Assembly: GCA_951812325.1 (NCBI GenBank)
Contig: OX638294.1
Coordinates: 3,198,859-3,262,858 of the forward strand
DNA from: an uncultured Thermoanaerobaculia bacterium
Lineage (GTDB): Bacteria > Acidobacteriota > Thermoanaerobaculia > Multivoradales > Multivoraceae
Reading direction: 5' to 3'
Length of the DNA stretch: 64,000 bases
Within the stretch, counting starts at the first letter, position 1; the number at the start of each line of letters is the position of its first letter. This document shows, one piece after another, positions 1 through 64,000 of this stretch. Both the position numbers and the translations under genes were made by a program. The notes beneath the pieces were generated by a model. It was not told where the DNA came from and made no database searches. It worked only from the letters and a program-made list of their open reading frames with translations.

Positions 1-950
1 CAGGCTGCCGCCGAAGGAGGCGCCGATCGCGGAGCAGACGGCGGCGATCTCGTCCTCGGCCTGGTAGGTCGTGACCCCGAAGTGCTTGTAGGTCGCCAGT
101 TCGTGGAGCACGTCGCTGGCGGGGGTGATCGGGTAGGCGCCGAGGAACAGGGGCAGGCCGCTGCGGCGGCTGGCTGCCACCAGACCGATCGCCAACGCAG
201 AGTTGCCGTGGATGCTGCGGTAGATGCCGGGCTCGAGCTTCGCCGGTTCCACGTCGTACCGCACCTGGAAGGCGTCGGTGATGTCGCAGAAGTTCCAGCC
301 CGCCTTCATCACCTTGACGTTCGCCTCGGCGATCTCCGGGCGTCTCTTGAACTTGACCCGCAGCCAGTCGATCGTCGATTCGAGCGGCCGGCTGAACAGC
401 CAGTAGACCATCCCCAGGGCCAGGAAGTTCTTGCACCGGTCCTTGGAGCGGACGTCGAGCGGGCTGTCCTCCAGGGCGCGCCGGGTCATCGTCGTCAGGC
501 CCACCTGATAGAGCCGGAAGGCGTTCAGGCTGTCGTCCTCGAGGGGATTCCCCTCGTAGCCGGCCCGCTTCAGGTTGCGCGGCGAGAACTCGTCCGTGTT
601 GACGATGATCACGCCGTTGTCGCGCAGATCGCGCAGGTTCGCCTTGAGCGCCGCCGGGTTCATCGCGATGAGGACGTCCGGGGCGTCGCCCGGGGTGTGG
701 ATGTCGTGGTCGGCGATGCGGACCTGGAAACCGGAAACGCCAGCCAGGGTGCCGGCGGGCGCCCGGATCTCGGCCGGGAAGTCGGGCAACGTCGACAGGT
801 CGTTGCCGATCAACGCCGACGTGTTGGTGAACTGGGTGCCGGTGAGCTGCATGCCGTCGCCGGAATCGCCGGCGAAGCGGATCACCACGTCGGAGACGGT
901 CGCTTCGGCGGCTCTACCGGCGGCCGTCTGCCCTGCGATCGGGAGGGTCA
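1..950 (-). CDS. 2-oxoacid:ferredoxin oxidoreductase alpha subunit (gamma-alpha fusion type), N-terminal part; gene runs off the window start
   Basis: My reverse-strand translation from ATG at 950: MTLPIAGQ...[15 protein letters not shown] (gamma-domain motif), then [12 protein letters not shown]...[10 protein letters not shown] (PFOR alpha domain I). No stop before position 1. The ORF track missed it because it is truncated. Confidence 0.8.
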
Positions 951-1098
951 TGTTCGTCTCTTGCGATGTGGACGCGGGCGTTCTCTTGCACGGCCAGGAA
1001 CTGCCGCCACGCACCGCGGGCGGTCAGGCTTCCGTCTCCGGTGGTGGTGAGGCCGCAGATAGTACCATGACGCTGCCCCGCGCGTTGGCGGAACCCAA

Positions 1099-3159
1099 GT
1101 GCCTGGTCGCGAGAAACAACCCAGCCGCAAGAGACCATGGCGTCGAGCCGCGTGGCTTGGGGGGCTGCTTGCCGCTCTCGGGCTTTCCAGCGCCACCCTG
1201 TCGCTGGACTCGCCGTTCGCGCTTGACCTGGTGGCCGGAACGGTCGCCAGCGTGGCGGGTGTCGTCGTCGCGTGGGTCGGCTTCGTCTGGCTGCAGCGGC
1301 GGCTGCTGTGGCGCGTCGGACGTCGGCTCGCCTTCAGTTACGCACTGCTCGGTCTGCTGCCCCTGCTGCTCAGCCTGGTGCTGGTGACCGTCGCTGCCTA
1401 CCTGCTTTCCGGATTCTTCCTCGGTCATCTGTACCGGGACGCGGCGATCGGCCTCCACGAGGAACTCGAGGCGGTCTCCGGCTTCCTCCTGCAGCCTCTC
1501 GAGATGGGCCTCCTCGATCCCGCGGGTCTGCCGACCACCCTGGACGGCGCGGCTCTGGCCTACTACCGGGGAAGCGCGCTCGCGGCCGGGGACCCGAGGG
1601 CGCCGGATTCCTTCCCGGAGTGGCTGGAATCCGACAGCGAGTTCGACCGCCAGCAGCGTCGGAGCAGAGTCCCGGAGCTGGTCGTGCTGCCCGACGGTTC
1701 GGCGACTCTGGCGGCCGCCTACCGTCGGGGGACATCAGCGGTCGTCGCCTTCTACGATCCCGAGGCCGGGGGCCTGCTGGAGCGGGAGTTGAGCCGTCGC
1801 AGCGATGTCTGGACGCGGCTCCGGCGTCAGGGCGAAACGGACGGCACGGGGTGGACGGTCCAGATCCTGGGCGCCGAATGGGTGCTGCAGCCACTGGCGC
1901 GGAACCAGGGCGGCGCGGAGCGCGAGGCCTTCTTCGAGTCCCTGAGCGCGAGTTCACCGTTCAGCATCGTGGGCGTCGAAATGGCCGGGCCGCTGCATGC
2001 CTTCGCGAGCGGCGAACCCGTATCGCCGCCGGTCTCGGCATCGCTCGCGGCGACACAGCCGATCGTTATCCGCCATCTCTTCTCGTCCTCGGGCCAGGTG
2101 GACACGCTGGGGTGGATCGCCTTCATCATTCCGGCCTTCCTGCTCTTCGACGTCTTCATCGCCGCGACGGTGATGGCCCTGTTCATGATCCTGGGGCTCA
2201 GCCGGGCCGTGAACCGGCTGAGTGCGGCGACCGGGAGAGTGCAGGCGGGCGACTTCACCGCCCGGATCCCGGTGCGTCGGCGGGATCAGATCGGCGCCCT
2301 GCAGACCTCGTTCAACGAGATGGCCCGAAGCCTCGAGGATCTGGTTGCCGAACGCGCCGCGAAGCACGTCCTGGAGCAGGAGCTCGAGATCGCTCGCGAA
2401 GTCCAGAAGAGCTTGATTCCGGGCCGCAGCCTGCAGTCGGAAGGCGTGGAGTTCGCCACCTACTTCGAGCCCTCCGCGGCGATCGGCGGAGACTACTTCG
2501 ACATCGTTCGGCTGCCCGGCGACGACGGCGGGGAGAGCGATCGGCTGGCGGTGGTGGTCGCGGATGTCGCCGGCCACGGGCTCTCCGCAGGGCTGCGCAT
2601 GGCGATGCTCAAGGCGGGGCTGCTGACCCTGGTCGAGGAGGGCAAGCCGCCCCGGGAGATTCTGTCGTCTCTGGATCGGCTGGTGCGATCCGGCGGCGAC
2701 CGCACCTTCGTGACCGCGAGTCTGTCCATCGTCGATCTCTCCGCGGCCGTCGTCGACGTGACGAATGCCGGCCATCCACCCGCCTACCTGCTGCGGCGGA
2801 ACGAGGTCGAGGAGATCCTGCTGCCGGGGACGCCGCTGGGCGCGCTGGGCGAGGACTACGGCTTCCGGCGCATCGAGTTGCAGCCCGGAGACGTCCTGGT
2901 CTGGCTGTCGGACGGCTTCATCGAAGCTCCCGGACGGGATGGCGAACCGTTCGGCTACGACCGGACCAGGGACTCGCTCAAGGGCCTGGCCGGCAGCGCG
3001 AAGGAGGTTTGCGACCGCATCCTCGGACAGATGAGGCGGCATACCGAAGGCGTCGGGGTCGAGGACGACCTGACCCTGGTCGTCATGCGCTATCAACCGG
3101 AAGCCGCCGCGGCGGAGAATCCGGCCCGTCCGGAGTTCGTCACCGCGGCCGGCGCCTGA
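1099..3159 (+). CDS. Membrane-anchored PP2C-type Ser/Thr phosphatase (RsbU/SpoIIE family) with HAMP linker
   Basis: 686-aa ORF. N-terminal TM helices, HAMP-like segment (RIPVRRRDQIGALQTSFNEMA), and a C-terminal SpoIIE/PP2C domain (GGDYFDIV, VVADVAGHGLSAG, LSDGFIEA). Confidence 0.8.
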   Translation: MPGREKQPSRKRPWRRAAWLGGLLAALGLSSATLSLDSPFALDLVAGTVASVAGVVVAWVGFVWLQRRLLWRVGRRLAFSYALLGLLPLLLSLVLVTVAAYLLSGFFLGHLYRDAAIGLHEELEAVSGFLLQPLEMGLLDPAGLPTTLDGAALAYYRGSALAAGDPRAPDSFPEWLESDSEFDRQQRRSRVPELVVLPDGSATLAAAYRRGTSAVVAFYDPEAGGLLERELSRRSDVWTRLRRQGETDGTGWTVQILGAEWVLQPLARNQGGAEREAFFESLSASSPFSIVGVEMAGPLHAFASGEPVSPPVSASLAATQPIVIRHLFSSSGQVDTLGWIAFIIPAFLLFDVFIAATVMALFMILGLSRAVNRLSAATGRVQAGDFTARIPVRRRDQIGALQTSFNEMARSLEDLVAERAAKHVLEQELEIAREVQKSLIPGRSLQSEGVEFATYFEPSAAIGGDYFDIVRLPGDDGGESDRLAVVVADVAGHGLSAGLRMAMLKAGLLTLVEEGKPPREILSSLDRLVRSGGDRTFVTASLSIVDLSAAVVDVTNAGHPPAYLLRRNEVEEILLPGTPLGALGEDYGFRRIELQPGDVLVWLSDGFIEAPGRDGEPFGYDRTRDSLKGLAGSAKEVCDRILGQMRRHTEGVGVEDDLTLVVMRYQPEAAAAENPARPEFVTAAGA

Positions 3160-3171
3160 CGGAGGTCGCGC

Positions 3172-4008
3172 GTGGGCGTCGACTTGCGGGCAGCTGGGGC
3201 CGCCGCGGCGAGGACGGCCCGATGGTCACGGGATCCGTCGCCTGTGCGGTCGCCAAGGACGCGGCGCTGCCGCCATCGCGGCGACGACGGCCCGCTTGTC
3301 ACGACGCCCGGGTCGCTCATCAGCGTCGGCTTGCGGGCAGGTGCCGCGGCCGTTGCCCTGGTCCTGGGCGCTGCCCCGGCCTGGGCGGAACTGGCGCTTC
3401 TGACCAACGGCTACCGCTACCGGGTGACCGCGTGGGAGCTGCTCGAACAGCGGGGCACGAACACCGAGCGCATCCGGCTGACGCTGGAGAACGGCGGTTC
3501 GGTCACCCTGCCGTTGATTCGGGTCGAGCGCATCTTCGACGACGAGATCGTCGAGGAGCCGCCCCCCGAGGCGCCGCCGGAGGCCGGCTTCTCGCTCGAC
3601 TACCGACCGGGACAGACGGCGCCGGCCGTCCCCTGGGGTGAGCTGTTCCTGGAAGTCGGGCGGGAGCACGAGTTGAACCCCGACCTCCTGGCGGCGATGG
3701 CGCGCGCGGAGTCGGCCTACGATCCCGGCGCCGTCTCGTCGAAGGGCGCCCGCGGCTTGCTGCAACTCATGCCGGCGACCGCGGAGCGGTTCGGGGTCGC
3801 GGCGCGGGAGCTGCACGACCCGGCCCGCAACGTGCTCGCCGCGGCCCGCTATCTGACCTGGTTGCGCCGCCGGTTCGAGGACGACCTGCCGCGCGTGCTG
3901 GCCGGCTACAACGCGGGCGAAGGAGCGGTCGACGCCCACGACGGGGTGCCGCCCTACCGGGAGACGATGAACTTCATCGGCCGCGTCTACGGCTTCCTGG
4001 GCCTTTGA
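3172..4008 (+). CDS. Lytic transglycosylase (SLT domain), secreted
   Basis: Catalytic SLT motif ESAYDPGAVSSKGARGLLQLMPATA. The annotated start is probably too far upstream; TTG near 3331 would give signal peptide M-RAGAAAVALVLGAAPAWA. Confidence 0.75.
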   Translation: MGVDLRAAGAAAARTARWSRDPSPVRSPRTRRCRHRGDDGPLVTTPGSLISVGLRAGAAAVALVLGAAPAWAELALLTNGYRYRVTAWELLEQRGTNTERIRLTLENGGSVTLPLIRVERIFDDEIVEEPPPEAPPEAGFSLDYRPGQTAPAVPWGELFLEVGREHELNPDLLAAMARAESAYDPGAVSSKGARGLLQLMPATAERFGVAARELHDPARNVLAAARYLTWLRRRFEDDLPRVLAGYNAGEGAVDAHDGVPPYRETMNFIGRVYGFLGL

Positions 4009-4174
4009 ACACCGGGTTGCACGGGCGTTCCGGAAGCCCGCCCGGCGGCAGCGCCGCGAAGCCGCGCAGATGCCGGGTTTCCTGAGCGACTCCGCGGCGA
4101 CACCGCGGTGAGGTGGGCGCTCCGGGCCAGACACCCCGTCCTGAAACGAGGCTGGAGCGGCGGGCCTGGCGGTG

Positions 4175-5101
4175 TCAGGTGGCCCGTGGGTGATGGCGGT
4201 CGTACAGCGTGCGGAGCCGGTGCTCGTGGATATGGGTGTAGATCTGCGTGGTCGTGATGTTCGCGTGGCCGAGCATCACCTGCACGGCGCGCAGGTCGGC
4301 GCCGTGCTCGAGCAGGTGGGTGGCGAAGCTGTGGCGCAGCACGTGGGGCGACAGGTCGGGGATGCCGGCGCCCCGCCCGTAGTTCCTGAGCAGCTTCCAG
4401 AGTCCCTGCCGGGTCAGTCCGCCGCCGCGATAGCTGACGAAGACAACGTCGTGGCGGCCCTTCGCCATCACCGGCCGCACGTCCCTCAGGTAGCGGTTGA
4501 GCCAGGTCTCGGCCGACTCGCCCACCGGCACGACCCGTTCCTTGGCCCCCTTGCCGAACGCAATGAGGAAGCCCGCGTCGAGCTGGAGCTGGCTCCGTTC
4601 GAGGCCGACCATCTCGCTGACCCGCAGGCCTGTGGCGTAGAGCAACTCGATCATCGCCCGATCCCTCACTCCCGGAGGCCGGCTGGTGTCGGGGGCGCGG
4701 AGCAGAGCCCCGACCTGCTCTTCGCGGAGCACCCTGGGCAACCGACGGGGCAGCCGCGGCGGGTAGAGGTTGACTGCCGGGTTGTCGTCACGGTCGCCCT
4801 CGTGGACGAGGAAGGCGTAGAACCGGCGCATCGAGACCAGGGCGCGACTGATCGAGCGCGGCGACAGCCCCTCAAGGCGCAGTCGCCGCAGGTGACGCGC
4901 GAGCTGCTCCACGGTGGCAGCCAGCAGGTCGCCGCCGTCATCCTCCAGGTTGCTCCTCAGCCGAAGCAGGTCGCGCCGGTAGGCGTCCACCGTATGCCGG
5001 GAGAGGCCCCGCTCGACCAGCAGACCGTCGAGATAGCGGTCCAGTGTCCGCTCACTCCCGGACACCGCGGACGGCCGGCTCGAGGTCTTTGTCGCGGGCA
5101 T
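4175..5101 (-). CDS. xerD: Tyrosine site-specific recombinase XerD
   Basis: Internal ATG of the 870-aa ORF (MPATKTS...). Phage-integrase catalytic region LRHSFATHLLEHGADLRAVQVMLGHANITTTQIYTHI with the XerD-typical C-terminus ...HHPRAT. The upstream part of the long ORF is Arg/Ala-rich and rejected. Confidence 0.85.
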   Translation of the reverse strand: MPATKTSSRPSAVSGSERTLDRYLDGLLVERGLSRHTVDAYRRDLLRLRSNLEDDGGDLLAATVEQLARHLRRLRLEGLSPRSISRALVSMRRFYAFLVHEGDRDDNPAVNLYPPRLPRRLPRVLREEQVGALLRAPDTSRPPGVRDRAMIELLYATGLRVSEMVGLERSQLQLDAGFLIAFGKGAKERVVPVGESAETWLNRYLRDVRPVMAKGRHDVVFVSYRGGGLTRQGLWKLLRNYGRGAGIPDLSPHVLRHSFATHLLEHGADLRAVQVMLGHANITTTQIYTHIHEHRLRTLYDRHHPRAT

Positions 5102-5314
5102 GGGTCGTATGGCCAACAATCTATCAGTCGTGCTGGATACTCGATCATGCCGCTCTGGCCGGCGGCGCCGTTGGTCGGTTGCAGTAGAGATCACCGCTGG
5201 CCCGGCGCCGGTTCTCTGGGTGCGCGGTCCGTTGCGCGCGCCTTTGGCCCCCGATCCGAGCGCAGCGGCGAAGCGGCGAGCGCGAGTCGCGTTGCCCCGC
5301 GCTACGATTCCCCA

Positions 5315-6964
5315 ATGATCAAACGAGCTCTCGCCCTCGCGTTTCCTCTTCTCGCGTTTCTCCTCGGCGCCTGCAGCACACCCGCTCCGCCGCCCGATAC
5401 CGCAACCCAACTCGACACCTGGATCGCCGACCTGGCCGACGACGCGATGGAAGGCCGCGGCCCCGGCACGGCCGGCGACGTGATGGCGCGCCAGTACATC
5501 GCCGACGTGATGGCCGGCATGGGCCTCGAACCCGCGGCCGCCGACGGTAGCTGGGAGCAGCCCTTCGACATCGTCGGCATCGACGCGGCGGTGCCCGAGA
5601 CCTGGACGTTCCACTCCAGCGCCGGCGACAGCGTGGAGTTTGCGTTTTGGGACGAGTTCATCGCGCACAGCGGCGTCCAGTCGGAGCAGGCCGCGATCGA
5701 GAACGCCGAACTCGTGTTCGTCGGCTACGGCATCCAGGCGCCCGAGTACGGCTGGGACGACTACGGCGACGCGGACCTCGCCGGCAAGGTGCTCGTCATG
5801 CTGAACAACGATCCGGACTGGGATCCGGACCTGTTCGAGGGCGACCGCCGCCTCTACTACGGCCGCTGGACGTACAAGTACGAGAGCGCCGCGGCTCAGG
5901 GCGCCGTCGGTGCGATCATCATCCACACGACCCCTTCGGCGGGCTACCCGTTCCAGGTCGTACAGACCTCCTGGACCGGCCCGCAGTTCGAGCTTCCCGC
6001 GGAAGGCGAGGCCCGCACCCGGATCAACGCCTGGCTGACGGAGGAGGCCTCCCGACGGCTCTTCGCGCTGGCCGGCGTCGACTACGACGCGACCCTGGAA
6101 TCGGCCCGGAGCGCCGACTTCGTGCCGGTGCCGCTCGGCCTGTCGACCAGCCTTTCGCTGACGAACACGGTAACCAGCGAGCAGACCGCCAACGTGCTCG
6201 GCGCCCTGCCCGGCAGCGACCCGGAACTGGCCGACGAGTGGGTCGTCTTCACCGCCCACCACGACCACATGGGCATCTCGCCGGACGAGAGCCTGGAGGA
6301 CCGGATCTACAACGGCGCCCTGGACAACGCGGCCGGCGTTGCCCAGGTGCTCGCGGTCGCCGGCGAGCTGGCCGCGCAAGAGCCCGGTCCGAGCAGGTCC
6401 ATCCTGTTCGCCTTCGTCGGCGCCGAGGAGCAGGGACTGCTCGGCTCCGAGTACTACGCCGCTCATCCCACCGTGCCGCCCGGCAAGATGGCCGCGAACA
6501 TCAACTACGACGGCGGCAACCAGTGGGGCCGCACCCGCGACGTGACCTACATCGGCTACGGCAAATCGAGCCTCGACGGTGTCGTCGAAGCGGCCGCGGC
6601 CGAACAGGGCCGCACCGTGCTGCCCGACCAGTTCCCGGCCAACGGCTACTTCTACCGCTCGGACCAGTTGAACTTCGCCCGCATCGGCGTGCCGGCGATT
6701 TACCTGGACAACGGCACCGACTTCATCGACCGCCCCGAAGGCTGGGGCCACGAGCAGCTCAAGGCCTGGACCGAGAACATCTACCACCAGGTCTCCGACG
6801 AGTACGGCGAGGACTGGAACCTCGAAGGCATGGTCGACGACGTCGAACTCGGCCTCGCCTGCGCCCGCGCCATTTCCGAGAACCCCGAACTCCCGTCCTG
6901 GAACCCCGGCGACGAGTTCGAGGCGGCACGGTTGGCGGCGCTGGCCGCCGTGTCGGGCGAGTAG
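5315..6964 (+). CDS. M28-family zinc aminopeptidase lipoprotein with PA domain
   Basis: Starts at internal MIKRALALAFPLLAFLLGACS (lipobox). Has HHDHMG, NGALDNAAGVAQVL and FVGAEEQGLLGSEYY metal-ligand motifs. The 5' part of the track ORF is antisense to xerD and rejected. Confidence 0.8.
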   Translation: MIKRALALAFPLLAFLLGACSTPAPPPDTATQLDTWIADLADDAMEGRGPGTAGDVMARQYIADVMAGMGLEPAAADGSWEQPFDIVGIDAAVPETWTFHSSAGDSVEFAFWDEFIAHSGVQSEQAAIENAELVFVGYGIQAPEYGWDDYGDADLAGKVLVMLNNDPDWDPDLFEGDRRLYYGRWTYKYESAAAQGAVGAIIIHTTPSAGYPFQVVQTSWTGPQFELPAEGEARTRINAWLTEEASRRLFALAGVDYDATLESARSADFVPVPLGLSTSLSLTNTVTSEQTANVLGALPGSDPELADEWVVFTAHHDHMGISPDESLEDRIYNGALDNAAGVAQVLAVAGELAAQEPGPSRSILFAFVGAEEQGLLGSEYYAAHPTVPPGKMAANINYDGGNQWGRTRDVTYIGYGKSSLDGVVEAAAAEQGRTVLPDQFPANGYFYRSDQLNFARIGVPAIYLDNGTDFIDRPEGWGHEQLKAWTENIYHQVSDEYGEDWNLEGMVDDVELGLACARAISENPELPSWNPGDEFEAARLAALAAVSGE

Positions 6965-7034
6965 TGCGCGGCATGGGCGTCGGAAGCGCCCGTCCGCGTC
7001 CGGTCACACAAGCGCGCCGCAGCTCTGCCAGAGA

Positions 7035-7051
7035 GTCCCATGAGTGAAGCC
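7035..7051. repeat. Left arm of a 17-bp perfect inverted repeat (gtcccatgagtgaagcc) covering the CDGSH start codon
   Basis: Exact reverse complement of 7635-7651, read directly from the sequence. Confidence 0.8.
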
Positions 7052-7279
7052 CGTATAGCTGAGCGTGTTCCGGCCAAGATCGAACTCGAAGCCGGCGCCT
7101 ACTGGTGGTGCCGGTGCGGCGAGTCGAAGAACCAACCGTTCTGCGATGGATCCCATCGCGGTACGGACTTTGAGCCGATGCGGCTGACGTTGGAGGAGGA
7201 CCGCCGGGTCGCGCTCTGCCAGTGCAAGCGGAGCGACAAGATGCCGCACTGCGACGGCAGCCACAGGTTCCTGGACTGA
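7040..7279 (+). CDS. CDGSH iron-sulfur domain protein (two CDGSH motifs)
   Basis: 79 aa with WWCRCGESKNQPFCDGSH and CQCKRSDKMPHCDGSH. The start codon is embedded in the left arm of a 17-bp inverted repeat. Confidence 0.75.
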   Translation: MSEARIAERVPAKIELEAGAYWWCRCGESKNQPFCDGSHRGTDFEPMRLTLEEDRRVALCQCKRSDKMPHCDGSHRFLD

Positions 7280-7309
7280 GTCGTCTCGGATAGACCGGGA
7301 CACGCCAGC

Positions 7310-7630
7310 ATGCCAGACTGTCTCTCTCATGCGATACGGAAGGCTCGAATGACGACGGAGAGTTCGATGTTGCACGTCCGGATGGACGCCGAGATGAAGC
7401 GGAAGGCGACGGCAGCGCTCGCAGCGATGGGACTGACGGCTTCGGAGGCCGTGCGGCTGTTGTTTCACCGCATCGCCGTCGATCAGGCCTTCCCGCTCGA
7501 GCTCAAGGTGCCGAACGCGCGGACCCGCCACGCCATGGCCGAGGTGGACGAGATGGTGGAGAAGCGCAGCGCGCGGTTCGCCAGCGCGGACGAGGTGTCT
7601 GCGGAGCTTGAAAAAGCCAGCGTCCGCTAG
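7310..7630 (+). CDS. RelB/DinJ-family type II antitoxin (orphan)
   Basis: MKRKATAALAAMGLTASEAVRLLFHRIAVDQAFPLELKVPNARTRHAM resembles DinJ. The true start is probably Met14 (about 7349). No RelE/YafQ-like toxin ORF follows. Confidence 0.65.
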   Translation: MPDCLSHAIRKARMTTESSMLHVRMDAEMKRKATAALAAMGLTASEAVRLLFHRIAVDQAFPLELKVPNARTRHAMAEVDEMVEKRSARFASADEVSAELEKASVR

Positions 7631-7634
7631 AGCT

Positions 7635-7651
7635 GGCTTCACTCATGGGAC
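7635..7651. repeat. Right arm of the 17-bp inverted repeat (ggcttcactcatgggac), also part of a local hairpin after the dinJ stop
   Basis: Reverse complement of 7035-7051. Locally agctgg...ccagct forms a 6-7 bp stem-loop right after the dinJ stop, followed by a T-containing tract. Confidence 0.8.
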
Positions 7652-7721
7652 CAGCTCCTCTGTCTATTCGAACAGTTCCGCGTGCGTGCCTGCACGCGCC
7701 AAGTAGATGGACCAGTGCCGC

Positions 7722-7868
7722 ATGAGCGACCCTAACTGGAAGAACCGCACTCTCCGGACGGGGCGCGACAATCTTGAAGTCATGCGTGGCCTGAACTCCG
7801 AGTCGGTGGACCTCATCTACCTTGACCGGGGACTAAGTCTCAGGCGCAATTCCTGCGCGAACGCATGA
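7722..7868 (+). pseudogene. 5' fragment of a beta-class N6/N4 DNA methyltransferase (about 33 conserved N-terminal residues, no DPPY motif)
   Basis: My translation MSDPNWKNRTLRTGRDNLEVMRGLNSESVDLIYLD matches the N-termini of CcrM-like N6_N4 MTases (xxGDCLExMxxLPxxSVDLIFADPPY). The ORF then degenerates (RGLSLRRNSCANA*) and stops after 48 codons. Confidence 0.55.
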
Positions 7869-7977
7869 GTCTGCAAAGCACGGTCACTTCCTGGCTGGGG
7901 AGTGGATGAAGAAGAACCTGTAGGCCGTCCTCGAGACCAAGACGGACATCTTCGACAGCGGGACGCGCTCGCGCATC

Positions 7978-8403
7978 ATGGCGAGAGTCCGGAACCGGAA
8001 CACTGGGCCGGAGTTGATCCTGCGCCGGGCGCTCCACGCCCGCGGGCTGCGGTACAAGCTACACGATTCCGCGCTTCCCGGTCGGCCGGATCTCGTCTTT
8101 CCTCGTTTCGGAGCGGTTTGCTTCATGCACGGCTGTTTCTGGCATCGCCACGAAGGCTGTCGCCGCGCGACGACACCGGCGACCAACAGGAGTTCTTGGG
8201 AGCGGAAGTTCGCGGCAAATGTTCGGCGTGACCGGAAGAACCGGATGGCACTGCTTGAGGCCGGCTGGCGTGTCGGGGTGGTCTGGGAGTGCGCTCTACG
8301 CCCCAAGGAGCGCTTGGAGGCGGTGGCAGCGAGTGTTGAGGGATGGCTGAAGGGACAGCGCAAGGAGTTCACAGCCGGTCGCCGGCAGGCTGGCGGGTCA
8401 TAG
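7978..8403 (+). CDS. vsr: Very-short-patch repair endonuclease Vsr
   Basis: 141 aa. LPGRPDLVF...CFMHGCFWHRHEGC...WERKFAANVRRDRKNRMALLEAGWRVGVVWECAL aligns with E. coli Vsr. The D51, H64, H69 and E25 equivalents are present. Confidence 0.85.
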   Translation: MARVRNRNTGPELILRRALHARGLRYKLHDSALPGRPDLVFPRFGAVCFMHGCFWHRHEGCRRATTPATNRSSWERKFAANVRRDRKNRMALLEAGWRVGVVWECALRPKERLEAVAASVEGWLKGQRKEFTAGRRQAGGS

Positions 8404-9576
8404 CCATGCTGGAAGTGCGAGCGGAAGGGCTGAAGACGCGATAGGTAGTGCGGGTAGGCCGTTCCTGGCTCGGGATGGTACGAGGTCGTCGGCGCTGCTT
8501 CTGGCGAGTCCATGCGAGATAAGGTTCCACTTCTTCTTCCCGAGGCATGCCGGCGGTTTCTTCTCAAGTCCCTCAGTCAGCATGTTCAGGACCTCAGGTA
8601 CCTTGGCTTTACGGTCTTCAAAGAACTCCACATGATCGTCTGCGAAGCGGTCGCTCAACCAATGCTTGATTGCGTCGATTCCTGCGGGACACGTTTTGTC
8701 GACTGCGTCGTCCATGATACCGCGAAGTTCGCTGGCGATCTGCCCCACCATGTGCTGTTCTGAATCCGAAGGCTGCGGAAGACATGCGCGGTGCGCAAGA
8801 AAGGCTGGATCAAGGTCCGGTCCGAAGTGTTCCAGTACCCGGTATACGTTCTCCCGGACGGCGGCGAGAGCAGTGAGAACGAGGCTGGGCAGGAGTCCCT
8901 GGGCCATTTCGGCGACGTCGGCGATGAGCCGCTCGGCCAACTCTTCTTCGTTCACAACCGTGTTCAGGGCGTCGGCGCCGGAGCCGGGCTTCCCGTAGAC
9001 GACGATCCGGCACGCTCCGAAGTCGATGCGACCATGGTCGTCTGTCGTCCGAGTCGTTCCATGGGGTGCGTCCAGGTCGTTAAGGCGTTCGGAAATTCGT
9101 CTGCGAATGTCCTGGCGGTCGGGCTCGCCGGTGTAGAACGCGATCAAGCGAAGCCGAGCGGGCTGATCTGCCCGCAGGATACGCTTTAGCAGTGGCAATG
9201 CGGTCGCGCCGCTGGTTCGGCTCAGCCGCCAGTCCAAAATGACGATGTCCGCACGAGCGATGGCTTTGACGAGAGCCTCAAGGTCGTCTTGGTCTCGCGG
9301 GGGCAGTACTACGCCGCAGACCATCCCCTGGCGGGCAAACGACAAGGTGATGGGGTCAACCTTCAGGGGCCGGGACGGACCATGTTGCGGGGCGGCTTGG
9401 GCCGGTGCTTGGCTCGAGGCGCGCTGGTCGGGTGGGGTCAGCCCGCCGTGGACCGGCGTCTCTGCCGGGGCGGAGAGCTCGTCGTCAACGACCACCGCTG
9501 TCAGCAGGAAGCGCCGGACGATCTCTTCACAGTGCTCGCCAAGCGCGTTCGCTTCCGGGGAGCTAGGGTTGGTCAT
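8398..9576 (-). CDS. Receiver (REC) domain protein with about 260-aa C-terminal domain of unknown function
   Basis: Start moved to internal ATG (MTNPSS...), which has an AAGGG ribosome-binding site (RBS) 8 nt upstream and overlaps the last 4 codons of the upstream kinase gene. REC-like motifs: AVVVDDE, ADIVILDWRL (phospho-acceptor Asp), LIAFYTGEP, VVYGKPG. The 3' end overlaps vsr tail-to-tail by 6 nt. Confidence 0.7.
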   Translation of the reverse strand: MTNPSSPEANALGEHCEEIVRRFLLTAVVVDDELSAPAETPVHGGLTPPDQRASSQAPAQAAPQHGPSRPLKVDPITLSFARQGMVCGVVLPPRDQDDLEALVKAIARADIVILDWRLSRTSGATALPLLKRILRADQPARLRLIAFYTGEPDRQDIRRRISERLNDLDAPHGTTRTTDDHGRIDFGACRIVVYGKPGSGADALNTVVNEEELAERLIADVAEMAQGLLPSLVLTALAAVRENVYRVLEHFGPDLDPAFLAHRACLPQPSDSEQHMVGQIASELRGIMDDAVDKTCPAGIDAIKHWLSDRFADDHVEFFEDRKAKVPEVLNMLTEGLEKKPPACLGKKKWNLISHGLARSSADDLVPSRARNGLPALPIASSALPLALPAWL

Positions 9577-12544
9577 CGGTGTCGCCCTTCCGGTCCTTGA
9601 TCGGCGCGATAGCGAACGTCGTGCTCCACTTCGATCCGCGCTCCTCGAGCGCCAGGCCGTAACCAATCTCACGCAGCGTCGCGCGTGCGATGTGCAGCCC
9701 CATGCCGCGGCCCTCCGGCTTTCTGGTGAACCCGATATCGAAGACTTCGTCCCGGTCCCGGGCGTGAATGCCGGGTCCCGTGTCCGAGACGCGGAACGTC
9801 TTCCCGGACCTGTCGAGCTGGATTCGGCGCTCAAGCCGCTCGTTCAAACCCGAGAGCCAGTAGATCGCGTTGTCCACGAGATTGATGAACACAGGATAGA
9901 AGGAAGACGGATAGCCGCGCACGGCCGCGCTGGCGAAGGCGTCGGTCCGGGTCAACTCAACGTGGTGTCTGGCCAGTCGCTGGCCAAAGAGGTTGATCAG
10001 AAAATCGTGAATCTCCCACCCGCGAATGTCCACGGCTTTGCGGTAAAGTCTTCTTTGGAGCGGCGTAAATAGTGTCAGGTACGCGTCGAGATGATCGAAG
10101 CTGCCGCGAATCCCCTGATACAGCGACTTCAGTTCGCGATTCGCATCGGCCCAGGCCTTGAGGCCGCGCAGTCCCGATCGGACCGAACGGATGGCGGCGC
10201 CGAACTCGTGGCTGATGATCTCGATCGCCATGCCTAGCTGAGCGAGCTGAAGGTCGGCGGCAGCCTGTTCCTGGAGTGTGACGTTGCTCTGTTCCACGGC
10301 CTCAAGTTGATCGAGAAGCCAGGAGTCGGCCGTCAAATCGACGGCTTCCAGCTGCGAGCGAACGGCGTCGAGAGTTTTCTTTTCGGTCTCGAGCGCCTCG
10401 CGGATCGGAACTTCCAGATCGGAACGTACGGAAATCAGCTGCTGGTCGTCCAAGTCTGCAAGGTCGCGCCGGTCGAAATCGGCCATTCCGGCGCGAATGG
10501 CATCCTCGACATTCTGCACGCACCGCAGGGCCAGGCTGCGCACATCCTCCGAGATACTCTTCGCTCTCGCGTCTACTTCGCAACGACCCGCCTCCGTTTC
10601 TCTCCTGGCCGATTGACCCAGTTGGTTGAGAGCCGAGTCGATGCGTTCTCGGGCACTAACGTCGACGCCCGCCTTGGTCACTTCCTGCGTGACGACACTC
10701 TCAATGGACGTCCGGAGGTCTCGTATGCCGTCGGCAAGGTTCTGAAACGCTTCCCGGTAGTCGCCCCATTCCCGTTGCAAGGCGCGGCTCAAGCCGATAC
10801 GCGGCTTGGAAACCCGGTAACAGGTCTCCAGCTTCTCGAGATCTCTGCGGGCATTCCGTTCGATCTCTATGATTCGTCTGGCTGCTCGCCCGCGGTCCGT
10901 ATCGAGACTCGCCTCTTTCACTCGTTCCTCGGCCCCCAAGCCCAGTTCCATGGCGCTGTCAAGCGGCTTACTCGTCTCCATTCGCTGGAAGAAGGCCGCA
11001 AGGTCCTTCCTGAACTGGTCGCGCTTGGCGGTGACGGTTCTGGCGCGGGCACGCCTATGGCGCTCGATCTCGTCCAACTCGCGCTTGCGGCTCTTGAACC
11101 GTTCGCCGTACGCTCCCTCCTCCCGGAAGAAGTCGGCGGCCACCTGAACGAGGAAGCTCTTCAGAATGCTCCGCAGTTCACGGTAGGCCTTGTTCTGGCG
11201 GAAGCCCTCTCGCCCCGCCTTCTCGCGAAGACGTGAGTTGTTAACGGAGTCGACTTCAACCACGCCGAACATCTGTCGGTATGAGAAGTAGTAGTAGGAG
11301 GCGCTCTTGGTCCGCCGGAATTCGATTTTCAGCCAGTCGTAGTCGGTGGTCCCGTACGGTTGAATGCGCACGCCGTCCCGATAGATGTAGAGGCCCCCGA
11401 TGCGTCTCGTCTTCTCGAGCATTCGAGCATGCTCCGCCGGAGGAAGAGTGGAATGCCTGGATGCGCCCTCGATTGCGGCGAACCTGATATGGAACGGACC
11501 GCAGGCCGTGGGACGCCCTCTTCCGTCGCGCCAATTGATGACGTGGTCGCTCCTGGTCTCGCCGTAGATGGACACGCTGCCCTTGAACTGGCCATAAGCG
11601 TCGAATCTACCTGAGATCTGATGATCCGCGTTCTCGTAGTCGGAGCGAGTGAAGAACTCGTGCTCGCCGATGAGGTCCTCGCAGGCGCCATCCAGTCTGT
11701 GGTCGCGGAAAGCGGTGCGGATGATGGGCTCCGTGCCAGTCGCGAACGACGGAATGGTAAACCCCAGCAGTGCTTTCTGTAGCGGCGCCGCCGAACGGGA
11801 GGTCGCCTCCCCCGCCATGTCGTGGTCCAGGTCGGCCGATGCTGGCAGAAGGTAGAAGTGCGTACCGTGACCGCCGTCGAGGAGCGACGGCTGGCCCAGG
11901 TGTGCGGCGGTCGCCCGAGGATCAACGGCAAACGCTCCAAGGTCGCCCTTGATCCGGGCCCACTCCTCTTCGTCCATGCGTTTCTGAAGGCCTGCGTTCC
12001 TGTCGAGGAATGACTCCACCATCTCGGCTACGTCCTCGGCGTCGGGCAGGCTGCCTCCGGGAAGAGTGCGTAGCGGAATCCGGATGTCCTGGAGATTCAG
12101 TTCGGGACATTCGAAGACCCGCCAGTTGAGAAAGGCAGCCGTCAGGTCGGACAAGCCGTCGTCGCGAAGGGCGCGTGTGAGCACCAGGACTTGAGGAGCG
12201 ATCGTGGCGATGGCCAGGCGACCGATTCCCTTCTCCCCCAGAATGGGCCTTGCGCCTTGCAGCGGCTGGCGGCGTTGCCGCTCCGTGCGTTTCCGCCGAA
12301 TGCTGGTCTCCGTCGCGATGGTGAGCCATCGGTCGATGAACTCGTCGGTCTGCATGCCGAAGCCGTCGTCGCGCATCACGAACAGCCTGTCGCGGCGGTA
12401 GTAGTCAACTTCCACATGCCTGGCGTCCGCGTCGTGAGCGTTCTTGAACAGTTCGCTAATCGCGGTTGGGATGCCGGCGATCTGCTGTCTCCCCAGCATG
12501 TCCAGCGTTCTCGCCCGGGCCTTGAAGCTAACCTCCGTCGACAT
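9563..12544 (-). CDS. Dual GHKL protein: N-terminal MORC/Hsp90-like ATPase, long coiled-coil middle, C-terminal histidine kinase (HisKA H-box + HATPase_c)
   Basis: Start moved to Met50 (MSTEV...), whose ATG shares one nt with the MTase stop (TGATG). N-terminal ISELFKNAHDADA, RDDGFGM, GEKGIGRLA resemble HATPase_c_3. C-terminal H-box IEIISHEFGAAIRS, N-box FINLVDNAIYW, G1 RVSDTGPGI, G2 GRGMGLHIA. Confidence 0.75.
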   Translation of the reverse strand: MSTEVSFKARARTLDMLGRQQIAGIPTAISELFKNAHDADARHVEVDYYRRDRLFVMRDDGFGMQTDEFIDRWLTIATETSIRRKRTERQRRQPLQGARPILGEKGIGRLAIATIAPQVLVLTRALRDDGLSDLTAAFLNWRVFECPELNLQDIRIPLRTLPGGSLPDAEDVAEMVESFLDRNAGLQKRMDEEEWARIKGDLGAFAVDPRATAAHLGQPSLLDGGHGTHFYLLPASADLDHDMAGEATSRSAAPLQKALLGFTIPSFATGTEPIIRTAFRDHRLDGACEDLIGEHEFFTRSDYENADHQISGRFDAYGQFKGSVSIYGETRSDHVINWRDGRGRPTACGPFHIRFAAIEGASRHSTLPPAEHARMLEKTRRIGGLYIYRDGVRIQPYGTTDYDWLKIEFRRTKSASYYYFSYRQMFGVVEVDSVNNSRLREKAGREGFRQNKAYRELRSILKSFLVQVAADFFREEGAYGERFKSRKRELDEIERHRRARARTVTAKRDQFRKDLAAFFQRMETSKPLDSAMELGLGAEERVKEASLDTDRGRAARRIIEIERNARRDLEKLETCYRVSKPRIGLSRALQREWGDYREAFQNLADGIRDLRTSIESVVTQEVTKAGVDVSARERIDSALNQLGQSARRETEAGRCEVDARAKSISEDVRSLALRCVQNVEDAIRAGMADFDRRDLADLDDQQLISVRSDLEVPIREALETEKKTLDAVRSQLEAVDLTADSWLLDQLEAVEQSNVTLQEQAAADLQLAQLGMAIEIISHEFGAAIRSVRSGLRGLKAWADANRELKSLYQGIRGSFDHLDAYLTLFTPLQRRLYRKAVDIRGWEIHDFLINLFGQRLARHHVELTRTDAFASAAVRGYPSSFYPVFINLVDNAIYWLSGLNERLERRIQLDRSGKTFRVSDTGPGIHARDRDEVFDIGFTRKPEGRGMGLHIARATLREIGYGLALEERGSKWSTTFAIAPIKDRKGDTDDQP

Positions 12545-13647
12545 CAGCTCAAGCGTGCCTCGGCGAGGTGTCTGATGACGTGCTGTCCCACCAGGTTCGT
12601 CAACAGAGAAGGTACGGCGTTCCCAATCTGCCGGGCCATCGAGTTCAGATTGCCGCAGAGGTGAAAATCCATCGGAAATGTCTGAAGACACGCGGCTTCC
12701 CTGACGCTGATCGCACGATCCTGCTCAGGGTGCCCGAAGCGGCCGTTGGAATAGCTGATGCAACGCGTCGTGAGCCCGGAAGCCGGCCGGTCCCAAGACA
12801 TGCGACCGTAGACGTCGGTGTAGCCGGCAGTCTGCTTGTGGCATTCAAGACGAAGGGCCTCCGGCCAATCCCGGTGCCCGCCGCCCTCGGGGGTTGCCCG
12901 GATGCGCTCCAGATTGAGCTCGGACAGTCGAGCGGCGCGGTGGTCGCGGATTGCCGGGTGGGTCTCACCGGCGTCAATCCCCGGCAGGTCGCCTATCCAG
13001 TCGCGCACGGTGGAGAACTCGGGGTTGGCCGCGCCCGGCCCGTGGGTTTTGGGAGGGAGACCCACGGGTCCGTGGCGACTGGCGAGGAGCAGGAATCGGC
13101 GGCGACCCTGCGGCACTCCGTAGTGCTTCAAGGGCACTGAAGTGCAGGTCGGCTTGGGATAGCCCGCCTCCTCCAATCCCTGAAGGAAGTCGCTCAGCGG
13201 TTCAGATTCGGGGCACACATTCTGAATCCCCGGGACATTCTCCACGAAGACGACGTCCGGCTTGCATCTGCGGATGAAGCGCAGGAGCTCAAGAAGCAAG
13301 GGCACCCGTTCGTCTTCTGTGGGCTTGGGACGGCTGGTATTCTGCTTGGTGAAAGGCTGGCAGGGTGCGCATCCGCAGAACAGAATGGGGCGCGGTCGGT
13401 GTTCAACCACCAGCTCGTGGACGGAGCCTTCATCCACATCCCGAATGTCGCTGCGTTCGAAGACGGCCGCTGGGAAGTTGCGCCGGTAGGTTCGCTCGGC
13501 GTCGGCGTCACAATCGAGTCCGAACACGATCTCCATTCCGGCGTCTTGAAAACCGCGGCTGGCCCCGCCGCAACCGGAGAAGAAATCGAAGACCACCGCT
13601 CGCCGCCAAGCCGCGCCGTTCGTGTTGGGATCGTCGAGGGAATTCAT
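12544..13647 (-). CDS. DNA (cytosine-5)-methyltransferase (Dcm-like)
   Basis: 367 aa. Motif I VVFDFFSGCGGASRGF, motif IV GCAPCQPFT, motif VI VFVENVPG, motif VIII QGRRRFLL, motif X NAVPSLLTNLV. Confidence 0.9.
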   Translation of the reverse strand: MNSLDDPNTNGAAWRRAVVFDFFSGCGGASRGFQDAGMEIVFGLDCDADAERTYRRNFPAAVFERSDIRDVDEGSVHELVVEHRPRPILFCGCAPCQPFTKQNTSRPKPTEDERVPLLLELLRFIRRCKPDVVFVENVPGIQNVCPESEPLSDFLQGLEEAGYPKPTCTSVPLKHYGVPQGRRRFLLLASRHGPVGLPPKTHGPGAANPEFSTVRDWIGDLPGIDAGETHPAIRDHRAARLSELNLERIRATPEGGGHRDWPEALRLECHKQTAGYTDVYGRMSWDRPASGLTTRCISYSNGRFGHPEQDRAISVREAACLQTFPMDFHLCGNLNSMARQIGNAVPSLLTNLVGQHVIRHLAEARLS

Positions 13648-13764
13648 GGACGACTCGACTACTGCGAAGAGGTTCCAAGAGGCGGCGAAAGCCTAACAAA
13701 TCGCGACGGAAGCGGGCCTTCGGACGGACGTCCCATCGGCAGATCAGCGCAGGGGCGGAAACCG

Positions 13765-15021
13765 TTAACCTTCAACGATCTCCGCGTCATGCCCGCACCA
13801 CACGAGGCCTGACACGAGCTTCGGCAGGAAGCGGGTCGACTTGGGCGGCAGCAGGTCGCCGTCTTCGGTCGCGAGGGCGAACTGCTTCGGGGTCATCGGC
13901 GGCAGGAAGACGCCGGTGGTGACGGCGCCGCTTTGCAGCAGTTCGATGATGTCTTCCGGGTCGGCTTCGTAGGCGATGCTGCCGTCGGTGGCGGATTCGA
14001 TTGGGACGCCGGCGGTCGTCAGCAGGTGATGGTGGAGCAGGGAGGCCGGCAGGTCGGCCTTGCGTCCGGGCATGTCGGCGGGCGCGGCCGCGGCGTCGAG
14101 GGTCCACAGTTCGGGTGACGGGTCGCCCTGGAACCAGACGGCGAGGGCGGGCTGCGGCGCGGCCGCGACGCGGGCGGCGATGTCCTTGCCGGCGGTCGCT
14201 TCCAGGGTCTCGCGGCGCGCCGGCAGCGCGGACATCGCCTCGCGGTCGACCGGGACGCGGATGCCGCGGTGGACCGGGTCGATCCGGAGGTTCGCGGAGG
14301 CCAGGCTGGTGAGGACGACCATCTTGCACGCCGCGGCGGCGCCGCCCTTTGCCCCCTCCTCGGCGGCGTAGGTCTGGGCGACCTGGGTGCGATGATGGCC
14401 GTCGGCGATCGCGGCGCGGGCGCCCTTGAGCGCCGCGGCGTAGGCGCCGATCCGCTCGGGGTCGGTGATCCGGAAAAGGCTGTGGACGTCGCCGGTCCAC
14501 GGGTCGGTGTGACGGACCAGGGCGTCGCCCGCGGCGCCGCTTGAGTCTTCGCTCAGCAGGCGTTCCAGGACGCCGTCGTCCTCGGCGAGGTAGAACACGG
14601 GCTCGATGTCGATTTGCGTGAGCCGGAGCAGGGCCAGGCGCTCGGCGATCGACTTGGCGACCGTCTGTTCGTGGGGCCGGAGGTCCCCCTCGCGTCCCGG
14701 CTCGACGCCGACCAGGGCGCACAGGCCGAGGCGGCTCGAGCCGTCGGGCCGGGCGATCGCGTACGGGTAAAGCGAGGGAGTCTCGTCGCGCTCGACGACT
14801 CCGTTCTCCAGCCACTCCCGGTGGAGCGCGGCCGCGTGCTCGTGCGGCGTCTCGCCGTCACGCGCCACGGGCTTCGTCACCCGGGAGAACTGGTGCGGCG
14901 ACTGCGCGTGCAGGCGGTCGCGCAGGGTCTCGTCGATCTGGTCGAAGGGCGGCGCCGCCTGAGCTGCGGCATCGAGCCTGGCGGAGTTGTAGCGGTAGCC
15001 CTGGAAGGCGTAGAGCTTCAT
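13765..15021 (-). CDS. DUF1015 family protein
   Basis: 418 aa. N-terminus MKLYAFQGYRYN and conserved IADGHHR, typical of DUF1015. Confidence 0.7.
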   Translation of the reverse strand: MKLYAFQGYRYNSARLDAAAQAAPPFDQIDETLRDRLHAQSPHQFSRVTKPVARDGETPHEHAAALHREWLENGVVERDETPSLYPYAIARPDGSSRLGLCALVGVEPGREGDLRPHEQTVAKSIAERLALLRLTQIDIEPVFYLAEDDGVLERLLSEDSSGAAGDALVRHTDPWTGDVHSLFRITDPERIGAYAAALKGARAAIADGHHRTQVAQTYAAEEGAKGGAAAACKMVVLTSLASANLRIDPVHRGIRVPVDREAMSALPARRETLEATAGKDIAARVAAAPQPALAVWFQGDPSPELWTLDAAAAPADMPGRKADLPASLLHHHLLTTAGVPIESATDGSIAYEADPEDIIELLQSGAVTTGVFLPPMTPKQFALATEDGDLLPPKSTRFLPKLVSGLVWCGHDAEIVEG

Positions 15022-15187
15022 TGCGGCTCCTGGTTGGCGCTGGAGTCTGCCCCCATCGGGGGTTGCATCGGGGTTGCAGCGGGGTTGAAGTGGGAAGACG
15101 GTTGAGCCGGGGCGCCGGGGAACGGTCCGGCTGGTCCCCGATTTCCGGGGCGGTACTCGTCGGTAGCGGGTCGCCGGGGGTTGCGGT

Positions 15188-17836
15188 TCAGGCGGCGCGA
15201 CTGTCGTCGCTTCCGGCTTCGTTTGAACCGGTCGTCGGTCCGGTTCGGATCGAGAGGCTACCGCCTTCCACGTCGATCACAATCCGATCTCCCGCGCCGA
15301 GATCGCCGCCGACCAGGGCGCGTCCCAGGCGGGTCTCGACCTCGCGCTGAAGGTAGCGCTTGAGCGGCCGGGCGCCGTAGACGGGGTCGTATCCGGCGCG
15401 GGCCGTGAACTCGCGCGCCGCCGGGGTCAGTTCGAGCCCGATCCCCTGGTCGCCGAGGCGCTGCTCGAGGTCGGCCGTCAGCAGGCCGACGATCTGCTCG
15501 ATCTCCGACACGGTGAGCGGCGAGAACAGGACGACCTCGTCGATCCGGTTGAGGAACTCGGGCCGGAAGCTGCGGCGCAGCTCGGCCATCACGGCGTCCC
15601 GGGCCGCGTCCGTGATCTCGCCCGCCGGCGTGACGCCTTCCAGCAGGCGGGGAGAACCCAGGTTGGAGGTCATGATGACGACCGTGTTCTTGAAGTTGAC
15701 GGTGCGTCCCTGGGAGTCGGTGATCCGACCGTCGTCCAGAATCTGCAGGAGCACGTTGAACACGTCGCGGTGCGCCTTCTCGATCTCGTCGAACAGGACG
15801 ACCGCGTACGGCTTGCGCCTTACCGCCTCGGTCAGCTGCCCTCCGTCCTCGTGGCCGACGTAGCCGGGCGGCGCCCCGACCAGGCGCGAGACGGTGTGCC
15901 GCTCCATGTACTCGCTCATGTCGAGGCGGACCATGTTGTCCTCGGTGTCGAAGAGCGCCTCCGCCAGCGTCTTGGCGAGTTCCGTCTTGCCGACGCCGGT
16001 GGGGCCGAGGAAGAGGAAGGAGCCGATCGGGCGCCGCGGATCCTTGATTCCCGACCGGGCGCGGATCACCGCGTCGGCCACCAGGCCTACTGCTTCGTTT
16101 TGGCCGATCACCCGGCGGTGCAGGATCTCGTCGAGACGCAGCAGCTTCTCGCGCTCGCCCTCGACCAGGCGGGTGACCGGGACGCCGGTCCACCTGGACA
16201 CGATCTCCGCGATCTCGTGGTCGGTCACCTCTTCCCGCAGCAGGCGGCCCGAGGCGTCGGCCGCGCCTTCCGCCTGCTCCTGGCTCTCGAGCTTCGCGCT
16301 CAACTCCGGGAGCACGCCGTGCCGCAGCTCGGCGGCCCGGTTCAGGTCGTAGTGGCGTTCGGCGACCTCGATCTCGCGCCGCACCTGTTCGATCTGCTCG
16401 CGCACCTTCCGCTCGTCGTCGATTGCCGCCTTCTCGCTCTCCCACTGGCTGCGCATCGCCGCGTCGCGGGTCCGCAGGTCGGCGAGTTCACGTCTGAGCG
16501 TCTGCAGGCGCGCCTGGCTCGACTTGTCGGTTTCCTTGGTCAGCGCCGCCTCCTCGATCTCGAGCCGCATGACGCGGCGGGTCACTTCGTCGAGTTCGGC
16601 CGGCAGGGAGTCGATCTCCGTGCGGATCAGGGCGCCCGCTTCGTCGACCAGGTCGAGCGCCTTGTCGGGCAGGAACCGGTCCGAGACGTAGCGGTCCGAG
16701 AGGGTGGCTGCGGCGACCAGCGCGTTGTCCTGGATCCGTACGCCGTGGTGGACCTCGAAGCGTTCGCGCAGGCCGCGCAGGATGGACACCGTGTCCTCCA
16801 CCGACGGCGCATCGACCAGAATCGGCTGGAACCGCCGCTCGAGGGCAGCGTCCTTCTCGATGTACCTGCGGTACTCGTCCAGGGTGGTGGCGCCGATGCA
16901 ATGGAGTTCGCCGCGCGCGAGCATCGGCTTGAGCAGATTGCCGGCGTCGGTGGAGCCTTCGGTGCGGCCGGCGCCGACGATGTTGTGAACCTCGTCGATG
17001 AACAGCAGGATGCGTCCCTCGCTTTGGGCGATCTCGGTCAGCACGGCCTTCAACCGCTCCTCGAACTCGCCGCGGTACTTGGCGCCGGCAAGCAGCGCCC
17101 CGAGGTCGAGCGAGAAGACGCTGCGGTCCTTGAGCCATTCGGGCACGTCGCCGCGGACGATGCGCCCTGCCAGTCCCTCGACGATGGCCGTCTTGCCGAC
17201 GCCCGGTTCGCCGATCAGCACCGGGTTGTTCTTGCGTCTGCGGGAGAGGATGCGGATCGCTCGGCGGATCTCCGAATCGCGCCCGATGACCGGGTCCATC
17301 TTGCCGGCCCGCGCCTGAGCGACCAGGTCGACACCGTACTTCTCGAGGGCCTCGTACGAGGCTTCCGGATTGTTGCTGGTCACACGCTGGGCGCCGCGCA
17401 GGGTCTTGAGCGTTTCCAGGAGCTGCGGCCGAGAGAGGCCGGCGTCGGCCAGGGCCCTGGCGGCGCCGTCCCTGCCTTCGGCTGCCGCGAGCAGCAGATG
17501 CTCGACCGACACGTAGTCGTCGCCGAGCGCCCCGGCCTCGTCTTCTGCCCGGATCAGGAGCTGCTGCAGGTCGGTCGTGACGTAGAGCTTGCCGAGTTCG
17601 TCCGCGCCGCCGGTGACCTTCGGCTTGCGCTCGAGGTCGGCCCGGAGTCTTGCGCCGAGTGTGGCCGCGTTGATGTCGAGGCGCTGGAGCAGCCGGGGCG
17701 TCAGACCGTCGTGCTGGTCGAGCAGAGCGAGCAGCAGATGCTCGCTGTCAACCTGTTGGTGGCCGAGACGCCGCGCCCGGTCCTGGGCGCCGGTCAGAGC
17801 TTCCTGGGACTTGATCGTCAGCTTGTTCGGGTCCAT
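15188..17836 (-). CDS. clpB: Chaperone ClpB (AAA+ disaggregase)
   Basis: 882 aa. Two AAA modules ([15 protein letters not shown]; [16 protein letters not shown]), middle coiled-coil, Clp N-domain. Confidence 0.95.
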
Positions 17837-17860
17837 GTCGTTCAGGTTCTCCTGTTGGGT

Positions 17861-18853
17861 TCAGGGGCCTTGTCCACGTTCTCCGCCAGCGGTCCCGCCG
17901 CTCCCGCCGGCTCCGGAGGCGTCGCCGGCCGGCTCGAAGTCCGAGATCTCGCGAAGCTGCTCGAACAGCGCCTGCTCCTCCGCGGTGAGCACCCTGGGGA
18001 CGACGACCTGGACTTCCACCAGTAGATCGCCGTCCGGGCCCTTGGGATCGGGCAGTCCGCGACCGCGCAGGCGCATCTTCCGGCCGGTCGAGGAGCCGGG
18101 CGGGAGCTGTGTCTCCGCATGCCCGGCGAGGGTCGGAATCCGCACCTTCCCGCCCAGCGCCGCGGTCCAGGGCGCCACCGGCACGTCGCAGTGAAGGTCG
18201 CGCCCGCGACGGCGGAAGATCGGATGCGGCAGGGCTTCGACCTTGAGCAGAAGATCGCCATCCGGGGCGCCCAGCCCCTTGCCGCCCTGGCCGCCGAGCC
18301 GGATCGATTGCCCGGGAAGTACGCCCTGCGGAACATTCACCTCCAGGCGCCGGGTCCGGCCGGTCGAACGGTCCAGGAACTCGATCGCACGCGGGCCGCC
18401 CTCAGCCAGGTCCTCGAGGCTGAGCGGCAGCGCCATCTCGTGGTTCCGGCCGCGGCGGGGTGGGGTCCGGCTTCCGGGGCGGCCGCCGCCGGGAAAGTCC
18501 TGCGGACCGGCGCCGCCGAACAGCATGTCGAAGAAGGAGCTGAAGCCGGAGGCGCCGCCGGGACCGCGGCCGCCGCCGAAGCTGAAGTCGAAACGCTCCC
18601 ATCCGGGCGGGGGAGCGCCCCCGGTCTGCACTCTCTGCCAGGCGGCGCCGTACTGGTCGTACCTGCCGCGCTTCTCCTGGTCCTTGAGCACTTCGTACGC
18701 TTCGCCGATGTCCTTGAAGCGGCCCTCGGCGCCCGGGTCCTTGTTCACGTCCGGGTGGAACTGGCGGGCGAGCTTCCGGTAGGCCCGCTGGATCTCCGTC
18801 GCCGAGGCGTCCTTCGAGACGCCCAGCGTCTTGTAGTAGTCCTTGTATTCCAC
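17861..18853 (-). CDS. cbpA: DnaJ-like co-chaperone without zinc finger (CbpA-like)
   Basis: GTG start (VEYKDYYKTLGV) with GGAG 6 nt upstream. J-domain HPD motif (QFHPDVNKD), G/F-rich linker, DnaJ_C domain. 24 nt upstream of clpB on the same strand. The track ORF's N-terminal extension is rejected. Confidence 0.8.
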   Translation of the reverse strand: MEYKDYYKTLGVSKDASATEIQRAYRKLARQFHPDVNKDPGAEGRFKDIGEAYEVLKDQEKRGRYDQYGAAWQRVQTGGAPPPGWERFDFSFGGGRGPGGASGFSSFFDMLFGGAGPQDFPGGGRPGSRTPPRRGRNHEMALPLSLEDLAEGGPRAIEFLDRSTGRTRRLEVNVPQGVLPGQSIRLGGQGGKGLGAPDGDLLLKVEALPHPIFRRRGRDLHCDVPVAPWTAALGGKVRIPTLAGHAETQLPPGSSTGRKMRLRGRGLPDPKGPDGDLLVEVQVVVPRVLTAEEQALFEQLREISDFEPAGDASGAGGSGGTAGGERGQGP

Positions 18854-18938
18854 CTGTTCTCCGTTCCGTGGGTCTGAGCGCCAGCGGCCCAGGTTCGGCA
18901 GATAGTTTAGTCGATCACACTCAACTTTGGAAGGCAGG

Positions 18939-18992
18939 CCGGCGCACCTGTACCTTTGCCGGGTGGATTCCGGTCCCTGTCCGAGGCCGTCC
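18939..18992. repeat. Dispersed ~55-nt intergenic element, copy A (86 nt upstream of the cbpA-clpB operon start)
   Basis: ccggcgcacctgtacctttgccgggtggattccggtccctgtccgaggccgtcc. About 49/54 identical to copy B at 37468-37522, same orientation. Confidence 0.7.
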
Positions 18993-19129
18993 GAGAGGCG
19001 AGCAGTGGTCGAGGCTGCGGTAGCTGTGGGAACCGGTCTGCCGGTTTCCAAGGTCCGGCGGGAAACGGCTAAGCCGTTTTCCGCGGGACCGGCAGCTTCC
19101 CAGTGGCGGCGCCGGAGCCAGATGCACGA

Positions 19130-19153
19130 GGGGCGCGACTCGCGTCGCGCCCC
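19130..19153. terminator. GC-rich hairpin (9-bp stem, 6-nt loop) about 27 nt downstream of fdxA
   Basis: ggggcgcga-ctcgcg-tcgcgcccc. No clear U-tract on the fdxA (minus) transcript, so intrinsic-terminator status is uncertain. Confidence 0.3.
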
Positions 19154-19179
19154 TTCGCCAGTCGCTGATCCCGGTCCGT

Positions 19180-19431
19180 CTACGGCGGGTCGAAGCCGAA
19201 GATCGTGTAGTTCAGCGCAATGTACTTCTCCTGGTCCTCCGGGACCTCCTCGAGCGGCAGGATCGCCTGGACCGGACATGCATCAACGCACAGTCCGCAG
19301 TCGATGCACTCCTCGGGGTGGATGTAGAGCATGTCCCAGTCGTCATCGTCGTAAATGCAGTCGACCGGGCAGACGTCCACGCACGACGTGTCCTTCACGC
19401 CGATGCAGGGTTCAAAGATGATGTGGGTCAT
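19180..19431 (-). CDS. fdxA: 7Fe ferredoxin (FdxA-like, [3Fe-4S][4Fe-4S])
   Basis: 83 aa with CIGVKDTSCVDVCP and CIDCGLCVDACP cysteine clusters. Confidence 0.85.
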   Translation of the reverse strand: MTHIIFEPCIGVKDTSCVDVCPVDCIYDDDDWDMLYIHPEECIDCGLCVDACPVQAILPLEEVPEDQEKYIALNYTIFGFDPP

Positions 19432-19542
19432 CGGACGCTTCCTCGTGCGAACCAGTAGGCGCCGGAAATCTCCGGTTCCGGCGGATTCAAGGTGCGGCAG
19501 ACAGTACCAGAGTCGCTATCGGGGGAGAACCCGCCGCGTCCG

Positions 19543-20703
19543 TCATCGGGCGAGTTGGTGAAACCGTCCCGGCTGCATCGCGGCGGGGACCGGCACGGTT
19601 GAGACCACGGGTCGGCCGAGGACCATCGGGGCGATCATTCTGGCGGTCAGCGGGGCCAGCAGGATGCCGTTGCGGAAGTGCCCGGCGGCGATGTAGAGGC
19701 GGTCGGTCAGAGCGCCGACGAGAGGCCATCCGTCGGGTGTTCCCGGGCGAAGTCCGGCCCAGTGTTCGACCGGGCGGCGGTCGCGCAGCGGGGGCAGCAG
19801 GTCGGCGGCCTCGCTGGCCAGGCCGTTGCCGACCTCGTCGCTCAGGCTGAGGTCGAAGCCGGTGTGCTCGACCGAAGCGCCGATCAGCAGGCGACCGCCG
19901 GCACGGCGGACGGCATAGAAGGACGGAGTTCGGATGGCGCCGGAGAAGGGCCAGTCGACCCGGTCGAAGCCGATCATCTGGCCCTTGACGGGACAAATCG
20001 GCAGGGTGGGCAGCCCGTGGATCGCCGGTGTCCAGGCGCCGCCGCAGACGACGACGGCGTCCGCGGCGACCGCGAAGCCGGCCCCCGTGACCAAGACGCC
20101 GCCGGTCTCCTCGACCACGCTGTCGATCGTGGCCCGGTGGAGAATCACGCCCCGCCGGTGCAGGGCCGCCGCGGCCGCCGCGGCGGCGAGCCGGTTGTCG
20201 ACGCGGTGTTCCCCCGGCAGCGCCAGCGCCGTCTCGATCCCCGGACGAAGGTCCGGCACCAACCGGAGCAGTTCGGCGCGGTCGAGCTCGGCGGTCGGTT
20301 CGCCGAGGTCTTCGGCCTGTTCCCGGATACCGGCCAGCACCTTGCGGCCGGTCTCGTCGAGAACCGGCAGGATGGCGCCCGTGCTGTCGTAGTCGATCGA
20401 GGTTTCGCTCTCCTGCTCGAGGGCCGGCGCCAGCTCGGTCCAGAGATCGCGCGAGACGAGGGCCATCTTCGCGAAGGCGACATCGGCGCTGCTCTCCGCA
20501 ATCGGCGCGATCATCCCCGCCGCGTTGGGCGAGGCGGCGCCGGCGCGGCGGTCGTCGACGACCTCGACCCGGGCGCCGGCGTGGCTCAGCTCACGGGCGA
20601 TCAACAGGCCGATCAAGCCGCCGCCGACGACCAGGACGTCAGGCCGCGGCCCGCCAACAGCCTGCGCGGCAGAGACCGGGTGCGCCCGCCTCCTGGCCGG
20701 CAT
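19543..20703 (-). CDS. FAD-dependent oxidoreductase, DAO family (glycine oxidase ThiO-like)
   Basis: Internal start MPARRRAHP..., whose ATG overlaps the upstream stop (ATGA). Dinucleotide fold VLVVGGGLIGLLIARELSHAGARVEVVD. Confidence 0.7.
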   Translation of the reverse strand: MPARRRAHPVSAAQAVGGPRPDVLVVGGGLIGLLIARELSHAGARVEVVDDRRAGAASPNAAGMIAPIAESSADVAFAKMALVSRDLWTELAPALEQESETSIDYDSTGAILPVLDETGRKVLAGIREQAEDLGEPTAELDRAELLRLVPDLRPGIETALALPGEHRVDNRLAAAAAAAALHRRGVILHRATIDSVVEETGGVLVTGAGFAVAADAVVVCGGAWTPAIHGLPTLPICPVKGQMIGFDRVDWPFSGAIRTPSFYAVRRAGGRLLIGASVEHTGFDLSLSDEVGNGLASEAADLLPPLRDRRPVEHWAGLRPGTPDGWPLVGALTDRLYIAAGHFRNGILLAPLTARMIAPMVLGRPVVSTVPVPAAMQPGRFHQLAR

Positions 20704-23096
20704 CAGTTGTCCGCCAGGGCCTCGGCCTGCAGGCGCGCCCGCGGGCCGACCTTCGGGCCGGCGTCCGACCCCAGCCGTCCGCGCTCCGCGGTGGCGAGGG
20801 CGTCGAATACGGCTCGAGCGCGAGCCCGGTACGCGTCCTGGCCCTCGTCGCCGAGCATCTGCAATGCGAGGCCCACCGTGTACTGGACCGTCTCCCGGCC
20901 CAGACCCGCGCGGCCGGGAGCGTCGATCGTGCGCAGGCTGCGGATTGCCGCGCGGGCGTCGCCGCCTGCCAGCAGCAGGTTCGCGAGATCGAATTCGAGC
21001 AGCCAGCGCGGGATGTCGCCGGTTCGCTCCAACTCCTGGAGCAGCCGCGCGGCGGCGGCAGAGGGCAGCAGGTCGGGACTCCTGACGTCGAGCTGGGTCC
21101 AGCCCCACTCCGGCTCGACGGTCAGGACCCGGACGGTGTCCCGATCCTGGATCTCGAGTTCGACCACGTCGCCGGGCCGCAGGTCCTCGAGAACCGAGGT
21201 CAACTGCAGGGTCGAGTATGCGGCCGTTCCGTTGATGGCCAGAACTCCCATCCCGGGCCTGAGTCCCGCTTCCTGCGCGGGTCCGCGGGGCTCTACGGTG
21301 GCCACGATGGGCGCATCCGCACTCAGCGAGTCGATCAGGACGGCGCCGAACCGCGGCGCTTGAAGGCCCAGATCCGGATCGAGCCCGCCGGCGAGGCTGA
21401 CGAGCGCTTTGCCGTCGAGACGGCCGTCGTCGATCCGCACGGTCCGCACGTCCGGCCGGGCCGGGCCGGGAGCGGCCGGCCACCACCACAGGTCGACCGC
21501 ATCGGCTACCAGATCGTCGTTCAGGACGGCGACGAAGTAGAGCGCCGCCGGCAGCCCGGCCTGAATGTGCTCCTGAACCGCGGGCCAGTCGAGCTCCCGG
21601 CGGGCGGCTGCCCTTTCTCGCAGCACCTCCGCATCGACTCCCAGGCCGGCGAGCGCGGCGACACCTTCCGTGGCGCGTCCGAGCACGCTGTAGGCGCTGG
21701 CGCCGCGAAACGATTCGAGCGCCGCGTCCAACGCCCGAGCGCCGGCGGGATCGTCGCCCAGCACGCCGAGGTAGACCAGCGCGGGGCGGAGTTCGATCTC
21801 GATGTCCAGCCGTCGCCGGTCTTCGGCGATCACGGAGGTTTCGAAGTAGCCCAGGGCGCCGTGGGTTACCGAGATGTCGTAGGCGCCGGGAGGCAGGCGT
21901 ACCTGCGGCGGTGACTTCGAGCGGTCGGGACGCAGGATCCGGCCGTTGCCAAGAACGGCCGCGCTTTCCGGCAGGCCGGCGAGACCGATGACCGCTTCCT
22001 CACGCTCGAGAACGATCGGCGGCAGCTCGTAGTCGCGGAGGTCGGGCAGTTGCAGGCGCGTCACGAAGCTCCGGAAGCCATCCTTCTCGATCGTGATCCG
22101 GTAGCGGCCGGGGGCCAGATCCTCGACCCGGAGTTCCTCCGAGAAGTCCTCGGGCGGATGATCCGAGGCTGGCCCGTCCGGTCGGAACCAGGGTTCTGCC
22201 TGGCCGGCCGTTCGTCCGCGTTCGATGCCGTCGACCAGGACCGCGGCGCCGGTCGGCGCGGTACGCAGGAGGACAACGGCGCTGTCACGCTCCAATTCGA
22301 CTTCGACCTCGAGGTCGCGCCCGCCGATGACCGTGAACGCTGCGGTAGCAGGCAGAAAGCCCGGACGCGAAATGAAGGCCAGGTAGTCGCCGACCAGCAT
22401 GGGACTGGGCTCGGGCGGTTCGAACGGTTCCGGTCCCGGTTCCGCGTCCATTCCCGTCTCGGGGTCGGCCGCCGCGTCGGCGTCGCCTCCGTCACCCGGC
22501 TCCCCGCGTTCCTCGCGCGGAGGCGTCTCAGGCGGCGCGGCGTTGCCGAACTCCGCGTCCCCGACCAGAATGCGCGCGTCCCGCGGCAGGACGAAGAAGG
22601 AGACGCGGCCCAGGAGCTCTTCCTTTCGGCGCTCCAGGCGATCGGTCAACTGCCTGCCGGCCGTTTCCGCGTCCAGCTCGAAGCGGGGATCGAGGCGGAC
22701 GATCCGGTCGAGGGAGGCGTCGGCGGCGTCCCGATCGCCGAGCGTCCACCGGGCGGCGGCCAGATAGAGCCAGGCGGTGCGCAGGGTCTCGAACAGGCGT
22801 GGGTCGTTCGCGGCCAGGTCCCGCGCGTTGCCGGCAGCGACAGCGAGCGGCTCCAGCGTGTCGACCACGCTCTGCAGGATGGGAATTGCCCCCTCGGAGT
22901 CGCCTTCCGCGTAGAGGTCGCCGGCCTCGGCCAGTGCGGCCGTCGCCTGTGGCGGCAGCCGGCTCGAACGCTCGATCTCCAGATCGCTGCGGCCGATTTC
23001 CTGGACACCCGGGCGCTGTGCGGCCAGGGGGCCGGAGAGCGCGACGACCAGGGTCAGGATGGGCCCGAGCATCTCGAACCGGCGGCGTGCGCTCAT
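20703..23096 (-). CDS. Secreted TPR / PDZ-domain protein
   Basis: 797 aa. Signal peptide, TPR-like N-terminal region, acidic low-complexity linker, C-terminal PDZ-like GLRPGMGVLAINGTA...LRPGDVVELEI. Confidence 0.6.
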   Translation of the reverse strand: MSARRRFEMLGPILTLVVALSGPLAAQRPGVQEIGRSDLEIERSSRLPPQATAALAEAGDLYAEGDSEGAIPILQSVVDTLEPLAVAAGNARDLAANDPRLFETLRTAWLYLAAARWTLGDRDAADASLDRIVRLDPRFELDAETAGRQLTDRLERRKEELLGRVSFFVLPRDARILVGDAEFGNAAPPETPPREERGEPGDGGDADAAADPETGMDAEPGPEPFEPPEPSPMLVGDYLAFISRPGFLPATAAFTVIGGRDLEVEVELERDSAVVLLRTAPTGAAVLVDGIERGRTAGQAEPWFRPDGPASDHPPEDFSEELRVEDLAPGRYRITIEKDGFRSFVTRLQLPDLRDYELPPIVLEREEAVIGLAGLPESAAVLGNGRILRPDRSKSPPQVRLPPGAYDISVTHGALGYFETSVIAEDRRRLDIEIELRPALVYLGVLGDDPAGARALDAALESFRGASAYSVLGRATEGVAALAGLGVDAEVLRERAAARRELDWPAVQEHIQAGLPAALYFVAVLNDDLVADAVDLWWWPAAPGPARPDVRTVRIDDGRLDGKALVSLAGGLDPDLGLQAPRFGAVLIDSLSADAPIVATVEPRGPAQEAGLRPGMGVLAINGTAAYSTLQLTSVLEDLRPGDVVELEIQDRDTVRVLTVEPEWGWTQLDVRSPDLLPSAAAARLLQELERTGDIPRWLLEFDLANLLLAGGDARAAIRSLRTIDAPGRAGLGRETVQYTVGLALQMLGDEGQDAYRARARAVFDALATAERGRLGSDAGPKVGPRARLQAEALADN

Positions 23097-23172
23097 CGCT
23101 ACTGCCCCGAACGACGGTCGCGGTCGTCAACTGCCCCGACGAGGGCCTTGAACAGGCGGCGTGCGCTCATCG

Positions 23173-24519
23173 CTACTCCACGACCAGGACGGTGCCGAGC
23201 CTGCTGTCGGCGATGAAGATGCGCCCCCGGGCATCGACCGCGATGTCCTCCGGGGCCCGAAGCTCCTGGGCGCCCGGGAGGGTGGGTCCGATCGTGGCGA
23301 CGGGAGCGGCCGCCGGGTCGTAGACGAGGACCTGCAGCGCTCCCGTGTCGAGCACGTACCGGTTGCCCAACGGGTCGACGTCGATCGCCGTGGGCCGTTT
23401 CCATTCGGCGCGGAACGACTCCTCCAACCTGCCGTCAGCGGCGAAGCGGAGCACCGATGGAGCCTGTGAGCGGGAACCCGCGTCCAGGACGTGGATGGCG
23501 CCGTTCTCGCCGAGGGCCAGGTCGATGGGCCGGGTCATGGCGGCCGCCTTCAGGGTCTCGAGCAGGCGGCCGTTCGAATCGTAGCGGAGCACCTCGGCCG
23601 CGCGGCGCGACAGAACGGTCCAGTTGCCGAAGTCGTCCCGGGCGGCGGCGACGATCCGGTCGAGGGCGCCGCCCTGAGGGCGGGCGAACGACAGGCTCGT
23701 CGGCGCCTGGAAGTCCGTCACTCCATCGGCCGTGATCACCGCCAGCGGGCCTCGGGATGTCTGGCCCGGCTTGACGATCCCGCGCAGGTCGCGGGCCGCG
23801 GACGGCATCCCTGCGGCGTCGAGAATCGCCGCGCGATTCGGCTCGGTGACCAGGAGTTCACCGTCCGGTCCGGCGGCGACACCGCGGGGCCTCTCGATTC
23901 CCACCCGTTCTGGCAGGTAGGGCCGGGAACGGCGCCAGGGTTCCCCGCCGGCCAGTGGCCGCAGGATCATGCGCTCGATCAGGGTCGTCCGTTCGAGCGC
24001 CGCATCGGCAAGGTCGGCAACCGACGCCTCGCCTGCGGCGGCGCGGCGGAGCCAGCCTTCCCGCGCCAGCCGCAGATGGTTGGCTGCCTGCTGCCAGTCG
24101 CCCCGCGCGAGGAGCAGTTCGCCGAGTTCGAAGTGGGCCCTGGGAGTCCACTCGCTCTCGGCCTCGCGCTCCAGTACGCGCAACAGCTCGCCTCCGGCTG
24201 CTGCGGCGTCGCCGGTCCGCCGGCCCAGCGCGGCTGCCTCGACCAGGGCGCGGGCGCGAACCGCCGACCGGGGGTGTCGGCTCCGGGGAAAGCGCTGGCT
24301 GATCGCCAGCAACTGCCCGCGGGCGTCCCTGAGGTCGCCGGTGCTGCGCGCCGAGGCCGCGATGGCGAGTGCCGCATCCACGGCCGCGGCCGCCTCCCGC
24401 CGGGTCTCGTCCCGCCGGGTCTCGTCCTGCCGGGTCTCGTCCTGCCGGGCCGGCAGAGCCGCGGCGACGAGGACTGCGACCAGGCACAGGCCAAGGCGGG
24501 GACACGGGCTGCGGATCAT
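23173..24519 (-). CDS. Secreted TPR + NHL-repeat beta-propeller protein
   Basis: Start at internal MIRSPCPRLGLCLVAVLVAAAL (signal peptide). C-terminal NHL-like repeats (NRYVLDTGALQVLVYD; RGRIFIADSRLGTVLVV). Confidence 0.6.
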   Translation of the reverse strand: MIRSPCPRLGLCLVAVLVAAALPARQDETRQDETRRDETRREAAAAVDAALAIAASARSTGDLRDARGQLLAISQRFPRSRHPRSAVRARALVEAAALGRRTGDAAAAGGELLRVLEREAESEWTPRAHFELGELLLARGDWQQAANHLRLAREGWLRRAAAGEASVADLADAALERTTLIERMILRPLAGGEPWRRSRPYLPERVGIERPRGVAAGPDGELLVTEPNRAAILDAAGMPSAARDLRGIVKPGQTSRGPLAVITADGVTDFQAPTSLSFARPQGGALDRIVAAARDDFGNWTVLSRRAAEVLRYDSNGRLLETLKAAAMTRPIDLALGENGAIHVLDAGSRSQAPSVLRFAADGRLEESFRAEWKRPTAIDVDPLGNRYVLDTGALQVLVYDPAAAPVATIGPTLPGAQELRAPEDIAVDARGRIFIADSRLGTVLVVE

Positions 24520-24780
24520 GCCGACCAACCCCCGGGCCTCCAGCAGCACACACCCTTCCAGATCACGACGGACGCGCCGTCTGTGGCAGAGGCGGGGCTG
24601 CATTCGCGCGGCCATGGCGCCCGTTGGCATCGTGCCGCCCTCCGTGCGCTCGATGACTCGCACGCGGAGATGGTTTCGCGTGTGGCGCGGGACGCGCCAC
24701 ACGGGTTGGTCTCCCGTCGCGCCCTGCTGGACGGGCGCCTGACCGCTCCCGGTGCGACACGGACTTTCGCCACCGGCTGC

Positions 24781-26601
24781 CTAGGCGTCGAGTTGCTCGC
24801 CGAGCTGCTCGTCGCTGATCCGTTGGGCGCTTGGCGAGTGGGGGGCGTGAGTCAGGATCTGGTTGGCGCGCATGATCGCCTTTGCCGCGTCGCCGAGATC
24901 CTGGTAGGTGAGCATCTCCTTGTAGAGCACGTCGGCGAGTCGGTTCAGCTGCTCTTCGACCTGGCCTGCGTATGGGCCGCCCGGGAAGCGCTCGAGGTAC
25001 TCCGAGCCGCTCGTGATGTCGTCGTAGTCGCCGACCAGTTTACCCAGCCGATCCTCGGCCCGCTGACCGAGCTCGGGGTCACGCTGCTGGAGCGCGAGGT
25101 GCTGGAGTGAGCCGAGACGGGTGAGCACCGGCGCCAGGTTGCGCAGGCCGCGCTGGGCAGCGGCCGCCGGAGTGTCTCCGTCCTCCTCGATGTCGCTGGC
25201 CGGCTCCGATTCCCATGCCTCGAGGAAGTGCTCCACCGCGTCCGTTTCGCGGCCGAGCCGGCTGTAGGAGATGCCCAGCAGCAGCGCCACCCTGGGTGTG
25301 CGCGGCGAGTCGGGATAGTTGGACAGGAAGGCTTCGAGGAAGGGGGTTTCGAACACCCCCCGGTCGAGGATCCTGATCGAGTGGCCGTAGAGCTCTTCGG
25401 ACTGGCGGCGCAGGTCGGCCAGCTCGTTGCCGAGGTCCGCCAGGAAGGGTGAGTCGGGGGTCAGGGAGCGGACGCTCTCCATCTGCCGGCGATAGGCGGC
25501 GATGATGCGGCCGTAGTCCCGGGACGTGCCCAACCGCTCGAGTTCGGCGTCTCGCAGCCCGTGCAGCTTCCGCAGCCGCAGGGATTCGGCGGCACGGCCG
25601 GAGGGCCAGGCGTGAAGCGCCAACTCGTTCAGCAGTTCGAGCTCGGGCGGCGTGGCCAGGCGTCCCTGCGGGCGGCCGGGAGGCCGTTCCTCCGCTTCGC
25701 GTTCTCCGAACCCGAGCAGCACCGCCTGCGTCTCGCTGCGGTACGCATCGACCTGCTCGGCGGGTTCCGGCTCCAGCGTCGCCAGGTAGCGACCACGGGC
25801 CTCGGCGGCGTGAACGCGAGAATCGAAGAACGGGTGGGTCTGCCAGTAGCCGTAGGCCTTCGATTGCGAGATGCGCTCGCCCATCCTGGCCATCAGCGCG
25901 CTGAGCGCCGTCGGGTCGTAGCCGGCTGCCGCCGCGAGGCGCTGCCCCTCCTCGTCGCTCTCGTCCTCGTGCTCGCGCGAGTAGCTGCGCATGACGAGTT
26001 CGGTGATCGCCATGCCGCCGAGCAGGGCGGCCTGAGCGGCTGCCTCGGTCGAACTCTGATCGCGGGTGTAGCCGTAGGGAGTGAGGTAGCCGTCGCGCCG
26101 GTCGCCGGCGCTGGCCGCGATCAGGCCGACGGACAGCAGGGCGCTGACCGCGTTCAGCTTCATCGCGCGCTTCTTCTGCTTCAGGAAGTGCTCCGAGGTG
26201 ACGTGAGCGATCTCGTGGCCGAGCAGCGCGGCGAGCATGTCGTCCGAGAGGTCGAGGTCGAGGATGCCTCTGGTGACGAAGATCTGGCCGGCCGGCAGCG
26301 CGAAGGCGTTGGGGATCGGCGTGTCGACGACGGCGAAGGTGAAGGGGTAGCGGTCGAAGTCTGCGTGGTGGGCGAGCTGATAGCCGATCCGGTTGACGCG
26401 CTCCTGAGCCTCGGCGTCGTCGAGCAGGCCGTACTGCCGTACCGCCTGAGCGGCCGCGGCCAGGCTCTTCCGGAACAGGCCCGGATTCGAGATCTCGACG
26501 CCGGGCGCGGCGGCGGCGCCGGCGAGATTCCATGCCAGGACGACAGCGGTTGCGGAGCGCGCGGACACCCTGCGGCGGTTGGGACGGTGGGCCGGGATCA
26601 T
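24781..26601 (-). CDS. M48-family zinc metalloprotease with C-terminal TPR domain (BepA-like)
   Basis: HEIAHVTSEHF (HExxH) with downstream Glu, plus TPR helices. Confidence 0.8.
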   Translation of the reverse strand: MIPAHRPNRRRVSARSATAVVLAWNLAGAAAAPGVEISNPGLFRKSLAAAAQAVRQYGLLDDAEAQERVNRIGYQLAHHADFDRYPFTFAVVDTPIPNAFALPAGQIFVTRGILDLDLSDDMLAALLGHEIAHVTSEHFLKQKKRAMKLNAVSALLSVGLIAASAGDRRDGYLTPYGYTRDQSSTEAAAQAALLGGMAITELVMRSYSREHEDESDEEGQRLAAAAGYDPTALSALMARMGERISQSKAYGYWQTHPFFDSRVHAAEARGRYLATLEPEPAEQVDAYRSETQAVLLGFGEREAEERPPGRPQGRLATPPELELLNELALHAWPSGRAAESLRLRKLHGLRDAELERLGTSRDYGRIIAAYRRQMESVRSLTPDSPFLADLGNELADLRRQSEELYGHSIRILDRGVFETPFLEAFLSNYPDSPRTPRVALLLGISYSRLGRETDAVEHFLEAWESEPASDIEEDGDTPAAAAQRGLRNLAPVLTRLGSLQHLALQQRDPELGQRAEDRLGKLVGDYDDITSGSEYLERFPGGPYAGQVEEQLNRLADVLYKEMLTYQDLGDAAKAIMRANQILTHAPHSPSAQRISDEQLGEQLDA

Positions 26602-26656
26602 GAGTGGGGCAACGGTGGCTTGCTCTCGGGAGATTCCAGCTTCATAGGATAGCGCC

Positions 26657-27376
26657 GTGGCGGCCCCGGAGTTGCTGGAGGCGTTGGCAACGGCGGCGCG
26701 GAGCGGCCGGGGCCATGAGCCCTGGGTGTTCTACCCGCAGGATGGCCGCTGGCGTTGGTGGTCGTTCAGGCGGGGCTGGATGGAGGTCGAGCGCTGGCGG
26801 GCGGCGTTCGCTCGTGGCGGCGGAGCGTCCATCGACCAGGCCCCGGCGCCGCAGACCTCTCCGCAGGCGCTCTGTTGTCACCTCGCGGCAGCCCGCGCGG
26901 AGGCAACCGGCGTGGAATCGGCGGCTTCGACCGCGTTCGACGGGCTGCTGGCGCCGCGGCGGCTGGCGCGGGAGATCGTCGTCGTCACGCCTCCCGCGGC
27001 GGCGTCGCCGAGCGAGGTGGACCGTCTGGCGGAGCCGTGGCTGCACTGGTGCTGCCTGAACCTGGCCGTCCTGGTACTCGAACCGAGCCGCGGCGCCCTG
27101 GTCGGTTCGGTCTTGTGGTGCCGGCCGACGGTGCTCCTTGCCGGTCTCGAGCAGGAGCGCGCGCTCGCCGCAGCGGTGCGGGAACGCAGCCGGGACCGCG
27201 TTCGCCGGGCCGCGGCCCTGGTCGACCGGCTCCGTGTTCTCCTCGTCGCGGCCGACGACCGCGGCGCCGTTGGCGAAGCCCCGGCGCCGGCCGGCTTCTG
27301 GCGTTCCCGGGGCGTGCAGCGGCGCCTGGTGTACCGGGAAGACGTCGATCCCTCCACCCGCGTGCCCGAGGTGTAG
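26657..27376 (+). CDS. Hypothetical protein
   Basis: 239-aa ORF divergent from the M48 gene. High GC3 consistent with coding, Trp-rich (WVFYPQDGRWRWWSF), no recognisable motif. Real start uncertain. Confidence 0.4.
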   Translation: MAAPELLEALATAARSGRGHEPWVFYPQDGRWRWWSFRRGWMEVERWRAAFARGGGASIDQAPAPQTSPQALCCHLAAARAEATGVESAASTAFDGLLAPRRLAREIVVVTPPAAASPSEVDRLAEPWLHWCCLNLAVLVLEPSRGALVGSVLWCRPTVLLAGLEQERALAAAVRERSRDRVRRAAALVDRLRVLLVAADDRGAVGEAPAPAGFWRSRGVQRRLVYREDVDPSTRVPEV

Positions 27377-27519
27377 CTGCCCGGCGCCCGCAGGCGTGCA
27401 CCGCGCCGGTCGCAGCGCCCGCCCGCCCGAGTCGGGTCGTTGATACAGTGCCGACTGATGAACATTGCGGGCCGGTGCGTTGCGGATGCGACTCCGGCCC
27501 TGCGCCAGGGAGGCTCAGG

Positions 27520-28674
27520 ATGAGGTTCCGGAGACGGCAGGGGGCTACGGTCATCCGGCGCCGGCCGCTGTTGGCTCTGCGCGCCCTTCCGGAGTTCGCC
27601 CGTGGTCTCGGACGGCAAGCTGCGGCCGTCCGGTACTGGCCGCTGTGGGCGCTGCTCCTGGCGGCGGCGGCTGGTCCCGCGCCGGCCGGGGCGGCGGACT
27701 TCACGATCAAGATGGCGACGCTGTCGCCCGACGGGTCGCCCTGGGACGGATTCTTCGAAACGATGGGCCGGGACTGGGAGAAGGGAACCGATGGCCGGGT
27801 CAGCTTGACCATCTATCCCGGCGGCGTGGCGGGGGACGAGCCGGACATCCTGCGCAAGATGAAGATCGGCCAGTACCACGCGGCCGCTCTCTCGGTCAGC
27901 GGTCTGGCCGACATCTCCAGGGACTTCACCGTCTTCGAGATACCTCTCTTCTTCCGCTCCGAGCGCGAGATGTTCCATGTGCTGCGGGAACTGACACCCG
28001 GCTTGCGGACGACGCTCGACGAGAAGGGCTTCGTGCTCCTGGGCTGGGGCTACGTTGGCCAGGTCCACTTCTTCACGAATGAACGGGCGCGCACCGTCGA
28101 GGAGATGCAGGAGCTCAGGATCTTCACCTGGGCCGGCGACCAGGCGATGACGAACTGGTGGCGCCAGGGCGGTTTCAAGCCGGTCGCGCTGGCCGCCACG
28201 GATATCGTGACCGGCCTGCAGACCGGCATGATCGATGCCCTCGCGGTGCCGCCGATCTACGCCATGTCGGTCCAGTTCTTCAAGCAGGCGAAGTACTTCG
28301 CCGACATTCCGCTGATCCCCATGATGGGCGCCATCGTGGTCACGAAGCGGGCCTGGAACCGGGTCTCGGAAGCGGATCGGGGGGTGCTGGTCGATGGCGG
28401 TCAGCGGGCCGAGAACCGGATCTTCGAGACGATTCCCGACATCGAGCAGGCGACGATCAAGCTGATGGGCGGCCAGGGCCTCGAAGTCGTCCCGATCGTG
28501 GGCACCGAGGTCGAGGACGACTGGAAACGCATCGCCAACAGCTTTGCCGACGACATGCGGGGCAAGGTCGTGCCGGCGGCGATCTTCGACCGGGCGACGG
28601 CGGTACGGGACGCGTACCGGCAGCGTCAGGAGGCCGAAGCGGCCGCGTCTGCCGCTGCCGACGGCAGCCGTTAA
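27520..28674 (+). CDS. dctP: TRAP transporter solute-binding protein DctP
   Basis: Internal ATG (MRFRRRQG...) with GGGAGG RBS. Signal peptide, then DctP-family sequence. The track ORF's long N-terminal extension is rejected. Confidence 0.85.
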   Translation: MRFRRRQGATVIRRRPLLALRALPEFARGLGRQAAAVRYWPLWALLLAAAAGPAPAGAADFTIKMATLSPDGSPWDGFFETMGRDWEKGTDGRVSLTIYPGGVAGDEPDILRKMKIGQYHAAALSVSGLADISRDFTVFEIPLFFRSEREMFHVLRELTPGLRTTLDEKGFVLLGWGYVGQVHFFTNERARTVEEMQELRIFTWAGDQAMTNWWRQGGFKPVALAATDIVTGLQTGMIDALAVPPIYAMSVQFFKQAKYFADIPLIPMMGAIVVTKRAWNRVSEADRGVLVDGGQRAENRIFETIPDIEQATIKLMGGQGLEVVPIVGTEVEDDWKRIANSFADDMRGKVVPAAIFDRATAVRDAYRQRQEAEAAASAAADGSR

Positions 28675-28863
28675 CGCCGCCAGACCTAAGGGGCCCCACA
28701 CGCCATGTTCGGCTCCAGCCCCCACTTCGCCAGGACCCTTCACCGCGCCGCCTGCTGCGCTGTTGTTTCTGCGGTTCAAGCGCCCGCCGCCCCGGCGAAG
28801 ACGGCAACGTGAAGGCGCGGGCACTCTGCCCGCATTCGGTGCGCAGCGCCGTCGGGTGTTCGC

Positions 28864-30780
28864 TTGACCGGTAAGGGCGCCTCGCCCCGGCTCCGAGCGG
28901 CAGGGCGCCTCCTGCATCGGGTCGAAGACGGCCTTTCGAGCGTCCTTTTGGCCGCCATGGTGCTGCTGCCCTTGGCGGAGATCGTCGTGCGTCAGACCGG
29001 CGCCGGGATTCCCGGCGCGCTTCCCTTCGAACAGCATCTGACCCTGTGGATCGCTTTCCTGGGCGCGGCCCTGGCAGCGCGCGAGGGACGCCTGCTGGCC
29101 TTGGCCACCGGGAACTTCCTGCCCGAAGGCCGGTTCCGGGCGATCGCCGCGGTCTTCACCGGCGGCGTCAGCGCGATGGTGACGACGTTGCTCGGCAGGG
29201 CCAGCTTGGACCTGGTGCAGATCGAGCGCGAGGGCGGTATCGAGATGGCGGCCGGCGTACCCGTCTGGGTGGGCCAGGCTGTCATGCCGTTGGGCTTTGC
29301 GCTCCTGGCCCTGCGACTGGCCTGGAAGTCGTCGGAACTCTGGGCCGGGCGCGCCCTGGCCGCGTTTGGCATCGTGCTGGGGCTGTGGATCGGCGGCAAC
29401 GCCGAGGCGTTCGGCGAGCTTCCGGCGACACCCTGGCTGGTCCTGATCCTGGCTTCGACCCTGCTCGGCGGGCCGATCTTCGCCGCCCTCGGCGGCGCCG
29501 GGGTGTTTCTGTTCCTGTCCGACTTCGTGCCGCTCGCTGCGATTCCGGCCGAGAGCTACCGGCTCGCCGTGTCGCCCACCCTGGCGGCGATCCCGCTGTT
29601 CACGCTGACTGGCTTCCTGCTCGCCGAGGGCGGGGCGTCGGAGAGGCTGCTCAGGGTGTTCCGCGCCCTGTTCGGCTGGGCGCCGGGCAGCACCGCCGTC
29701 GTGTGCGCCGTCGTCTGCGCGTTCTTCACCGTCTTCACGGGCGGTTCCGGCGTCACGATTCTGGCGCTGGGCGGCGTGCTCTTCGCCGCCCTTTCGGCCG
29801 ATGGCTACCGTGAGCGCTTCTCGCTCGGTCTGCTTACGTCGTCGGGTTCGCTCGGCCTCCTGTTGCCGCCGGCCCTGCCGCTCATCCTCTTCGGCATCGT
29901 CGCGCAGGTGCCGATCGAGGATCTGTTCATTGGGGGGATCCTCCCCGGCCTGCTCCTGATCGCGCTGATTGCTGCGTGGGGCGTCAGGGAGGGGTTGCGC
30001 GCCGGCGCTGGCGGGACCTCGATCTCCGGGAAGGAAGAGGGGGGCGCCACCGGCCCGGGCGAATGGGAAGGGTTGCCGCCCGTCTTGAGGCGATTGCTGC
30101 CGCCCGGCGTCATCGAGATGGTGTGGGCAGTCTGGGGCGGCAAGTGGGAGCTGCTGCTGCCTGTCGTCGTCCTGGGCGCCTTCTTCAGCGGCTACGCGAC
30201 CCTGGTCGAAACGGCCGCGCTGGCGGCTCTCTACGCCTTCGTCGTCCAGTGCCTGATCCACCGGGACGTGAAGCTGGGCAAGCCCCTGCTGGCCGTCTTC
30301 CGGCAGTGCACCGTGCTGGTCGGTGGCGTGCTGATCATCCTGGTCGTGGCAATGGGACTCACGAGTTGGCTGGTCGATGTCCAGGCGGCCCAGAGTCTGG
30401 TTGAACTTGCCCAGGACAACATCGAGTCGAAGATCCTGTTCCTGTTGCTGCTGAACGTCTTTCTGCTCCTCGTCGGCTGCCTGATGGACATCTTCTCGGC
30501 CACGGTGGTCGTCGTCCCCCTGATCGTCCCGCTCGGTCTGGCCTTCGGCGTCGATCCGATCCACCTCGGGATCATCTTCGTCGCGAATCTGGAGCTCGGG
30601 TACCTGACGCCGCCGGTCGGCCTCAACCTGTTCCTCGCGTCCTATCGCTTCGAGCGGCCGCTGCTCGAGATCTACCGGGCCGCGGCGCCGGCACTCGTCA
30701 TACTCGGCGTCGGCGTGCTGCTGATCACCTACGTGCCGGTTCTGACCCTGGGCCTGCTTGAGCTGTTGGGGAAGCGGTAG
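28864..30780 (+). CDS. TRAP transporter fused small/large permease DctQM
   Basis: 638 aa. DctQ-like N-terminal four TM helices followed by the DctM 12-TM permease. Confidence 0.85.
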   Translation: MTGKGASPRLRAAGRLLHRVEDGLSSVLLAAMVLLPLAEIVVRQTGAGIPGALPFEQHLTLWIAFLGAALAAREGRLLALATGNFLPEGRFRAIAAVFTGGVSAMVTTLLGRASLDLVQIEREGGIEMAAGVPVWVGQAVMPLGFALLALRLAWKSSELWAGRALAAFGIVLGLWIGGNAEAFGELPATPWLVLILASTLLGGPIFAALGGAGVFLFLSDFVPLAAIPAESYRLAVSPTLAAIPLFTLTGFLLAEGGASERLLRVFRALFGWAPGSTAVVCAVVCAFFTVFTGGSGVTILALGGVLFAALSADGYRERFSLGLLTSSGSLGLLLPPALPLILFGIVAQVPIEDLFIGGILPGLLLIALIAAWGVREGLRAGAGGTSISGKEEGGATGPGEWEGLPPVLRRLLPPGVIEMVWAVWGGKWELLLPVVVLGAFFSGYATLVETAALAALYAFVVQCLIHRDVKLGKPLLAVFRQCTVLVGGVLIILVVAMGLTSWLVDVQAAQSLVELAQDNIESKILFLLLLNVFLLLVGCLMDIFSATVVVVPLIVPLGLAFGVDPIHLGIIFVANLELGYLTPPVGLNLFLASYRFERPLLEIYRAAAPALVILGVGVLLITYVPVLTLGLLELLGKR

Positions 30781-30932
30781 CCGGGAACGCCTCGACGGCT
30801 TGTGAAGGCTTGAACTGAGGCCATCGGCACTTCTGATGCCCGGCACGCGGGGTCGTGTATCGTCATGGATCCGGCTGGCGTTGTTCGCAGACCGCCGGAC
30901 ACTCGGCCTGCACACTGACGGAGACAACACTC

Positions 30933-31625
30933 GTGCGAATCGAGCCGGAGATCAGTGCCGTGAGCGTCGTGCTGCTTGGCTCTTTCAACCCGGCCATCTT
31001 CACTCCCGCCTGGTTCGGGCTGCAGGGCCTCCTGCCAAGGGCGGCAGTGGAGAGCGCCGAGCTGGGCGTTGCCCACGCAAGCGTTACGGAGTTCGCTGCC
31101 GAGTGGCTGAAGCTGGGCGTCCGGCCCGACAGGTTTGCGGCCGAGACGTCGCAGGCGCCATTGATCCGGGTCAGCGACCTGGTAGTGCGGACGTTTCGAG
31201 AGCTGCTGCCCCACACCCCCATCGAGGCGCTCGGGATCAATCGGGAAGTCCACTTCCGGGTACTGAGCGTGGCTGAGCGAGACCGGATCGGTCGGAAGCT
31301 GGCGCCCACCGAACCTTGGGGAGATTGGGGAAGGCTCATTGAACCTGACGGCGCTCACGGCGGGATGACGTCGCTCACGATGAGGCAGCAACGAGTGGAA
31401 GGCCGGCCTCCGGAAGATACGATCAACGTGACGGTGGAACCTTCGGTGCGCCTCGGGAGTACGGGCGTCTTTGTGCGTGTGAACGACCACTACACGGCTC
31501 ACGGGAACGGTCACGAGGGAGGCAGCGTCCTGATCGAGCGGCTGGAAGGAGAGTTCGAAGAGTCGAGGGAACGCAGCGAGAGCTTGATCGACCAGGTCAT
31601 GTCGCTCGCCGGAGGGCAGGACTGA
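30933..31625 (+). CDS. Hypothetical protein (gene 1 of a three-gene coupled cassette)
   Basis: GTG start (VRIEPEISAVSVVLLGSFNPAIFTPAWF) with GGAGA 9 nt upstream. Stop overlaps the next start (TGATG). No recognisable motif. Confidence 0.55.
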   Translation: MRIEPEISAVSVVLLGSFNPAIFTPAWFGLQGLLPRAAVESAELGVAHASVTEFAAEWLKLGVRPDRFAAETSQAPLIRVSDLVVRTFRELLPHTPIEALGINREVHFRVLSVAERDRIGRKLAPTEPWGDWGRLIEPDGAHGGMTSLTMRQQRVEGRPPEDTINVTVEPSVRLGSTGVFVRVNDHYTAHGNGHEGGSVLIERLEGEFEESRERSESLIDQVMSLAGGQD

Positions 31626-32209
31626 TGTCCCTTTCTGCTGTTGTCGAGCGTCGGAGCGGGACGTCGGACTCCGTTGGCGGAAACCAACCGACCGGGATGC
31701 GGGCCAGCATCGATCGCGAACCGATCTTGCGTCTTGTCGAGGGCTTTCCGTCGATCTTCTTTGCCGGGAGCACCGACTCCCAACAAGAGCGGCGTTCTGA
31801 GGGCTCGTCCTTCGGAGACCTCGGAAGCGTGGATTTTGCCAGGATTCCGGCACCCAGACCCGACCACGCTCGACCGCAGGCGACGCTTCACGCTCTTCAG
31901 GAGTGGGAGGGCTTCGTGGTCGGGATCGGATCCGAGACGTTCGAGGCGCGGCTCCTCGACGTGACCGCCGGAGACCGCTGCGACTCCGCGGAGGCGACGA
32001 TCCCGCTCCAGGAGATCGCTCATGGAGATCTCGAACGGATGGAGATCGGCAGTATCTTCAGGTGGGTGATCGGCCATGAGATCTCCTCAGCCGGGTCCAA
32101 GCGGCGGGTTTCGCAGATCGTCTTCCGGGACCTGCCGGCAGTGACGCGCGCCGCCGAGCGCGCCGGCAGCCGATGGGCTCGGAACGTCATGGACAAGTTC
32201 GGTCTGTGA
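31625..32209 (+). CDS. Hypothetical protein (gene 2 of cassette)
   Basis: 194 aa. ATG overlaps the previous stop. Its stop overlaps the GTG of the next gene (GTGA). No recognisable motif. Confidence 0.5.
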   Translation: MSLSAVVERRSGTSDSVGGNQPTGMRASIDREPILRLVEGFPSIFFAGSTDSQQERRSEGSSFGDLGSVDFARIPAPRPDHARPQATLHALQEWEGFVVGIGSETFEARLLDVTAGDRCDSAEATIPLQEIAHGDLERMEIGSIFRWVIGHEISSAGSKRRVSQIVFRDLPAVTRAAERAGSRWARNVMDKFGL

Positions 32210-33279
32210 GCTCGGGCTTCGGCCTTCCTCCGGCCCCCGAAGAGTTTGAACTCACTGTGATCGGGCCGGGGTACGGCGAGAGCGTCGTGGTTCATTTGGG
32301 CCGTGGCGCGTGGATGATCGTGGATTCCTGCGTCGATTCCGGAGGAGCGCCTCACCCGTTGCGCTACCTGGAGGACCTTGGCATCGAGCCGGCGGAGTCC
32401 GTTCGGTTCGTCGTTGCGACCCATTGGCACGACGACCACATCAGGGGCATGGCGCAAGTCGTCACTCGCTGCCTGAGAGCGCGTTTCTGCTGCTCGGGCG
32501 CTTTGGCAAGAAGGGAGTTCCTGGTTGCGGTGGGGAAGAGCGAAGAGCGGCCACGCTCGCGTGTTTCGTCAGGATTGAGGGAGTTGCACGGGGTGTTCAG
32601 TCAGCTCTCCGAGAAGCCGACATGGGCTCTCGCAGATCGCCTGGTTCACAGAAGTTCGGACTCGGAAGTCTGGGCGCTTTCGCCGGACGACCTGGTCTTC
32701 AAGCGCTTCCTCGACTCCCTGGCGGGGCTGCTGCCTGATCGTGGCGCCCCGAAGAGGCGCATTCCGGACCTGTCGCCCAACGAGGTGTCGGTCGTGCTCT
32801 GGGTCCGCAGTGCGGGGGGCGTTGCCCTGTTGGGGGCAGATCTCGAGCGAGCTGGCTGGCAGCGTACTCTGGGCCGGGGAACAAGGCCAGAGGGCTTGGC
32901 TTCGGCGTTCAAGGTGCCGCATCACGGTGCAGAGACTGCGCACGAACCGGGAGTGTGGAAGCAGATGCTGACGCCCTCGCCTGTGGCGGTCCTCACGCCT
33001 TGGACGAGGGGCGGTCGAAGGCTCCCCGGTAGAGCGGACCTAAGCCGAATCCTCAGTGAGACGCCTCACGCCTACGCGACGGCGCCTCCGGGCCGGGTGC
33101 GCAGGGGGAAGCAACAGAGGCAGGTCGCACGAACACTCCGGGAAACGGGCGCTGAGGTCCGACGGGATGGGCAGCGGTTCGGGGCGGTTCGCCTGCGCAA
33201 GAGTCTCGACGATGCGGGGGAGTGGAGCATCGAGACCTTGGGTACTGCAGTGAGGTTGGGCGCAGGACGGCCCGCCTGA
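32206..33279 (+). CDS. Metallo-beta-lactamase-fold hydrolase (gene 3 of cassette)
   Basis: GTG start overlapping the upstream stop. MBL signature VVATHWHDDHIRG (HxHxDH) and a downstream FKVPHHGAE His-His motif. Confidence 0.65.
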   Translation: MSSGFGLPPAPEEFELTVIGPGYGESVVVHLGRGAWMIVDSCVDSGGAPHPLRYLEDLGIEPAESVRFVVATHWHDDHIRGMAQVVTRCLRARFCCSGALARREFLVAVGKSEERPRSRVSSGLRELHGVFSQLSEKPTWALADRLVHRSSDSEVWALSPDDLVFKRFLDSLAGLLPDRGAPKRRIPDLSPNEVSVVLWVRSAGGVALLGADLERAGWQRTLGRGTRPEGLASAFKVPHHGAETAHEPGVWKQMLTPSPVAVLTPWTRGGRRLPGRADLSRILSETPHAYATAPPGRVRRGKQQRQVARTLRETGAEVRRDGQRFGAVRLRKSLDDAGEWSIETLGTAVRLGAGRPA

Positions 33280-33511
33280 CCTGACTCGCAGCGAGCCGCT
33301 CGACGGCTTCGGTGGACGGCCAGGCCAGGGCTCAGGCCAGGTGCCGGGTTCTCTCTCCTGTCCGACCAGTGCCGCATCCCCGGGCGGCGAAGTCGAGGCT
33401 TCGACCGCGTCCCGGCCATGGTGGGGCGGCATGGTCGCCGCCCCTGGGTTCAGGTCACCGGTCGCGAGGCCGCCGGACCAACGTGTCCGTGACGCGTAGG
33501 ATAGGCGCCAG

Positions 33512-34069
33512 ATGAACTTGCGGCGTCTGCAGAGCATCGCCGTCCTCTGGTCGGCGGTCTTCGTGGTCGCCGCCATCCTGACCCTGGTGGGTCTTCAGGT
33601 CGTGCCGCGGGGCGTGCCGGGTCTGGTCGGGGCGTTGCATGCCCTCGTCGCGGCGGTCGGCTTCTTCTGCGGCGTCGCGGCGACCCGGCGCCGGGCGGAG
33701 ATCGAGGCTGAGCGTTGGAAGCGCGTGGAGGACGTGGACCTCACGTCGAGCGAGCGGGAGCATGCGCACCGGGAGGCGGAATCGGAACTGAAGCGAGCGA
33801 GCGCGCAGTTCCTGCTCGTCGGCGTGACGCTCGGCGGCTGGCTCGCCTACCAGTTGCGCGCCGAACGCCCGCAGGCGGGCGCCGCGGTCGCGGAGCTTCT
33901 CGGCGGCGAGGCGCCCCCCGTCGAGACCGCGGCAGAGGCCCTCGCTTCGGCGCCCGTGTACAGCCTGAGTGCCTCCGATCTGCTCATTGCGACGCCGCTG
34001 ATCGCCTTCGGTCTCGGCATGCTGTGGGCGCGCCGGGGCGCCGCCCGGTCAGCGCCCCGTGAGGGCTGA
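33512..34069 (+). CDS. Hypothetical membrane protein
   Basis: 185 aa. Two or three predicted TM helices (AVLWSAVFVVAAILTLVGL; LHALVAAVGFFCGVAA). Confidence 0.45.
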   Translation: MNLRRLQSIAVLWSAVFVVAAILTLVGLQVVPRGVPGLVGALHALVAAVGFFCGVAATRRRAEIEAERWKRVEDVDLTSSEREHAHREAESELKRASAQFLLVGVTLGGWLAYQLRAERPQAGAAVAELLGGEAPPVETAAEALASAPVYSLSASDLLIATPLIAFGLGMLWARRGAARSAPREG

Positions 34070-34087
34070 GCGGGACTGCCGCCAACG

Positions 34088-34384
34088 CTAACGCAGCCGC
34101 GCCACGGTGGCGCCCCATCCGCCGCCGCCGGGGCCGCCGCTCCTGAACGACACGACCCGCGGGTCGCGCTCGAGCACCTTGCGCACGATCTGGCGCTGGA
34201 CGCCGATCCCCCGACCGTGGATGATCCGGACCTCGCGGAACCCCCTCTCGTACGCGGCGTCGAGATAGCTCTCGACGACATCCTTCACCTCCCGGGGCTG
34301 GAAGGGATGGAGGTCGATCTCATCGCCGATGGGCACCTCGACGATTTCGTCCATGTCCGGCGCGAAGTCGTCTTCGGGGGCCAT
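34088..34384 (-). CDS. Smr-domain protein
   Basis: Only the 3' about 98 codons of the 507-aa track ORF (MAPEDDFAPD...). Smr motif EVRIIHGRGIGVQRQIV. The rest of the ORF is Arg-rich and off-frame to the downstream gene. Confidence 0.65.
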   Translation of the reverse strand: MAPEDDFAPDMDEIVEVPIGDEIDLHPFQPREVKDVVESYLDAAYERGFREVRIIHGRGIGVQRQIVRKVLERDPRVVSFRSGGPGGGGWGATVARLR

Positions 34385-34386
34385 GG

Positions 34387-37326
34387 CTAGAACAGCTTGA
34401 GGACGGCGATGAAGGCGCTCCAGCCGTCGTCGGGCCCGGCGAGCGCGGTGCCGACATCCATGTTGACCAATGTGCCCCACGGGCCGATGAAGGTGCCGAC
34501 GATGCCGACGCCGGCGAGCAATTCGTTGTCCAGGCCGGAGGCCGTGTCCGTTGCCCAGGCGGCGTCGCCGACCAGGTCGATGCGGAAGAGCTGACCGAGT
34601 TCGAAGCCGTACGTGATGTGGGCGGCCGCCGCGCTCTCGGCGCGCACCTTGTCGCTCTGGTAGCCGTGGACGGTGATGTCGGAGAAGAACCCGAACCCGT
34701 ACTTGCTGAAACGGTCCAGGTCGGCGCCGTCCACGTACTCGAAGGACAGACCGATCTTCTGGAACTTCGGCAGGTGCCAGGTCTTCGCGACGCCCACGTT
34801 CCAGAGCGTGTAGGTGTCCGGGGTCACGTTGGCGCCGCCCAGGCCCCAGGGTTCCCAGTCGCCTCGCCGGTTCCAGGCGCCGCCGAGTGCCAGCCGGTAG
34901 CCGGAACGCGTGTAGCGGAGGGTGGCGCCCAGGCTGTGGCTCAGGTGATCCGCGGGCAGGACGAAATCCTCGCCGGTCTCGTCGGCCCGCTGGAAGTTGT
35001 TCCAGGACAGCTCGTAGCGGAAATCGAGCTTGGTGTAGCTGCCGAGCGGCCGACCGAGGCTGAAGTCCATGTTCGGGCGCAGCCGTTCCACGTTCTCCCG
35101 CGGCGCCTCCCGGCCGTCGCGGTAGAGGGTGTCCTGGCCGGCGAAGGCGAGCGCGAAGACGTCGACGCCAGCATCCCAGCGGGAGCCGAACAGGCTCGGG
35201 TTCGCGACGTCGGCGAGGATCAGCGGACCGGCAATGAACAGGTCGGCCTGCATTCCCGTGCCCCGCCAGTCGAAGGCGAGCCAGTTCACGCCGCCCAGCG
35301 GCAGGGGGCCGTCCTGGGCTTCGTCGTAGAAGGCGCCGCCGAGGATGAACATCCGGGTCTTGTCGTCCTCCTTGACCGCCCGTTCGCCGGTCGCGCTGTC
35401 GACGGCCAGGTAGCGAAGCCCCACTTCCGTGTCGCGCACCATCGTCGCCTCGGAGGCCAGGACCGCCTGCCGGCGGGTTTCGAAGTCGCCGGGATTGATC
35501 CGGATGTCGGTGAGTTCGGTCAACCCCTCGACGACCGTCGTCGCGTTCAGCAGTGAGAACAGCCGCTGGCTGACGACGCGGGCCGGGAGCCAGTACGAGG
35601 ACCGCTCCCACGCCGCCGGCTCGCCCTTCTCGTCAACCGGGGTGTAGAACGTCGTTTCGTCGTTCGAGAGGACTTCGCCGGTCAGACCGAGCTGGACCGC
35701 GCGGGTCTTCACCCGGGCGTAGAGCTCGCGGTCCACCCACACCGTGCCGCGGAACAGGCTGCGGCCCTCGGCCAGCGCCGCCGCCGGCTCGAAGTCCACG
35801 ACCCAGGTGTCCCGGCCCTCGACGGTCGCGGTGCCGCGCAGCCGGTAGCGGTACTCCCTGGTGAAGGTGATCGCGGCAGGCATCGCGGCCGCCTTTTCCG
35901 GCTGAATCAGGGGGATCTCGGGGATCTTCTTGCGCCGCCAGCGAATGCCGTTGACAAAGAAGTTGTGCCAGGCCCAGTCGAAACCCGCTTCCTGGCGGAA
36001 GAAGAAGGGGCCCTGGAAGGTCACGTCGACCGTCTGGATGCCGGTGCCGAGCTGGAAGCGCAGCGAGGTCGTGTTCGTCGCGCTGTAGTTCGCGATCCGC
36101 CTCGACTGATCGTCCTCGAAGGCCTGCAGCCGCCTCAGAATTTCGCCGACCGGCACCTGGCGCGTGTCGGCGACCGACAACGTCTCCTCGATGCTCCCCG
36201 TCCCGTCCAGCTTGACCGCCAGATCGCGCTCGAGCCGGAAGACGAAGGGACCTTCCGTTGCGGCCAGTTCGAGTTGATAGCCGCTCCGGGTACGCCGGCC
36301 GCCGAACAGCAGGTCGGTCTCGCCGGTCGCGAGGTCGAAGCGGGCGGCCGAGCCGAGCTGCCGGTCGCTGAAGCGGAGCGTGACCGGCGCGCCCGCCGCT
36401 GGCGACACGACGATCCTCAGACTCAGGTCCTCGCCGTGGACGAAGCTCCAGGCCGTAGCACCCGAGGGCGTCGAGTAGGGATCGAAGGCGACATCCCCCG
36501 AGAACTCCTGAGCGATCAGGCGGGCGGCTTGAACGGCCGCCCGGTCGGCGTCCCCGTCGCCGGCGAGGGTGAACAGGGACAGGGTGGCGCCGGCCTCCGC
36601 CTCGGCCGCGGCGCGCACGAGCAGGTCGCCGCCGGCGTCCGCGGCCGCGGTCGGCTCGCGCTCGACCGCCATCAGGGCGTCCGGATCCAGGTCGCGGAGC
36701 AATCGCCTGATTGCGGCCAGGTCGACCTCGCCGGCCGCTGCGTCGACGCTGAACGAGACGCCGTCCAGATAGGCGTCGAGTTCCTGCCCGTAGAGGCTGC
36801 GAATCAAACCGTCATCGGCGGGAAACGACTGGGAGACGACGAGGGCATCGGGCTGTGCGCCGGAGACCGCCACCGCGGCACGCTTCAGGGCGAGGGCGTA
36901 CTCCTGGACTTGTACGGGTTCGTCCTGAAGCGCCACCGGCCAGACGAGCTGGAAGAAGGCGCCGGGCGACGCGGTCCGCGCGAGGTCGGCGAGCCGCTCC
37001 AGTTCCGTCGCCAGTTCGTCGCCGCGGTCGGCCGCCGGCGGGCGCTCGGCGAAGCGAACCGCGTACCACGGCACGGCGCCGCTGTCGCGCAACCGCGTCG
37101 CCGCCTCGGCCGCCGCGTCAATCCCGGCCTCATCCGCGAGATCGATCGGCCACTTGACCACCAGGAGCGCCTCCTCCGGCGCCTCCGGCAGCGTTCCCAG
37201 AACCTCCGCGACTCTCTCGGGGTCGTCAGTCGCCAGACCCACGCAGGGGTTGCACGGCAACTGCCCGGCCACTGGCAGGGCTCCAGCGAGCAGGAGAGCT
37301 ATCGCAGGAAGAGCTTGTTTCGTCAT
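34387..37326 (-). CDS. Large secreted outer-membrane protein with C-terminal Omp85/surface-antigen-type beta-barrel
   Basis: 979 aa. Signal peptide MTKQALPAIALLLAGALPVAG. C-terminal beta-barrel region ending ...AFIAVLKLF (terminal aromatic residue). Confidence 0.6.
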   Translation of the reverse strand: MTKQALPAIALLLAGALPVAGQLPCNPCVGLATDDPERVAEVLGTLPEAPEEALLVVKWPIDLADEAGIDAAAEAATRLRDSGAVPWYAVRFAERPPAADRGDELATELERLADLARTASPGAFFQLVWPVALQDEPVQVQEYALALKRAAVAVSGAQPDALVVSQSFPADDGLIRSLYGQELDAYLDGVSFSVDAAAGEVDLAAIRRLLRDLDPDALMAVEREPTAAADAGGDLLVRAAAEAEAGATLSLFTLAGDGDADRAAVQAARLIAQEFSGDVAFDPYSTPSGATAWSFVHGEDLSLRIVVSPAAGAPVTLRFSDRQLGSAARFDLATGETDLLFGGRRTRSGYQLELAATEGPFVFRLERDLAVKLDGTGSIEETLSVADTRQVPVGEILRRLQAFEDDQSRRIANYSATNTTSLRFQLGTGIQTVDVTFQGPFFFRQEAGFDWAWHNFFVNGIRWRRKKIPEIPLIQPEKAAAMPAAITFTREYRYRLRGTATVEGRDTWVVDFEPAAALAEGRSLFRGTVWVDRELYARVKTRAVQLGLTGEVLSNDETTFYTPVDEKGEPAAWERSSYWLPARVVSQRLFSLLNATTVVEGLTELTDIRINPGDFETRRQAVLASEATMVRDTEVGLRYLAVDSATGERAVKEDDKTRMFILGGAFYDEAQDGPLPLGGVNWLAFDWRGTGMQADLFIAGPLILADVANPSLFGSRWDAGVDVFALAFAGQDTLYRDGREAPRENVERLRPNMDFSLGRPLGSYTKLDFRYELSWNNFQRADETGEDFVLPADHLSHSLGATLRYTRSGYRLALGGAWNRRGDWEPWGLGGANVTPDTYTLWNVGVAKTWHLPKFQKIGLSFEYVDGADLDRFSKYGFGFFSDITVHGYQSDKVRAESAAAAHITYGFELGQLFRIDLVGDAAWATDTASGLDNELLAGVGIVGTFIGPWGTLVNMDVGTALAGPDDGWSAFIAVLKLF

Positions 37327-37467
37327 TTGCTTCTCTCAGTTCCGGACCAAGTGTCGAACCCTAGCCCGGATAACACGGAAAGGCGGACCGGATTCCCGAT
37401 ACCGGTTGCGCCGGCCTTCCGGCCGGCGCGTGTTCCTGGCCGCCTCCGGCGGCAGCCGGCCGCAAAG

Positions 37468-37522
37468 CCGGCGCACCTGTACCTTTGCTGGGTGGGTTCT
37501 GGTCCCTGTGCGAGGCCGTCCC
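37468..37522. repeat. Dispersed ~55-nt intergenic element, copy B (between the recA 3' end and the outer-membrane protein gene start)
   Basis: ccggcgcacctgtacctttgctgggtgggttctggtccctgtgcgaggccgtcc. Matches copy A. Confidence 0.7.
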
Positions 37523-37642
37523 AGTGGGGCGTCGCCCACAACGGGTCGCGCGCCCAGGGACAGGTCGGCGCCCGGCCTGACCCCAAGACGGGCGGGTGCG
37601 TCGTCCGCAGCCGCCGTCGCCGTCGCCGTCGGGCGACGGCGG

Positions 37643-38719
37643 CTAGCTGGCAGCCGCCGCCCGGTCGCCGGACTCGGCGGCGACGATCGGCGGCAGTCCC
37701 ATCTCGGTGCGCAGGTGGGCTTCGATCTCGTCGGCGAGGTCGGCGTTGTCACGGAGGAACTGCTTCGCGTTCTCGCGGCCCTGGCCGAGCCGGACGTCGC
37801 CGGCCGAGAACCAGGCGCCGCTCTTCGTGACGCGCTTGTGCTGGACGCCCAGGTCGATCAGTTCGCCGACCCGGGAGATGCCCTCGCCGTAGTCGATGTC
37901 GAACTCGGCGAGCCGGAACGGCGGCGCGACCTTGTTCTTGACCACCTTGATCCGCACCCGCGAGCCAACCACCTGGTCGCCGTCCTTCAGGGCGCCGATG
38001 CGCCGGATGTCGATGCGGACGGAAGAGTAGAACTTGAGCGCCCGGCCGCCCGTCGTCGTCTCGGGCGAGCCGAACATGACGCCGATCTTCTCGCGGATCT
38101 GGTTGATGAACACGACGGTCGTCCGTGACCTGGAGATGATGGCGGTCAACTTCCGGAGCGCCTGGGACATGAGGCGGGCCTGGAGGCCGACGTGGGAGTC
38201 GCCCATCTCGCCTTCCAGTTCGGCCCGCGGCACGAGGGCGGCAACCGAGTCGATCACCACGATGTCGAGCGCGTTCGAGCGCACCAGCATCTCGGCGATC
38301 TCCAGAGCCTGTTCGCCGCTGTCCGGCTGCGAGACCAGGAGGTCGTCGATGTTCACGCCGATCTTCTCGGCGTACTCGGCATCCAGCGCGTGCTCCGCGT
38401 CGATGAAGGCCGCCGCGCCGCCGGTGCGCTGCGCCTGTCCGACGACCGACAGGGCGAGGGTCGTCTTGCCGCTCGATTCCGGACCGTACACTTCGACGAC
38501 GCGGCCGCGCGGGAAGCCGCCGGTGCCGATGGCGTGGTCGACGGCCAGCGATCCGGTCGAGATCGATTCGACGCCGAGGTTCTCCTGTTCGCCGAGGCGC
38601 ATGATCGCGCCTTTTCCGAACTGGCGTTCGATCTGGGTGAGTGCGCCTGCGATGCCTTCCTTGCGGGCGTCCTTGCGGGCGCCTCGCTGCGTGCGTGCCT
38701 TTGCGCGGGTCGGGGTCAT
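37643..38719 (-). CDS. recA: Recombinase RecA
   Basis: Internal ATG (MTPTRAKA...) with GAGGAAA RBS. Walker [13 protein letters not shown], and [28 protein letters not shown]. The Arg-rich N-terminal extension in the track is rejected. Confidence 0.95.
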
Positions 38720-38821
38720 GAGTTCGGTTTCCTCTCTTCTTTGCTGTGGCGCGTTGGCGATGTCCGGCCGGGTTCGGGTGGTCCGCGCCGTCGGGGGGAG
38801 ACTGGATCGGTTCCGGCGGCG

Positions 38822-39940
38822 ATGCCGCAGGACGTGCGTGGCTATACTTCCTCGCGACCGATGCGGCGCTCCCCTCGATCGTCGGACGGTGGGACAGAAG
38901 GGACCTGGCCGCTGCGGACGCTCGGCGACGTGGCGCAGGACAACGTGACAGCCGACATCGACAAGGGCGCGGCCAGCGTATTGCAGCCCCCCGCGGGCGT
39001 CAACCGCGAGGCTCGCGAACGGCTCGCCGCGACTGCGGGCATCGAAGTTCACGAGAGGGTTCGGCTGGCCTCCGTGACGACACTGCGGATCGGCGGTCCG
39101 GCGGATCTCCTCGTCCGGGTCGATTCCGAGGCGGCGCTCAGCGAGGTGATGGAAGTCGCCAGGGGGTGCGGGGCTGCGCTCCATCTGCTTGGCCACGGCT
39201 CGAACGTCCTGTTTCCCGACGCCGGGATCCGGGGCATCGTCTGCCGCCTGCGCGGTGAACTCGGGGTCGTCGAGGTGGAGGGCGAAACGGTGCGTGCCGG
39301 CGCCGGCGTCACGCTCGCCCGGCTGGCGCGGGATACGGCGAAGCAGGGTCTGCTTGGACTCGAGGCCCTGTCCGGGTTCCCGTCGACGGTGGGCGGCGCC
39401 GTGGTGATGAACGCCGGCTGCTACGGCACCGAGATACGCGACGTTCTCACCGAGGTTCGCGTGGCCCGGCCGGGACGACCGGTCGAGTCGCTGCCGGTCG
39501 CCCGGCTCGAGCCGGGCTACCGGACGACGAATCTGCAGGGAACGGACGCCGTCGTCACGGGGGCGGAGTTCCGGCTCCGGCGCGGGGCCGGCGCTCCGGC
39601 GCTAGCACGAATCGACGAACTGAACCGGCGGCGCTGGCAGAGCCTGCCGTCCGGCAAGCCGAACGCCGGCTCCGTGTTCCGCAATCCGGGGGACGACCAC
39701 GCGGGTCGACTGATCGAAGTCTGCGGCCTGAAGGGCCTGCGCCGTGGCGGCGCAGAGATCAGCGGACGCCACGCGAACGTGATCGTCAACCGGGACAAGG
39801 CATCGGCCGCGGACGTGCTCGATCTGATGGTGGCCGCGCACCGGGCGGTGGGAGAGCGGTTCGGGGTCGAACTGCGGCCCGAGATCGTGCTTCCCGGCGG
39901 CCTGGCCGAGGAGTTCTGGCGCCGCGCCCGTTGCGGGTGA
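38822..39940 (+). CDS. murB: UDP-N-acetylenolpyruvoylglucosamine reductase MurB
   Basis: FAD-binding N-terminal region ([22 protein letters not shown]) and the MurB C-terminal domain. Start uncertain (38822 ATG gives about 60 extra N-terminal residues). The track ORF start at 38192 is rejected. Confidence 0.8.
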
Positions 39941-40020
39941 CGGGCGCCGCAGGGCGGCGCGACAGGTTATCCTCGGAGCTGGACGCGAGACGAGGGCTGA
40001 CGGAAAGAAGGGGAGACACG

Positions 40021-40605
40021 ATGAATGGGAGTGTGAATCGAACGGCGTGGGCTCGGCAGGACGTCATGGCGGCGCTCATCGCGGCCATCGCGCTGCTCGC
40101 ATCGGCTTGCGGCGGCGGCGGCGGTGTGGCGGATGCGCGGGCCGGTTTCATTGCGCAGATACAGTCGTTCACGGTTCAGAGCCCGCCTGCCGCCGGGGTG
40201 ATGGCAGCCGACGAGGCCGACGCGGAGGCGGAGGGAGAAGCCGATGCGCAGGCGGAACCGGAACCGGAAGTGGAAGCGGAAGCCGAAGCCGAAGCCGAAG
40301 CGGACATGCCCGCCGAGTCCGCCCTGGTCCACGTGATGCTCGACATCCTGGTTCACAATGAAGGGTCCGGCACGCTCGACGGCATCACGGTCGACCTGAC
40401 GATCGCCGACCCGGACGGCGTGGAGAAGGAACGGCGGTTGATCTGGATCGAAACCGCGGGTCTCACCAAGGGTTCCCAATCGCAGGTCGTCCACGAATTG
40501 CACGACCTTGACTACACCGAGGGCGACGGCTTCCACGTCGAGGTCCGGCACCCGATCCCGATGGAAGAGCGCGGCGACTACCGCGAGTTCGACGCCGAGA
40601 GCTAG
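40021..40605 (+). CDS. Acidic lipoprotein with (EA)n low-complexity tract
   Basis: Internal ATG with AAGGGGAGA RBS. Lipobox LLASAC. Run of EAEAEAEAEAEA. Confidence 0.55.
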   Translation: MNGSVNRTAWARQDVMAALIAAIALLASACGGGGGVADARAGFIAQIQSFTVQSPPAAGVMAADEADAEAEGEADAQAEPEPEVEAEAEAEAEADMPAESALVHVMLDILVHNEGSGTLDGITVDLTIADPDGVEKERRLIWIETAGLTKGSQSQVVHELHDLDYTEGDGFHVEVRHPIPMEERGDYREFDAES

Positions 40606-41999
40606 CGGCACTCCGCCGACATCACCTCGGACTCGATGATCACGCCGCAGATGTGGCTCGTGTATTCGAACGGGTCGCCGTCGAAGAGAGCGAGGTCGGC
40701 GTCCTTGCCGACTTCGATCGAGCCGACGCGGTCGTCGATGCCGAGAATGCGGGCGGGGCTCAGGGTGACGGCTTCCAGGGCGCGTTCGAGCCCCAGGCCG
40801 TTGGCGGCGGCGATCGCGGCCTCCCATAGCAGGACCCGGGTCTTGGGGACGTAGCCCTCGAAGCCGGTCTGGATGGCGAACGGGATGCCGGCGTCGGCGA
40901 GCGCGGCGGCGGTCTCCCAGGAGCCGTTGCGGACCCGGCTCATCGTCGGGTGGAGCAGGACCGGCACGCCGGCCTCGCGGATCTCGTCGATCAGCAGGTA
41001 GGCCTCGGCGGCACTGTCGAGCACCAGGTCGAATCCGAACTCTTCCTGCAGCCGGAGCGCCGAGGCCATCTCGGCCACCGTGTTCGCGGTCACCAGCAGG
41101 GAGATCTCGCCGCTCAGGACCTGGCCGAGTGCTTCGCTGGACAGGTCTCGGGGCGGCGGCTGGGGCGTGGAACCGGCGTCACCGTCCTCCTCCTCGTCGC
41201 CGGCCTCGCGTTCGCCGTTCTCGCCGCGTTCGGCTTCCTCCGCCTCGCGCACCTGGTCCAGGTACTCCCGGGCGCCGTGCAGGGCGTTCCGCAGCATCGC
41301 GATTCCCTTGGCGGAGGTCCCGGGCGACTGGAAGTTCGATGACACGGCATTGCCGAGCGTCGCGGCCAGCATCCGCACAGGCATCAGCGCGGCCTGCTCG
41401 ACGTTGCGGCCCCTGGTCTTGGCGATCATCGTCTGGCCGCTGATGAGGGCCCCCGGCCCGTGGCCCGTGTGGAGCGTCGTGACTCCGTACGAGCGGACCC
41501 ACTCGACCAGGGTCTCGTTCGCGTCGTAGGCGTCGATCGCCCGCAGGTCGGGCTGGAGCGGCGAGGACCGTTCGAGCTGGTCCTGGTCTCGCACCGGTCC
41601 GACGTTGCTGTTCAGAGCGCCGGAGAGACCGACGACCGAGCGGGCGTCGACGAGTCCGGGCGTCACGACGGCGGCTTCGAGCACCTCCACGCCTTCGGGA
41701 ATGTCCGCCTCCGCCGCGGGGCCGACCCATTCGATCCTGCCGTCCGCGCCGGCGATGACCACGGCGTTCTCGATCGGGGCGCCGGATACGGCATGGAGGG
41801 TGCCGGCCCGCACGGCCACCTGGGCCGCGGCCGGGATGGCGGCGAGGGCGGCCAGAGCCGTCAGGACGGCGGCCGCCGGGCGTGTTCGCGGCGTGTTCGC
41901 CGCCCGGTGGCGCAGGGAACGCCGGGCATGCGAATGCGGGCAGGAGGCCTGCCCTTCCAGGGGGCGGAATCCGTTCCATCCAGGCGCCGGGCGCTTCAT
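40602..41999 (-). CDS. Amidohydrolase-family metal-dependent hydrolase (paralog 1)
   Basis: 465 aa. Signal peptide and amidohydrolase fold (TGHGPG..., C-terminal KDADLALFDGDP). Start overlaps the upstream stop (ATGA). Confidence 0.7.
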   Translation of the reverse strand: MKRPAPGWNGFRPLEGQASCPHSHARRSLRHRAANTPRTRPAAAVLTALAALAAIPAAAQVAVRAGTLHAVSGAPIENAVVIAGADGRIEWVGPAAEADIPEGVEVLEAAVVTPGLVDARSVVGLSGALNSNVGPVRDQDQLERSSPLQPDLRAIDAYDANETLVEWVRSYGVTTLHTGHGPGALISGQTMIAKTRGRNVEQAALMPVRMLAATLGNAVSSNFQSPGTSAKGIAMLRNALHGAREYLDQVREAEEAERGENGEREAGDEEEDGDAGSTPQPPPRDLSSEALGQVLSGEISLLVTANTVAEMASALRLQEEFGFDLVLDSAAEAYLLIDEIREAGVPVLLHPTMSRVRNGSWETAAALADAGIPFAIQTGFEGYVPKTRVLLWEAAIAAANGLGLERALEAVTLSPARILGIDDRVGSIEVGKDADLALFDGDPFEYTSHICGVIIESEVMSAECR

Positions 42000-43354
42000 C
42001 GTGTTTCTCCCTCCAGCAACTGCCGAATCGCGTGGTCTTCATCGGCCGTGGTGCGGTAGACCTTGTAGCCGCCCACCGCGTACCTGCGGTGGTCGGGATT
42101 GGCCCGGTCGTAGATCATCGTCCCTTCGACCCAGGTCTGCTCGACCTTCGTGTAGGTGCTCAGTGGATCGCCCGAGAGGACGACGAAGTCGGCGTCCTTG
42201 CCGGCTTCCAGCGAACCGATGCGGTCCTCGAGCCCGAGCATCCGCGCCGGCGCCAGGGTGAGACCCTCGATCGCCTTCTCGCGCGACATGCCGTAGCGGA
42301 CCGCGATCGCGGCCGCCCGGAACAGGAGGCGCGAGTCGGTTACCGAGTCGTCCGTGTTGAAGGCGACGTCGACGCCGGCGCGCTCCAGGATCGCACCCGT
42401 CTCCATGTTCCAGTCGATCGTCTCCTCCTTGCCGCCCGGAGCGTCGATCCAGGTGATCGACACCGGGACGCCGGCCGCAGCGAGTTCCTCCGCGACCTTC
42501 CAGGACTCGGTTCCGTGCTGGACGACGACCCGGAACCCGAACTCCTCCCTGAGCCGCAGGACGGTCGCGATGTCGTTGTGGCGGTGGGTGTGATGCTGCA
42601 CGATCCTCCTGCCGTCGAGCACCTCGACCAGGGCCTCCATCCGCAGGTCGCGCTTCGCCGCCTCGCCGCCGTCCTGATTGTCCTCATCGTCCTCATCGTC
42701 CTCGGCAGCGGCCATCTTCTCGCGGTACTCCAGGGCCTCGTGGTACAGGTTGCGGACCAGGGCCGCGGACTTGGCGCGCGTGCCGGGAAAGGGCGGCGAG
42801 CCGATCGAGTTCGTGCCGTTCGCCATCTTCATGCCGCCGCAGATGCCGTGGATCGGATCGTCGCAGTAGAGCCAGTCCTCGATCGTGCGGGCGCCGTCGC
42901 GCAGCTTGACGTAGGCGGTCTGTCCGGACATCAGGTGGCCGGAGCCCGACATGATGTTGAGTGTCGTGATGCCGCCGCTTCGGGCCCGCCAGACGCTGTC
43001 GGCGGCGATGTCGATCGAGTCGAGGTTGCGCACGTCCGGGTGGAGCGGCGCCGACCGGTCGCCGCCGGATACCGAGCCGACGTGGGAGTGGGTGTCGACC
43101 AGGCCCGGCATCAGCACCTTGCCGGTCACGTCGTGCTCGACGGCGCCCCGGGGCGGGCGGGTCCGGGGTCCGCCGATCTCCGTGATCCTGCCGCCCTGGA
43201 CGACCAGGACGCCGGATTCGATCGGCGGCCCGGCGATCGGCAGCAGCCGGGCGCCGCGGAAGACGTGGGGGTCGTCCTGTGCGGTTGCCGGCAGCGCGAT
43301 CAACGCGGTCACCAGGCCGAGGGTGAACGGGCGCGGACGTTTTCTCATCTTCAT
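41996..43354 (-). CDS. Amidohydrolase-family metal-dependent hydrolase (paralog 2)
   Basis: Internal start MKMRKRPRPF... HSHVG metal-binding motif and C-terminal KDADFVVLSGDP. The upstream Arg-rich part of the ORF is rejected. Confidence 0.7.
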   Translation of the reverse strand: MKMRKRPRPFTLGLVTALIALPATAQDDPHVFRGARLLPIAGPPIESGVLVVQGGRITEIGGPRTRPPRGAVEHDVTGKVLMPGLVDTHSHVGSVSGGDRSAPLHPDVRNLDSIDIAADSVWRARSGGITTLNIMSGSGHLMSGQTAYVKLRDGARTIEDWLYCDDPIHGICGGMKMANGTNSIGSPPFPGTRAKSAALVRNLYHEALEYREKMAAAEDDEDDEDNQDGGEAAKRDLRMEALVEVLDGRRIVQHHTHRHNDIATVLRLREEFGFRVVVQHGTESWKVAEELAAAGVPVSITWIDAPGGKEETIDWNMETGAILERAGVDVAFNTDDSVTDSRLLFRAAAIAVRYGMSREKAIEGLTLAPARMLGLEDRIGSLEAGKDADFVVLSGDPLSTYTKVEQTWVEGTMIYDRANPDHRRYAVGGYKVYRTTADEDHAIRQLLEGETR

Positions 43355-44604
43355 GCAGGTTCCTTGAAGGGTGGGACTGCCCGGCTCCGGGAGCTGCGCC
43401 GCGGAACGCTGCGGAGCGGGCGGCGCGGCGCGAGCTCCTGATGGCTCTCTGCCACGGACTGCTGGCGCCGGAACGACGGGTCGAGGTGGATGCGATACAA
43501 CGCTTCGCGCGGGCGGTCGCCGTTTCGACTGCCGCCCCAGAGCACGTGGACGGCGATCCGGTCGCCCTCCGGACTCCAGGCCAGGTCGCCGACGTAGGTG
43601 TGGCCGAGGCTGTGCCCGGAGGTCGGGTCGTTGAAGAACGTGAGCCGGCGCTTGTTCGAGCCGTCCGCATCCATCAGCCACAGCTCGCGCCGGGCGCCGG
43701 GCGGCACGATCTGGTCGGGCTCGGTACCGCGAATCCCGGCGTTCGAGGTGAAGACGAGGTGGCGGCCGGTAGGCGAGAGGCGGACGTACTCGTCGGCGCC
43801 GTCCCGGGAATGGGTCAGACGTTCGGGCTCGCCGCCGTCCAGGCGCAGCCGGTAGAGGTCGAGCGTGTCGGGCGACTGTCCGGGTTCGAGGTTCGCCGCG
43901 ACCAGGGCGCCGCGGTCGTCGGGGGTGAAGCCCTGGGGGACGATCAGCGCGTCGACCGGCGCCGGGTACGTCCTGATCCTGCGCAGCCTGGCGATGCCGC
44001 TGCGGTTGACCTGGAACCGGGCGCTGCGTAGTTGCCAGGCGCCGTAGCGCCCCTTGCGCGCCTTGATCCGCTCGCTCCACAGCAGCCGGTCGCCGTCGAA
44101 GGCGAAGTGGGGGTCAAGCACCGCGGCGCCGCTTGCCGCGAACCGGGTGAGCAGGGTGAAGTGCTCGCCCTTGCGGTCGATGTCGTAGAGCTCGCTGTGG
44201 ACGCCCCGGTCGGGGGTCAGGAGTTGCAACGGATCGGCCACGAACCGGAGCCGCTTAGGGCGGCTCTGGACCTGCACGACGAGCCGGTCGCCCGAGGGGT
44301 GCCACACCGGGTTCATCGCGTTGTCCTTGCGCAGCGCGTACATGTCGCAGGTCAGGCAGCGCTCCGCCGGGAGGTCCGTGGAGGTGATGTAGACGTCGTA
44401 GCGGCCGTCTTCTCCAGCCTTGTCGTAGGCCAGCCAGTCGCCCTGGCGGGACCAGTCGACGCGGGCGCCGCCGTCGATCCAGCGTTCGATGCCGAGAACC
44501 GGGCCGGACTCCGGATCGGCAGCCGGCGCCGGCGCGGTCAGGCCGACGAGCAGGAGGCATGCCGCCGCCTGGACCGGGCGCCGGCGCAGAGGAAGATCCG
44601 CCAT
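43351..44604 (-). CDS. TolB-like WD40 beta-propeller protein, secreted
   Basis: 417 aa. Signal peptide. Repeated PVWHPSGDRL / LAWSPEGDRI blade motifs. Confidence 0.65.
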   Translation of the reverse strand: MADLPLRRRPVQAAACLLLVGLTAPAPAADPESGPVLGIERWIDGGARVDWSRQGDWLAYDKAGEDGRYDVYITSTDLPAERCLTCDMYALRKDNAMNPVWHPSGDRLVVQVQSRPKRLRFVADPLQLLTPDRGVHSELYDIDRKGEHFTLLTRFAASGAAVLDPHFAFDGDRLLWSERIKARKGRYGAWQLRSARFQVNRSGIARLRRIRTYPAPVDALIVPQGFTPDDRGALVAANLEPGQSPDTLDLYRLRLDGGEPERLTHSRDGADEYVRLSPTGRHLVFTSNAGIRGTEPDQIVPPGARRELWLMDADGSNKRRLTFFNDPTSGHSLGHTYVGDLAWSPEGDRIAVHVLWGGSRNGDRPREALYRIHLDPSFRRQQSVAESHQELAPRRPLRSVPRRSSRSRAVPPFKEPA

Positions 44605-44804
44605 CGCGGGAAGGCTACCAGCGGCAGGCGCGGTCGCCGGTCAGAGTCTCCGTGCTGGCGACGGCGGGTTCGGGCCGGCCTCGAGCCGGGGAGCAGGGGG
44701 CGACCGAGGAGCAGGATCCGATCTCCGGGCGCCTTGGGGAGAACCCGGCCCCTCGGCGCCCTCGCGGGGGCGCCGATGCGGGCGGTGGTCGGACGCTTGA
44801 CAAC

Positions 44805-45962
44805 ATGGCGACTGCTAGCGTCTTCTCCGAGATGGCCAACGACACCGGATCCCGGCCGCGGGCGGGCCTCGCCGTTCCGGTGCTCCTCGCGCTCTGGATC
44901 GTTGGTTCGGCGCCGTTTCTGGGTCGGCTGCAACGGTGGGTTCAGGAGGTGGATCGCTCCCTCCTCGTGATCGTGCCGACAATCCTGTTCTGGGCTGCGG
45001 CCGCTGCGTTCGCGGTCCGGGTGGTTCGCGTCGCGAAGCGGCTGCCGTGGACGAACTACGGCGTGCTTGCCGTCGGGGCGGTCTGGGCCGCGGTGCAGGC
45101 GACGGCCATGGCCCGGGGGCGGCCCGAGGAGTCGGCGCTCGAACGGATGCATCTGGTTCTCTACGGGCTCCTCGCGTTGCTGCTCTACCGCGCCCTCCTC
45201 CGCCGCGGCCGGTCGGCCGTCGCGGCCGCGTTCGCCGCCGCCGTTCTGGCCTCGCTGGTCGGCGTCGCGGACGAGTTCGTGCAGTGGCTGGTCTGGCTCC
45301 GGGTGGGCGACTTCCATGATTGCCTCCTGAACGCGTCCGCCGCCGGCTGCGGAGCGATCTTCGGCGCCGGCCTGTTCGGATTCGATACCCGGGCGCCCGC
45401 CCTGGCGGAACGGCGGACGATCGCCGCACTCTGGGCCGTCCTCGTCATCTCTTCGTTCGGACTCCTGGATCTGACGAACCTCGGTCACCGGATCGTCGAC
45501 GCGGAGATGGGCCGCTTCCGCAGCCACTACAGCGCCGATCGGCTGGAGCGCCTGAACGAGAACCGGCGCGAGCGCTGGGCCGCGAAACTGCCGCCGATGA
45601 CCCTCCAGCCCTGGCACATCGAGGACCACTTCCAGTCCGAGGCCGCCTGGCACGTCCAGGCCCGCAACGAAGCGTACGATGCCGGGGACTGGCCCGCCGC
45701 CGCCGCCGAAGAGGCGATCCTGAACCGCTACTACCCGGCCGCGCTCGAACTCCGGACGCCCGAGGGCCGGCTTCGCTACGCCTTTTCTCCGGAGAGAGTG
45801 CAGCGCCTCCAACAGGAAGGCGCCGTCCCCGTTCCCGCCTACGAAAGTCCCGCCGGCGGCAACCGCATCCGGATCTGGCCCCGCTTCCTCGCGCCCGCCC
45901 TGCTTCTGGCCGCACTCATCCCCGGTGTTCTCCCCGCCCTGTCCCGGAGCCGAAGCGGATGA
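44805..45962 (+). CDS. VanZ-like family membrane protein
   Basis: Internal ATG (MATASVFSE...). VanZ-like motif ASLVGVADEFVQWLVWLRVGDFHDCLLNASAAG. Confidence 0.55.
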   Translation: MATASVFSEMANDTGSRPRAGLAVPVLLALWIVGSAPFLGRLQRWVQEVDRSLLVIVPTILFWAAAAAFAVRVVRVAKRLPWTNYGVLAVGAVWAAVQATAMARGRPEESALERMHLVLYGLLALLLYRALLRRGRSAVAAAFAAAVLASLVGVADEFVQWLVWLRVGDFHDCLLNASAAGCGAIFGAGLFGFDTRAPALAERRTIAALWAVLVISSFGLLDLTNLGHRIVDAEMGRFRSHYSADRLERLNENRRERWAAKLPPMTLQPWHIEDHFQSEAAWHVQARNEAYDAGDWPAAAAEEAILNRYYPAALELRTPEGRLRYAFSPERVQRLQQEGAVPVPAYESPAGGNRIRIWPRFLAPALLLAALIPGVLPALSRSRSG

Positions 45963-45988
45963 AGACCCTCCGGCGGGTGAGCGCCCCC

Positions 45989-47098
45989 TCAGTGGAACCC
46001 TTCGCGGGTCTCGGCGATCAGGCCGTCGACGACGGCGTTCATGTCGCCTTCCCTGGCCCGCTTCAACTGGCGGTCGGCGCTGGTGCCGTGGGCGAGGATC
46101 GTGTGGACGTACTCGGCTTCCCTGCGGATGCCGAGTTCGTCGAGCACGTCGTCCACGAAGTCCATCAACTCCAGGACCAGGAACCGTAGCGGCACTTCCT
46201 CGGCCTTGCCGAAGTCGATCAGCTTGCCGTCGATGCCGTACCGCATCGCCCGCCACTTGTTCTCGTAGAGCAGGTGGCGGGGGTAGCGGCGCCAGGCCTG
46301 GTTGTTGCGCCGCAGGCGGATCAGCTTGCCGACGATCGCCATGAACAGGGCCGTCAGGCACAGCGCCTCCTCGATCTTCGTGCAGACGTCGCAGACGCGG
46401 AACTCGATCGTCGGGAACCTGGGATGGGGCCGGACGTCCCACCAGATCTGGGTCGGCTCCTCGATGCATCTGGTCCGAACGAGAACGTTCACGAGCCGTT
46501 CGTACTCGGCGTAGGACCGGAGCGAGGGCGGCAGGCCGGAGCGGGGGAGGCTCTCGAAGACCACCGAGCGGTAGGACTTGAGCCCGGTGTCCCGCCCTTG
46601 CCAGAGCGGCGAACTCGTCGACAGCGCCAGCAGGTGAGGCAGGAAGTAGAGCGACTGGTCCATCACGTCGATGCGCAGGTCCTTGTCCGGCACGCCGACG
46701 TGGACGTGCATGCCGAAGATCAGCATGCGCCGGGCGACATCGCCGAAGTTCTCCTGCAGCTTGATGTAGCGCTGGGCCTCGGTGACATCCTGCTCCTGCC
46801 ATGAGGAGAAGGGATGGGTGCTGGCGGCGGCGATTCGCAGGCCGTTGCGGGACGCCAGGTGGGAAATCGATCGCCGCAGACGGATGAGCTCCTGGCGCGC
46901 CTCTCCGATCGTGCGGCAGACATCGCTGCCCACTTCGACCTGGCACTGCAACTGCTCCGCCTTGATCTGCTCCTGGAGAACGATCTGGCCCTGCTCGAGG
47001 AACTTCTGGATGAACGGTTTCAGCTCCCGACTCTCCGGGTCGACGATCTGGTATTCCTCTTCGATGCCGATCGTCAACTCGGGAAGCTTCGTCTGCAT
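45989..47098 (-). CDS. Carboxylate-amine ligase, GCS2 family (YbdK-like gamma-glutamyl:cysteine ligase)
   Basis: Internal start MQTKLPELTIGIEEEYQIVD with AGGAAG RBS. GCS2 signatures FGMHVHVGVPD and TIEFRVCD. The rest of the 830-aa track ORF is rejected. Confidence 0.85.
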   Translation of the reverse strand: MQTKLPELTIGIEEEYQIVDPESRELKPFIQKFLEQGQIVLQEQIKAEQLQCQVEVGSDVCRTIGEARQELIRLRRSISHLASRNGLRIAAASTHPFSSWQEQDVTEAQRYIKLQENFGDVARRMLIFGMHVHVGVPDKDLRIDVMDQSLYFLPHLLALSTSSPLWQGRDTGLKSYRSVVFESLPRSGLPPSLRSYAEYERLVNVLVRTRCIEEPTQIWWDVRPHPRFPTIEFRVCDVCTKIEEALCLTALFMAIVGKLIRLRRNNQAWRRYPRHLLYENKWRAMRYGIDGKLIDFGKAEEVPLRFLVLELMDFVDDVLDELGIRREAEYVHTILAHGTSADRQLKRAREGDMNAVVDGLIAETREGFH

Positions 47099-47260
47099 GG
47101 TCTTCCTGCTGCTCGGAGGGGGAAGCGTGTCTTCCTGCAAGCGCGGAGGCCGACCTGCGGACCGCGATCTCCCGCGGCGTCGATGCGTGGCTCGTCGGGC
47201 GCCCCGCGCGGAACAAGCGTATCCGGCCGGCGGCCGGTCGCTTGAACCGGTGCTCGGGAG

Positions 47261-49069
47261 GTGCTCTCTGATACCGTCTCCGCTGCGATGAGCCGGTTCG
47301 CGACCATTGCCTCGCGCCCGCTCGTTCGGCGCCTGATCGCGGGTTGTCCGGCGCCCGCCGTTCTGCTCGGAGTCGCCTGCGCGGGCGCGGAACCGGCGCC
47401 CGAAACCGGGAGCTCCGGGGTCTGGAGTCTGGACGGCAGGGCGCCGACGGCGGAAGGTCGGCACGGGATGGTCTCGAGCGGCCATGGCCTGGCGTCGGAG
47501 GCCGGCGCGCGCGTCCTGGATCAGGGCGGCAACGCGGTCGACGCCGCGGTGGCGGTTGGCTTCGCCCTGGCGGCCGTTCTTCCCGCGGCGGGCAACATCG
47601 GCGGCGGCGGTTTCCTCGTCTACCGGTCGACGGAAGGCGACGTGAGGGCGCTGGACTACCGCGAGAAGGCGCCGGGCGCGGCCACTCGCGACATGTTCCT
47701 CGACGACGAGGGCAAGGTCACCGAGAGCGCCGTGATCGGCCACCTTGCGGCCGGCGTTCCCGGGTCCGTGGCCGGGCTGTGGGAGATGCACCGACAGGTC
47801 GGCTCGCTGCCCTGGGCCGACCTGGTCGCGCCGGCGATCGAGTTGGCGCGGCGCCACGCAGTCGACGAGGTGCGGTCGCAGAGCCTCGCCTCGGCGGCTG
47901 ATCGCCTCAACCGGTTCCCGGCCAGCGCGCAACAGTTCCTCGTTGATGGCGAGGCGCCGGCGCCCGGAGCGCTCCTGGAGCAGCCGGACCTGGCGGCCAC
48001 CCTGACGGCGATCGCCGAGCAGGGGCCGGACGGGTTCTACCAGGGCCCGGTTGCCGCTCTGATCGTCGCCGAAATGGAGAGGGGCGGAGGCCTGATCTCC
48101 CACCGGGACCTGCTGGACTACGCGCCCGTCTGGCGGGCGCCGGTCGAGGTCGGGTACCGCGGCCACACGATCCACTCGATGCCGCCGGTTTCTTCGGGCG
48201 GCCTGACCCTGGGCCTGATCCTGAACGTGCTGGAAGGCTGGGACCCGCTGCCGCCGTTCGGCAGCGCCGAGTTGATCCACCTGGAGGCGGAGACGATGCG
48301 TCTGGCGTTCCGCGACCGGAACACCCTGCTCGGGGATCCCGACTTCGTCGACGTGCCGCGGGCGCGGTTCGAATCCCGGGACTACGCGGAGGAGCTGCGC
48401 GCGCGGATCGATCCGGACCGGGCCCGGCCGTTGCCGCCGGTCGAGGTCGCCCCGCCGCAGGAGAGCACCGAGACGACCCACTACTCCGTCGTCGACCGCT
48501 GGGGGAACGCGGCCTCGGTGACGACCACGATCAACAGCGGATACGGCAACGCGGTCACGGTCACGGGGGCCGGGTTCCTGCTCAACAACGAGATGGACGA
48601 CTTTGCCGCTTCGCCGGGCCAGCCGAACCAGTTCGGCCTGGTCGAGGGCGAGAACAACGCGATCGTCCCCGGCAAACGGATGCTGTCATCGATGACGCCG
48701 AGCATCGTGGTCGACCCGGAAGGCGACCTGATGATGGTCGTCGGTACGCCGGGAGGCCCGACGATCATCACCACCGTCTACCACGTGATCTCGAACGTGA
48801 TCGACCACGGCATGACCCTTCAGCAGGCGGTCGAGAGCCCGCGCGTGCATCATCAGGCGTGGCCCGACCGCATCTTCCACGAGGAGGGCGGCCTCTCCGC
48901 CGAAGCACTCGACGGTCTGGCCGCGCGCGGCCACGAGCTGTTCGAGCGCGGTTTGAGCGGCGACGTGTCGGCGATCCGGGTGCGGGACGAGCGGCTCGTC
49001 GGCGTCGCGGATCCGCGACGGGGAGGCGGCGTGAGCGCAGCGCGGGGAGACACGCCCGCAGGCGGGTAG
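47261..49069 (+). CDS. ggt: Gamma-glutamyltranspeptidase
   Basis: GNIGGGGFLVYR; catalytic Thr motif TTHYSVVDRWGNAASVTTTINSGYG; GGPTIITTV. Start is GTG 47261 or ATG 47288. Confidence 0.9.
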   Translation: MLSDTVSAAMSRFATIASRPLVRRLIAGCPAPAVLLGVACAGAEPAPETGSSGVWSLDGRAPTAEGRHGMVSSGHGLASEAGARVLDQGGNAVDAAVAVGFALAAVLPAAGNIGGGGFLVYRSTEGDVRALDYREKAPGAATRDMFLDDEGKVTESAVIGHLAAGVPGSVAGLWEMHRQVGSLPWADLVAPAIELARRHAVDEVRSQSLASAADRLNRFPASAQQFLVDGEAPAPGALLEQPDLAATLTAIAEQGPDGFYQGPVAALIVAEMERGGGLISHRDLLDYAPVWRAPVEVGYRGHTIHSMPPVSSGGLTLGLILNVLEGWDPLPPFGSAELIHLEAETMRLAFRDRNTLLGDPDFVDVPRARFESRDYAEELRARIDPDRARPLPPVEVAPPQESTETTHYSVVDRWGNAASVTTTINSGYGNAVTVTGAGFLLNNEMDDFAASPGQPNQFGLVEGENNAIVPGKRMLSSMTPSIVVDPEGDLMMVVGTPGGPTIITTVYHVISNVIDHGMTLQQAVESPRVHHQAWPDRIFHEEGGLSAEALDGLAARGHELFERGLSGDVSAIRVRDERLVGVADPRRGGGVSAARGDTPAGG

Positions 49070-49079
49070 CGGGCCGCGC

Positions 49080-50312
49080 ATGAACGGCCGGCGCATCTTC
49101 GCCGCGGTGACGGTCGGTCACCTCGGGATCGACATCTTCAACAGCATGGGGCCCGTGCTGTTGGCCTTCCTCAAGGAGCCGCTCGGCCTGAGCGCGGCGC
49201 AGATCGGGCTTGCGGTGGGACTCTTCCAGGTGCTGGCCGGCGCCACGCAGCCGGCATTCGGCTGGTTGGTCGACCGGGTCGGCAGCCGCATTCTCGGACC
49301 GTTCAGCGTCGCCTTCAACTTGGGGTGCGTGGCGCTGGCGGTCGCTCTGGCCGCCGCGACGGGGAGTTTCGGCCTGTTTCTCATCCCGTTCGCCCTGGCG
49401 GCGGTTGCTTCCGGCGCCTTCCACCCCCTGGGCGTGATGCACTCGAGTACGGTGAACCCGGCGCGCTCGTCGACGTTCACGGCCATCTTCTTCTTCTGCG
49501 GCCAGGTCGGGCTCACGACCGGGCCGTATCTGGCGGGGCTGGCGCTCGACCGGGCGGGGCTGACCGGGATCTACTGGCTCGTGCTGGTCGTGGCGCCCGC
49601 GCCCCTGTTCATGGCCTTCGCGATGGGGCCGCGGCGATTCCACCGGGCGCCGCAGGCGCCTCAGCCGGGGGAGACGAGGGAGGTTGCCGCGTCAGGGTCG
49701 GGCGGCGGCCCGGCTTCGGCTTCCGAAGCTCCCGGCCGGCGGCCTCGCGTGCGGCCCTGGCTGATGGCTCTCCTGGCTCTGGTGTTCGCCAGCCGGTCCT
49801 GGGCTGTGTTCGGGACGCTCGCGTTTCTTCCCCTGCTGCTCGCGGAGCAGGGCTACAGTTCCAAGTTGCAGGGGCTCGCCAGCGGCATGTTCCTGCTGGG
49901 CGGCGCGGTGGCGGCCGTTCTGGCCGGGGAATGGGCTGAGCGTTGGGGGCGGCGTCCGGTTGTCTTCCTGACCACGTCGCTCGGCGCCCTGCTCCTCGTC
50001 TTCCTGCCGGGCTCCGGGAGCTCGACCTTTGCGCTGGCCCTGCCCTGCGGAGCACTGCTGGGAGCGTCGCACTCGATTCTCATCGTCATGGCCCAGTCGC
50101 TGCTGCCCTGGCGGCGGGGTCTGGCCTCGGGAACGTCGCTGGGCTTCCTGTTCGCGACCGGCGGCACCGCCACCTGGGCGATCGGGGGACTCGCCGACCG
50201 CTTCGAACTGGCCTCGGTGCTTCAGGCCGGCGCCGTCGTCGGCCTGTTGTCCGCAGTGGCCTCGCTTCTCCTGCCGAAGCAGGAGCAGGCCCCGGTCGCT
50301 GCCGCGCCTGCC
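49080..50312 (+). CDS. MFS transporter (N-terminal portion of an in-frame fusion ORF)
   Basis: MFS motif A GWLVDRVGSR, 12 predicted TM helices. There is no in-frame stop before the downstream outer-membrane-protein sequence, so the boundary at about 50312 is inferred. Confidence 0.6.
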
Positions 50313-53054
50313 GTGGCGACGGTCCTGGTGGCGGTGGTCGGCCTGGCCCTGTGTTCCCCGGGCGCCGCCACGGCCGGCCTGAACGGCGAGATCAACGGCC
50401 AGGTGCGCGACGAGGCCACCGGAGAGCCTCTGCGCGGCGCGGAGATCAGGATCACCGGGGCGCAGTTGTACGACCCGAGGATCGTGCACGTCGCCGCCGG
50501 CGGCAGCTACCGGGCGGCGGGATTGCCTCCCGGCAGCTACAGCGTGGAGGCGAGCGTGCAGGGGTTTGCGACCTCCGCGGCGGAGAACCTGATCCTGGTG
50601 ACGGGCGGTGTGCTGAGAGTCGACTTCGATCTTCGCGCCGGCGGCGCCACGAGTCTCGACCTCGTCTCGTCGCCCCTGCTCGACGTGGTCACCGGCAGTG
50701 ACGGCAACGTGCTGGCCGGAGACGACCTGCGGGAACTGCCCGGCTCGACCGCGGCCGAGAGCCTGGACCTCGCCACAGGCCTGGACGCGGTTGCCGGCGG
50801 TCTGTCGGTCAGCGGCTGGTCTCCCGGACTCGCCAGCTATCGGATCGACGGACAGGAAACGGCCATCGCTGCCCGCGAAGCGACCGCGGTGGACCTTCAT
50901 TGGGTCGATCAGGTACGCGTGCGGACGATGGACTTCTCGGCGGCGCTGGCCGGCCCGCACATCGACCTGATCACGCGGACTGGCGACACGGCCTGGCGTG
51001 TGAACGGGGGGCTGTCGGCCGTGGAGCCGTTGGACCGGGCCAAGAGACCGGCTCTGCGCCAGCAGGCGGGTGAGCAGGCTTCCTTCGGCGGCGCCGACAG
51101 CAGGAGGATTTCCGGCGAAGAGGCCTACGTCTTCGTTGGCGGTCCTCTCCGCGACGAGCGCGCGCGCGCTTTCGGCGGCCACTCGACGGGCCGGGCCAGC
51201 GGCGTCTTCGATCTGTTCCTGGCGGGCGCGCCATCGACCTGGCGGGAGACGACGGAAGTGGCGGTCGGCAAGCTGGACTGGTGGGCCGGGTCGGCCAGCA
51301 ACCTGAGCCTGAAGCATCACGAGGGAGTCTCGGAACTGGAAGGCCGTCGGCCCGCCCTGCTGGTGCTTCCCGACGGCAATGGTGCGGAGAGAAGACGTTC
51401 CAGTCACCAGACGACGAGCCTGAACGTCGAGTGGGGAATCACGGATCGGCTGTGGCTCCGGCTCTTCGGCGGCCGTTCCGACCTTCGCGATCGCGCCGAT
51501 CCCTGGCAGGACACGGGCGCCTACTTCCTGGCGTCCGCCCCGGGTCTCGTCGCCGGCTCGCTGCACCCGCGGACCGCGGGGCCGCTGCGGCGGTTGGCGG
51601 CGCGCCGGAACTGGGCCGTGGAACCGTCGTTCTTCCTGTTCGATCACACACTGGACGTCGGCATTCAGAGTGCCCGCGGTGAGTTGCAGCTGGTTCGCTC
51701 CGAACATCCGGGACAGGAGTTGCGGCTTCCCGGCGGCCCCCTGCCGGAGTGGCGCGGCGAGCCCCTCGGAGTTGGCGGTTTGCGGCAGGAGAAGCGGGCG
51801 CTCTACGTCCAGGACGTCTGGCGTCTGGCGGGAGTCTTCGACAGACGCCTGACCCTGCATCTGGGAGTGCGTGCCGAGGAGGAGACGACCGGCCCGCTCG
51901 AACTCGGCTTCGGCGATCGCACCGAACCCCGGATGGGCTTCGTCTGGGACGTGACCGGACGCGGAAAGTGGAAGGTCTACGGAGGCGCGGCCTGGTGGCA
52001 TGTGGACGCCTTCCGGCCCGTGGCCGGTTTGGCGGGTATTGACGGACTGGCCGCTCTGCAGACGGCGGGATACTCCGGCACGTCCCTGATCTTCGAGCAT
52101 GCCGCCGTTGATCCCGACCTGCGTCCCGGGCTGTCGCGGGAGGTCCAGTTGGGAACGAGATACCAGTTCCTGCCGGACGTGGTGATCTCCGCCCGTCTCG
52201 CCCGCCGCCGGCTTCGCGACGGGATACGGCTGGTTCCGGTGAACGGCGGCGGCGTGATCGTGCCGACGCTCCTGACGCCGGGCGTGGGCGCCGGTGTCGA
52301 TCCCTGGGGAGGGACAGGCCGCGATCTGCCGCGGTTGCAACAGGACTGGTGGGGCGCCGAACTCAACGCGAACGTCGGTTTCAGCCCGGCCTGGCGCGTC
52401 CACTTCAACTATCTGCGGAGCCGGCTGACCGGCAACCACGAGGTCGGCGGCCTGGCGCTTCAGGCCTTCAGTGGAACCGACGTTCATCCAGCGGCGGCGG
52501 CGTTGGACCTCTGTTCATCGCCGGTAGCCTGTGACGTCTTCGACGTGACCGACGAGAGCAGGCGCCTCGATGTGGACCGCGAGCACCAACTCGCCGGCTG
52601 GTTCGTGCTGTCTCCCGGCGACCGGCTGATGATGGCCCTCGTCTACCGGTTCCGCACCGGCGGGTCGTACGTGCCGCGGACCATGGCGGTACGGGTCGAC
52701 GAGGAGAACCGGATTCTCAGCAGCGGACTGGCGCCGTTGTCTCCCGGTGCGGAGACGCCGGTCAGGAGTTCGGATCTGAAGCGGGCGGACCTGGCGCTGA
52801 CTCTCCGCATCCCGCTGCGCTCCGTGCATCGGCGGCTGGCCTTCTTCGCCGAGGCGCTGAACGTCTTCGACCAGGACGCCGCAACCGATCTCTGGCCGCT
52901 CGCCTACTTCGATCCGGTGCTGATCGGTCCGGGGGCGGGCAACGTCGCCGACGCCGTCGCCGAACAGCAGCCGAGGCCGGACGGCCGCGAAGGCTTCGCG
53001 GCCGCGTTCCAGGACAGCCGCCGGGTGCGGGCCGGGTTGCGGCTGCAGTTCTGA
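50313..53054 (+). CDS. TonB-dependent-receptor-like outer-membrane protein with carboxypeptidase-regulatory-like N-terminal domain (C-terminal portion of fusion ORF)
   Basis: Signal-like VATVLVAVVGLALCSPGAATA, then CarbopepD_reg-like GQVRDEATGEPLRGAEIRITG...GSYSVEASVQGF, then a long beta-barrel ending ...RAGLRLQF. Internal GTG start is hypothetical. Confidence 0.5.
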   Translation: MATVLVAVVGLALCSPGAATAGLNGEINGQVRDEATGEPLRGAEIRITGAQLYDPRIVHVAAGGSYRAAGLPPGSYSVEASVQGFATSAAENLILVTGGVLRVDFDLRAGGATSLDLVSSPLLDVVTGSDGNVLAGDDLRELPGSTAAESLDLATGLDAVAGGLSVSGWSPGLASYRIDGQETAIAAREATAVDLHWVDQVRVRTMDFSAALAGPHIDLITRTGDTAWRVNGGLSAVEPLDRAKRPALRQQAGEQASFGGADSRRISGEEAYVFVGGPLRDERARAFGGHSTGRASGVFDLFLAGAPSTWRETTEVAVGKLDWWAGSASNLSLKHHEGVSELEGRRPALLVLPDGNGAERRRSSHQTTSLNVEWGITDRLWLRLFGGRSDLRDRADPWQDTGAYFLASAPGLVAGSLHPRTAGPLRRLAARRNWAVEPSFFLFDHTLDVGIQSARGELQLVRSEHPGQELRLPGGPLPEWRGEPLGVGGLRQEKRALYVQDVWRLAGVFDRRLTLHLGVRAEEETTGPLELGFGDRTEPRMGFVWDVTGRGKWKVYGGAAWWHVDAFRPVAGLAGIDGLAALQTAGYSGTSLIFEHAAVDPDLRPGLSREVQLGTRYQFLPDVVISARLARRRLRDGIRLVPVNGGGVIVPTLLTPGVGAGVDPWGGTGRDLPRLQQDWWGAELNANVGFSPAWRVHFNYLRSRLTGNHEVGGLALQAFSGTDVHPAAAALDLCSSPVACDVFDVTDESRRLDVDREHQLAGWFVLSPGDRLMMALVYRFRTGGSYVPRTMAVRVDEENRILSSGLAPLSPGAETPVRSSDLKRADLALTLRIPLRSVHRRLAFFAEALNVFDQDAATDLWPLAYFDPVLIGPGAGNVADAVAEQQPRPDGREGFAAAFQDSRRVRAGLRLQF

Positions 53055-53160
53055 CCGGCTCGGAACGGTTCCGACGGTCGGCTGGCGCCGGAACAGACCA
53101 ACGACCGCCCCGGCCTCGGCCGAGGCTTCTCCTTCGAGACCGCTCCGGGCGCCGCAGTAC

Positions 53161-53547
53161 TTACCACGCGATCCGCACCGGATACCGGGAAACCAGCCTG
53201 TCCGGTGTGACCAGCGTCATCCCGTGCTCGATTGCCTGGCAGATCAGGAGGCGGTCGAACGGATCGCCGTGCACGGGCGGCAGCCGCGGTAGCTGCAGGG
53301 CGCTGGCCTCGTCGACCGGCAGGGAACTGAAGCCGTACCACTCTCGCCGTGTGGGAACGAAGACGTCTGGCTGTGCCGGCAACTCGAGTTTGCCGAGCCC
53401 GTGCTTGACGGCCAACTCCCAGGCCGTGACCGCGCTCACGTAGACGTCGTTCGCGGGGTCCGCGACGAGCTTTCGGACTTCCCCGGAGACTCTGGCGGAG
53501 CCTTGGCTCCACCAAAGGAACACGCAGGTGTCGAGCAGCAGCTTCAC
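53161..53547 (-). CDS. vapC: PIN-domain toxin VapC
   Basis: 128 aa. MKLLLDTCVFLWW... with the PIN acidic residues. 4-nt overlap with the upstream antitoxin. Confidence 0.8.
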   Translation of the reverse strand: MKLLLDTCVFLWWSQGSARVSGEVRKLVADPANDVYVSAVTAWELAVKHGLGKLELPAQPDVFVPTRREWYGFSSLPVDEASALQLPRLPPVHGDPFDRLLICQAIEHGMTLVTPDRLVSRYPVRIAW

Positions 53548-53810
53548 TCTTCGGGAAGTATCGGCCCGTTCTCGAACGCGTCGATGAACTCGTCGGGCAG
53601 GGGGTCGAAGAAGGAGTCGGGGACCTCGAACTTGCCTCGATCCAGTCCGAACGGGCGAGGTTTCTTCCGGGCCGCCGGCACAGGACGAATCTCGGCGACC
53701 GGCTCGTTCCGGCGGCAGAGGAGGATCGTCTCCCCTGACTCCACCCGCGCGATGTAGCGGGAGAGATGCGTCTTGGCCTCGTGCATGTTGAGTCGGATCA
53801 TGATCGACAA
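53544..53810 (-). CDS. Phd/YefM-family antitoxin
   Basis: 88 aa. MIRLNMHEAKTHLSRYIARVESGETILLCRRNEPVAEIRPV is typical of Phd/YefM. The real start may be Met4 (53801). Confidence 0.75.
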   Translation of the reverse strand: MSIMIRLNMHEAKTHLSRYIARVESGETILLCRRNEPVAEIRPVPAARKKPRPFGLDRGKFEVPDSFFDPLPDEFIDAFENGPILPEE

Positions 53811-53907
53811 GTTAGTTCAGTTGTGGACTCGATGTCAACCGCGAAGCGAGGCCTGCAGCGGCTTGGTGCGCAACCGGGAGCCGGCAGCGGCGCGCCGTGC
53901 GCCCGCC

Positions 53908-54171
53908 GGTTACACCAGTTCGCTCAGCCGATGCAGCGCCGCCAGCAGGTCGGGCTGCTCGGTGAGCACGCCGCGTAGCGGGTCGGTCTTGCGCCGGTTA
54001 CACCAGTTCGCTCAGCCGATGCAGCGCCGCCAGCAGGTCGGGCTGCTCCGTGAGCACGCCGCGTAGCGGGTCGGTCTTGCGCCGGTTACACCAGCTCGCT
54101 CAGCCGCCTTAGCGCGGCCAGCAGGTCGGGTTGCTCGGTGAGCACGCCGCGTAGCGGGTCGGTCTTGAGCT
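53908..54171. repeat. 88-bp tandem repeat x3; third copy is the authentic 3' end of ligD, including its stop codon
   Basis: Units begin at 53908, 53996 and 54084 with ggttacaccag(t/c)tcgctcagcc...gtgagcacgccgcgtagcgggtcggtcttg. Each copy carries the TAA (minus strand) and about 28 C-terminal codons. Confidence 0.85.
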
Positions 54172-56833
54172 GCTTGAGCCGTTCGGGCAGCGACCGGATG
54201 GTGTGGTCGCGCAGGTCGAGGCCGGGCTTGACCTCGGACCAGCGCAGCGGCGTCGAGACCGGGGCCGCCGGGAGCGGTCTGACGCTGAAGGGGGCGACGA
54301 GCAGCCGTCCGCGGCCGTTCTGGACGAAGTCGATGTAGACCTTGCCGCCGCGGCGTTCGGGGTTGCGGGTGATCGTGGCGATGTCGGGCAACTGGCGGCA
54401 GATGATCCGGGCGATCAGTTGGCCGAGGCCGCGGGACTGCTCGAAGGTGCAGGCGCCGCCGAGCGGCAGAAGAACGTGCAGACCGCTCGAGCCGCTGGTC
54501 TTGACGAAGCTGGGCAGCTTGATCTTCCGGCACAGGCGGCGGATGGCCAGGGCGATCTCGATCACGTCCCCGAAGGGTGCGTCCTTCGGGTCGAGATCGA
54601 GGATGCACCAGTCGGGCTGGCCGAGCTGGTGCACCCGGCTCGACCAGACGTGGAGGACGATCGCGCCCAGGTTGGCGATGTAGACCAGGCTTTCACGGTC
54701 CCGACAGACGAAGTACTCGACTTCCTTGCCGGTGCGGGGGCTCACCAGCTTCACGGTTTGCAGCCAGTCCGGCGCGAAGTCGGGCGCGTTCTTCTGGAAG
54801 AAGGACTTGCCTTCGATCCCGTCGGGATAGCGGGTCATGACCAGCGGCCGGTCGGTCAGGTAGGGCTGCATCGCGTCGGCAATCCCGGCGTAGAAGTCGA
54901 TCAGGTCACCCTTCGTGTAGCCCTCGGCCGGCCAGAACACCTTGGACCTGTTCGTCACGTCGACGCGCCGTTCGGGCGGCGGCGGCGGGGCGGCGCCGGG
55001 GGCCCGCGGCCCGGCGCGGCGTACGCAGTCCTCGACCGGCTTGTCGTCGCGCAAGCGGAGGAAGACAGGGTGCCGGAGCACGCCGTGGGGGGTCCATTCC
55101 TTGTAGCGGACCTCGCAGATCAGCTCCGAACGGGGCTCGATCCAGGTCTGCTCTTCGACCCGGCCGCCGATCAGGTCGTTGTCGGCCAGCGGCCTGTCGA
55201 CGGGATCGTCGGCGTCTGCGCCGTTGCCCGCGCGGCCGCCGGCGTCTGCGCCGTTGCCCGCGCGGCCGCCGCCGTCGGCGCCGACGGGGGCCCGGCATGG
55301 CGGACGGTCGCGCTGGTTGGCCGACAGTCGATCCGCCAGCTCCGCGAGGATCGCGTCGCTGAACCCGGCGCCGACGCGTCCGGCATAGACGAGGCCGCCG
55401 GCTTTGCCTTCGCCGGCTTTGCCTCCGCCGGCTTTGCCTCCGCTGGCTTCGGCGCCGCTGGCGCCGGCTTTGCCTCCGCTGGCGGCCGCCGTGCCGCTGG
55501 CCTCCGCATCCCAGACCGCCAGGTGGAGCGAGCCGAAACCGACCCGGCTGCCCTTGGGCGGCGACATGCCGACGATGGCGAAGTCGGCGGTCCGTTCGGT
55601 GCGCAGCTTGACCCACGACGACGACCGGCGGCCAACGTAGCGGGAGTCGCCGTCCTTGGCCATCGCGCCTTCAAGGCCCATCGCCGCCACCTGCTCGAAG
55701 AACGCCTCGCCCTGCTCCTCGATGTGGTCCGAGTAGCGGAGCGGCCCGGCCGGGGGCAGAACCTTCGCCAGCAGGGCCTTTCGCTCCAGCAGGGCCAGCG
55801 ACCGCAGGTCCGATCCCTCGAAGGCGACGAGATCGAAGGCGAACAAGGTCGCGGGCCGGCGCACGGCGGCCTGTTCGATGTCGACCGGTCGGCTGAGCAG
55901 GGCGCGCGTCTGCAGCCTGGCGAAGCTGGGCCTGCCGCCGGCGTCGAGGACGGTGACCTCGCCGTCCAGGACCAGGGACTGCACCGGCAGGGCGCGCAGG
56001 GCGCGGACCAGTTCGGGGTAGAGCGCGGTCACGTTGCCGCCGTTCCGGTAGCGCAGGAAGACGTTGCCGCCTTCCCTGGCCGCCACCAGCCGGTAGCCGT
56101 CGTACTTCAGTTCGTAGATCCAGCCCGGCCGGGAGAACGGCCGGTCACCGGCGACCGCGAGCATCAGTTGCAGCGAGCGCGGGTCGACGTCTTGCCGTCG
56201 CGCGCCGGATTCGGCGACCTCGGCACGCACCTCCTCGATCCGCTCGCAGCCGTCCCGGAGTTCCTCGACGGTCAGGCCCGAGAGCACGGACTCCGGCGGC
56301 AGGTCGTCCGCGCCGCCCTCGCTCTCCGGGCGGGCAGCCGCGTCGGGTTTCTTCATCAGCAGCCACTGGTTGCCGCCGTCCGTCTGGCGCCGGCCGCCCG
56401 TGCGAAACAGGGTCCAGACGCCGCGCAGCTTGTAGCCGTGGAGTTCGAAGAGGAGCTTGCCGTTCTCCAACCCGGCGACCGGGTCCTCAAGCGGCCTCCA
56501 GCGGCCGCTGTCCCAGACGATCATCGCCCCGGCGCCGTAGTTGCCGGCGGGGATCGATCCCTCGAAATCGGCGTACTCCAGCGGGTGGTCCTCGGTGGCC
56601 ACCGCCAGGCGTTTGACCTCGGGGTCGAGGCTGGGACCGCGGGGCACGGCCCACGACTTGAGAGTGCCTTCGAGTTCCAGGCGCAGGTCGTAGTGAACGC
56701 GGCGTGCCGCGTGCTTCTGGACGACGAAGCGGCCGGCGCCCGTTCCCGTCGCGGGACCGAAGGGTTCGGGCGTCGCTTCGCTCGATCGCTTGCGGCGGTA
56801 GGCCTCGAGATTGCCGCTCGGCATCCGCGGCAT
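54086..56833 (-). CDS. ligD: Multifunctional NHEJ ligase LigD (phosphoesterase - ATP-dependent ligase - polymerase domains)
   Basis: 915 aa. N-terminal PE domain (VQKHAARRVHYDLRLE), ligase KxDG motif ELKYDGYRLVA, C-terminal Pol domain (SGSSGLHVLLPL). The low-complexity (GKAG)n / (GGRAGNGADA)2 linker is encoded by DNA repeats. Confidence 0.9.
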   Translation of the reverse strand: MPRMPSGNLEAYRRKRSSEATPEPFGPATGTGAGRFVVQKHAARRVHYDLRLELEGTLKSWAVPRGPSLDPEVKRLAVATEDHPLEYADFEGSIPAGNYGAGAMIVWDSGRWRPLEDPVAGLENGKLLFELHGYKLRGVWTLFRTGGRRQTDGGNQWLLMKKPDAAARPESEGGADDLPPESVLSGLTVEELRDGCERIEEVRAEVAESGARRQDVDPRSLQLMLAVAGDRPFSRPGWIYELKYDGYRLVAAREGGNVFLRYRNGGNVTALYPELVRALRALPVQSLVLDGEVTVLDAGGRPSFARLQTRALLSRPVDIEQAAVRRPATLFAFDLVAFEGSDLRSLALLERKALLAKVLPPAGPLRYSDHIEEQGEAFFEQVAAMGLEGAMAKDGDSRYVGRRSSSWVKLRTERTADFAIVGMSPPKGSRVGFGSLHLAVWDAEASGTAAASGGKAGASGAEASGGKAGGGKAGEGKAGGLVYAGRVGAGFSDAILAELADRLSANQRDRPPCRAPVGADGGGRAGNGADAGGRAGNGADADDPVDRPLADNDLIGGRVEEQTWIEPRSELICEVRYKEWTPHGVLRHPVFLRLRDDKPVEDCVRRAGPRAPGAAPPPPPERRVDVTNRSKVFWPAEGYTKGDLIDFYAGIADAMQPYLTDRPLVMTRYPDGIEGKSFFQKNAPDFAPDWLQTVKLVSPRTGKEVEYFVCRDRESLVYIANLGAIVLHVWSSRVHQLGQPDWCILDLDPKDAPFGDVIEIALAIRRLCRKIKLPSFVKTSGSSGLHVLLPLGGACTFEQSRGLGQLIARIICRQLPDIATITRNPERRGGKVYIDFVQNGRGRLLVAPFSVRPLPAAPVSTPLRWSEVKPGLDLRDHTIRSLPERLKQLKTDPLRGVLTEQPDLLAALRRLSELV
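55211..55270. repeat. Perfect 30-bp tandem duplication inside ligD encoding (GGRAGNGADA)x2
   Basis: ggcgtctgcgccgttgcccgcgcggccgcc twice. An adjacent GCCGGCTTTGCC(T/C)CCGC repeats encode the (GKAG)n linker. Confidence 0.8.
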
Positions 56834-57089
56834 TCTCCCAGAACCCCGTTTCGCAGGGCCTGGCGCCGGTCGACCGGGTGCGCCGGCGTGCCATCCGTGC
56901 GCCCGACGACGGGCGCACGGACTGGTTCACGTGTGGCGCGGCTTCCCGCCGCGCGGGTCCCCCGCCGGCTGCCGCCGCAGGCGGCCAGAAGAGCGCGCCG
57001 GCCGCAAGGCCGGCGCCGCTTTGGCGGCCGGCTCGAGGAAGCGGCTCGAGGTCCCGCCGAACCGCTTTCGGTGCTATGATTCGCCGTCT

Positions 57090-58001
57090 ATGCCCGCTCG
57101 TTCCGTTGGCGCCGGCACCGTCTCGTTCGGTCTGGTTTCCATTCCCGTCAGGCTGTACTCGACGTCGGAGACCTCAGGCGGGGTCCGCTTCAACATGCTC
57201 GACCCGACCGACAACACGCGGCTCAAGCAGCAGTTGGTGAACCCCCGTACCGGCGAACTCGTCGAGCGCAAGGAGACGATCAAGGGCTACGAGTTCAGCA
57301 AGGGGCAGTACGTCACCTTCAGCAACGAGGAGATCAAGGAACTGCAGGAGAAGGCCTCGCCGGCAATCGAGATCACCGAGTTCGTGCCGCTCCAGGAGGT
57401 CGAGCCGATCTACTTCGAGAAGTCCTACTACCTGGGGCCGGAGAAGGGCGGCGAGCGCGCCTACCGGCTGCTCAGCGAGGCGATGCGAAGCACGGGCCGC
57501 TCGGCTCTGGCCAGGCACGCCGCGCGCGGAAAACAGTACCTGGTCATGCTGCGCCCCTTCGGCTCGGGTCTGCTGATGCAGCAGCTGAAGTACGAGGACG
57601 AGCTGAAGTCCTTCGACGAAGTGCCCCTGGGCGACGAAACCGAACTCAAGCCGGGCGAGCTCGAACTCGCGGTCCAGCTGATCGAGCAGATCGCCAACGA
57701 CGAGTTTCGGCCCGACCAGTACACGGACGAGGTGCGCAAGCGGCTGTGGGAGGCGATTCAGGGCAAGATCGAAGGCCGCGAGGTCGCCGAGGACGAGACG
57801 GAGGCGCCGGAGGCGCAGATCATCGACCTGATGGAGGCGCTCAAGGCGAGCCTCTCCGGGAATGGCGACGCCGACGCGGGTGATGCCGCGGACGAGCGTC
57901 GGCCGAAAGCCGGCGCCCGCGGGTCCGGCGGGGCGGCCAGGTCCGCGAAGAAGGAGCGCCGGGCGAAAGCGGAACCGGCGCGCAGAGCCGCATTTGGTTG
58001 A
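57090..58001 (+). CDS. ku: NHEJ end-binding protein Ku
   Basis: Internal ATG (MPARSVGAGTVSFGLVSIPVRLYS...) gives a typical bacterial Ku core with a basic C-terminal tail. Divergent from ligD. The track ORF's N-terminal extension is rejected. Confidence 0.9.
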   Translation: MPARSVGAGTVSFGLVSIPVRLYSTSETSGGVRFNMLDPTDNTRLKQQLVNPRTGELVERKETIKGYEFSKGQYVTFSNEEIKELQEKASPAIEITEFVPLQEVEPIYFEKSYYLGPEKGGERAYRLLSEAMRSTGRSALARHAARGKQYLVMLRPFGSGLLMQQLKYEDELKSFDEVPLGDETELKPGELELAVQLIEQIANDEFRPDQYTDEVRKRLWEAIQGKIEGREVAEDETEAPEAQIIDLMEALKASLSGNGDADAGDAADERRPKAGARGSGGAARSAKKERRAKAEPARRAAFG

Positions 58002-58193
58002 CGTGAGCCATCGCCGGTGAGCCCTCGCTGCGAGGGCGTCAGTCCGGTCGCCGTCTTTGTTCAACTGACTGGATCCGCGCACCCGCGTGGGCGGGGAGCG
58101 GCTAAGGTAATGCTTCGTTCCGGTCGTCCGTTTGGGGCCGTCCGGCCTTAGGTCAGCCAGAGCTGGCCGGTAGTCAACACAGGAGTCTTCGAG

Positions 58194-58721
58194 ATCGCAC
58201 CCCCATCCAGAGAGCCGCGCATCAACCACCGGATCCGGAAAAGCCCGGTACGGCTCATCGATCAGGACGGTACCCAGGTCGGTGTCGTCGCCTTGGATCA
58301 AGCCAGGACGCGCGCTCGGGCAGCCCGGCTTGATCTCGTTGAAGTGGGTCCCAACGCGGACCCGCCCGTCGTCCGTATCCTGGACTGGGGCAAGGTCAAG
58401 TTCGAACGCGACAAGAAGAAGAAGGAGTCGCGCCGCAAGGCGGCGACGGTCGATCTGAAGGAGGTCAAGTACCGACCCACGATCGACCCGCACGACTACC
58501 AGATCAAGACCGACCGGGCGCTGCGCTTCCTGCGGGAGGGCAAGAAGGTCAAGGTCACGATCTTCTTCCGCTATCGGCAGCTCCGCCGGCCCGAACTCGG
58601 CATCGCCATCCTGGACAAGGTGAGCGCCGCGATCGAGGGCGTGGGCGAGGTGGAGACCCGGTCCGGCCTGGAGGGCCGTCAGATGACGATGGTCCTGAAC
58701 CCGGTCGAGCAGGCAGACTGA
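58194..58721 (+). CDS. infC: Translation initiation factor IF-3
   Basis: Homology to E. coli IF3 (REPRINHRIRKSPVRLIDQDGTQVGVVAL... vs [29 protein letters not shown]) extends upstream of the track's ATG (58293). The open frame begins after TAG at 58149 with no ATG/GTG/TTG. AGGAG at 58181-58185 lies 8 nt before ATC 58194, so a non-canonical AUC start is inferred. Confidence 0.75.
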   Translation: MAPPSREPRINHRIRKSPVRLIDQDGTQVGVVALDQARTRARAARLDLVEVGPNADPPVVRILDWGKVKFERDKKKKESRRKAATVDLKEVKYRPTIDPHDYQIKTDRALRFLREGKKVKVTIFFRYRQLRRPELGIAILDKVSAAIEGVGEVETRSGLEGRQMTMVLNPVEQAD

Positions 58722-58842
58722 GGCCGAACCCGGGGGCCGCCGCTTGAGCGGCGGGCTGATCAGGCGCGTCCCGGCAGCCGTCTTCGCGATCGTCCATCAC
58801 CGCGAAGATCACGAGCCCCGAGTCGGCGGCGTTGCTGGTCCG

Positions 58843-61850
<3,008 letters not shown>

Positions 61851-61852
<2 letters not shown>

Positions 61853-62100
61853 CAGCGGTACGATGACCGCCATGCCAGCGCCCGCCCGGCGACCGCCCGG
61901 CGCCCGTCTCGACCGACCACGACACGTCGGGCGACAGCGGTACGATGACCAGCCATGCCAGCGCCCCGGCGACCGTCTCGACCGACTGCGACACGTCGGG
62001 TGACAGCGGTACGATGACCGCCATGCCAGTGCCCGCCCGGAGACCGTCTCGACCGACTGCGGCACGTCGGGTGACAGCGGTACGATGACCCGCCATGCCA
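61851..62100. repeat. Tandem repeat (units 82, 69, 71 bp, plus a partial fourth) immediately upstream of and running into the MT-A70 MTase start
   Basis: Units begin at 61851, 61933, 62002 and 62073 with gacagcggtacgatgacc(n)ccatgccag(c/t)gc... Each copy reproduces the ATGCCAGCGC start context of the MTase gene. The first copy starts at the M1 peptidase stop codon. Confidence 0.85.
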
Positions 62101-62733
62101 GCGCACGAGCACTTGGCGGCGGCCGACTTCGAGCGGACGTACGCGGGTAGCGTCTTCGGCACCGTCCTGGCGGATCCGCCGTGGCAGTTCCTGAACCGCA
62201 CCGGCAAGGTGGCGCCCGAGCACCGCCGCCTGAGCCGCTACGCGACCCTTTCGCAGACCGAGATTGAAGCAATCCCGGTCGCCGCGGCCTGCGCCGAGGC
62301 CGCCCACCTCTACCTCTGGGTACCCAATGCCCTCGTCCAGGAGGGCCTGGACGTGATGAAGCGCTGGGGTTTCACCTACAAGACGAACCTGGTCTGGCAC
62401 AAGGTGCGCAAGGACGGCGGCCCCGACGGTCGGGGAGTCGGCTTCTACTTCCGCAACACGACCGAACTCGTCCTGTTCGGCGTCCGCGGAAAGCTCCGCA
62501 CGCTGGCGCCGGGCCGGCGGCAGGTGAACATCATCCGCTCGCGCAAGCGGGAACACTCGCGCAAACCGGACGAACTGTACGAGATCATCGAAGCGTGCAG
62601 CCCCGGCCCCTACCTGGAGTTGTTCGCCCGCGGCCGCCACTCCGAACTCTGGACCGCCTGGGGCGACCAGAGCGACGGCTACGAGCCGGATTGGCCCACC
62701 TACGCGAACGCCAGCGGCGGCGTGGACCGCTAA
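62095..62733 (+). CDS. MT-A70-family N6-adenine methyltransferase
   Basis: 212 aa with the catalytic DPPW motif (VLADPPWQF) and conserved WVPN, FYFRNTTELVLFGVRGK. Confidence 0.8.
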   Translation: MPAHEHLAAADFERTYAGSVFGTVLADPPWQFLNRTGKVAPEHRRLSRYATLSQTEIEAIPVAAACAEAAHLYLWVPNALVQEGLDVMKRWGFTYKTNLVWHKVRKDGGPDGRGVGFYFRNTTELVLFGVRGKLRTLAPGRRQVNIIRSRKREHSRKPDELYEIIEACSPGPYLELFARGRHSELWTAWGDQSDGYEPDWPTYANASGGVDR

Positions 62734-62939
62734 CGGGCGGTGGTCTGGCTCGGCGCCCGCCGCCCGGCTCGAAGGCGCCGCCCCGCCGGCGTGTACCGCT
62801 AACGGGCGGTGGTCTGGCTCGGCGCCCGCAGCCCGGCTTTGAAGGCGCCGCCCCGCCGGCGTGTACCGCTAACGGGCGGTGGTCTGGCTCGGCGCCCGCC
62901 GCCCGGCTTGAAGGCGCCGTCCCGCCGGCGTCAGGCGAT
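62731..62939. repeat. About 70-bp tandem repeat x3 spanning the convergent 3' ends of the MT-A70 MTase (+) and fic (-)
   Basis: Units begin at 62731, 62800 and 62870 with taacgggcggtggtctggctcggcgcccgc(c/a)gcccggct...gtgtaccgc. Copy 1 supplies the MTase TAA; copy 3 supplies the fic stop (cta) and last 15 codons. Confidence 0.85.
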
Positions 62940-63921
62940 AGCGCTGGTCCTTCGCCCTCGGCGCCTCCGGTCGCGTCATCTCGATCAGGCCTGCTTGCAG
63001 GGCGGGTCCAAGGTATCCCTGACGCAGCCATTTTCGGTCGCGCAGGCCCAGTGCATCGAGCATCTCGCGCCTGGACATCTCTCCGTTCACTAGCTCCAGG
63101 AGCCGCTCTACTTGGGGGGGCACTTGCGGGGTTTCATGGGGGGTTACTTGGGGGGTTTCATGGGGGGTAGCCTGTCGCACCGCAGCGAGGATTGCGTCCA
63201 GCATGAAACGGATGAACGGTGTGCTCCCGCCTTGCCTGGAACTCTCTTCGATGGCCGTGTAGTACTCGGGCTGGCAAGCCTGCACGACGCTCTCCACCGG
63301 CACGTGGGCGAACATCGGCTTCCAGCGGCTGAGGATCAGGGTCTGCCACAGCCGGCCGAGGCGGCCGTTGCCGTCCTCGAAGGGATGAATGAACTCGAAC
63401 TCGTAGTGAAACACGGAGCTCGCGATCAGCGGGTGCTCCTCGGCGCCCCGCAGCCGGCTCAGGAGGTCCGCCATCAGCCCCGGCACGCGGTCTGCCGGCG
63501 GACCGATGTGGTGTACGCCGTCAGGGCCGATCACGCCCACGGCGGTGGTGCGGTATCGACCGGGTGTTGCGGCCAGTCCGGTCATCAGCGCTCGGTGAGC
63601 CCCGAGCAGGTCGTCCTCGCTCGCCGGCGTCCAATCCCCGGCCAGGTCGTAGGCCGCGTTCGCGTTGCGCACCTCCTGCACGTCCTTCGGCGGCCCTGCG
63701 ACCCGCTTGCCGTCAAGAATCGCCGACACCTGCTCCTCGGACAGCACGTTGCCCTCGATGGCCACGGAACCGTGAACCGTACGAACGCGGGCTTCCCGCC
63801 GCAGTTGCAGGTCCAGCCCCAGGCCGGCTGCTTCGGCCCGCCCGATCGCCTCACCGATCTGCTCCACCAGGAACAGGATCCCGGGCGTGATCGTGTAGGG
63901 CGGCGCCGCGGCAGCGGTCAT
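62869..63921 (-). CDS. Fic-family protein (AMPylation/phosphocholination-type fold)
   Basis: 350 aa. Canonical Fic motif HPFEDGNGRLGR. Contains a small TPHETPQV x2 internal repeat. Confidence 0.85.
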   Translation of the reverse strand: MTAAAAPPYTITPGILFLVEQIGEAIGRAEAAGLGLDLQLRREARVRTVHGSVAIEGNVLSEEQVSAILDGKRVAGPPKDVQEVRNANAAYDLAGDWTPASEDDLLGAHRALMTGLAATPGRYRTTAVGVIGPDGVHHIGPPADRVPGLMADLLSRLRGAEEHPLIASSVFHYEFEFIHPFEDGNGRLGRLWQTLILSRWKPMFAHVPVESVVQACQPEYYTAIEESSRQGGSTPFIRFMLDAILAAVRQATPHETPQVTPHETPQVPPQVERLLELVNGEMSRREMLDALGLRDRKWLRQGYLGPALQAGLIEMTRPEAPRAKDQRYRLTPAGRRLQAGRRAPSQTTAR

Positions 63922-64000
63922 GCCAACACTCTTGCACAGCCTGTTCCGCGGAGGTCCAGGCGCCTTCGGGGTCCTCCGCCACGGTACGATGGGGCCACCC

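Follow-up and report, generated by a model that had tools for sequence, protein, structure and literature searches.

A horizontally acquired HEF_HK/Response_reg_2 cassette in an uncultured Thermoanaerobaculia bacterium lacks its predicted toxin-fold output domain

The window, i.e. the whole 64,000-nt stretch of DNA analysed here, carries three consecutive genes on the minus strand, dcm (12544..13647; 367 aa), a kinase gene (9563..12544; 993 aa) and a receiver gene (8398..9576; 392 aa counted from the ATG), and a convergent vsr gene on the plus strand (7978..8403; 141 aa). All four genes are present in the ORF list, and their products were searched against Pfam, NCBIfam and PADLOC models. Read directly, the dcm stop codon and the kinase start codon have one base in common (12544, at gagcTGATGtcg), and the receiver gene begins with an ATG at 9576, 14 nt within the kinase gene, at the junction accgATGaccaaccctag; both overlaps are kept in the syntenic locus of a Candidatus Multivorans genome (L001). 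Given these overlaps, the three minus-strand genes evidently form a single operon with dcm as its first gene. An earlier note on this DNA had proposed this gene complement and operon structure, with translational coupling at 12544 and 9563-9576, and the ORFs, the Pfam matches and the junctions agree with it. At the locus, PF19191, PF19192, PF13589, PF02518, PF00145 and PF03852 were all matched above thresholds; of the families that the earlier note had anticipated, PF00145, PF13589, PF02518 and PF03852 were found, whereas PF00512 and PF00072 were replaced by PF19191 and PF19192.

The dcm product matched PF00145 over nearly its full length (4.8e-45), TIGR00675 (8.7e-35) and PADLOC MTase_II (2.9e-82), and its translation contains the motifs FxGxG, PCQ, ENV, QxRxR and GNAVP, consistent with the Dcm-like C5 methyltransferase recognised previously. 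It is 90.5% identical to its L001 orthologue and has a window-branch dN/dS of 0.15. The C5 cytosine DNA methyltransferase therefore appears intact. Similarly, the Vsr protein matched Pfam Vsr (1.1e-22), TIGR00632 (6e-34) and PADLOC Vsr (3e-30) with a window-branch dN/dS of 0.15, and this very-short-patch repair endonuclease also appears intact; its tail is five codons longer than in the L001 and L004 orthologues because an in-frame TAG is missing.

The 993-aa protein is predicted to consist of a paraMORC-type GHKL domain (residues 27-126; HATPase_c_3, PF13589, 4e-15), a conserved middle region (residues ~140-475), a coiled region, a DHp domain (residues 769-835; HEF_HK, PF19191, 1.4e-27, 96 bits against a cut-off of 24 bits) and a C-terminal HATPase_c domain (residues 880-970; PF02518, 1.6e-14). 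Thus, the suggestion that this protein combines two GHKL modules is borne out. The histidine-kinase assignment is supported by HATPase_c and by a match of residues 753-983 to the ZraS kinase core (PDB 9jfj, 2e-8), but the DHp domain is of the divergent PF19191 type and not HisKA (PF00512). According to bioRxiv 10.64898/2026.02.27.708494, PF19191 is devoid of a T/N phosphatase motif at position H+4, and the sequence at the predicted phospho-His of the window kinase reads H-E-F-G-A. The HEF motif (H779-E780-F781) is invariant in the family and present here, as are residues of the N, G1 and G2 boxes of the catalytic domain (N888/N892 and G945/G947/G949) and of the N-terminal GHKL motifs (E31, N35, D38, D59-G61-G63 and G103-G108). 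In total, the protein keeps all 148 residues that are invariant across 29 intact homologues and appears to be an intact, soluble kinase-like protein. Its N terminus also matched NF050001, the BbrUII/HgiDII restriction-enzyme family (5.8e-22), and PADLOC REase_II (9e-11); the NF050001 match spans ~110 residues, is confined to the first 115 positions of a profile of 659, and reaches 78 bits against a cut-off of 550 bits.

The receiver protein begins with a REC-like domain (8980..9510, minus strand; residues 23-199) that matched Response_reg_2 (PF19192, 5.1e-35) and contains the acidic pair D31/D32, the phospho-acceptor D115, T149 and K196; the receiver domain reported in the earlier note is accordingly real but belongs to the divergent PF19192 and not to PF00072. 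It is followed by a middle domain (8488..8979, minus strand; residues ~200-363), in which the invariants G227, R241, LDPAFL.HR and W306 are retained and which is helical, with low confidence, in a full-length model. In a tblastn alignment, residues 1-367 of the 537-aa homologue P0002 align to 9576-8488 with 78% identity, and nothing aligns beyond. By blastn, window positions 13715-8487 correspond to L001 5857-11102 and positions 8475-7943 to L001 11668-12198. Read base by base against L001, the junction between these segments (8476..8486) is an 11-nt filler in place of ~565 nt of L001 (11103-11667). The ~0.55 kb lost comprises receiver codons ~368-537, i.e. an entire conserved domain, and 53 nt of the spacer. 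The remaining frame continues for ~30 codons unrelated to the family (8398..8487, minus strand; ...DLVPSRARNGLPALPIASSALPLALPAWL), crossing what was once spacer and the vsr 3' end in antisense up to the first stop codon, and no counterpart of this tail was found among 333 homologues.

Almost all of these 333 receiver homologues have a length of 528-558 aa, compared to 392 aa here, and all invariant residues of the C-terminal domain are absent from the window protein. Alignment to the syntenic locus thus shows that the C-terminal output domain was lost from the window copy by deletion. The ~260-aa C-terminal domain described previously is therefore a truncated remnant made up of the middle domain of ~160 aa and the ~30-aa read-through, and the REC-linked effector proposed for this copy is absent. 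Moreover, the 6-nt overlap between the receiver gene and vsr (8398-8403, tail-to-tail in ggtcatag; read directly), although present as reported, is not an evolved coupling: the two genes are separated by 139 nt in L001, and the overlap exists because the truncated frame reads on into foreign sequence. The window is possibly of MAG origin, and the junction at 8476..8486 could then conceivably be an assembly artefact.

The retained part of the receiver gene has a window-branch dN/dS of 0.26, which does not exceed the values of sister lineages, and across the remaining genes the values (0.15-0.26) resemble those on sister branches. By these estimates, purifying selection acts on the methylase, the kinase, the receiver core and Vsr, all of which appear intact. 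Because the remaining genes do not show relaxed selection, the deletion looks recent; alternatively, the truncated receiver, in which the remaining part has no excess of amino-acid changes, might retain some function.

The four genes lie in an island of ~6.4 kb in a high-GC host, with a DUF1015 gene on one side and a zf-CDGSH gene on the other. The GC content is 0.60-0.64 across 7000-13500 and 0.69-0.74 on either side, confirming the lower-GC region noticed earlier. The nearest relatives are Candidatus Multivorans MAGs (Acidobacteriota). The L001 island is flanked on both sides by a direct repeat, 385 nt of the DUF1015 3' end. Base composition and this repeat show that the locus is a horizontally acquired island, in line with the acquired context proposed before. 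The variable flank contains an orphan RelB/DinJ-type antitoxin gene (7310..7630, plus strand; Pfam RelB 1.9e-14); no adjoining toxin ORF is present in the ORF list, and the segment did not align to L001 by blastn. A perfect 17-mer forms an inverted repeat (7035-7051/7635-7651). While these two features had been described correctly, the nearby methyltransferase pseudogene is more doubtful: the ORF at 7707..7868 (plus strand) matched PADLOC MTase_II N-termini weakly (E 0.003 and 0.013) and had no match in Pfam or PDB; it ends ...SVDLIYLD, directly ahead of the expected position of a DPPY motif, and is possibly the N-terminal remnant of an N4/N6 DNA methyltransferase.

The order methylase, kinase, receiver is co-linear with equal spacing in ~50 of 64 loci from many phyla. 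The position of Vsr varies; the order with Vsr beside the receiver gene also occurs in L001-L006 and other loci, while a Pantoea megaplasmid has the three-gene core only, with no nuclease or Vsr gene nearby. The family is patchy but widespread across phyla, with at least 1600 sequence clusters, and its methylase is unusually conserved (60-75% identity). Decay is not confined to the window: in L003 an ISL3-like transposase is inserted in the kinase gene, and L052 has lost the C-terminal domain in a second, independent event. Together with the deletion described here, the insertion and the L052 truncation represent natural loss-of-function alleles, and such independent inactivations hint that the armed system is costly.

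Intact receiver proteins have three parts, i.e. the receiver domain, the helical middle domain and a conserved C-terminal domain of ~175 aa. A profile of the latter finds 1615 cluster representatives; in all of the best 150 of these, the domain is at the extreme C terminus of proteins of 500-606 aa, and PF19192 was N-terminal in 10 of 10 sampled full-length matches. A full-length receiver protein (~520-600 aa) with this domain is thus a feature of the family established here that is absent from the window (392 aa). An AlphaFold model of the domain from one homologue had a pLDDT of 89.6 and a pTM of 0.83, and the top 14 Foldseek matches to this model were all MazF (probability 0.93-1.0). From this single model and its fold similarity, we find that the intact family's C-terminal domain is predicted to have the MazF/CcdB/Kid toxin fold, an SH3-like barrel. 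Sequence profiles gave no link from the domain to either MazF or CcdB, and the positions of the catalytic Arg and Thr of MazF are not conserved in a by-eye secondary-structure mapping (alignment A3). The domain has invariants of its own (C..P.CD..R, [E/D/Q]-L-K, AQ and SEWLRR). An antitoxin gene was not found in the cassettes examined (L001 and Pantoea), and an SH3-like barrel could also merely bind a partner.

We consider it somewhat more probable than not that the locus is an acquired, decayed cassette from which the toxin-fold output was deleted, and that the intact family is a methylation-sensing phospho-relay that releases a toxin. In such a relay, the methylase would mark a short target sequence on host DNA and Vsr would mend the T:G mismatches that arise from deamination of 5-methylcytosine, while the paraMORC ATPase module of the kinase, together with the conserved middle region, would serve as a cytoplasmic DNA sensor. 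Unmethylated target DNA, from an invader or after loss of methylation, would induce autophosphorylation at H779, the phosphoryl group would be transferred to D115 of the receiver domain, and phosphorylation would free the C-terminal toxin-fold domain, leading to growth arrest or destruction of nucleic acids. The outcome would resemble abortive infection or addiction and not classical site-specific restriction. For the intact family, we infer sensing of unmethylated DNA, phosphotransfer and toxicity, and a role of the cassette in defence is plausible. In the window, the relay has nothing to release because the output domain is gone. Thus, the coupling of a self-marking methylase to a phospho-relay proposed in the earlier note fits, but the effector on which it was to act is missing, and the locus is probably a Dcm-Vsr pair left as an orphan beside a sensor kinase without an output, i.e. 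a copy that is no longer armed.

A true restriction activity, in which the C-terminal domain, by itself or jointly with the paraMORC ATPase, cuts unmethylated DNA in an R-M system gated by ATP and phosphorylation, is rather unlikely. It would account for the tight linkage to a C5 methylase, for minimal three-gene cassettes without another nuclease and for the homology of the kinase N terminus to that of BbrUII/HgiDII, and in R-M operons paraMORC GHKL ATPases typically accompany nucleases (Iyer, Abhiman & Aravind 2008; PMC2292703); the domain also contains invariant Asp, Lys, Glu and Arg residues. By contrast, its predicted fold is that of MazF/CcdB toxins and not a known DNase fold, and no nuclease family was matched in Pfam, NCBIfam or PADLOC by the C-terminal two-thirds of the kinase or by the receiver protein. 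Reading the D...ExK pattern of the domain as PD-(D/E)xK was rejected, as some members have Q at the acidic position and the domain folds as a beta-barrel.

It is unlikely, to a greater degree, that the cassette is a selfish addiction module in which loss of the island, and with it of methylation, would cause the kinase to sense unmethylated host DNA and to unleash the toxin, stabilising the island without acting on phages. The mobility and foreign composition of the island, its wide and patchy spread with an unusually conserved methylase, the toxin fold of the output domain and the established action of R-M systems as addiction modules (discussed in PMC8011034) agree with this. However, the machinery is identical to that of the defence model, so that sequence cannot tell the two apart, and the frequent decay of toxin or kinase with the methylase kept shows that hosts escape easily.

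The suggestion in PMC8011034 that the two-component pair controls neighbouring R-M genes and is not an effector seems improbable. The neighbourhood of the receiver gene shows a statistical enrichment of R-M domains across 628 genomes (PMC8011034), and both the kinase core and the receiver have canonical residues; against this, the conserved output of the receiver protein is a toxin-fold domain and not one that binds DNA, the three overlapping genes evidently form one operon, and in many loci only the co-transcribed methylase is left to regulate. Finally, it is highly improbable that the 392-aa receiver is a functional short variant, e.g. a phosphate sink or a regulator acting via its helical domain: although its receiver and middle-domain invariants, its dN/dS and its translational coupling to the kinase gene are preserved, it stands alone among the 333 homologues and 1615 domain representatives, in which complete genes essentially always contain the C-terminal domain, its tail stems from reading through what was spacer and antisense vsr sequence, and a recent deletion explains the low dN/dS equally well.

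We tentatively propose, as a possibility that we would not favour over its negation, that the intact family represents a novel type of immune or addiction system gated by methylation, in which a paraMORC-kinase reads methylation and a relay unleashes a tethered MazF/CcdB-fold toxin. If so, R-M logic, two-component signalling and toxin-antitoxin effectors would be joined in one three-gene operon, and the repeated loss of toxin or sensor with the methylase kept would reflect a cost to the host. The toxin-fold output domain provides the first concrete, testable idea of the function of the family and argues against the published transcriptional or regulatory suggestion. The cassette may also be a tractable case in which a bacterial GHKL/MORC-type ATPase couples sensing of DNA methylation to signalling, with relevance to eukaryotic MORCs. 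The locus is best annotated as a decayed HEF_HK/Response_reg_2 cassette of which probably only the Dcm-Vsr pair is functional, and not as a new defence system.

Compared to the type II toxins of MazEF, CcdAB and Kid-Kis and the type III toxins of CptIN, the C-terminal domain has no detectable sequence similarity, its canonical catalytic residues are not evidently conserved, and control would be exerted by the attached receiver domain in place of an antitoxin gene; in the window, the domain itself is missing. For the anti-phage system Detocs (DtcABC), the reported proposal is that a cytoplasmic kinase-like sensor transfers phosphate to a receiver domain which carries a fused, cell-damaging effector. 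The proposed path from a kinase-like sensor to a receiver-effector fusion is analogous, but the cassette has no buffer receiver protein, its effector would have a MazF/CcdB fold instead of being a nucleoside phosphorylase, its sensor is a paraMORC ATPase and its methylase would provide self-marking. PADLOC matches at the cassette were restricted to the methylase, Vsr and the REase_II N terminus; no PADLOC model matched the window receiver, full-length P0002 or the kinase core.

The cassette shares a homologous GHKL module and C5 methylase and Vsr partners with BbrUII/HgiDII (NF050001) and the paraMORC R-M operons (PMC2292703). In MORC and paraMORC ATPases, an S5-fold domain comes after the GHKL motifs (PMC2292703); of these features, the kinase has the GHKL motifs. 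In the R-M systems, the ATPase is fused to, or operonic with, a nuclease, whereas in the cassette its fusion partner is a histidine-kinase core and output would pass via a separate receiver protein; a cognate endonuclease of recognised nuclease fold beside the methylase, as expected of type II R-M, was not found. As in a Dcm-Vsr pair, both genes are present and apparently intact, but the kinase and receiver genes separate them.

By its domains, the cassette is a member of a known family (PF19191/PF19192), of which the window holds a decayed copy. The HEF_HK/Response_reg_2 'two-component-like' system and its association with R-M and paraMORC genes were described by Bellieny-Rabelo, Pretorius & Moleleki (2021, Genome Biol Evol; PMC8011034), including, from computer analysis, the gene order with Vsr downstream of the receiver gene; with both special domains being Pfam families, the gene complement is not novel as the earlier note had supposed. 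We found no experimental study of any member of the HEF_HK/Response_reg_2 cassette in the literature. The locus agrees with that system in its soluble 'group 1' kinase (HATPase_c_3, HEF_HK and HATPase_c), the adjacent Response_reg_2 gene, the upstream C5 methylase and the Vsr directly downstream of the receiver, and differs in that the window copy is without the last third of the receiver protein. Moreover, while PMC8011034 reports no known domain past the receiver domain and proposes a regulatory role, the MazF/CcdB toxin fold predicted here for the C-terminal domain points to a role as an effector.

The cassette consists of dcm (12544-13647, minus strand, 367 aa), a kinase gene (9563-12544, minus strand, 993 aa), a receiver-type gene (8398-9576, minus strand, 392 aa counted from the ATG) and vsr (7978-8403, plus strand, 141 aa). 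The dcm TGA and the kinase ATG have one base in common (gagcTGATGtcg), the ATG of the receiver gene lies 14 nt within the kinase gene, and the 3' ends of the receiver gene and vsr overlap tail-to-tail by 6 nt ('tcatag'). Moreover, the GC content is 0.60-0.64 over 7000-13500 vs 0.69-0.74 on either flank. Thus, the ORF list and the reading of the junctions bear out the four-gene complement, the coordinates and the three junctions described in the earlier note, and the claim of a region of lower GC content also holds.

Pfam identified DNA_methylase in the methylase (5e-45) and Vsr in the Vsr protein (1e-22), and NCBIfam and PADLOC concur on both identities. In the kinase, HATPase_c_3 (residues 27-126, 4e-15), HEF_HK (residues 769-835, 1e-27) and HATPase_c (residues 880-970, 2e-14) were detected; in the receiver protein, Response_reg_2 was detected (residues 23-199, 5e-35). 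Residues 1 to ~115 of the kinase match the N terminus of BbrUII/HgiDII-type restriction enzymes (NCBIfam 5.8e-22; PADLOC 9e-11), while a PDB comparison pairs the last 230 residues with the kinase core of ZraS (2e-8), and, therefore, the description of this protein as a 'dual GHKL' kinase is correct. By contrast, PF00512 and PF00072, which had been predicted, were not the families recovered; instead, the DHp domain falls in PF19191 and the receiver domain in PF19192, both of them divergent families. In total, these observations establish the domain architecture and operon structure of the cassette. Residues about 140-475 of the kinase form a large middle region that matched no Pfam family and has many family-invariant residues, e.g. 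D307-H308, R393-x2-P396-Y-G and E441-K-x-G-R-E-G447; this region may comprise an S5/transducer and a DNA-contacting sensor part.

Among 333 receiver homologues, almost all have a length of 528-558 aa, whereas the window protein, at 392 aa, is in a cluster of its own. The alignment with P0002, a full-length homologue of 537 aa that is 78% identical, ends at residue 367, i.e. window position 8488, and the last 170 residues of P0002 have no match anywhere else in the window. At the DNA level, window 13715-8487 aligns with 5857-11102 of L001, the syntenic locus in Candidatus Multivorans, and window 8475-7943 aligns with L001 11668-12198; these paired blocks indicate that about 565 nt of L001 have been replaced in the window by an 11-nt filler. 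Past this junction, the receiver frame crosses the former spacer and the antisense 3' end of vsr up to the first stop. The window Vsr is five codons longer than the Vsr of L001 and of a further homologous locus, L004, because an in-frame TAG is absent. Given this run-through frame and the gap of 139 nt between the receiver gene and vsr in L001, the alignments identify the 6-nt tail overlap as a by-product of the deletion and not as an evolved coupling.

The C-terminal ~175 aa of the full-length receiver relatives form a conserved domain (alignments A1, A3 and A4), here referred to as the C-domain, with the invariant or near-invariant motifs LG(T/S)..., C-x2-P-x-C-D-x2-R, F.F(L)PL, W..[E/D/Q]-L-K...AQ and SEWLRR. 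A profile of the C-domain, run against 1.84 billion proteins, matched 1615 cluster representatives; in the best 150 of these 1615 matches, the domain is always at the extreme C terminus of proteins of 500-606 aa. Of the full-length proteins sampled, 10 of 10 begin with PF19192, and a distant receiver protein from Pantoea retains the C-domain motifs. Foldseek with a model of the whole receiver protein (pLDDT 66) yielded nothing beyond noise of the flavodoxin-like or receiver type; Foldseek with a model of the C-domain only, built from a 57-sequence alignment (pLDDT 89.6, pTM 0.83), placed 14 MazF chains at the top with a probability of 0.93-1.0. The sequence of the C-domain gave no significant link to solved structures, E. 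coli MazF or CcdB. The structure model shows that the C-domain of intact relatives has a predicted MazF/CcdB toxin fold. In our own mapping, the positions of the catalytic Arg and Thr of MazF are not conserved in the C-domain and, therefore, its activity could be that of an RNase, a gyrase poison or other. An invariant D...E-x-K in alignment A1 was considered as a possible PD-(D/E)xK nuclease motif; however, distant members have Q or D at the acidic position, the predicted fold is a MazF/CcdB barrel, and this reading was, therefore, rejected.

The window receiver protein keeps none of the C-domain invariants. It retains D31, D32, D115, T149 and K196 as well as the invariants of the middle domain, and, of the 148 residues that do not vary among 29 intact homologues, the window kinase has lost none; the catalytic His and Asp as well as the residues for ATP binding are conserved. 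On the window branch, dN/dS is 0.15 for dcm, 0.22 for the kinase gene, 0.26 for the receiver remnant and 0.15 for vsr, i.e. no different from the sister branches, and no relaxed selection after the deletion was visible by this measure. These ratios argue that the deletion is probably recent. In another Ca. Multivorans genome (L003), the kinase gene is split at 4789-6284 by an ISL3-like transposase gene (5035-6261, 408 aa), which inactivated the same cassette in a separate event. Similarly, the receiver ORF of L052 (Candidatus Azophilus, 8001-9293) stops just past the LGTVV strand of the C-domain, and neither C..P.CD nor SEWLR is found in any frame downstream of the stop; L052 lost the toxin-fold domain in a second, independent event. 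Frameshifts are present at four further loci (L050, L056, L032 and L064), some of which may be MAG sequencing errors. In total, decay of the cassette is recurrent among relatives, and the window locus today most likely functions as an orphan Dcm-Vsr pair, its kinase being stranded.

The segment between vsr and the zf-CDGSH gene differs from L001. It carries a RelB/DinJ antitoxin gene (7310-7630, Pfam 2e-14), an orphan without an adjacent toxin ORF, and this relB stretch is absent from L001. A short ORF at 7707-7868 (...NLEVMRGLNSESVDLIYLD) resembles the N terminus of N4/N6 DNA methyltransferases, with weak PADLOC matches only (E 0.003 and 0.013), and ends just short of the DPPY motif. The zf-CDGSH and relB genes are enclosed by a perfect 17-nt inverted repeat (GTCCCATGAGTGAAGCC at 7035-7051 and GGCTTCACTCATGGGAC at 7635-7651), the left arm of which includes the zf-CDGSH start codon; elsewhere in 6800-15200, repeats are short and chance-like. 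The inverted repeat suggests that an inversion or duplication once had its breakpoint directly behind relB, the place in which a toxin gene would be expected. The orphan relB, the putative methylase remnant and the inverted repeat fit a rearranging defence hotspot, in line with the acquired defence island envisaged earlier. A long minus-strand ORF some 2 kb outside the island has a C-terminal part (4175-5100) that reads as a XerD-type tyrosine recombinase, probably the housekeeping xerD; the ORF list also shows an overlapping long antisense ORF of the kind common in high-GC DNA.

The nearest relatives are Candidatus Multivorans MAGs (Acidobacteriota). In one of these, L001 (identical to L002), the island occupies the same site in the order ClpB - DUF1015 - island - zf-CDGSH and has on either side a copy of the 3' end of DUF1015; these copies form a direct repeat of 385 nt (5272-5656 and 12831-13215, 88.6% identical) that resembles the target duplication left by an integrated element. 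The L001 island itself contains no integrase, and the distal repeat copy is missing in the window. Neither tRNA genes nor Rfam families were found in the window and, thus, there is no tRNA-type integration site; a promoter and terminator scan gave nothing above chance. A scan that covered a single genome for each species found 64 loci; by tblastn with the window's proteins, dcm, the kinase gene and the receiver gene are co-linear with near-identical spacing in about 50 of them. These loci span Acidobacteriota, Gemmatimonadota, Rhodothermales, Opitutales, Latescibacterota, Nitrospirales, Gammaproteobacteria, Bacteroidota and Desulfobacterota. The place of Vsr varies: it may follow the core, in convergent or in co-directional orientation, precede it co-directionally, or be missing, and a Pantoea dispersa megaplasmid has the three-gene core only, surrounded by transport genes. 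Many cassette loci (L012-L015, L024, L028, L035, L037 and L039) carry the isolate labels SB0672, COS4, APA, RHO or CAR, which, from their names, we take to be sponge-associated metagenome bins. Across phyla, the methylase (60-75% identity) is far better conserved than the receiver protein (35-40%), which suggests that the cassette spread horizontally and recently within this presumed sponge-associated habitat.

For intact members, we infer a mechanism in which the paraMORC module and the conserved middle region of the kinase would sense DNA lacking the methylase mark; the kinase would then phosphorylate the receiver Asp, and this would free the toxin-fold domain. At H+4, the T/N motif for phosphatase activity is missing in PF19191, which would fit a one-way trigger. 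That the family is instead a true restriction enzyme that cleaves DNA appears unlikely: although the kinase N terminus resembles that of restriction enzymes, the C-domain model resembles a toxin. An addiction module is an even less probable reading: the predicted toxin-fold domain of intact members would fit it, whereas the loss of this domain at both the window locus and L052 speaks against it. Least probable of these three, and rather doubtful given that same predicted effector domain, is that the kinase/receiver pair regulates R-M genes, a role that has been speculated on (PMC8011034).

Returning to the sensor-to-effector relay that we favour, the closest known system is the family itself. 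The MADS methylation-associated system was rejected as a counterpart because it is unrelated, and the WASA Vibrio paper because its scope is limited to paraMORC3/Shedu. Bellieny-Rabelo et al. 2021 (PMC8011034) defined exactly the two families PF19191 and PF19192 in a computational study, the only description that we found; our literature search returned no experimental work on the HEF_HK/Response_reg_2 system. The observations of the earlier note are confirmed, its interpretation is supported in part only, and its claim of novelty does not stand: the window cassette is a decayed member of a known family and not categorically new. In that study, the kinase and receiver genes are linked in 91.6% across 644 regions, the predominant kinase architecture is HATPase_c_3 + HEF_HK + HATPase_c, a C5 methylase is typically upstream, Vsr most commonly lies directly behind the receiver gene, and an evolutionary link to the paraMORC ATPases (Iyer et al. 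2008, PMC2292703) was proposed. In the receiver protein, no further domain was found there; the predicted MazF/CcdB-fold effector domain in intact relatives is the sole new lead, and with it the function of the family becomes experimentally testable.

What the first reader, a model, noticed from the sequence alone, without database searches (positions are those of the whole stretch)
8398..9576. REC-domain protein with uncharacterised C-terminal domain as putative effector; unusual overlaps on both ends
REC-like features DDE / ILDWRL / FYTGEP / YGKPG are present, but the beta4-beta5 spacing is long. The C-terminal ~260 aa (…HFGPDLDPAFLAHRACL…KHWLSDRFADDHVEFFEDRK…) has no motif I recognise. Its start codon lies inside the kinase's last codons and its stop overlaps the vsr stop on the opposite strand, which implies tight co-evolution of these genes.
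Basis: partly seen in the sequence, partly recalled or inferred. Interest (0 to 1): 0.65.

Follow-up and report, generated by a model that had tools for sequence, protein, structure and literature searches.

The report
Truncated receiver gene, defence-like methylase cassette
This gene is a shortened copy of a known receiver-domain protein (Pfam Response_reg_2) found in cytosine-methylase/kinase/Vsr cassettes; a deletion of about 565 bp removed its conserved end domain, so it is an ordinary decayed gene.

Summary
It matches Pfam PF19192 Response_reg_2 at E=5e-35, with DD31-32, D115, T149 and K196 all present.

It belongs to a cassette described in 2021 (Bellieny-Rabelo et al., GBE). The order is C5-methylase, then a paraMORC-type GHKL + HEF_HK histidine-kinase-like protein, then the RR-like protein, with a convergent vsr.

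The window copy is not intact:
- All relatives are 520-552 aa; this one is 392 aa.
- Against the syntenic closest relative, about 565 bp are missing. That removes the last ~170 codons.
- Residues 364-392 are read-through of former intergenic DNA.

The 6-nt stop-stop overlap with vsr is therefore a by-product of the deletion. The closest relatives have 68-138 nt gaps there. The 14-nt start overlap with the kinase is ordinary, conserved translational coupling.

The lost domain, modelled from homologues (pLDDT 86), has MazF/PemK toxins as its best structural matches in two libraries. These matches are borderline (E about 0.004-0.01) and have no sequence support.

Best reading: an effector-less remnant of a methylation-linked, defence-like two-component system. 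The locus itself is of low interest. The possible toxin-fold output of the family is of moderate interest.

The parts
8398..9576 (-). 3'-truncated RR-like gene (392 aa), a member of the Response_reg_2 family
   Evidence: ORF and translation. Pfam PF19192 at E=5e-35. All homologues are 520-552 aa.
8980..9510 (-). Receiver (REC) domain, residues 23-199. The phospho-acceptor Asp115 codon is at 9232-9234.
   Evidence: Pfam match 23-199 to model positions 1-178 of 180. D31, D32, D115, T149 and K196 are invariant in 62 homologues.
8488..8979 (-). Retained proximal, helical half of the family's conserved output module (residues 200-363)
   Evidence: Aligns to residues 200-367 of P0002 at 78% identity. 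Helical in the AF2 model, but pLDDT is below 50 for residues 231-300.
8398..8487 (-). Non-homologous tail (residues 364-392 plus stop), read-through of formerly intergenic DNA. The deletion junction lies at about 8476-8487.
   Evidence: blastn: L001 3857-9102 matches window 13715-8487, and L001 9668-10198 matches window 8475-7943. Junction alignment.
9563..12544 (-). Intact HK-like partner (993 aa from the ATG at 12544). Domains: paraMORC-type HATPase_c_3 (about 12167-12466), HEF_HK DHp with the H-E-F motif (about 10040-10240), and HATPase_c (about 9635-9907).
   Evidence: Pfam hits. 84% identical and the same length as the L001 orthologue. The N-terminus resembles BbrUII/HgiDII REases.
9563..9576 (-). 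14-nt overlap of the HK stop with the RR start (ATGACCAACCCTAG)
   Evidence: An overlap is conserved in 23 of 26 relatives.
12544..13647 (-). C5 cytosine DNA methyltransferase (dcm-like), with a 1-nt overlap (TGATG) with the HK start
   Evidence: Pfam PF00145 at E=5e-45. TIGR00675. 91% identical to the L001 orthologue.
7978..8403 (+). Convergent vsr (very-short-patch repair endonuclease), 141 aa. It is 13 aa shorter at the N-terminus than the L001 orthologue.
   Evidence: Pfam PF03852 and TIGR00632. Start-codon comparison.
8398..8403 (.). 6-nt convergent ORF overlap (adjacent stops, TCA|TAG) between the truncated RR and vsr
   Evidence: The closest relatives have gaps of 68-138 nt.

Best explanation
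The gene is a decayed allele of the RR-like component of a four-gene cassette. The cassette has lower GC than its flanks and looks horizontally acquired. Its order is C5-methyltransferase, then a paraMORC-GHKL/HEF_HK kinase-like protein, then a Response_reg_2 protein, with a convergent vsr.

**Shown.**
- A deletion of about 565 bp, measured against the closest syntenic relative, removed the last ~170 codons.
- The ORF now runs 29 codons into former intergenic DNA and stops next to the vsr stop.
- The receiver domain and all its catalytic residues are intact, as are the kinase and the methylase.

**Inferred mechanism of the intact system.**
1. The methylase marks self DNA, and Vsr repairs T:G mismatches left by 5mC deamination.
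2. The GHKL/paraMORC module of the kinase senses a DNA or infection-related state.
3. The kinase autophosphorylates on the His of its H-E-F motif and passes the phosphate to Asp115 of the RR.
4. Phosphorylation releases the C-terminal output module. Its terminal domain has a MazF/PemK-like fold and probably acts as a toxic or nucleic-acid-targeting effector.

**In this window.** The pathway ends in a receiver with no effector domain. The locus most likely works only as a methylase plus Vsr pair, with a crippled signalling arm.
For: **Family membership and context.**
- Searches give the domain hits and the published neighbourhood.
- The same ClpB-DUF1015-dcm-HK-RR-vsr synteny is present in L001.

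**The truncation.**
- 120 of 120 best hits are longer, and the alignment to the window protein stops at about residue 360.
- blastn breakpoints are.
- No trace of RR residues 368-537 exists in any frame of the 64-kb window.
- RR lengths are 520-552 aa in 25 relatives.
- The middle plus C-terminal module is always matched as one unit at the end of roughly 520-600-aa proteins, and 1,740 clusters match the profile.

**Decay is recurrent, and no short isoform is conserved.**
- Other short members break off at different points, so they are independent lesions.
- Cassette decay is seen in 5 of 27 species-representative loci.

**Partners and island.**
- HK and dcm are intact.
- The cassette is at GC 0.60-0.64 against 0.69-0.71 in the flanks.

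**Fold of the lost domain.**
- The model has pLDDT 86 and pTM 0.80.
- The top 16 PDB Foldseek hits are all MazF, with prob about 1.0 and TM 0.55-0.63.
- The top BFVD hit is a PemK/MazF toxin, with TM 0.68 and rmsd 3.9 A.

**Functional precedents.**
- Detocs is a validated defensive two-component system whose RR carries a toxic effector (10.1101/2023.01.24.525353).
- The paraMORC3 protein VcSduA is a validated GHKL-regulated defence nuclease (PMC12137116).
Against: - The retained part shows no extra decay. There are no frameshifts, all family-invariant residues are kept, and there is no RR-specific rate acceleration. Either the deletion is recent or the short protein is still under selection.
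- The MazF-like assignment rests on borderline Foldseek E-values (0.004-0.01). It has no sequence-profile support. MazF's catalytic Arg and Thr are not evidently conserved.
- No experiment shows phosphotransfer, a defence role or toxicity for any member of this family.
- The deletion is inferred by comparison with relatives at 86% nucleotide identity, not from an ancestor of this genome. The source appears to be a metagenome-assembled genome, and the allele was seen on one contig only.
Confidence: 0.8

Rival explanations
1. The short protein is a functional stand-alone receiver. Having lost its effector, it could still accept phosphate from the intact kinase. It would then act as a phosphate sink or buffer, or as a regulator through its helical region, analogous to DtcB of Detocs.
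For: The REC residues and the 14-nt translational coupling are intact, and the kinase is intact. There is no excess substitution in the retained part. DtcB sets a precedent for effector-less receivers in a defensive two-component system.
Against: No conserved short isoform exists. Every other short member breaks at a different place. The output module is always found as one unit. The 29-aa tail is read-through of intergenic DNA. The allele is a singleton. A buffer has nothing to buffer when no effector-bearing RR is present in the locus.
Confidence: 0.12
2. One reading: an intact REC-effector protein whose novel ~260-aa C-terminal domain is the effector. Its overlaps with the kinase and with vsr reflect tight co-evolution of the three genes.
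For: The region has no Pfam match. Both overlaps exist. RR-vsr adjacency is typical of the family. A 4-nt stop overlap occurs in four distant relatives.
Against: The protein lacks the last ~170 residues that all relatives have. The overlap with vsr is created by the deletion, and the closest relatives have gaps of 68-138 nt. The last 29 residues have no homologue.
Confidence: 0.04
3. The deletion is an assembly or consensus artefact, or a minority variant, in a metagenome-assembled genome. The organism actually carries the full-length gene.
For: The protein was seen on a single 4.63-Mb contig only. The relatives are all MAGs. Several related MAG loci show frameshifted genes that could be sequencing errors.
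Against: A clean 565-bp loss with 11 bp of filler is not a typical homopolymer or consensus error. No repeat flanks the junction that could collapse an assembly. The flanking genes are colinear and intact.
Confidence: 0.04

Closest known systems
Response_reg_2 / HEF_HK two-component-like system linked to type II R-M and paraMORC ATPases (Bellieny-Rabelo, Pretorius & Moleleki 2021, GBE; PMC8011034; Pfam PF19192 and PF19191)
   Same: Both Pfam domains score far above threshold. The RR-like and HK-like genes are adjacent. The HK has an N-terminal HATPase_c_3. A C5-methylase lies upstream and vsr lies immediately downstream. This is exactly the modal neighbourhood described in the paper.
   Different: The window's RR lacks the last ~170 residues of the family architecture. 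The paper does not characterise the region after the REC domain. The MazF-like fold of its terminal domain is an inference made here.
Detocs defensive two-component system (DtcA/DtcB/DtcC; Rousset et al. 2023, 10.1101/2023.01.24.525353)
   Same: The logic is the same: a cytoplasmic kinase, plus a response regulator whose DNA-binding output is replaced by a (putatively) toxic effector, in a defence context.
   Different: There is no sequence relationship: no PADLOC hit for the RR, and only REase_II N-terminal hits for the HK. The sensor is a GHKL/paraMORC module rather than TPR. There is no DtcB buffer gene. The effector is not a PNP nucleosidase. The system is linked to a methylase and Vsr. 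It is untested experimentally.
MazF/PemK/Kid endoribonuclease toxins (type II toxin-antitoxin systems)
   Same: These are the best structural matches for the family's terminal domain in both PDB and BFVD.
   Different: There is no sequence-profile similarity. The conserved motif is C-x-x-P-x-C-D-S-V-R...W-x-x-E-L-K...S-E-W-L-R-R, not the MazF catalytic Arg/Thr. The domain is fused to a REC and helical module rather than paired with an antitoxin gene. It is absent from the window copy.
BbrUII/HgiDII-family type II restriction enzymes and paraMORC3/Shedu type I-D (VcSduA)
   Same: The N-terminal GHKL (HATPase_c_3) module of the neighbouring HK-like protein resembles theirs (NF050001 E=7e-22, PDLC03419 E=1e-10). 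They are also associated with C5-methylase and Vsr. GHKL-controlled effectors are validated in defence.
   Different: Scores are far below the family cut-off (78 bits against 550). The nuclease part is replaced by a DHp + CA kinase module, and the effector sits on a separate RR protein.

Membership tests
Response_reg_2 RR-like family (PF19192) | Match to the PF19192 HMM above the gathering score | tested here: met
   121.7 bits against a cut-off of 27, E=5.1e-35, residues 23-199.
Response_reg_2 RR-like family (PF19192) | REC catalytic residues: acidic pair after beta1, phospho-acceptor Asp after beta3, Thr after beta4, Lys after beta5 | tested here: met
   D31, D32, D115, T149 and K196 are present and invariant in 62 homologues. 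These are the criteria set out in PMC8011034.
Response_reg_2 RR-like family (PF19192) | Adjacent HEF_HK/GHKL kinase-like gene (91.6% linkage in the describing paper) | tested here: met
   The upstream gene has HATPase_c_3, HEF_HK (E=1.6e-27) and HATPase_c, with a 14-nt overlap.
Response_reg_2 RR-like family (PF19192) | Full architecture: REC followed by the ~350-aa conserved output module, 520-600 aa in total | tested here: not met
   The protein is 392 aa. Homology ends at residue 363, and the distal ~170 residues are absent from the whole window.
Canonical CheY-like response regulators (PF00072) with DNA-binding outputs (OmpR/LuxR/NtrC) | Match to PF00072, plus a recognised output domain such as Trans_reg_C, GerE or HTH_8 | tested here: not met
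   The window protein has no PF00072 hit at E<=0.01. P0002 reaches only E=0.26. No DNA-binding domain hit was found in Pfam or NCBIfam.
MazF/PemK toxin superfamily (for the domain lost from the window copy) | MazF/CcdB-type beta-barrel fold | tested here: inconclusive
MazF/PemK toxin superfamily (for the domain lost from the window copy) | Sequence-profile match to PemK_toxin, and conserved catalytic Arg and Thr/Ser | tested here: not met
   No Pfam hit at E<=10. hhalign probability is below 1% against MazF/Kid/ChpBK/EndoA.
Detocs | Matches to DtcA, DtcB and DtcC in a three-gene operon | tested here: not met
   PADLOC-DB (2023) has no hit for the RR, and only REase_II N-terminal hits for the HK. 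There is no stand-alone REC gene in the cassette. Whether that PADLOC release holds Detocs models was not checked.
Phosphorelay function (any two-component system) | His-to-Asp phosphotransfer between the two proteins | not testable with these tools
   Only the conserved His (H-E-F motif) and Asp115 can be shown. Biochemistry is needed.

The most novel reading that the evidence does not exclude
The Response_reg_2/HEF_HK cassettes, which number at least 1,740 protein clusters, may be methylation-linked defensive two-component systems. In this reading a paraMORC-type GHKL sensor-kinase phosphorylates a receiver that unleashes a MazF/PemK-fold toxin domain. The strongly conserved helical middle region might act as a built-in inhibitor. 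The window would then hold a natural allele in which the toxin part was deleted while the receiver, the inhibitor-like part, the kinase, the methylase and Vsr were kept. That is the pattern expected if the effector is costly.
Probability: 0.3. Interest if true: 0.6.

Novelty: new member of a known kind. Interest (0 to 1): 0.3.

Why it matters
For this window it matters little. The gene should be annotated as a truncated Response_reg_2-family gene or pseudogene inside a dcm/vsr cassette, not as a novel effector protein.

The wider point is modest but real. The output module of this widespread, experimentally untouched family has never been described. A toxin-like fold at its end would make these cassettes a second, unrelated example, after Detocs, of two-component signalling used as an immune switch, here wired to DNA methylation. 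Recurrent decay of the cassette (5 of 27 related loci, plus this window) fits a costly defence element.

Tried and rejected
**Searches that found nothing.**
- Pfam, NCBIfam, PADLOC and PHROGs on the post-REC region returned nothing, apart from a sub-threshold iHD-CE hit. That hit had E 0.0015-0.009 and appeared in only 5 of 62 members, so it was not relied on.
- PDB sequence-profile searches with the full-length and C-terminal alignments found nothing.
- hhalign of three versions of the C-terminal profile against MazF, Kid, ChpBK and EndoA gave no signal.
- Foldseek with the full-length model found only weak flavodoxin/CheY-like and MazF hits, because of the poor multi-domain model (pLDDT 69).

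**Ideas considered and dropped.**
- PD-(D/E)xK nuclease for the lost domain (D416...E502-x-K504). The E and K are not invariant in diverse homologues (S/R and N/R occur), and no nuclease fold was hit.
- HEPN-like R-x-n-H in the middle region. The spacing is atypical and nothing supports it.
- Relaxed selection on the retained part. The relative-rate tests are not RR-specific.
- Repeats or microhomology at the breakpoint. Nothing convincing was found.
- Avoidance of GTCGAC or other palindromes as a clue to the methylase target. It is uninformative in 64 kb.

**Look-ups that failed.**
- The exact look-up of the 392-aa protein's contig was not on record. The cluster look-up gave no names.
- The window's own genome was not among the species representatives. 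The closest relative is 'Candidatus Multivorans sp.'.

Full report
**1. What is at 8398-9576**

The minus-strand ORF starting at the ATG at 9576 encodes 392 aa. Pfam places residues 23-199 in PF19192 Response_reg_2 at E=5.1e-35.

- D31 and D32 after beta1
- the phospho-acceptor D115 in ILDWRL (codon at 9232-9234)
- T149 in FYTGEP
- K196 in YGKPG

All are invariant across 62 homologues. The long T149-K196 spacing and a ~40-residue disordered insert after beta1 are family traits. PF00072 itself does not match.

**2. Genomic context**

On the same strand, upstream genes are linked by overlapping stop and start codons:
- a C5 cytosine methyltransferase at 12544-13647
- a 993-aa kinase-like protein at 9563-12544

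The kinase-like protein has an N-terminal paraMORC-type HATPase_c_3, a HEF_HK DHp domain (I-S-H-E-F) and a C-terminal HATPase_c. Its N-terminus resembles BbrUII/HgiDII-family restriction enzymes. A vsr gene converges on the RR gene at 7978-8403.

The four genes sit in a segment of GC 0.60-0.64, flanked by DNA of 0.69-0.71.

This is exactly the neighbourhood described by Bellieny-Rabelo et al. (2021, PMC8011034), who defined both Pfam domains. They reported 91.6% RR/HK linkage, C5-methylases upstream and Vsr most often immediately downstream. The full-text search found only two later papers naming these domains, neither on this family's biology (not read), so the system appears experimentally uncharacterised.

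**3. The window copy is truncated**

The size and alignment evidence:
- Apart from the window's own 392-aa protein, the 119 other listed homologues are longer, and all but four (407-491 aa) are 523-631 aa.
- In alignments the window protein follows them only to about residue 360, then diverges.
- Measured RR lengths in 25 species-representative loci are 520-552 aa.

The closest relative, P0002 (78% identical, 537 aa), lies in a fully syntenic locus: ClpB-DUF1015-dcm-HK-RR-vsr. The blastn comparison of that locus with the window gives:
- L001 3857-9102 matches window 13715-8487
- L001 9668-10198 matches window 8475-7943

So about 565 bp are missing from the window, replaced by about 11 bp. The missing piece is the last ~170 codons of the RR gene plus 53 nt of spacer.

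A tblastn search finds no trace of RR residues 368-537 anywhere in the 64-kb window. Residues 364-392 of the annotated protein are therefore translation of what is intergenic DNA in the relative.

HK (84% identity, identical length) and dcm (91%) are intact.

**4. The two overlaps**

*Start overlap.* The 14-nt HK-stop/RR-start overlap is conserved. 23 of 26 relatives overlap by 1-32 nt, most often 11 or 14. This is ordinary translational coupling within an operon.

*Stop overlap.* The 6-nt overlap with vsr is secondary. In the three closest relatives the convergent genes are separated by 68-138 nt. In the window, the truncated ORF simply runs through that spacer until a chance stop.

As a nuance, four more distant relatives (Gemmatimonadota-type MAGs) have a 4-nt stop-stop overlap between a full-length RR and vsr. 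The cassette is thus generally compact, and RR-vsr linkage is real at the family level.

**5. Is the short form a functional isoform?**

*Evidence against.*
- Other short family members (P0069, P0101, P0108, P0055) leave the consensus at different positions into unrelated tails. They are independent lesions, not a conserved architecture.
- A profile of the middle plus C-terminal region finds 1,740 cluster representatives. In the top 150 it is matched as a single unit at the C-terminal end of proteins of about 520-600 aa.
- Cassette decay is common among 27 species-representative loci:
  - HK split by an insertion (L003)
  - HK frameshifted (L014)
  - RR split by a 1.85-kb insertion (L022)
  - HK and dcm lost (L007, L027)

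*Evidence for.*
- The retained part has no further damage.
- It shows no RR-specific rate acceleration.

So either the deletion is recent or a residual function is not excluded. I give the stand-alone-receiver reading about 0.12.

**6. What was lost**

The full-length AF2 model (pLDDT 69) shows three parts:
- the REC domain
- a helical middle region, highly conserved yet poorly modelled over residues 231-300
- a beta-rich terminal domain

I modelled the terminal domain alone, using a natural C-terminal fragment and a diverse alignment. That model has pLDDT 86 and pTM 0.80.

The Foldseek results:
- Against PDB, MazF toxins fill the top 16 places, with prob about 1.0, TM (target-normalised) 0.55-0.63 and E 0.004-0.07.
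- Against BFVD, the top hit is a phage PemK/MazF toxin, with TM 0.68, rmsd 3.9 A and E 0.011.

Sequence methods see nothing. The family's own invariant motif (C-x-x-P-x-C-D-S-V-R, W-x-x-E-L-K, S-E-W-L-R-R) does not reproduce MazF's catalytic residues. The fold resemblance is therefore a lead, not a membership.

**7. Mechanism**

*Shown.* Domain composition, conserved His and Asp, operon coupling, synteny and the deletion.

*Inferred.* In intact cassettes the GHKL/paraMORC module senses a DNA or infection state. The kinase then phosphorylates D115, and this releases a toxic or nucleic-acid-targeting terminal domain. The methylase marks self DNA, and Vsr repairs 5mC deamination damage.

*Precedents.*
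- Detocs is a validated defensive two-component system whose RR carries a toxic effector.
- The paraMORC3 protein VcSduA is a validated GHKL-regulated defence nuclease.
- Iyer et al. 2008 proposed that paraMORCs act in R-M systems.

In this window the signalling arm ends in an effector-less receiver. The likely working parts are the methylase and Vsr.

**8. Verdict**

The gene belongs to a known, named family in its typical context, and here it is a decayed copy. The unusual stop overlap is a deletion scar, and the unrecognised C-terminal domain is half of a conserved module plus 29 residues of read-through.

Novelty is a new (defective) member of a known kind. Interest in the locus is low. 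The one point worth carrying forward is the possible MazF-fold output domain of the Response_reg_2 family.

Noticed in passing
window 7900-7980 (vsr 5' end): The GTG start used by the L001 vsr orthologue is ACG in the window, and no alternative start precedes the ATG at 7978. The window's Vsr is therefore 13 aa shorter at the N-terminus and loses the T-R-S-R-I segment. It also carries 5 extra C-terminal residues. A paper cited in PMC2292703 (Monastiriakos 2004) reports that the Vsr N-terminus is needed for interaction with MutL.
   Followed up: partly
window ~7000-13700: The dcm-HK-RR-vsr cassette is a lower-GC segment (0.60-0.64 against 0.69-0.71 in the flanks), consistent with horizontal acquisition. 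The same insertion site next to DUF1015/ClpB is shared with L001.
   Followed up: partly
L001 10831-11210, compared with window 13780-14159: The relative carries a second, partial copy (380 bp, 86% identical) of the 3' part of the DUF1015 gene downstream of vsr. This suggests a local duplication or rearrangement at the cassette border that the window lacks.
   Followed up: no
L003, L014, L022, L007, L027: Independent decay of the same cassette in other MAGs. HK is split by a ~1.5-kb insert (L003). HK is frameshifted (L014). RR is split by a ~1.85-kb insert (L022). HK and dcm are absent while RR and vsr are retained (L007, L027). The inserts were not identified.
   Followed up: partly
L012, L015, L019, L027 (RR/vsr junction): In these relatives the full-length RR and the convergent vsr share a 4-nt stop-stop overlap (CTAA or TTAA). 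This is a recurrent compact tail-to-tail arrangement in Gemmatimonadota-type relatives.
   Followed up: yes
P0002 residues 231-300 (window residues ~231-300, 8677-8886): This is the most strongly conserved stretch of the output module (LLPSLVLTALAAVRENVYRVL...DLDPAFLAHRACLP...SEQH.VEQIASEL). AlphaFold2 nevertheless models it with pLDDT below 50. It may fold only against a partner: the kinase, a dimer mate or the terminal domain.
   Followed up: no
window 12540-12550: The dcm stop and the HK start share one base (TGATG). The HK ORF opens with ATGTCGAC, which contains a GTCGAC site, while the HK N-terminus resembles the GTCGAC-specific BbrUII/HgiDII enzymes. GTCGAC is not depleted in the window (68 observed, 70 expected), so this is probably coincidence.
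   Followed up: yes
window 1-64000 (taxonomic origin): All close relatives come from metagenome-assembled genomes: 'Candidatus Multivorans', other Acidobacteriota, Longimicrobiales/Gemmatimonadota, Opitutales and Rhodothermales. The window probably comes from an uncultured Acidobacteriota genome related to Ca. Multivorans. Its own genome was not in the species-representative set.
   Followed up: partly

Follow-up and report, generated by a model that had tools for sequence, protein, structure and literature searches.

In the 64,000-nucleotide stretch of DNA analyzed here (the window), a gene encoding a protein with two GHKL ATPase modules was found between those of a DNA methylase and a receiver-like protein, all three on the minus strand. 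The first gene (12544..13647) encodes a C5 cytosine DNA methyltransferase of 367 amino acids, which was recognized by Pfam (DNA_methylase, E = 4.8e-45), NCBIfam (dcm, 120.9 bits; cut-off, 100.65) and PADLOC (MTase_II, E = 2.9e-82). Its stop codon overlaps by 1 nt (TGATG) the start codon of the second gene (9563..12544; ATG at 12544, stop codon at 9563-9565), which encodes the double-GHKL protein of 993 amino acids, hereafter the kinase. The first-pass annotation had given the same coordinates for this gene, to which the minus-strand orientation is added here. The third gene (8398..9576), which from its ATG shares 14 nt with the end of the kinase gene, encodes a receiver-like Response_reg_2 protein of 392 amino acids; this downstream operon partner, which is truncated here, had escaped the first-pass annotation. 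A gene for the very-short-patch-repair endonuclease Vsr (141 amino acids; 7978..8403, plus strand) is convergent with the operon and was identified by NCBIfam (vsr, 116.9 bits; cut-off, 97.85) and Pfam (Vsr, E = 1.1e-22). Vsr is a repair enzyme, and it was the only nuclease found in the module. No third receiver gene was found in the operon. The GC content of the island was 0.627, as compared with 0.696 elsewhere.

The domain order of the kinase was determined as HATPase_c_3, a probable transducer-like region, a helical linker, the HEF_HK dimerization/phospho-acceptor (DHp) domain and HATPase_c. The N-terminal GHKL ATPase of the MutL/Hsp90/MORC type (residues 27-126; 12167..12466, minus strand) was matched by HATPase_c_3 (E = 4e-15, 56.5 bits against a Pfam cut-off of 25), placing a GHKL fold within the first ~150 residues, and its motifs I-III are intact, with ELFKNAHD at residue 31, DDGFGM at 59 and GEKGIG at 103 of the translation. 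The HEF_HK domain (PF19191; residues 769-835; 10040..10240, minus strand) scored 96.4 bits against a Pfam cut-off of 24.1 (E = 1.4e-27) and contains the predicted phospho-acceptor His779 in the ISHEF motif. The C-terminal histidine-kinase catalytic ATP-binding domain (residues 880-970; 9635..9907, minus strand) was matched by HATPase_c (E = 1.6e-14, 54.7 bits against a Pfam cut-off of 26.4). All canonical boxes of a sensor histidine kinase are present in the C-terminal part, namely the H box with the phospho-acceptor His (SHEF at 778) and the N (DNAIYW at 891), G1 (DTGPG at 921) and G2 (GRGMGL at 945) boxes, and a PDB profile search matched the kinase C-terminus to the DHp-plus-catalytic structures of ThkA, ZraS and HK853. 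The motif residues were invariant in 15 homologues with identity down to 27%, and E775, H779, E780, N888 and N892 were invariant among the compared homologues. Three Pfam domains above cut-off, together with all of the named motifs, bear out the earlier claim of two distinct GHKL modules in a single polypeptide; no further domain was detected in the kinase by Pfam.

By a simple hydropathy test alone, no transmembrane segment was predicted in the kinase (maximum Kyte-Doolittle 19-residue mean, 1.29; none reached the threshold of 1.6). The absence of both a transmembrane segment and a further Pfam domain fits intracellular sensing of something other than a small molecule, and the kinase head may sense DNA or protein in an ATP-dependent manner. 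A model of the N-terminal 520 residues lay nearest in structure to SMCHD1, Hsp90, MutL and MORC rather than to the catalytic domains of histidine kinases, in agreement with the MORC-like N-terminus assigned at first pass; the two structural models were of moderate confidence (mean pLDDT, 61.5 and 65.4).

The region between the two ATPase modules, previously described as about 500 coiled-coil residues, was divided into two parts, and the helical, heptad-rich character held for residues ~450-770 but not for ~130-450. The first part (residues about 130-450; 11195..12157, minus strand) is a globular alpha/beta region, rich in Pro and Gly and with highly conserved motifs, including the conserved block GGLYIYRDGVRIQPYG...EKAGREGF, which probably belongs to an S5/transducer-like domain. 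Residues 380-450 are extremely conserved, and the invariant K442 and R445 are candidates for the ATP gamma-phosphate sensor. The second part (residues about 451-768; 10241..11194, minus strand) is a Pro/Gly-poor linker, as judged by its composition, its heptad contrast (0.40 versus 0.28 ± 0.03 in shuffles) and the modelled helices at residues 452-473 and 480-519. The linker is poorly conserved in sequence, yet the length of the whole protein was 979-994 amino acids in all compared homologues but one.

The receiver-like protein was assigned to Response_reg_2 (PF19192, 121.7 bits; cut-off, 27) and has a receiver fold in which the acidic pair D31/D32, D115, T149 and K196 are conserved. The protein is C-terminally truncated here, beyond residue ~365, with 392 amino acids as compared with about 534 in homologues. 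DNA alignment showed that ~587 bp of the receiver-like gene of the nearest relatives is absent here as a clean deletion (alignment A2, columns 390-976), with the junction in 8470..8490 (no strand assigned), at about 8480/8481 (receiver-like codon 366). The deletion takes out a conserved, family-specific C-terminal domain, and past the junction the frame reads on into sequence that is unrelated and lies antisense to the vsr 3' end. Both the methylase and the kinase are intact in the window. Among related loci with a disrupted gene, the receiver-like gene was affected in six, the methylase in one and the kinase in one, in a census of metagenome-assembled genomes in which counts are small and frameshifts may be assembly errors. 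This pattern of loss is suggestive of a costly or toxic component accompanied by a protective methylase. Searches of the receiver-like protein and the kinase found neither a nuclease nor another known effector fold, and a DNA-binding or other regulatory output domain was not detectable in the receiver-like protein.

The arrangement was compared across 80 loci from 80 genomes of many phyla. In 79 of them the methylase immediately precedes the kinase, so that the co-occurrence of the fusion with methyltransferase genes, raised in the first-pass annotation, was observed, and the receiver-like gene is directly downstream in 78. Flanking genes vary while the triad stays. The Vsr gene adjoins the triad in 47 loci and is absent in the other 33, and its position and orientation differ between clades; the 80 loci have no conserved gene for a separate restriction nuclease, and Vsr alone recurs. 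Replicons of Pantoea and Pseudoalteromonas carry the same triad at 27% identity. Over 4,000 homologues were retrieved, and a search by just two peptide patterns detected the module in 351 of 185,579 species representatives.

Proteins of this kind form 'group 1' of the HEF_HK family (HATPase_c_3, HEF_HK and HATPase_c), the majority form with 174 of 222 sequences (Bellieny-Rabelo, Pretorius and Moleleki 2021, Genome Biol Evol, PMC8011034). That study already described HEF_HK genes as linked to Response_reg_2, to a C5 methylase lying upstream and to Vsr or R-M, and its authors suggested a signaling cascade controlling R-M systems; neither truncated partners nor experiments were reported. PF19191, both HATPase domains, an adjacent PF19192 protein, the C5 methylase upstream and Vsr close by were all found here, and the protein is likewise predicted to be soluble, with no transmembrane segment. 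The difference from the group is none in kind, except that the partner here is without its C-terminal domain. The architecture was first regarded as unusual, but it predominates in a Pfam family already described in print (PMC8011034), and Orlowski and Bujnicki (2008, PMC2441816) had noted it in R.EcoUTORF4938P, a putative REase with a MutL-type GHKL head and a C-terminal histidine-kinase-type GHKL domain carrying the motifs N, D, F and G. The architecture and the methylase linkage are thus known from the literature (2008 and 2021), and HEF_HK, like Response_reg_2, is a Pfam family; additional to the literature are the receiver-like deletion here and the receiver-like gene being the component most often disrupted in relatives. 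A literature search found no experimental work on any HEF_HK family member.

Putative and confirmed GHKL-headed Type II REases, R.HgiDII and BbrUII among them, resemble the kinase in that a methylase-linked gene encodes a MutL-type GHKL domain at the N-terminus, whereas the BbrUII/HgiDII family carries another C-terminal domain, of unassigned fold (R.HgiDII, PMC2441816), and no kinase module. The BbrUII/HgiDII model (NF050001) scored 78 bits against a cut-off of 550 and matched profile positions 8-115 of 659 only, so the similarity is limited to the first ~115 residues and does not amount to full-length membership. Still, the N-terminal ATPase resembles that of this family most, and since NCBIfam designates its members as restriction enzymes, the likeness is suggestive of an R-M-like role. 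PADLOC models matched only the N-terminal ATPase (REase_II) and the methylase, and no nuclease family, as would define a classical Type II R-M system, matched the kinase or the receiver-like protein. ParaMORCs occur in R-M systems, and none of paraMORC1-5 has been described with a C-terminal histidine kinase (Iyer, Abhiman and Aravind 2008, PMC2292703). The likeness to MORC/paraMORC proteins lies in the intact GHKL ATP motifs followed by a probable transducer-like region, the cytosine methylase and Vsr, and the sporadic, laterally transferred distribution; in contrast, no linked SFII helicase or recognized nuclease was found here and the C-terminus is a histidine kinase. Motifs I-III are invariant, as in a MORC in the strict sense, but the MORC-specific S5 motif GhXhhpXXRhl was not found; the nearest sequence, GLYIYRDGVRI (G384 to R393-I), has one extra residue, with three residues between the polar position and Arg instead of two. 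With GHKL and transducer-like regions, no MORC motif, a methylase/Vsr/R-M context and sporadic occurrence, the protein was placed in the paraMORC radiation, at the level of the radiation.

It has been demonstrated experimentally with Detocs (DtcA/DtcB/DtcC) that a His-Asp phosphorelay can be a bona fide phage defense (bioRxiv 10.1101/2023.01.24.525353). The module here is similar to Detocs in its cytoplasmic kinase with a non-canonical sensor and in the proposed joining of a receiver to a non-transcriptional effector as an immune module, a logic for which Detocs is the experimental precedent. Detocs comprises a TPR sensor, the buffer receiver DtcB and the receiver-PNP ATP-nucleosidase effector DtcC, with no methylase, whereas the module here has a GHKL ATPase sensor, no buffer gene, an effector without a recognized fold and an obligatory methylase. 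No TPR or PNP domain was found in the operon proteins by Pfam, and PADLOC, whose release may not include the Detocs models, gave no match to them.

The 'group 1' kinase gene thus sits in the middle of a methylase/kinase/receiver module, laterally mobile and with or without Vsr. On balance, we lean toward the view that this module acts as an R-M-like defensive phosphorelay and has decayed here. The methylase would mark the host's own DNA. The soluble, MutL/MORC-like GHKL-plus-transducer head would dimerize upon ATP binding and serve to clamp or sense some state of DNA or nucleoprotein, such as incoming DNA that is unmodified. By way of the helical linker (~320 residues), the change in the head would reach the DHp and catalytic domains, with autophosphorylation of His779, and the phosphoryl group would be transferred from His779 to D115 of the dedicated Response_reg_2 protein. 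Phosphorylation would turn on the family-specific helical and C-terminal beta-rich output domains of the latter, the putative output being a restriction activity or a toxic one, while Vsr would mend T:G mismatches resulting from 5-methylcytosine deamination. Because the ~587-bp deletion removed the receiver-like output domain, this copy of the module has most likely decayed to a non-restricting remnant. It is a credible, though tentative, proposal that the triad is a restriction/abortive-infection system gated by the His-Asp phosphorelay, in which a MutL/MORC-type ATP-driven clamp senses non-self DNA and the receiver C-terminal domain is an effector whose fold has so far been assigned to no nuclease or toxin family. 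If this domain is indeed a toxic effector, its clean loss here and the preferential disruption of its gene in relatives would be a footprint of toxicity.

Other explanations were weighed against the defensive phosphorelay. The double-GHKL protein could itself be a restriction endonuclease subunit, with a new-fold nuclease in residues ~130-480 and the kinase and receiver parts only tuning it. We regard this as unlikely, although the N-terminus is best matched by GHKL-headed Type II REases (BbrUII/HgiDII in NCBIfam and REase_II in PADLOC), residues 380-450 are extremely conserved, the C-terminal fold of R.HgiDII is unassigned, and R.EcoUTORF4938P, of the same architecture, was classed as a putative REase on the basis of REBASE (PMC2441816). 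It is likewise improbable that the kinase/receiver pair is a regulatory two-component system for the methylase, that is, an epigenetic switch or C-protein-like timing of R-M with no effector of its own. The tight operon with the methylase, the lack of a detected effector fold and the signaling cascade over R-M systems proposed in PMC8011034 are consistent with such a role, but the receiver-like protein has no detectable regulatory output domain, a conserved separate restriction nuclease to be controlled was not found (Vsr alone recurs, in 47 of 80 loci), and a costly effector accounts better than a regulator for losses that fall preferentially on the receiver-like gene and spare the methylase.

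In E. coli, MutL stimulates or recruits Vsr, and the module might similarly be a MutL-like accessory of very-short-patch repair, with the GHKL head acting on Vsr at T:G mismatches made through the methylase. We consider this quite improbable, since Vsr is missing from 33 of 80 loci whereas the receiver-like gene is rarely lacking, a repair accessory has no obvious need of a His-Asp phosphorelay, and the shifts of Vsr position and orientation between clades suggest a looser coupling. Both ATPase domains belong to the GHKL superfamily, so an ordinary hybrid kinase with a degenerate N-terminal duplicate of its ATP-binding domain was also considered; this has hardly any chance of being correct, being contradicted by the Pfam HATPase_c_3 match, the invariant motifs and the MutL/MORC-like structural model, whose neighbors (SMCHD1, Hsp90, MutL and MORC) are not kinase domains.

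What remains of value is the functional problem posed by a very widespread, laterally mobile triad in which a MutL/MORC-like ATPase is coupled to a phosphorelay beside a methylase. Should the triad prove defensive, it would follow Detocs as the second kind of two-component system with such a role, and it would provide a bacterial model for MORC-type ATPases that read DNA or epigenetic state.

The kinase gene, 9563-12544 on the minus strand (ATG at 12544, stop codon at 9563-9565), encodes a protein of 993 aa. Pfam analysis recovered HATPase_c_3 (residues 27-126, E = 4e-15), HEF_HK (residues 769-835, E = 1.4e-27) and HATPase_c (residues 880-970, E = 1.6e-14), all well over the gathering score, confirming the two GHKL modules in one polypeptide that the first-pass annotation had read from the translation. 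All the motifs quoted there were found, with ELFKNAHD, DDGFGM and GEKGIG at positions 31, 59 and 103 of the N-terminal module, and ISHEF with His779, NLVDNAIYW, DTGPG (921) and GRGMGL (945) in the C-terminal module. In an alignment of 15 kinase homologues with identity as low as 27%, the catalytic residues of both the N-terminal module (E31, N35, D38, D59, G61, G63, G103, K105, G106 and G108) and the C-terminal module (H779, E780, N888 and N892) were invariant. From these domains, motifs and invariant residues, the double-GHKL observation is therefore real and far above chance. The analysis shows a soluble protein with two catalytically competent-looking ATP sites and a DHp histidine. The spacer, previously described as about 500 residues rich in coiled-coil-like heptads, is not coiled coil over that length: residues ~450-770 alone are helical, with few Pro/Gly and a heptad contrast of 0.40 versus 0.28 ± 0.03 in shuffles, whereas residues ~130-450 are globular alpha/beta. 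Kinase residues 386-968 also strongly match PHROGs family phrog_8137, which carries a function-less annotation (E = 1.2e-108); this sequence match shows that phages or prophages have relatives of the kinase part.

The N-terminal module is MutL/MORC-like, a likeness under which TRAP1 was also listed, and the alternative that this ATPase is a degenerate duplicate HATPase_c of an ordinary hybrid kinase is excluded. The block GGLYIYRDGVRIQPYG...EKAGREGF (residues 383-448), which includes the invariant K442 and R445, is very strongly conserved and resembles the S5/transducer signature of MORCs. The head, comprising the N-terminal ATPase and this transducer-like region, is named MutL/MORC-like (paraMORC-type) and no MORC proper, because the match to the MORC-specific motif GhXhhpXXRhl needs one additional residue and the structural model is unreliable over residues 359-428. 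By sequence, the head comes nearest, among named relatives, to the ATPase heads found in BbrUII/HgiDII family members, restriction enzymes by NCBIfam naming; the family profile scored 78 bits against a cut-off of 550, with only profile positions 8-115 aligned. PADLOC recognised nothing in the module except the methylase and the ATPase head.

The kinase gene is the middle member of a tight operon. The TGA of the upstream C5 cytosine methylase gene (12544-13647) overlaps the kinase ATG, and the ATG of the downstream Response_reg_2 receiver-like gene (8398-9576, minus strand) lies 14 nt within the kinase gene; beyond it, vsr (7978-8403) is convergent with the operon. The GC content of the block from methylase to vsr (7978-13647) is 0.627 versus 0.696 in the remaining window, with 0.719 in the neighbouring DUF1015 gene and 0.688 in clpB, which fits a laterally acquired island. 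Three Candidatus Multivorans genomes have the island in one and the same place, from DUF1015 to CDGSH. The neighbours, namely an M28 peptidase (4172-6964, plus strand; the listed ORF is 930 aa and its true start probably lies well downstream of 4172), a CDGSH iron-sulfur protein (7040-7279, plus strand), the DUF1015 protein (13765-15021, minus strand) and ClpB (15188-17836, minus strand), look like ordinary housekeeping genes and are conserved beside the module solely in the closest relatives. Between the CDGSH gene and vsr, a RelB/DinJ-family antitoxin gene (7310-7630, plus strand; TIGR02384, 62.6 bits) is followed by no toxin-sized ORF on the same strand and is missing at the equivalent position in two of the related loci (L001 and L002). 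Possible readings are an orphan antitoxin and a toxin-antitoxin remnant in a decaying island. A 53-aa ORF (7707-7868, plus strand) contains '...DNLEVMRGLNSESVDLIYLD...', which may resemble a motif at the N-terminus of N6/N4 DNA methylases; this resemblance was unsupported by Pfam and by tblastn against the loci and against plasmids. The promoter and terminator scan gave nothing over shuffle expectation.

A scan for two conserved peptides, covering a single genome for each species, found 351 relatives, the best 80 of which were examined as loci L001-L080. The co-occurrence of the same fusion with methyltransferase genes, proposed as a check in the first-pass annotation, was observed in these best 80, with a methylase immediately upstream of the kinase in 79/80 loci; the receiver-like gene is immediately downstream in 78, and Vsr is encoded in 47, same-stranded where it lies upstream and convergent where it lies downstream. 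Outer flanks are common only to the window and its three nearest relatives. The closest genomes to the window belong to Candidatus Multivorans (Acidobacteriota). The hosts include Acidobacteriota, Gemmatimonadota, Verrucomicrobiota, Rhodothermales, Gammaproteobacteria, Alphaproteobacteria, Spirochaetia, Nitrospira, a Synechococcus, Bacteroidota and Chlorobia, and the identity of 45-85% across this range of phyla indicates that the module is laterally mobile. Large replicons of Pantoea and Pseudoalteromonas carry the same triad of methylase, kinase and receiver-like protein at 27% identity, with the annotations 'ATP-binding protein' and 'response regulator receiver domain'. Among the 80 loci, kinase identity reaches 70-75% between phyla (Acidobacteriota, Verrucomicrobiota Opitutales, Gemmatimonadota Longimicrobiales and Rhodothermales), and methylase identity broadly follows it. 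Several genome names are presumably those of marine-sponge metagenome bins, which, if so, suggests recent exchange of the module inside a shared habitat.

The receiver-like protein is truncated in the window, with 392 aa compared with 530-550 aa in homologues (median 534 aa, 78 loci). When aligned at the DNA level with its two nearest relatives, the gene shows a clean gap of ~587 bp with its junction at ~8480/8481, corresponding to codon 366, beyond which the frame continues in unrelated sequence, antisense of the vsr 3' end. The part lost is a conserved C-terminal domain of ~170 aa, predicted in a model of a full-length homologue to be beta-rich, then helical (pLDDT 80-90), with an invariant C-x4-C-D motif and a tail of (G/A)ELK...SR(V/I)GL...EW.RR. 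An exhaustive profile search found 1,363 cluster representatives with this domain, which among the best 150 matches is C-terminal, in proteins mostly 500-600 aa long. The domain is family-specific and, being almost solely in proteins of the same architecture, its domain partners are uninformative. No known fold was matched by Pfam, PDB profiles or Foldseek against viral structures: Pfam on a full-length homologue, 40 family members and 10 isolated C-terminal domains gave sub-threshold matches only (iHD-CE, SsgA and DUF6593; best E-values 0.0015-0.065), the PDB profile search gave nothing under E = 0.9, and Foldseek gave no match at E <= 0.001. A PD-(D/E)xK reading of the conserved CD...ELK residues was rejected, with a spacing of ~88 residues and a Glu that is unconserved in distant members.

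Of the 80 loci, six have a receiver-like gene that is split, truncated or missing, one has a disrupted methylase and one a disrupted kinase. Insertions of ~2 kb split the receiver-like gene in L019 and L070, and L018, L039, L049 and L050 have truncated or fragmented copies of it. In L052, the main match covers only kinase residues 418-993, ~2.8 kb downstream of the methylase, and the N-terminal part is therefore displaced or lost; in L020, the methylase match was continuous over the C-terminal third only. That the receiver-like gene is the part decaying most often is suggestive, because the census was mostly on metagenome-assembled genomes.

The double-GHKL architecture and its receiver, methylase and Vsr context are already published. 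Bellieny-Rabelo et al. (PMC8011034) reported 91.6% linkage of HEF_HK with Response_reg_2 genes and HATPase_c_3 + HEF_HK + HATPase_c as the dominant architecture (174/222), noted the C5 methylase upstream and Vsr downstream, and proposed descent from paraMORCs. A general association of MORC/paraMORC with restriction-modification systems was described by Iyer et al. 2008 (PMC2292703). Literature searches found no experimental work on the HEF_HK kinase family. The defensive two-component system Detocs (bioRxiv 10.1101/2023.01.24.525353) is an experimentally shown case of a His-Asp relay driving an immune effector; it has no sensor or effector in common with the module in the window.

The first-pass interpretation is, as a whole, partly supported, and within it ATP-dependent sensing of DNA or protein by the kinase is a proposal. 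The analysis shows a cognate receiver, an obligatory methylase and lateral mobility. In the proposed mechanism, the MutL/MORC-type head would dimerise upon ATP binding and read the state of DNA or of a nucleoprotein, the linker helices would couple this to autophosphorylation of His779, and the phosphoryl group would then activate the unassigned output domains of the receiver-like protein. The methylase would shield the host's own DNA and Vsr would limit 5-methylcytosine mutagenesis. The decay pattern, in which the output is lost and the methylase kept, fits a costly or toxic receiver output. The kinase protein itself could instead be an endonuclease, as implied by the REBASE-based listing; in R.EcoUTORF4938P, which REBASE gives as a putative restriction enzyme, Orlowski and Bujnicki (2008; PMC2441816) had already noted GHKL domains at both termini, the C-terminal one of histidine-kinase type. 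The kinase-receiver pair could also be a regulator of the methylase, or the head a MutL-like helper of Vsr, but each of these three readings accounts for less of the conserved triad than does sensing and phosphorelay to the receiver-like protein.

The module in the window is most likely an inactive remnant, and it may still methylate DNA and signal to its headless receiver. Beyond the published work, the analysis adds the truncation of the receiver-like partner in the window and, suggestively, the more frequent decay of this gene. The function of the HEF_HK kinase family is a genuine testable question, and the truncated partner hints where the effector lies in the module.

Follow-up and report, generated by a model that had tools for sequence, protein, structure and literature searches.

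What do three overlapping genes encode together when they stand between a TRAP transporter and a membrane/Smr gene of an uncultured Thermoanaerobaculia bacterium? A sequence-only reading had described them as a possible accessory or defence module. We analyzed the whole stretch of 64,000 nucleotides (the window) together with 80 related genome loci and more distant copies. Our preferred reading, to which we give a probability of about 0.6, is that the triad forms a defence cassette which is autonomous, works through a nuclease and belongs to a family not yet described. No description of this triad was found in the literature.

Layout and accessory status of the cassette

The three genes are co-directional on the + strand in the ORF list and its translations. 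Gene order at this site is DctP, fused DctQ/DctM, the triad, a 185-aa protein without a family and Smr, in agreement with the position given by the sequence-only reading. The features are as follows.

30781..33511, + strand: whole inserted segment of about 2.73 kb (152-bp leader, three genes, 232-bp trailer)
30791..30801, + strand: left copy of the 11-nt direct repeat CTCGACGGCTT, 11 nt past the DctQM stop
30851..30864, + strand: conserved upstream motif GGTC[G/A]TGTATCGTC, 65-79 nt 5' of the gene 1 start
30933..31625, + strand: gene 1, 230 aa (GTG start at 30933, TGA stop at 31623-31625)
31625..32209, + strand: gene 2, 194 aa (ATG start at 31625, TGA stop at 32207-32209)
32206..33279, + strand: gene 3, 357 aa (GTG start at 32206, TGA stop at 33277-33279)
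33299..33309, + strand: right copy of CTCGACGGCTT, 20 nt past the gene 3 stop

GGAG lies upstream of the gene 1 start (30920-30923) and GGAGGG ahead of that of gene 2 (31611-31616). Since 36 homologues begin with MRIEPE, a longer reading of gene 1 from 30855 was discarded; gene 3 has an alternative ATG start at 32173, which would give 368 aa. A 1350-aa minus-strand ORF (26878-30930) was read as a high-GC artefact. It runs antisense to the TRAP genes, and the DctP and DctQ/DctM matches are on the + strand.

The overlaps TGATG (gene 1/gene 2) and GTGA (gene 2/gene 3), on which the earlier proposal of an obligate operon had been based, were both read in the sequence. Genes 2 and 3 overlap by 4 nt, as GTGA or ATGA, in 62 of some 78 related loci (GTGA in 60), and genes 1 and 2 are for the most part spaced by -4 to +5 nt. 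Because overlaps and short gaps recur across these loci, the translational coupling is conserved and does not reflect chance. The order gene 1, gene 2, gene 3 on the same strand was kept in all 80 related loci, in copies of 28-42% identity on an Adhaeribacter swui plasmid and on IMG/VR contigs, and in a prophage (locus L090). The plasmid triad, which is lower in GC, spans 3121-5471 of NZ_CP055155. The obligate three-gene operon was thus borne out, and co-occurrence across genomes, proposed earlier as a check, was complete (80/80).

The triad is accessory and exchanged horizontally, as indicated by presence/absence polymorphism, variable insertion sites and discordant dS. In blastn of the window against the relative L097, window positions 30126-30770 matched 2470-3114 and 33511-34069 matched 3142-3718, and the segment 30781..33511 was missing from this empty site. 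There 15 bp separate the DctQM stop from the ATG of the membrane gene, and the triad is missing. In L007 the triad lies on the other side of the same membrane gene, at a different insertion point. Against L010, dS was 0.54-0.74 for the triad and 0.045-0.06 for the flanks, a difference of about 10-fold. These results contradict a triad that is core and syntenic in all relatives, the outcome named earlier as incompatible with an accessory module. Composition also differed as had been noted: GC was 0.63-0.66 in the cassette versus 0.69-0.75 in the flanks, and GC3 was 0.74-0.78 in the triad versus 0.88-0.90 in the adjacent genes. Within the window clade, genes 1 and 3 had a dN/dS of 0.12-0.24 and gene 2 one of 0.37-0.49; all three genes are under purifying selection (0.12-0.5).

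The upstream motif is common to the window, L007, L008, L009, L010 and L022 despite their differing insertion sites, and we infer that it is probably a promoter or operator travelling with the cassette. A sigma-70 scan of the cassette region gave no promoter, and the motif had no match to the sigma-70 consensus. Three terminator-like sites did not exceed shuffled sequences, Rfam on 30500-33800 gave a sub-threshold snoRNA match only, and no triad-gene remnants, as a scar of cassette replacement might leave, were found in the 152-bp leader and 232-bp trailer.

The direct repeat CTCGACGGCTT occurs twice in the 64-kb window, once at each cassette border; 0.06 occurrences were expected, and at least two were found in 0 of 100 shuffles. 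A simple target-site duplication was ruled out because the repeat is absent from the empty site of L097, and its significance is uncertain.

Predicted products of the three genes

The earlier statement that genes 1 and 2 have no recognised motifs agreed with Pfam, NCBIfam and PADLOC, which gave none. Fold searches, suggested at that time for these two genes, yielded weak fold matches in Foldseek.

Gene 1 has a mean column identity of 65% in its alignment (A1), with N19, P20, W27, H94, N103, H107 and N184-D185-H186-Y187 invariant. Its family comprises 2442 clusters at 50% identity (E<=1e-3), and no match was obtained for it in Pfam, NCBIfam, PADLOC or PDB sequences. The AF2 model (pLDDT 88) consists of two consecutive beta-alpha-beta4-alpha units; hhalign of the two halves gave no signal of an internal duplication. 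As modelled, the product is a very conserved two-lobed alpha/beta sandwich, TBP-like or AdoMetDC-like, without a family. The top Foldseek match in the PDB was AdoMetDC/prozyme, with an E-value of 3e-5 but a TM of 0.32. In BFVD, the best structural neighbour was an unnamed viral protein, A0A515MGR4 (E 4.6e-10, TM 0.54-0.60), and a viral putative TATA-box-binding protein (TBP) was matched with a probability of 1.0. While the Foldseek probability of 0.99-1.0 speaks for likeness to AdoMetDC/prozyme and the viral putative TBP, TM to TBP and AdoMetDC was 0.32-0.35, identity was 7-10%, and no functional residues of AdoMetDC or TBP could be mapped; the fold assignment is weak. The product is a putative sensor or regulatory subunit.

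Gene 2 is composed of a hypervariable, disordered N-terminal stretch of about 85 aa followed by a conserved domain of about 110 aa (alignment A2). In the AF2 model, residues 1-68 have pLDDT below 50 and residues 87-192 have 78-97, and the C-terminal domain forms a beta-barrel of five strands and a helix, which is probably an OB fold. Foldseek gave weak matches to the N-terminal OB fold of LysRS and to exosome S1 subunits (E 0.02-0.15, probability 0.90-0.98), with low TM because of the disordered half. The OB-fold assignment, at E 0.02, is weak; no sequence match was found. The whole protein gave no match in Pfam or NCBIfam, none in PADLOC at E<=1, and a weak one to phrog_32134. Its dN/dS was 0.4-0.65 in the N-terminal part and 0.04-0.38 in the C-terminal part. 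Two assemblies contain a gene 1-gene 2 fusion protein (P0363/P0517). We regard the gene 2 product as a putative nucleic-acid-binding adaptor.

Gene 3 bears the HxHxDH signature that had been reported for it, read as THWHDDH in the translation. In 39 sequences, H73, H75, D76, D77 and H78 are invariant, as are D212, H239 and H240; no invariant histidine lies between residues 78 and 212, the expected place of the third MBL metal-binding motif. The protein matches Pfam PF00753 in its N-terminal part only (24.8 bits against a threshold of 22.7, E 2.5e-5), and a C-terminal domain of about 90 aa follows the MBL domain. The gene 3 profile matched the MBL domain of ComEC among PDB entries (9ic4_A, E 6.7e-9; 30bt_A, E 1e-7). 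The aligned regions are HxHxDH, N-x-x-x-V-L, [GS]xD[LI]E and PHHG, with D212 placed in G[AS]D[LM]E and H239/H240 in PHHG, both aligned to ComEC. The homology is at the domain level: against TIGR00361, gene 3 scored 15 bits (cut-off 190) over residues 190-246 only. The MBL domain of ComEC is reported as a nuclease. Gene 3 is a probable MBL-fold metal-dependent hydrolase of the ComEC nuclease type and a putative DNase effector.

In a housekeeping role, the MBL enzyme might hydrolyse a small molecule, or the triad might be an accessory complex of DNA repair or recombination. The MBL fold does span many hydrolases, and the window copy lies beside a TRAP transporter and others beside acetate kinase and enolase-family genes. 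These neighbours are not conserved, however, and a close relative has the empty site. Gene 3 scored far under the cut-offs of lactonase, glyoxalase, RNase Z and beta-lactamase models, its best homology is to the ComEC nuclease domain, and the repeated nesting in restriction-modification (R-M) operons described below is unexpected for a metabolic enzyme. We consider this explanation highly improbable. A metabolic pathway joining genes 1 and 2 to the MBL enzyme, which would have spoken against a defence module, did not emerge, the nearest relative of gene 3 being the nuclease-type MBL domain of ComEC.

The gene products could also be viewed as an addiction module resembling a toxin-antitoxin system, in which gene 3 would be a toxic nuclease curbed by gene 1 and/or gene 2. 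The module would persist because its loss kills the cell, and would stabilise the islands that carry it. The small, overlapping, co-transcribed genes with the enzyme last would suit such a module, and the disordered region of gene 2 resembles many labile antitoxins. The distribution is patchy and mobile, including one plasmid copy that adjoins a recombinase. The disordered tail is, however, the least conserved part, which would not be expected of a toxin-binding segment, and conservation is higher in gene 1 than in gene 3, the putative toxin. No DNA-binding antitoxin fold (HTH, RHH, AbrB) was detected, and 2.3 kb is large for such a system. Since many toxin-antitoxin-like systems are abortive-infection defences, this explanation overlaps our preferred one; as a separate account we consider it rather unlikely.

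Distribution and nesting in immune loci

The closest relative of the window triad is in a Thermoanaerobaculia MAG (L008), with 84% identity on gene 1. Amino-acid identity of the triad is 55-64% across at least 11 phylum-level labels. This near-identical spread over a dozen phyla, with names typical of marine-sponge symbionts, would show, in a concrete case, defence genes being exchanged among members of one host-associated community; Robbins et al. (PMC8163846) proposed that sponge symbionts pass sponge-enriched genes to one another laterally.

One could suppose that the triad is a tool of mobile elements, a phage or plasmid nuclease complex for host-DNA degradation, competitor exclusion or DNA-end processing, of which chromosomal copies would be remnants. 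Locus L090 is a genuine prophage that carries genes for a replication initiator, an anti-repressor, terminase and portal as well as the triad and a DpdA-like TGT/QueC/FolE cluster; gene 3 matched phrog_28593 (E 1.6e-30) besides the weak phrog match of gene 2, and a few IMG/VR contigs carry the triad. Yet such contigs number only 5-8 among 2.9 million, tblastn with the window gene 3 and L090 genes 1 and 3 gave no match in 50,697 GenBank phage records, and one record matched among 72,556 plasmids, suggesting that most family members are chromosomal and outside prophages. Integrase, transposase and phage genes are absent from the flanks of the window copy. The prophage copy itself equally fits the preferred reading of a defence cassette, as accessory regions of prophages often carry defence genes. 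A mobile-element tool is therefore very unlikely in our estimate.

Many triads are nested in immune loci. In about 24 loci the triad lies inside the arrangement DUF499(HmaC)-DUF7680-[triad]-DUF1156 MTase(HmaB)-PLD/SNF2 helicase, and in about 10 it goes with MTase_III-SoFic-[triad]-REase_III, between or beside the Type III mod and res genes. Septu PtuA/PtuB is embedded alongside the triad in several loci, and in L060 a Type I HsdR lies upstream of it. Scattered matches to MADS, ShosA, AriA, RT, Cas1 and IIG were found next to otherwise standalone triads. As a raw count, known defence genes lie within two genes or 10 kb in about 35-45 of the 80 loci. The other half or so, including the window, stand among housekeeping genes without a recurrent partner, so the guilt-by-association signal is partial. 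In the standalone loci, 97 and 103 Pfam families were counted among 79 and 82 neighbouring genes, none of them in more than three; with no recurrent neighbour, the three genes suffice as a unit.

The Hma or Type-2 BREX-related set consists of a DUF499 ATPase, a DUF1156 N6-MTase, an SNF2 helicase, an HKD nuclease and a small DUF3780-like protein (PMC12839542), and the triad in these loci is a guest, not a core component. Of nine cases tested by Payne et al. (bioRxiv 10.1101/2024.01.29.577857), nesting in Hma loci correctly pointed to functional defence genes in seven. The accessory character proposed earlier for the cassette was thus supported by the empty site and its link with defence by this embedding, the function itself being putative.

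Nesting also bears on the possibility that the triad is a dependent auxiliary effector or reader of methylation-based R-M-like systems (Hma/BR type 2, Type III, Type I), standalone copies being orphans that use modification elsewhere or are being lost. In some 35 of the 80 loci the triad shares its direction with an operon of MTase and helicase or nuclease genes and frequently lies within it, at gaps of tens of bases, and the prophage copy adjoins a 7-deazaguanine DNA-modification cluster. Auxiliary and backup nucleases are, moreover, a general theme of BREX/BR loci (Rakesh and Krishnan, PMC12839542). Dependence is difficult to reconcile with the more than 40 standalone loci in which all three genes are intact, with the dN/dS of the window clade, and with host systems of at least three unrelated kinds. 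In L005 a transposase separates the triad from DUF499/DUF7680, and Septu and SoFic, known to be autonomous, are nested in the same slots. When the 64-kb window was searched with HMMs built from the Hma/BR type-2 proteins of related loci (DUF499, DUF1156 MTase, SNF2 helicase with HKD nuclease), none was found. We consider dependence on a host system unlikely.

Proposed mechanism and likeness to known systems

Under the preferred reading of an autonomous defence cassette, we infer that the triad has nuclease activity and serves in defence, that its products form a complex, and what genes 1 and 2 contribute. As effector, gene 3 would act as a metal-dependent MBL-fold nuclease like the DNA-degrading domain of ComEC. 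Gene 2 would contribute an OB-fold nucleic-acid-binding domain, with its long, fast-evolving disordered tail serving in tethering or regulation. Gene 1, the most conserved part, would be a two-lobed, saddle-like alpha/beta sensor or regulator, and it is proposed to bind gene 2 because the two occur fused. Coupled translation would supply the three proteins in fixed proportion, and a single complex of them may bind foreign DNA of phage or plasmid origin and degrade it. It counts against this mechanism that a standalone DNase has no obvious way of sparing the host chromosome.

A more speculative scheme, which we think improbable, is that the triad nuclease reads DNA modification. The triad would then be a portable, plug-in restriction unit without a methyltransferase of its own, borrowing self-protection from the system in which it is nested. 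Gene 1 would read modified or unmodified DNA, the gene 2 OB fold would load the ComEC-type nuclease, and standalone copies would use a modification system elsewhere in the genome. Sources of modification in such a scheme would be m6A from Hma or Type III methylases, and 7-deazaguanine in the L090 prophage.

Should the cassette prove to function in immunity, the known defence repertoire would gain a three-protein, NTPase-free architecture, in which a ComEC-type MBL nuclease is accompanied by a saddle-like protein and a probable OB-fold protein; two of these protein families are currently unnamed. Its nesting in Hma, Type III and Type I loci offers a clean further test of guilt by embedding.

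[quoted passage not shown] MBL, OB and gene 1-like proteins are all missing from HEC-01 to HEC-09; these candidates were rejected as the triad, as was PDC-M48, which is a two-gene candidate. MBL or lactamase is absent from the main text and supplementary files of the Payne preprint (bioRxiv 10.1101/2024.01.29.577857) and from the main text of Rakesh and Krishnan 2026 (PMC12839542). In the Hma loci, the triad takes the slot between HmaC (with DUF7680) and HmaB, where Septu is also found.

PADLOC-DB v2.0.0, including its PDC candidates, gave no match to genes 1 and 2 at E<=1, and its matches to gene 3 were all partial (RTasMBL, E 5.6e-4; LmuA, 8.8e-4; PDC-M48B, 0.021). Gene 3 reached E 0.026 against 6A-MBL (NF058524; 13.7 against a cut-off of 220 bits) and E 0.18 against Avs1a of AVAST type 1 (NF041809; 10.5 against 420 bits). 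DRT, Lamassu, 6A-MBL and Avs1 resemble the triad in having an MBL-fold presumed effector, but the matches cover only the generic first 75-95 residues. Identity with 6A-MBL, a Pseudomonas jumbo-phage defence, was rejected, the similarity being that of MBL folds in general. The partner proteins of these systems (reverse transcriptase, SMC-like LmuB and STAND ATPase) are absent from the triad, which has no NTPase of any kind.

ComEC pairs an OB fold with an MBL domain, and the probable OB fold of gene 2 together with the MBL domain of gene 3 resembles this pairing. Gene 3 is like ComEC/Rec2 in that the C-terminal MBL nuclease-type domain of the latter aligns with it, but it is a separate 357-aa gene without the membrane competence domain and with its own C-terminal domain of about 90 aa. 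The triad further differs in carrying the OB domain on a separate protein without detectable sequence similarity to ComEC, and in having gene 1 as a third component. How ComEC handles DNA could become clearer from a soluble relative of its nuclease domain that has a separate OB partner. The genomic context differs as well, the triad being found in immune loci and not among competence genes.

Gene structure and conservation of the operon

The three open reading frames proposed in the sequence-only reading were confirmed as real genes, with the following positions in the window:

30933-31625, + strand: gene 1, from GTG 30933 to TGA 31623-31625, with GGAG upstream at 30920-30923
31625-32209, + strand: gene 2, from ATG 31625 to TGA 32207-32209, with GGAGGG nine bases 5' of the start
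32206-33279, + strand: gene 3, starting at GTG 32206, with an alternative in-frame ATG at 32173

A longer gene 1 frame from 30855 was rejected because 36 homologues all start at the same MRIEPE. Both overlaps claimed from the sequence were found: the ATG of gene 2 shares its A with the TGA of gene 1 (TGATG), and gene 2 and gene 3 overlap by GTGA at GTG 32206. The family alignment of gene 3 starts at this GTG, and the copy of the window genome in the protein collection is recorded from ATG 32173 (368 aa). In 62 of about 78 related loci, gene 2 and gene 3 overlap by 4 nt (GTGA in 60); the gap between gene 1 and gene 2 was mostly -4 to +5 nt. The coupling of the three genes is conserved. A 1350-aa ORF on the opposite strand (26878-30930, -) lies antisense to DctP and DctQM, whose Pfam matches are on the + strand, and was read as a high-GC artefact and not as a gene, similar long shadow ORFs being present throughout the window.

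Roughly 700-1,500 relatives of each protein were found in a collection of 5.8 billion proteins, and the profile search with gene 1 gave 2,442 clusters at 50% identity. When one genome per species was scanned, 179 genomes had a close gene 1 relative; the scan patterns had been fitted to the close subfamily, and the family at large certainly extends beyond sponges. The order gene 1-gene 2-gene 3 on the same strand was present in all loci fetched (80/80), the few exceptions being contig ends or disrupted genes. It was also kept in copies only 28-42% identical, on a handful of IMG/VR contigs and on a plasmid of the cultured Adhaeribacter swui, where the triad is annotated as 'hypothetical / hypothetical / MBL fold metallo-hydrolase'. 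The order kept across the 80 loci and the distant copies bears out the obligate operon that the overlaps had suggested. In two assemblies gene 1 and gene 2 are fused (438 aa), with an overlapping gene 3 start directly after, which argues that the two proteins would be in contact when working.

Exchange at the TRAP-Smr interval

The cassette is flanked, as described earlier, by a TRAP transporter (DctP and a fused DctQ/DctM) and by a 185-aa protein without family followed by Smr. Its GC content is indeed lower than that of the surroundings (0.63-0.66 versus 0.69-0.75), and GC3 is 0.74-0.78 versus 0.88-0.90 in adjacent genes. In the metagenome contig L097, whose flanks are 84-94% identical to the window at the DNA level, the 2.73-kb stretch 30781-33511 is missing, and the ATG of the 185-aa gene comes 15 bp after the DctQM stop. 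In the related locus L007, the triad was found on the opposite side of the 185-aa gene. Between the 185-aa membrane gene and Smr, other inserts without annotation are present in L097 and in another related locus, L022. That of L097, which lacks the triad, is about 2.35 kb (L097:3718-6071) and contains ORFs of 335 and 229 aa without Pfam family; the one in L022 is different again (about 2.7 kb, L022:12181-14905). With these inserts and the triad position in L007, the interval looks like a small integration hotspot.

In comparison with the related locus L010, dS was 0.045 for the flanking DctQM and 0.059 for the 979-aa gene, whereas it was 0.54-0.74 for the cassette genes. This contrast indicates that the history of the cassette differs from that of its surroundings, by allele replacement or separate acquisition. 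The empty site, the other insertion point and the discordant dS bear out the accessory status proposed earlier. The dN/dS values (0.12-0.24 for genes 1 and 3, 0.37-0.49 for gene 2) show purifying selection on all three genes.

Several noncoding features were observed at the borders. An exact 11-nt direct repeat, CTCGACGGCTT, closely flanks the coding block on both sides (30791-30801 and 33299-33309); these are its only two copies in the 64 kb, at least two copies occurred in 0 of 100 shuffles, and it is absent from the empty site of L097. The motif GGTC[G/A]TGTATCGTC at 30851-30864, 65-79 nt 5' of gene 1, is kept in six loci of the window clade, even at differing genomic sites; the upstream regions of 67 further loci were examined and lack it. 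About 190 bp 3' of gene 3 (33291-33481) are missing in L010 and in L008, the closest relative, where the membrane gene follows gene 3 almost directly; neither a coding remnant nor an Rfam match was found in this stretch.

Immune loci and host lineages

In about 24 loci, the triad is placed between a DUF499 ATPase with a small DUF7680 protein and a DUF1156 adenine methylase with a PLD/SNF2 helicase, co-directional with these neighbours and separated by tens of bases. PADLOC names the partners HmaC, HmaB and PLD_Helicase/BrxH/DrmD-like; the Hma system is the Type-2 BREX-related system of Rakesh and Krishnan (PMC12839542). Several Hma loci also have a Septu pair (PtuA/PtuB) nested at this position, and genes nested in Hma loci were anti-phage active in 7 of 9 cases (Payne et al., bioRxiv 10.1101/2024.01.29.577857). 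About 10 loci combine a Type III methylase, a SoFic-like protein and a Type III restriction subunit, with the triad placed between these genes or immediately ahead of them, and in one locus it follows a Type I HsdR. That the triad is a dependent auxiliary effector of such R-M-like systems is unlikely. In the remaining loci, about 43 including the window, none of the Hma, Type III and Type I HsdR families was found within 10 kb. The two nearest genes per side there gave 97 and 103 Pfam families, none in more than 3 loci, and a few neighbours were of defence type (MADS, ShosA, AriA, reverse transcriptase, Cas1, a IIG enzyme). Thus the triad is tied to no particular partner and turns up in immune loci time and again, as an autonomous defence cassette does.

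We consider a defence cassette the most likely reading, with a probability of about 0.6. The earlier cautious reading of an accessory unit with possible defence function was supported by gene order, exchange and nesting in immune loci, defence itself being the putative function. An addiction or toxin-antitoxin-like module is a little less probable than the auxiliary effector, and a housekeeping or metabolic role is the least probable of all the readings considered. The idea that the triad is a tool of mobile elements, which is quite improbable, was prompted by a distant triad in a prophage contig of 40% GC (L090, IMGVR_UViG_2921114623_000001, 5676-8007). This triad has an anti-repressor/replication module on one side and a 7-deazaguanine DNA-modification cluster (DpdA-like TGT, QueC, GTP cyclohydrolase) on the other, with terminase and portal genes downstream.

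Some loci showed possible rearrangements. In three related loci (L001:12541-12768, L003:12541-12768, L004:7780-8007), the segment between gene 3 and the nested Septu genes contains part of another copy of the conserved gene 2 C-terminal domain (75 aa, 110-117 bits), which hints at recombination between cassettes. In L002/L013:11272-14055, gene 3 and the C-terminal part of the DUF1156 methylase are fused in frame (927 aa); compared with L001, Septu and the N-terminus of the methylase seem to have been deleted. In the window itself, an ORF 30 kb from the cassette (62869-63921, -) matches an HMM made with the SoFic-like Fic proteins found alongside the triad in Type III R-M loci; its vicinity gave no hit to a methylase or helicase of those families.

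Close relatives (55-64% identity) came from at least 11 phylum-level groups, including Acidobacteriota, Gemmatimonadota, Latescibacterota, Binatia, Alpha- and Gammaproteobacteria, Nitrospirota, Poribacteria, Chloroflexota/SAR202, Entotheonella, Rhodothermales, Spirochaetia and Thermodesulfobacteriota. Nearly all are MAGs, and their names match the typical marine-sponge lineages listed by Robbins et al., who also found R-M and CRISPR to be enriched in sponge symbionts (PMC8163846). From the record titles, we infer a sponge origin of these MAGs. A GPP34 (PF05719) gene (L006:14438-15088), 3' of a Type III R-M and triad locus, would fit such an origin, as the family is reportedly tied to sponge symbiosis in a 2025 paper (PMC11706023).

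Proteins, putative mechanism and known systems

Of the three, gene 1 shows the strongest conservation (mean column identity of 65% across phyla), with invariant N19, P20, W27, H94, N103, H107 and N184-D185-H186-Y187. Its model (pLDDT 88) consists of two beta-alpha-beta4-alpha units. Foldseek matched AdoMetDC/prozyme (E 3e-5, TM 0.32) and a viral putative TATA-box-binding protein (prob 1.0, TM 0.35), and the only good structural neighbour was an unnamed viral protein (TM 0.54-0.60). We read the model as a TBP-like/AdoMetDC-like double sandwich without close known relative. In gene 2, residues ~1-85 are hypervariable and predicted to be disordered, and the tail, with omega 0.4-0.65, is under relaxed, not positive, selection. 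Residues 87-192 are conserved and predicted to form five strands and a helix (pLDDT 78-97); Foldseek matched them weakly, though consistently, with OB folds (LysRS anticodon-binding domain, exosome S1 subunits). Against PHROGs, gene 2 gave only a marginal match, to the unnamed phrog_32134 (E 0.026). Neither gene has a family in Pfam (2025), NCBIfam (June 2026) or PADLOC.

The HxHxDH signature claimed for gene 3 is present as THWHDDH, and the Pfam MBL threshold was passed. A profile of 39 sequences matched the ComEC beta-lactamase-like domain (9ic4_A, E 6.7e-9; 30bt_A, 1e-7) across the HxHxDH region and the N-x-x-x-V-L...D-[LI]-E...PHHG region. Among the invariant residues are H73, H75, D76, D77, H78, D212, H239, H240 and several cysteines, and a C-terminal domain about 90 residues long is also conserved. 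Judged by these matches, gene 3 is an MBL superfamily member and a domain-level relative of ComEC, not a ComEC. The ComEC domain was reportedly described by Silale, Lea and Berks in 2021 as a metal-dependent nuclease. The metabolic MBLs (lactonases, glyoxalase II, RNase Z, beta-lactamases) were rejected, as were the defence MBLs 6A-MBL and Avs1a, because the model scores were far under the cut-offs.

For the defence cassette, we tentatively propose one complex of three proteins, the specifics of which are doubtful. Gene 2 would bind nucleic acid by its predicted OB domain, the MBL domain of gene 3 would be the putative cutter of the bound nucleic acid, and gene 1 might sense or gate via DNA or a ligand. 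ComEC too joins an OB fold with an MBL domain; if this pairing holds, the triad would be the same OB-MBL pairing, split and soluble. The main difficulty for a standalone-DNase mechanism is the sparing of the host chromosome.

Among known defence systems, gene 3 belongs to none of the PADLOC v2 families and is not a member of 6A-MBL or Avs1a. None of the Hma-embedded candidate (HEC) systems of Payne et al. is the triad, and an MBL protein is mentioned neither in the main text of that paper or of the BREX survey nor in the supplementary files of Payne et al. HEC-07, a defence protein from the same study, also has an AdoMetDC-like N-terminal domain and is a lead for gene 1. No description of the three-protein, NTPase-free architecture was found in searchable sources. 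Nuclease-effector cassettes nested in R-M-like loci are already well known as a general kind.
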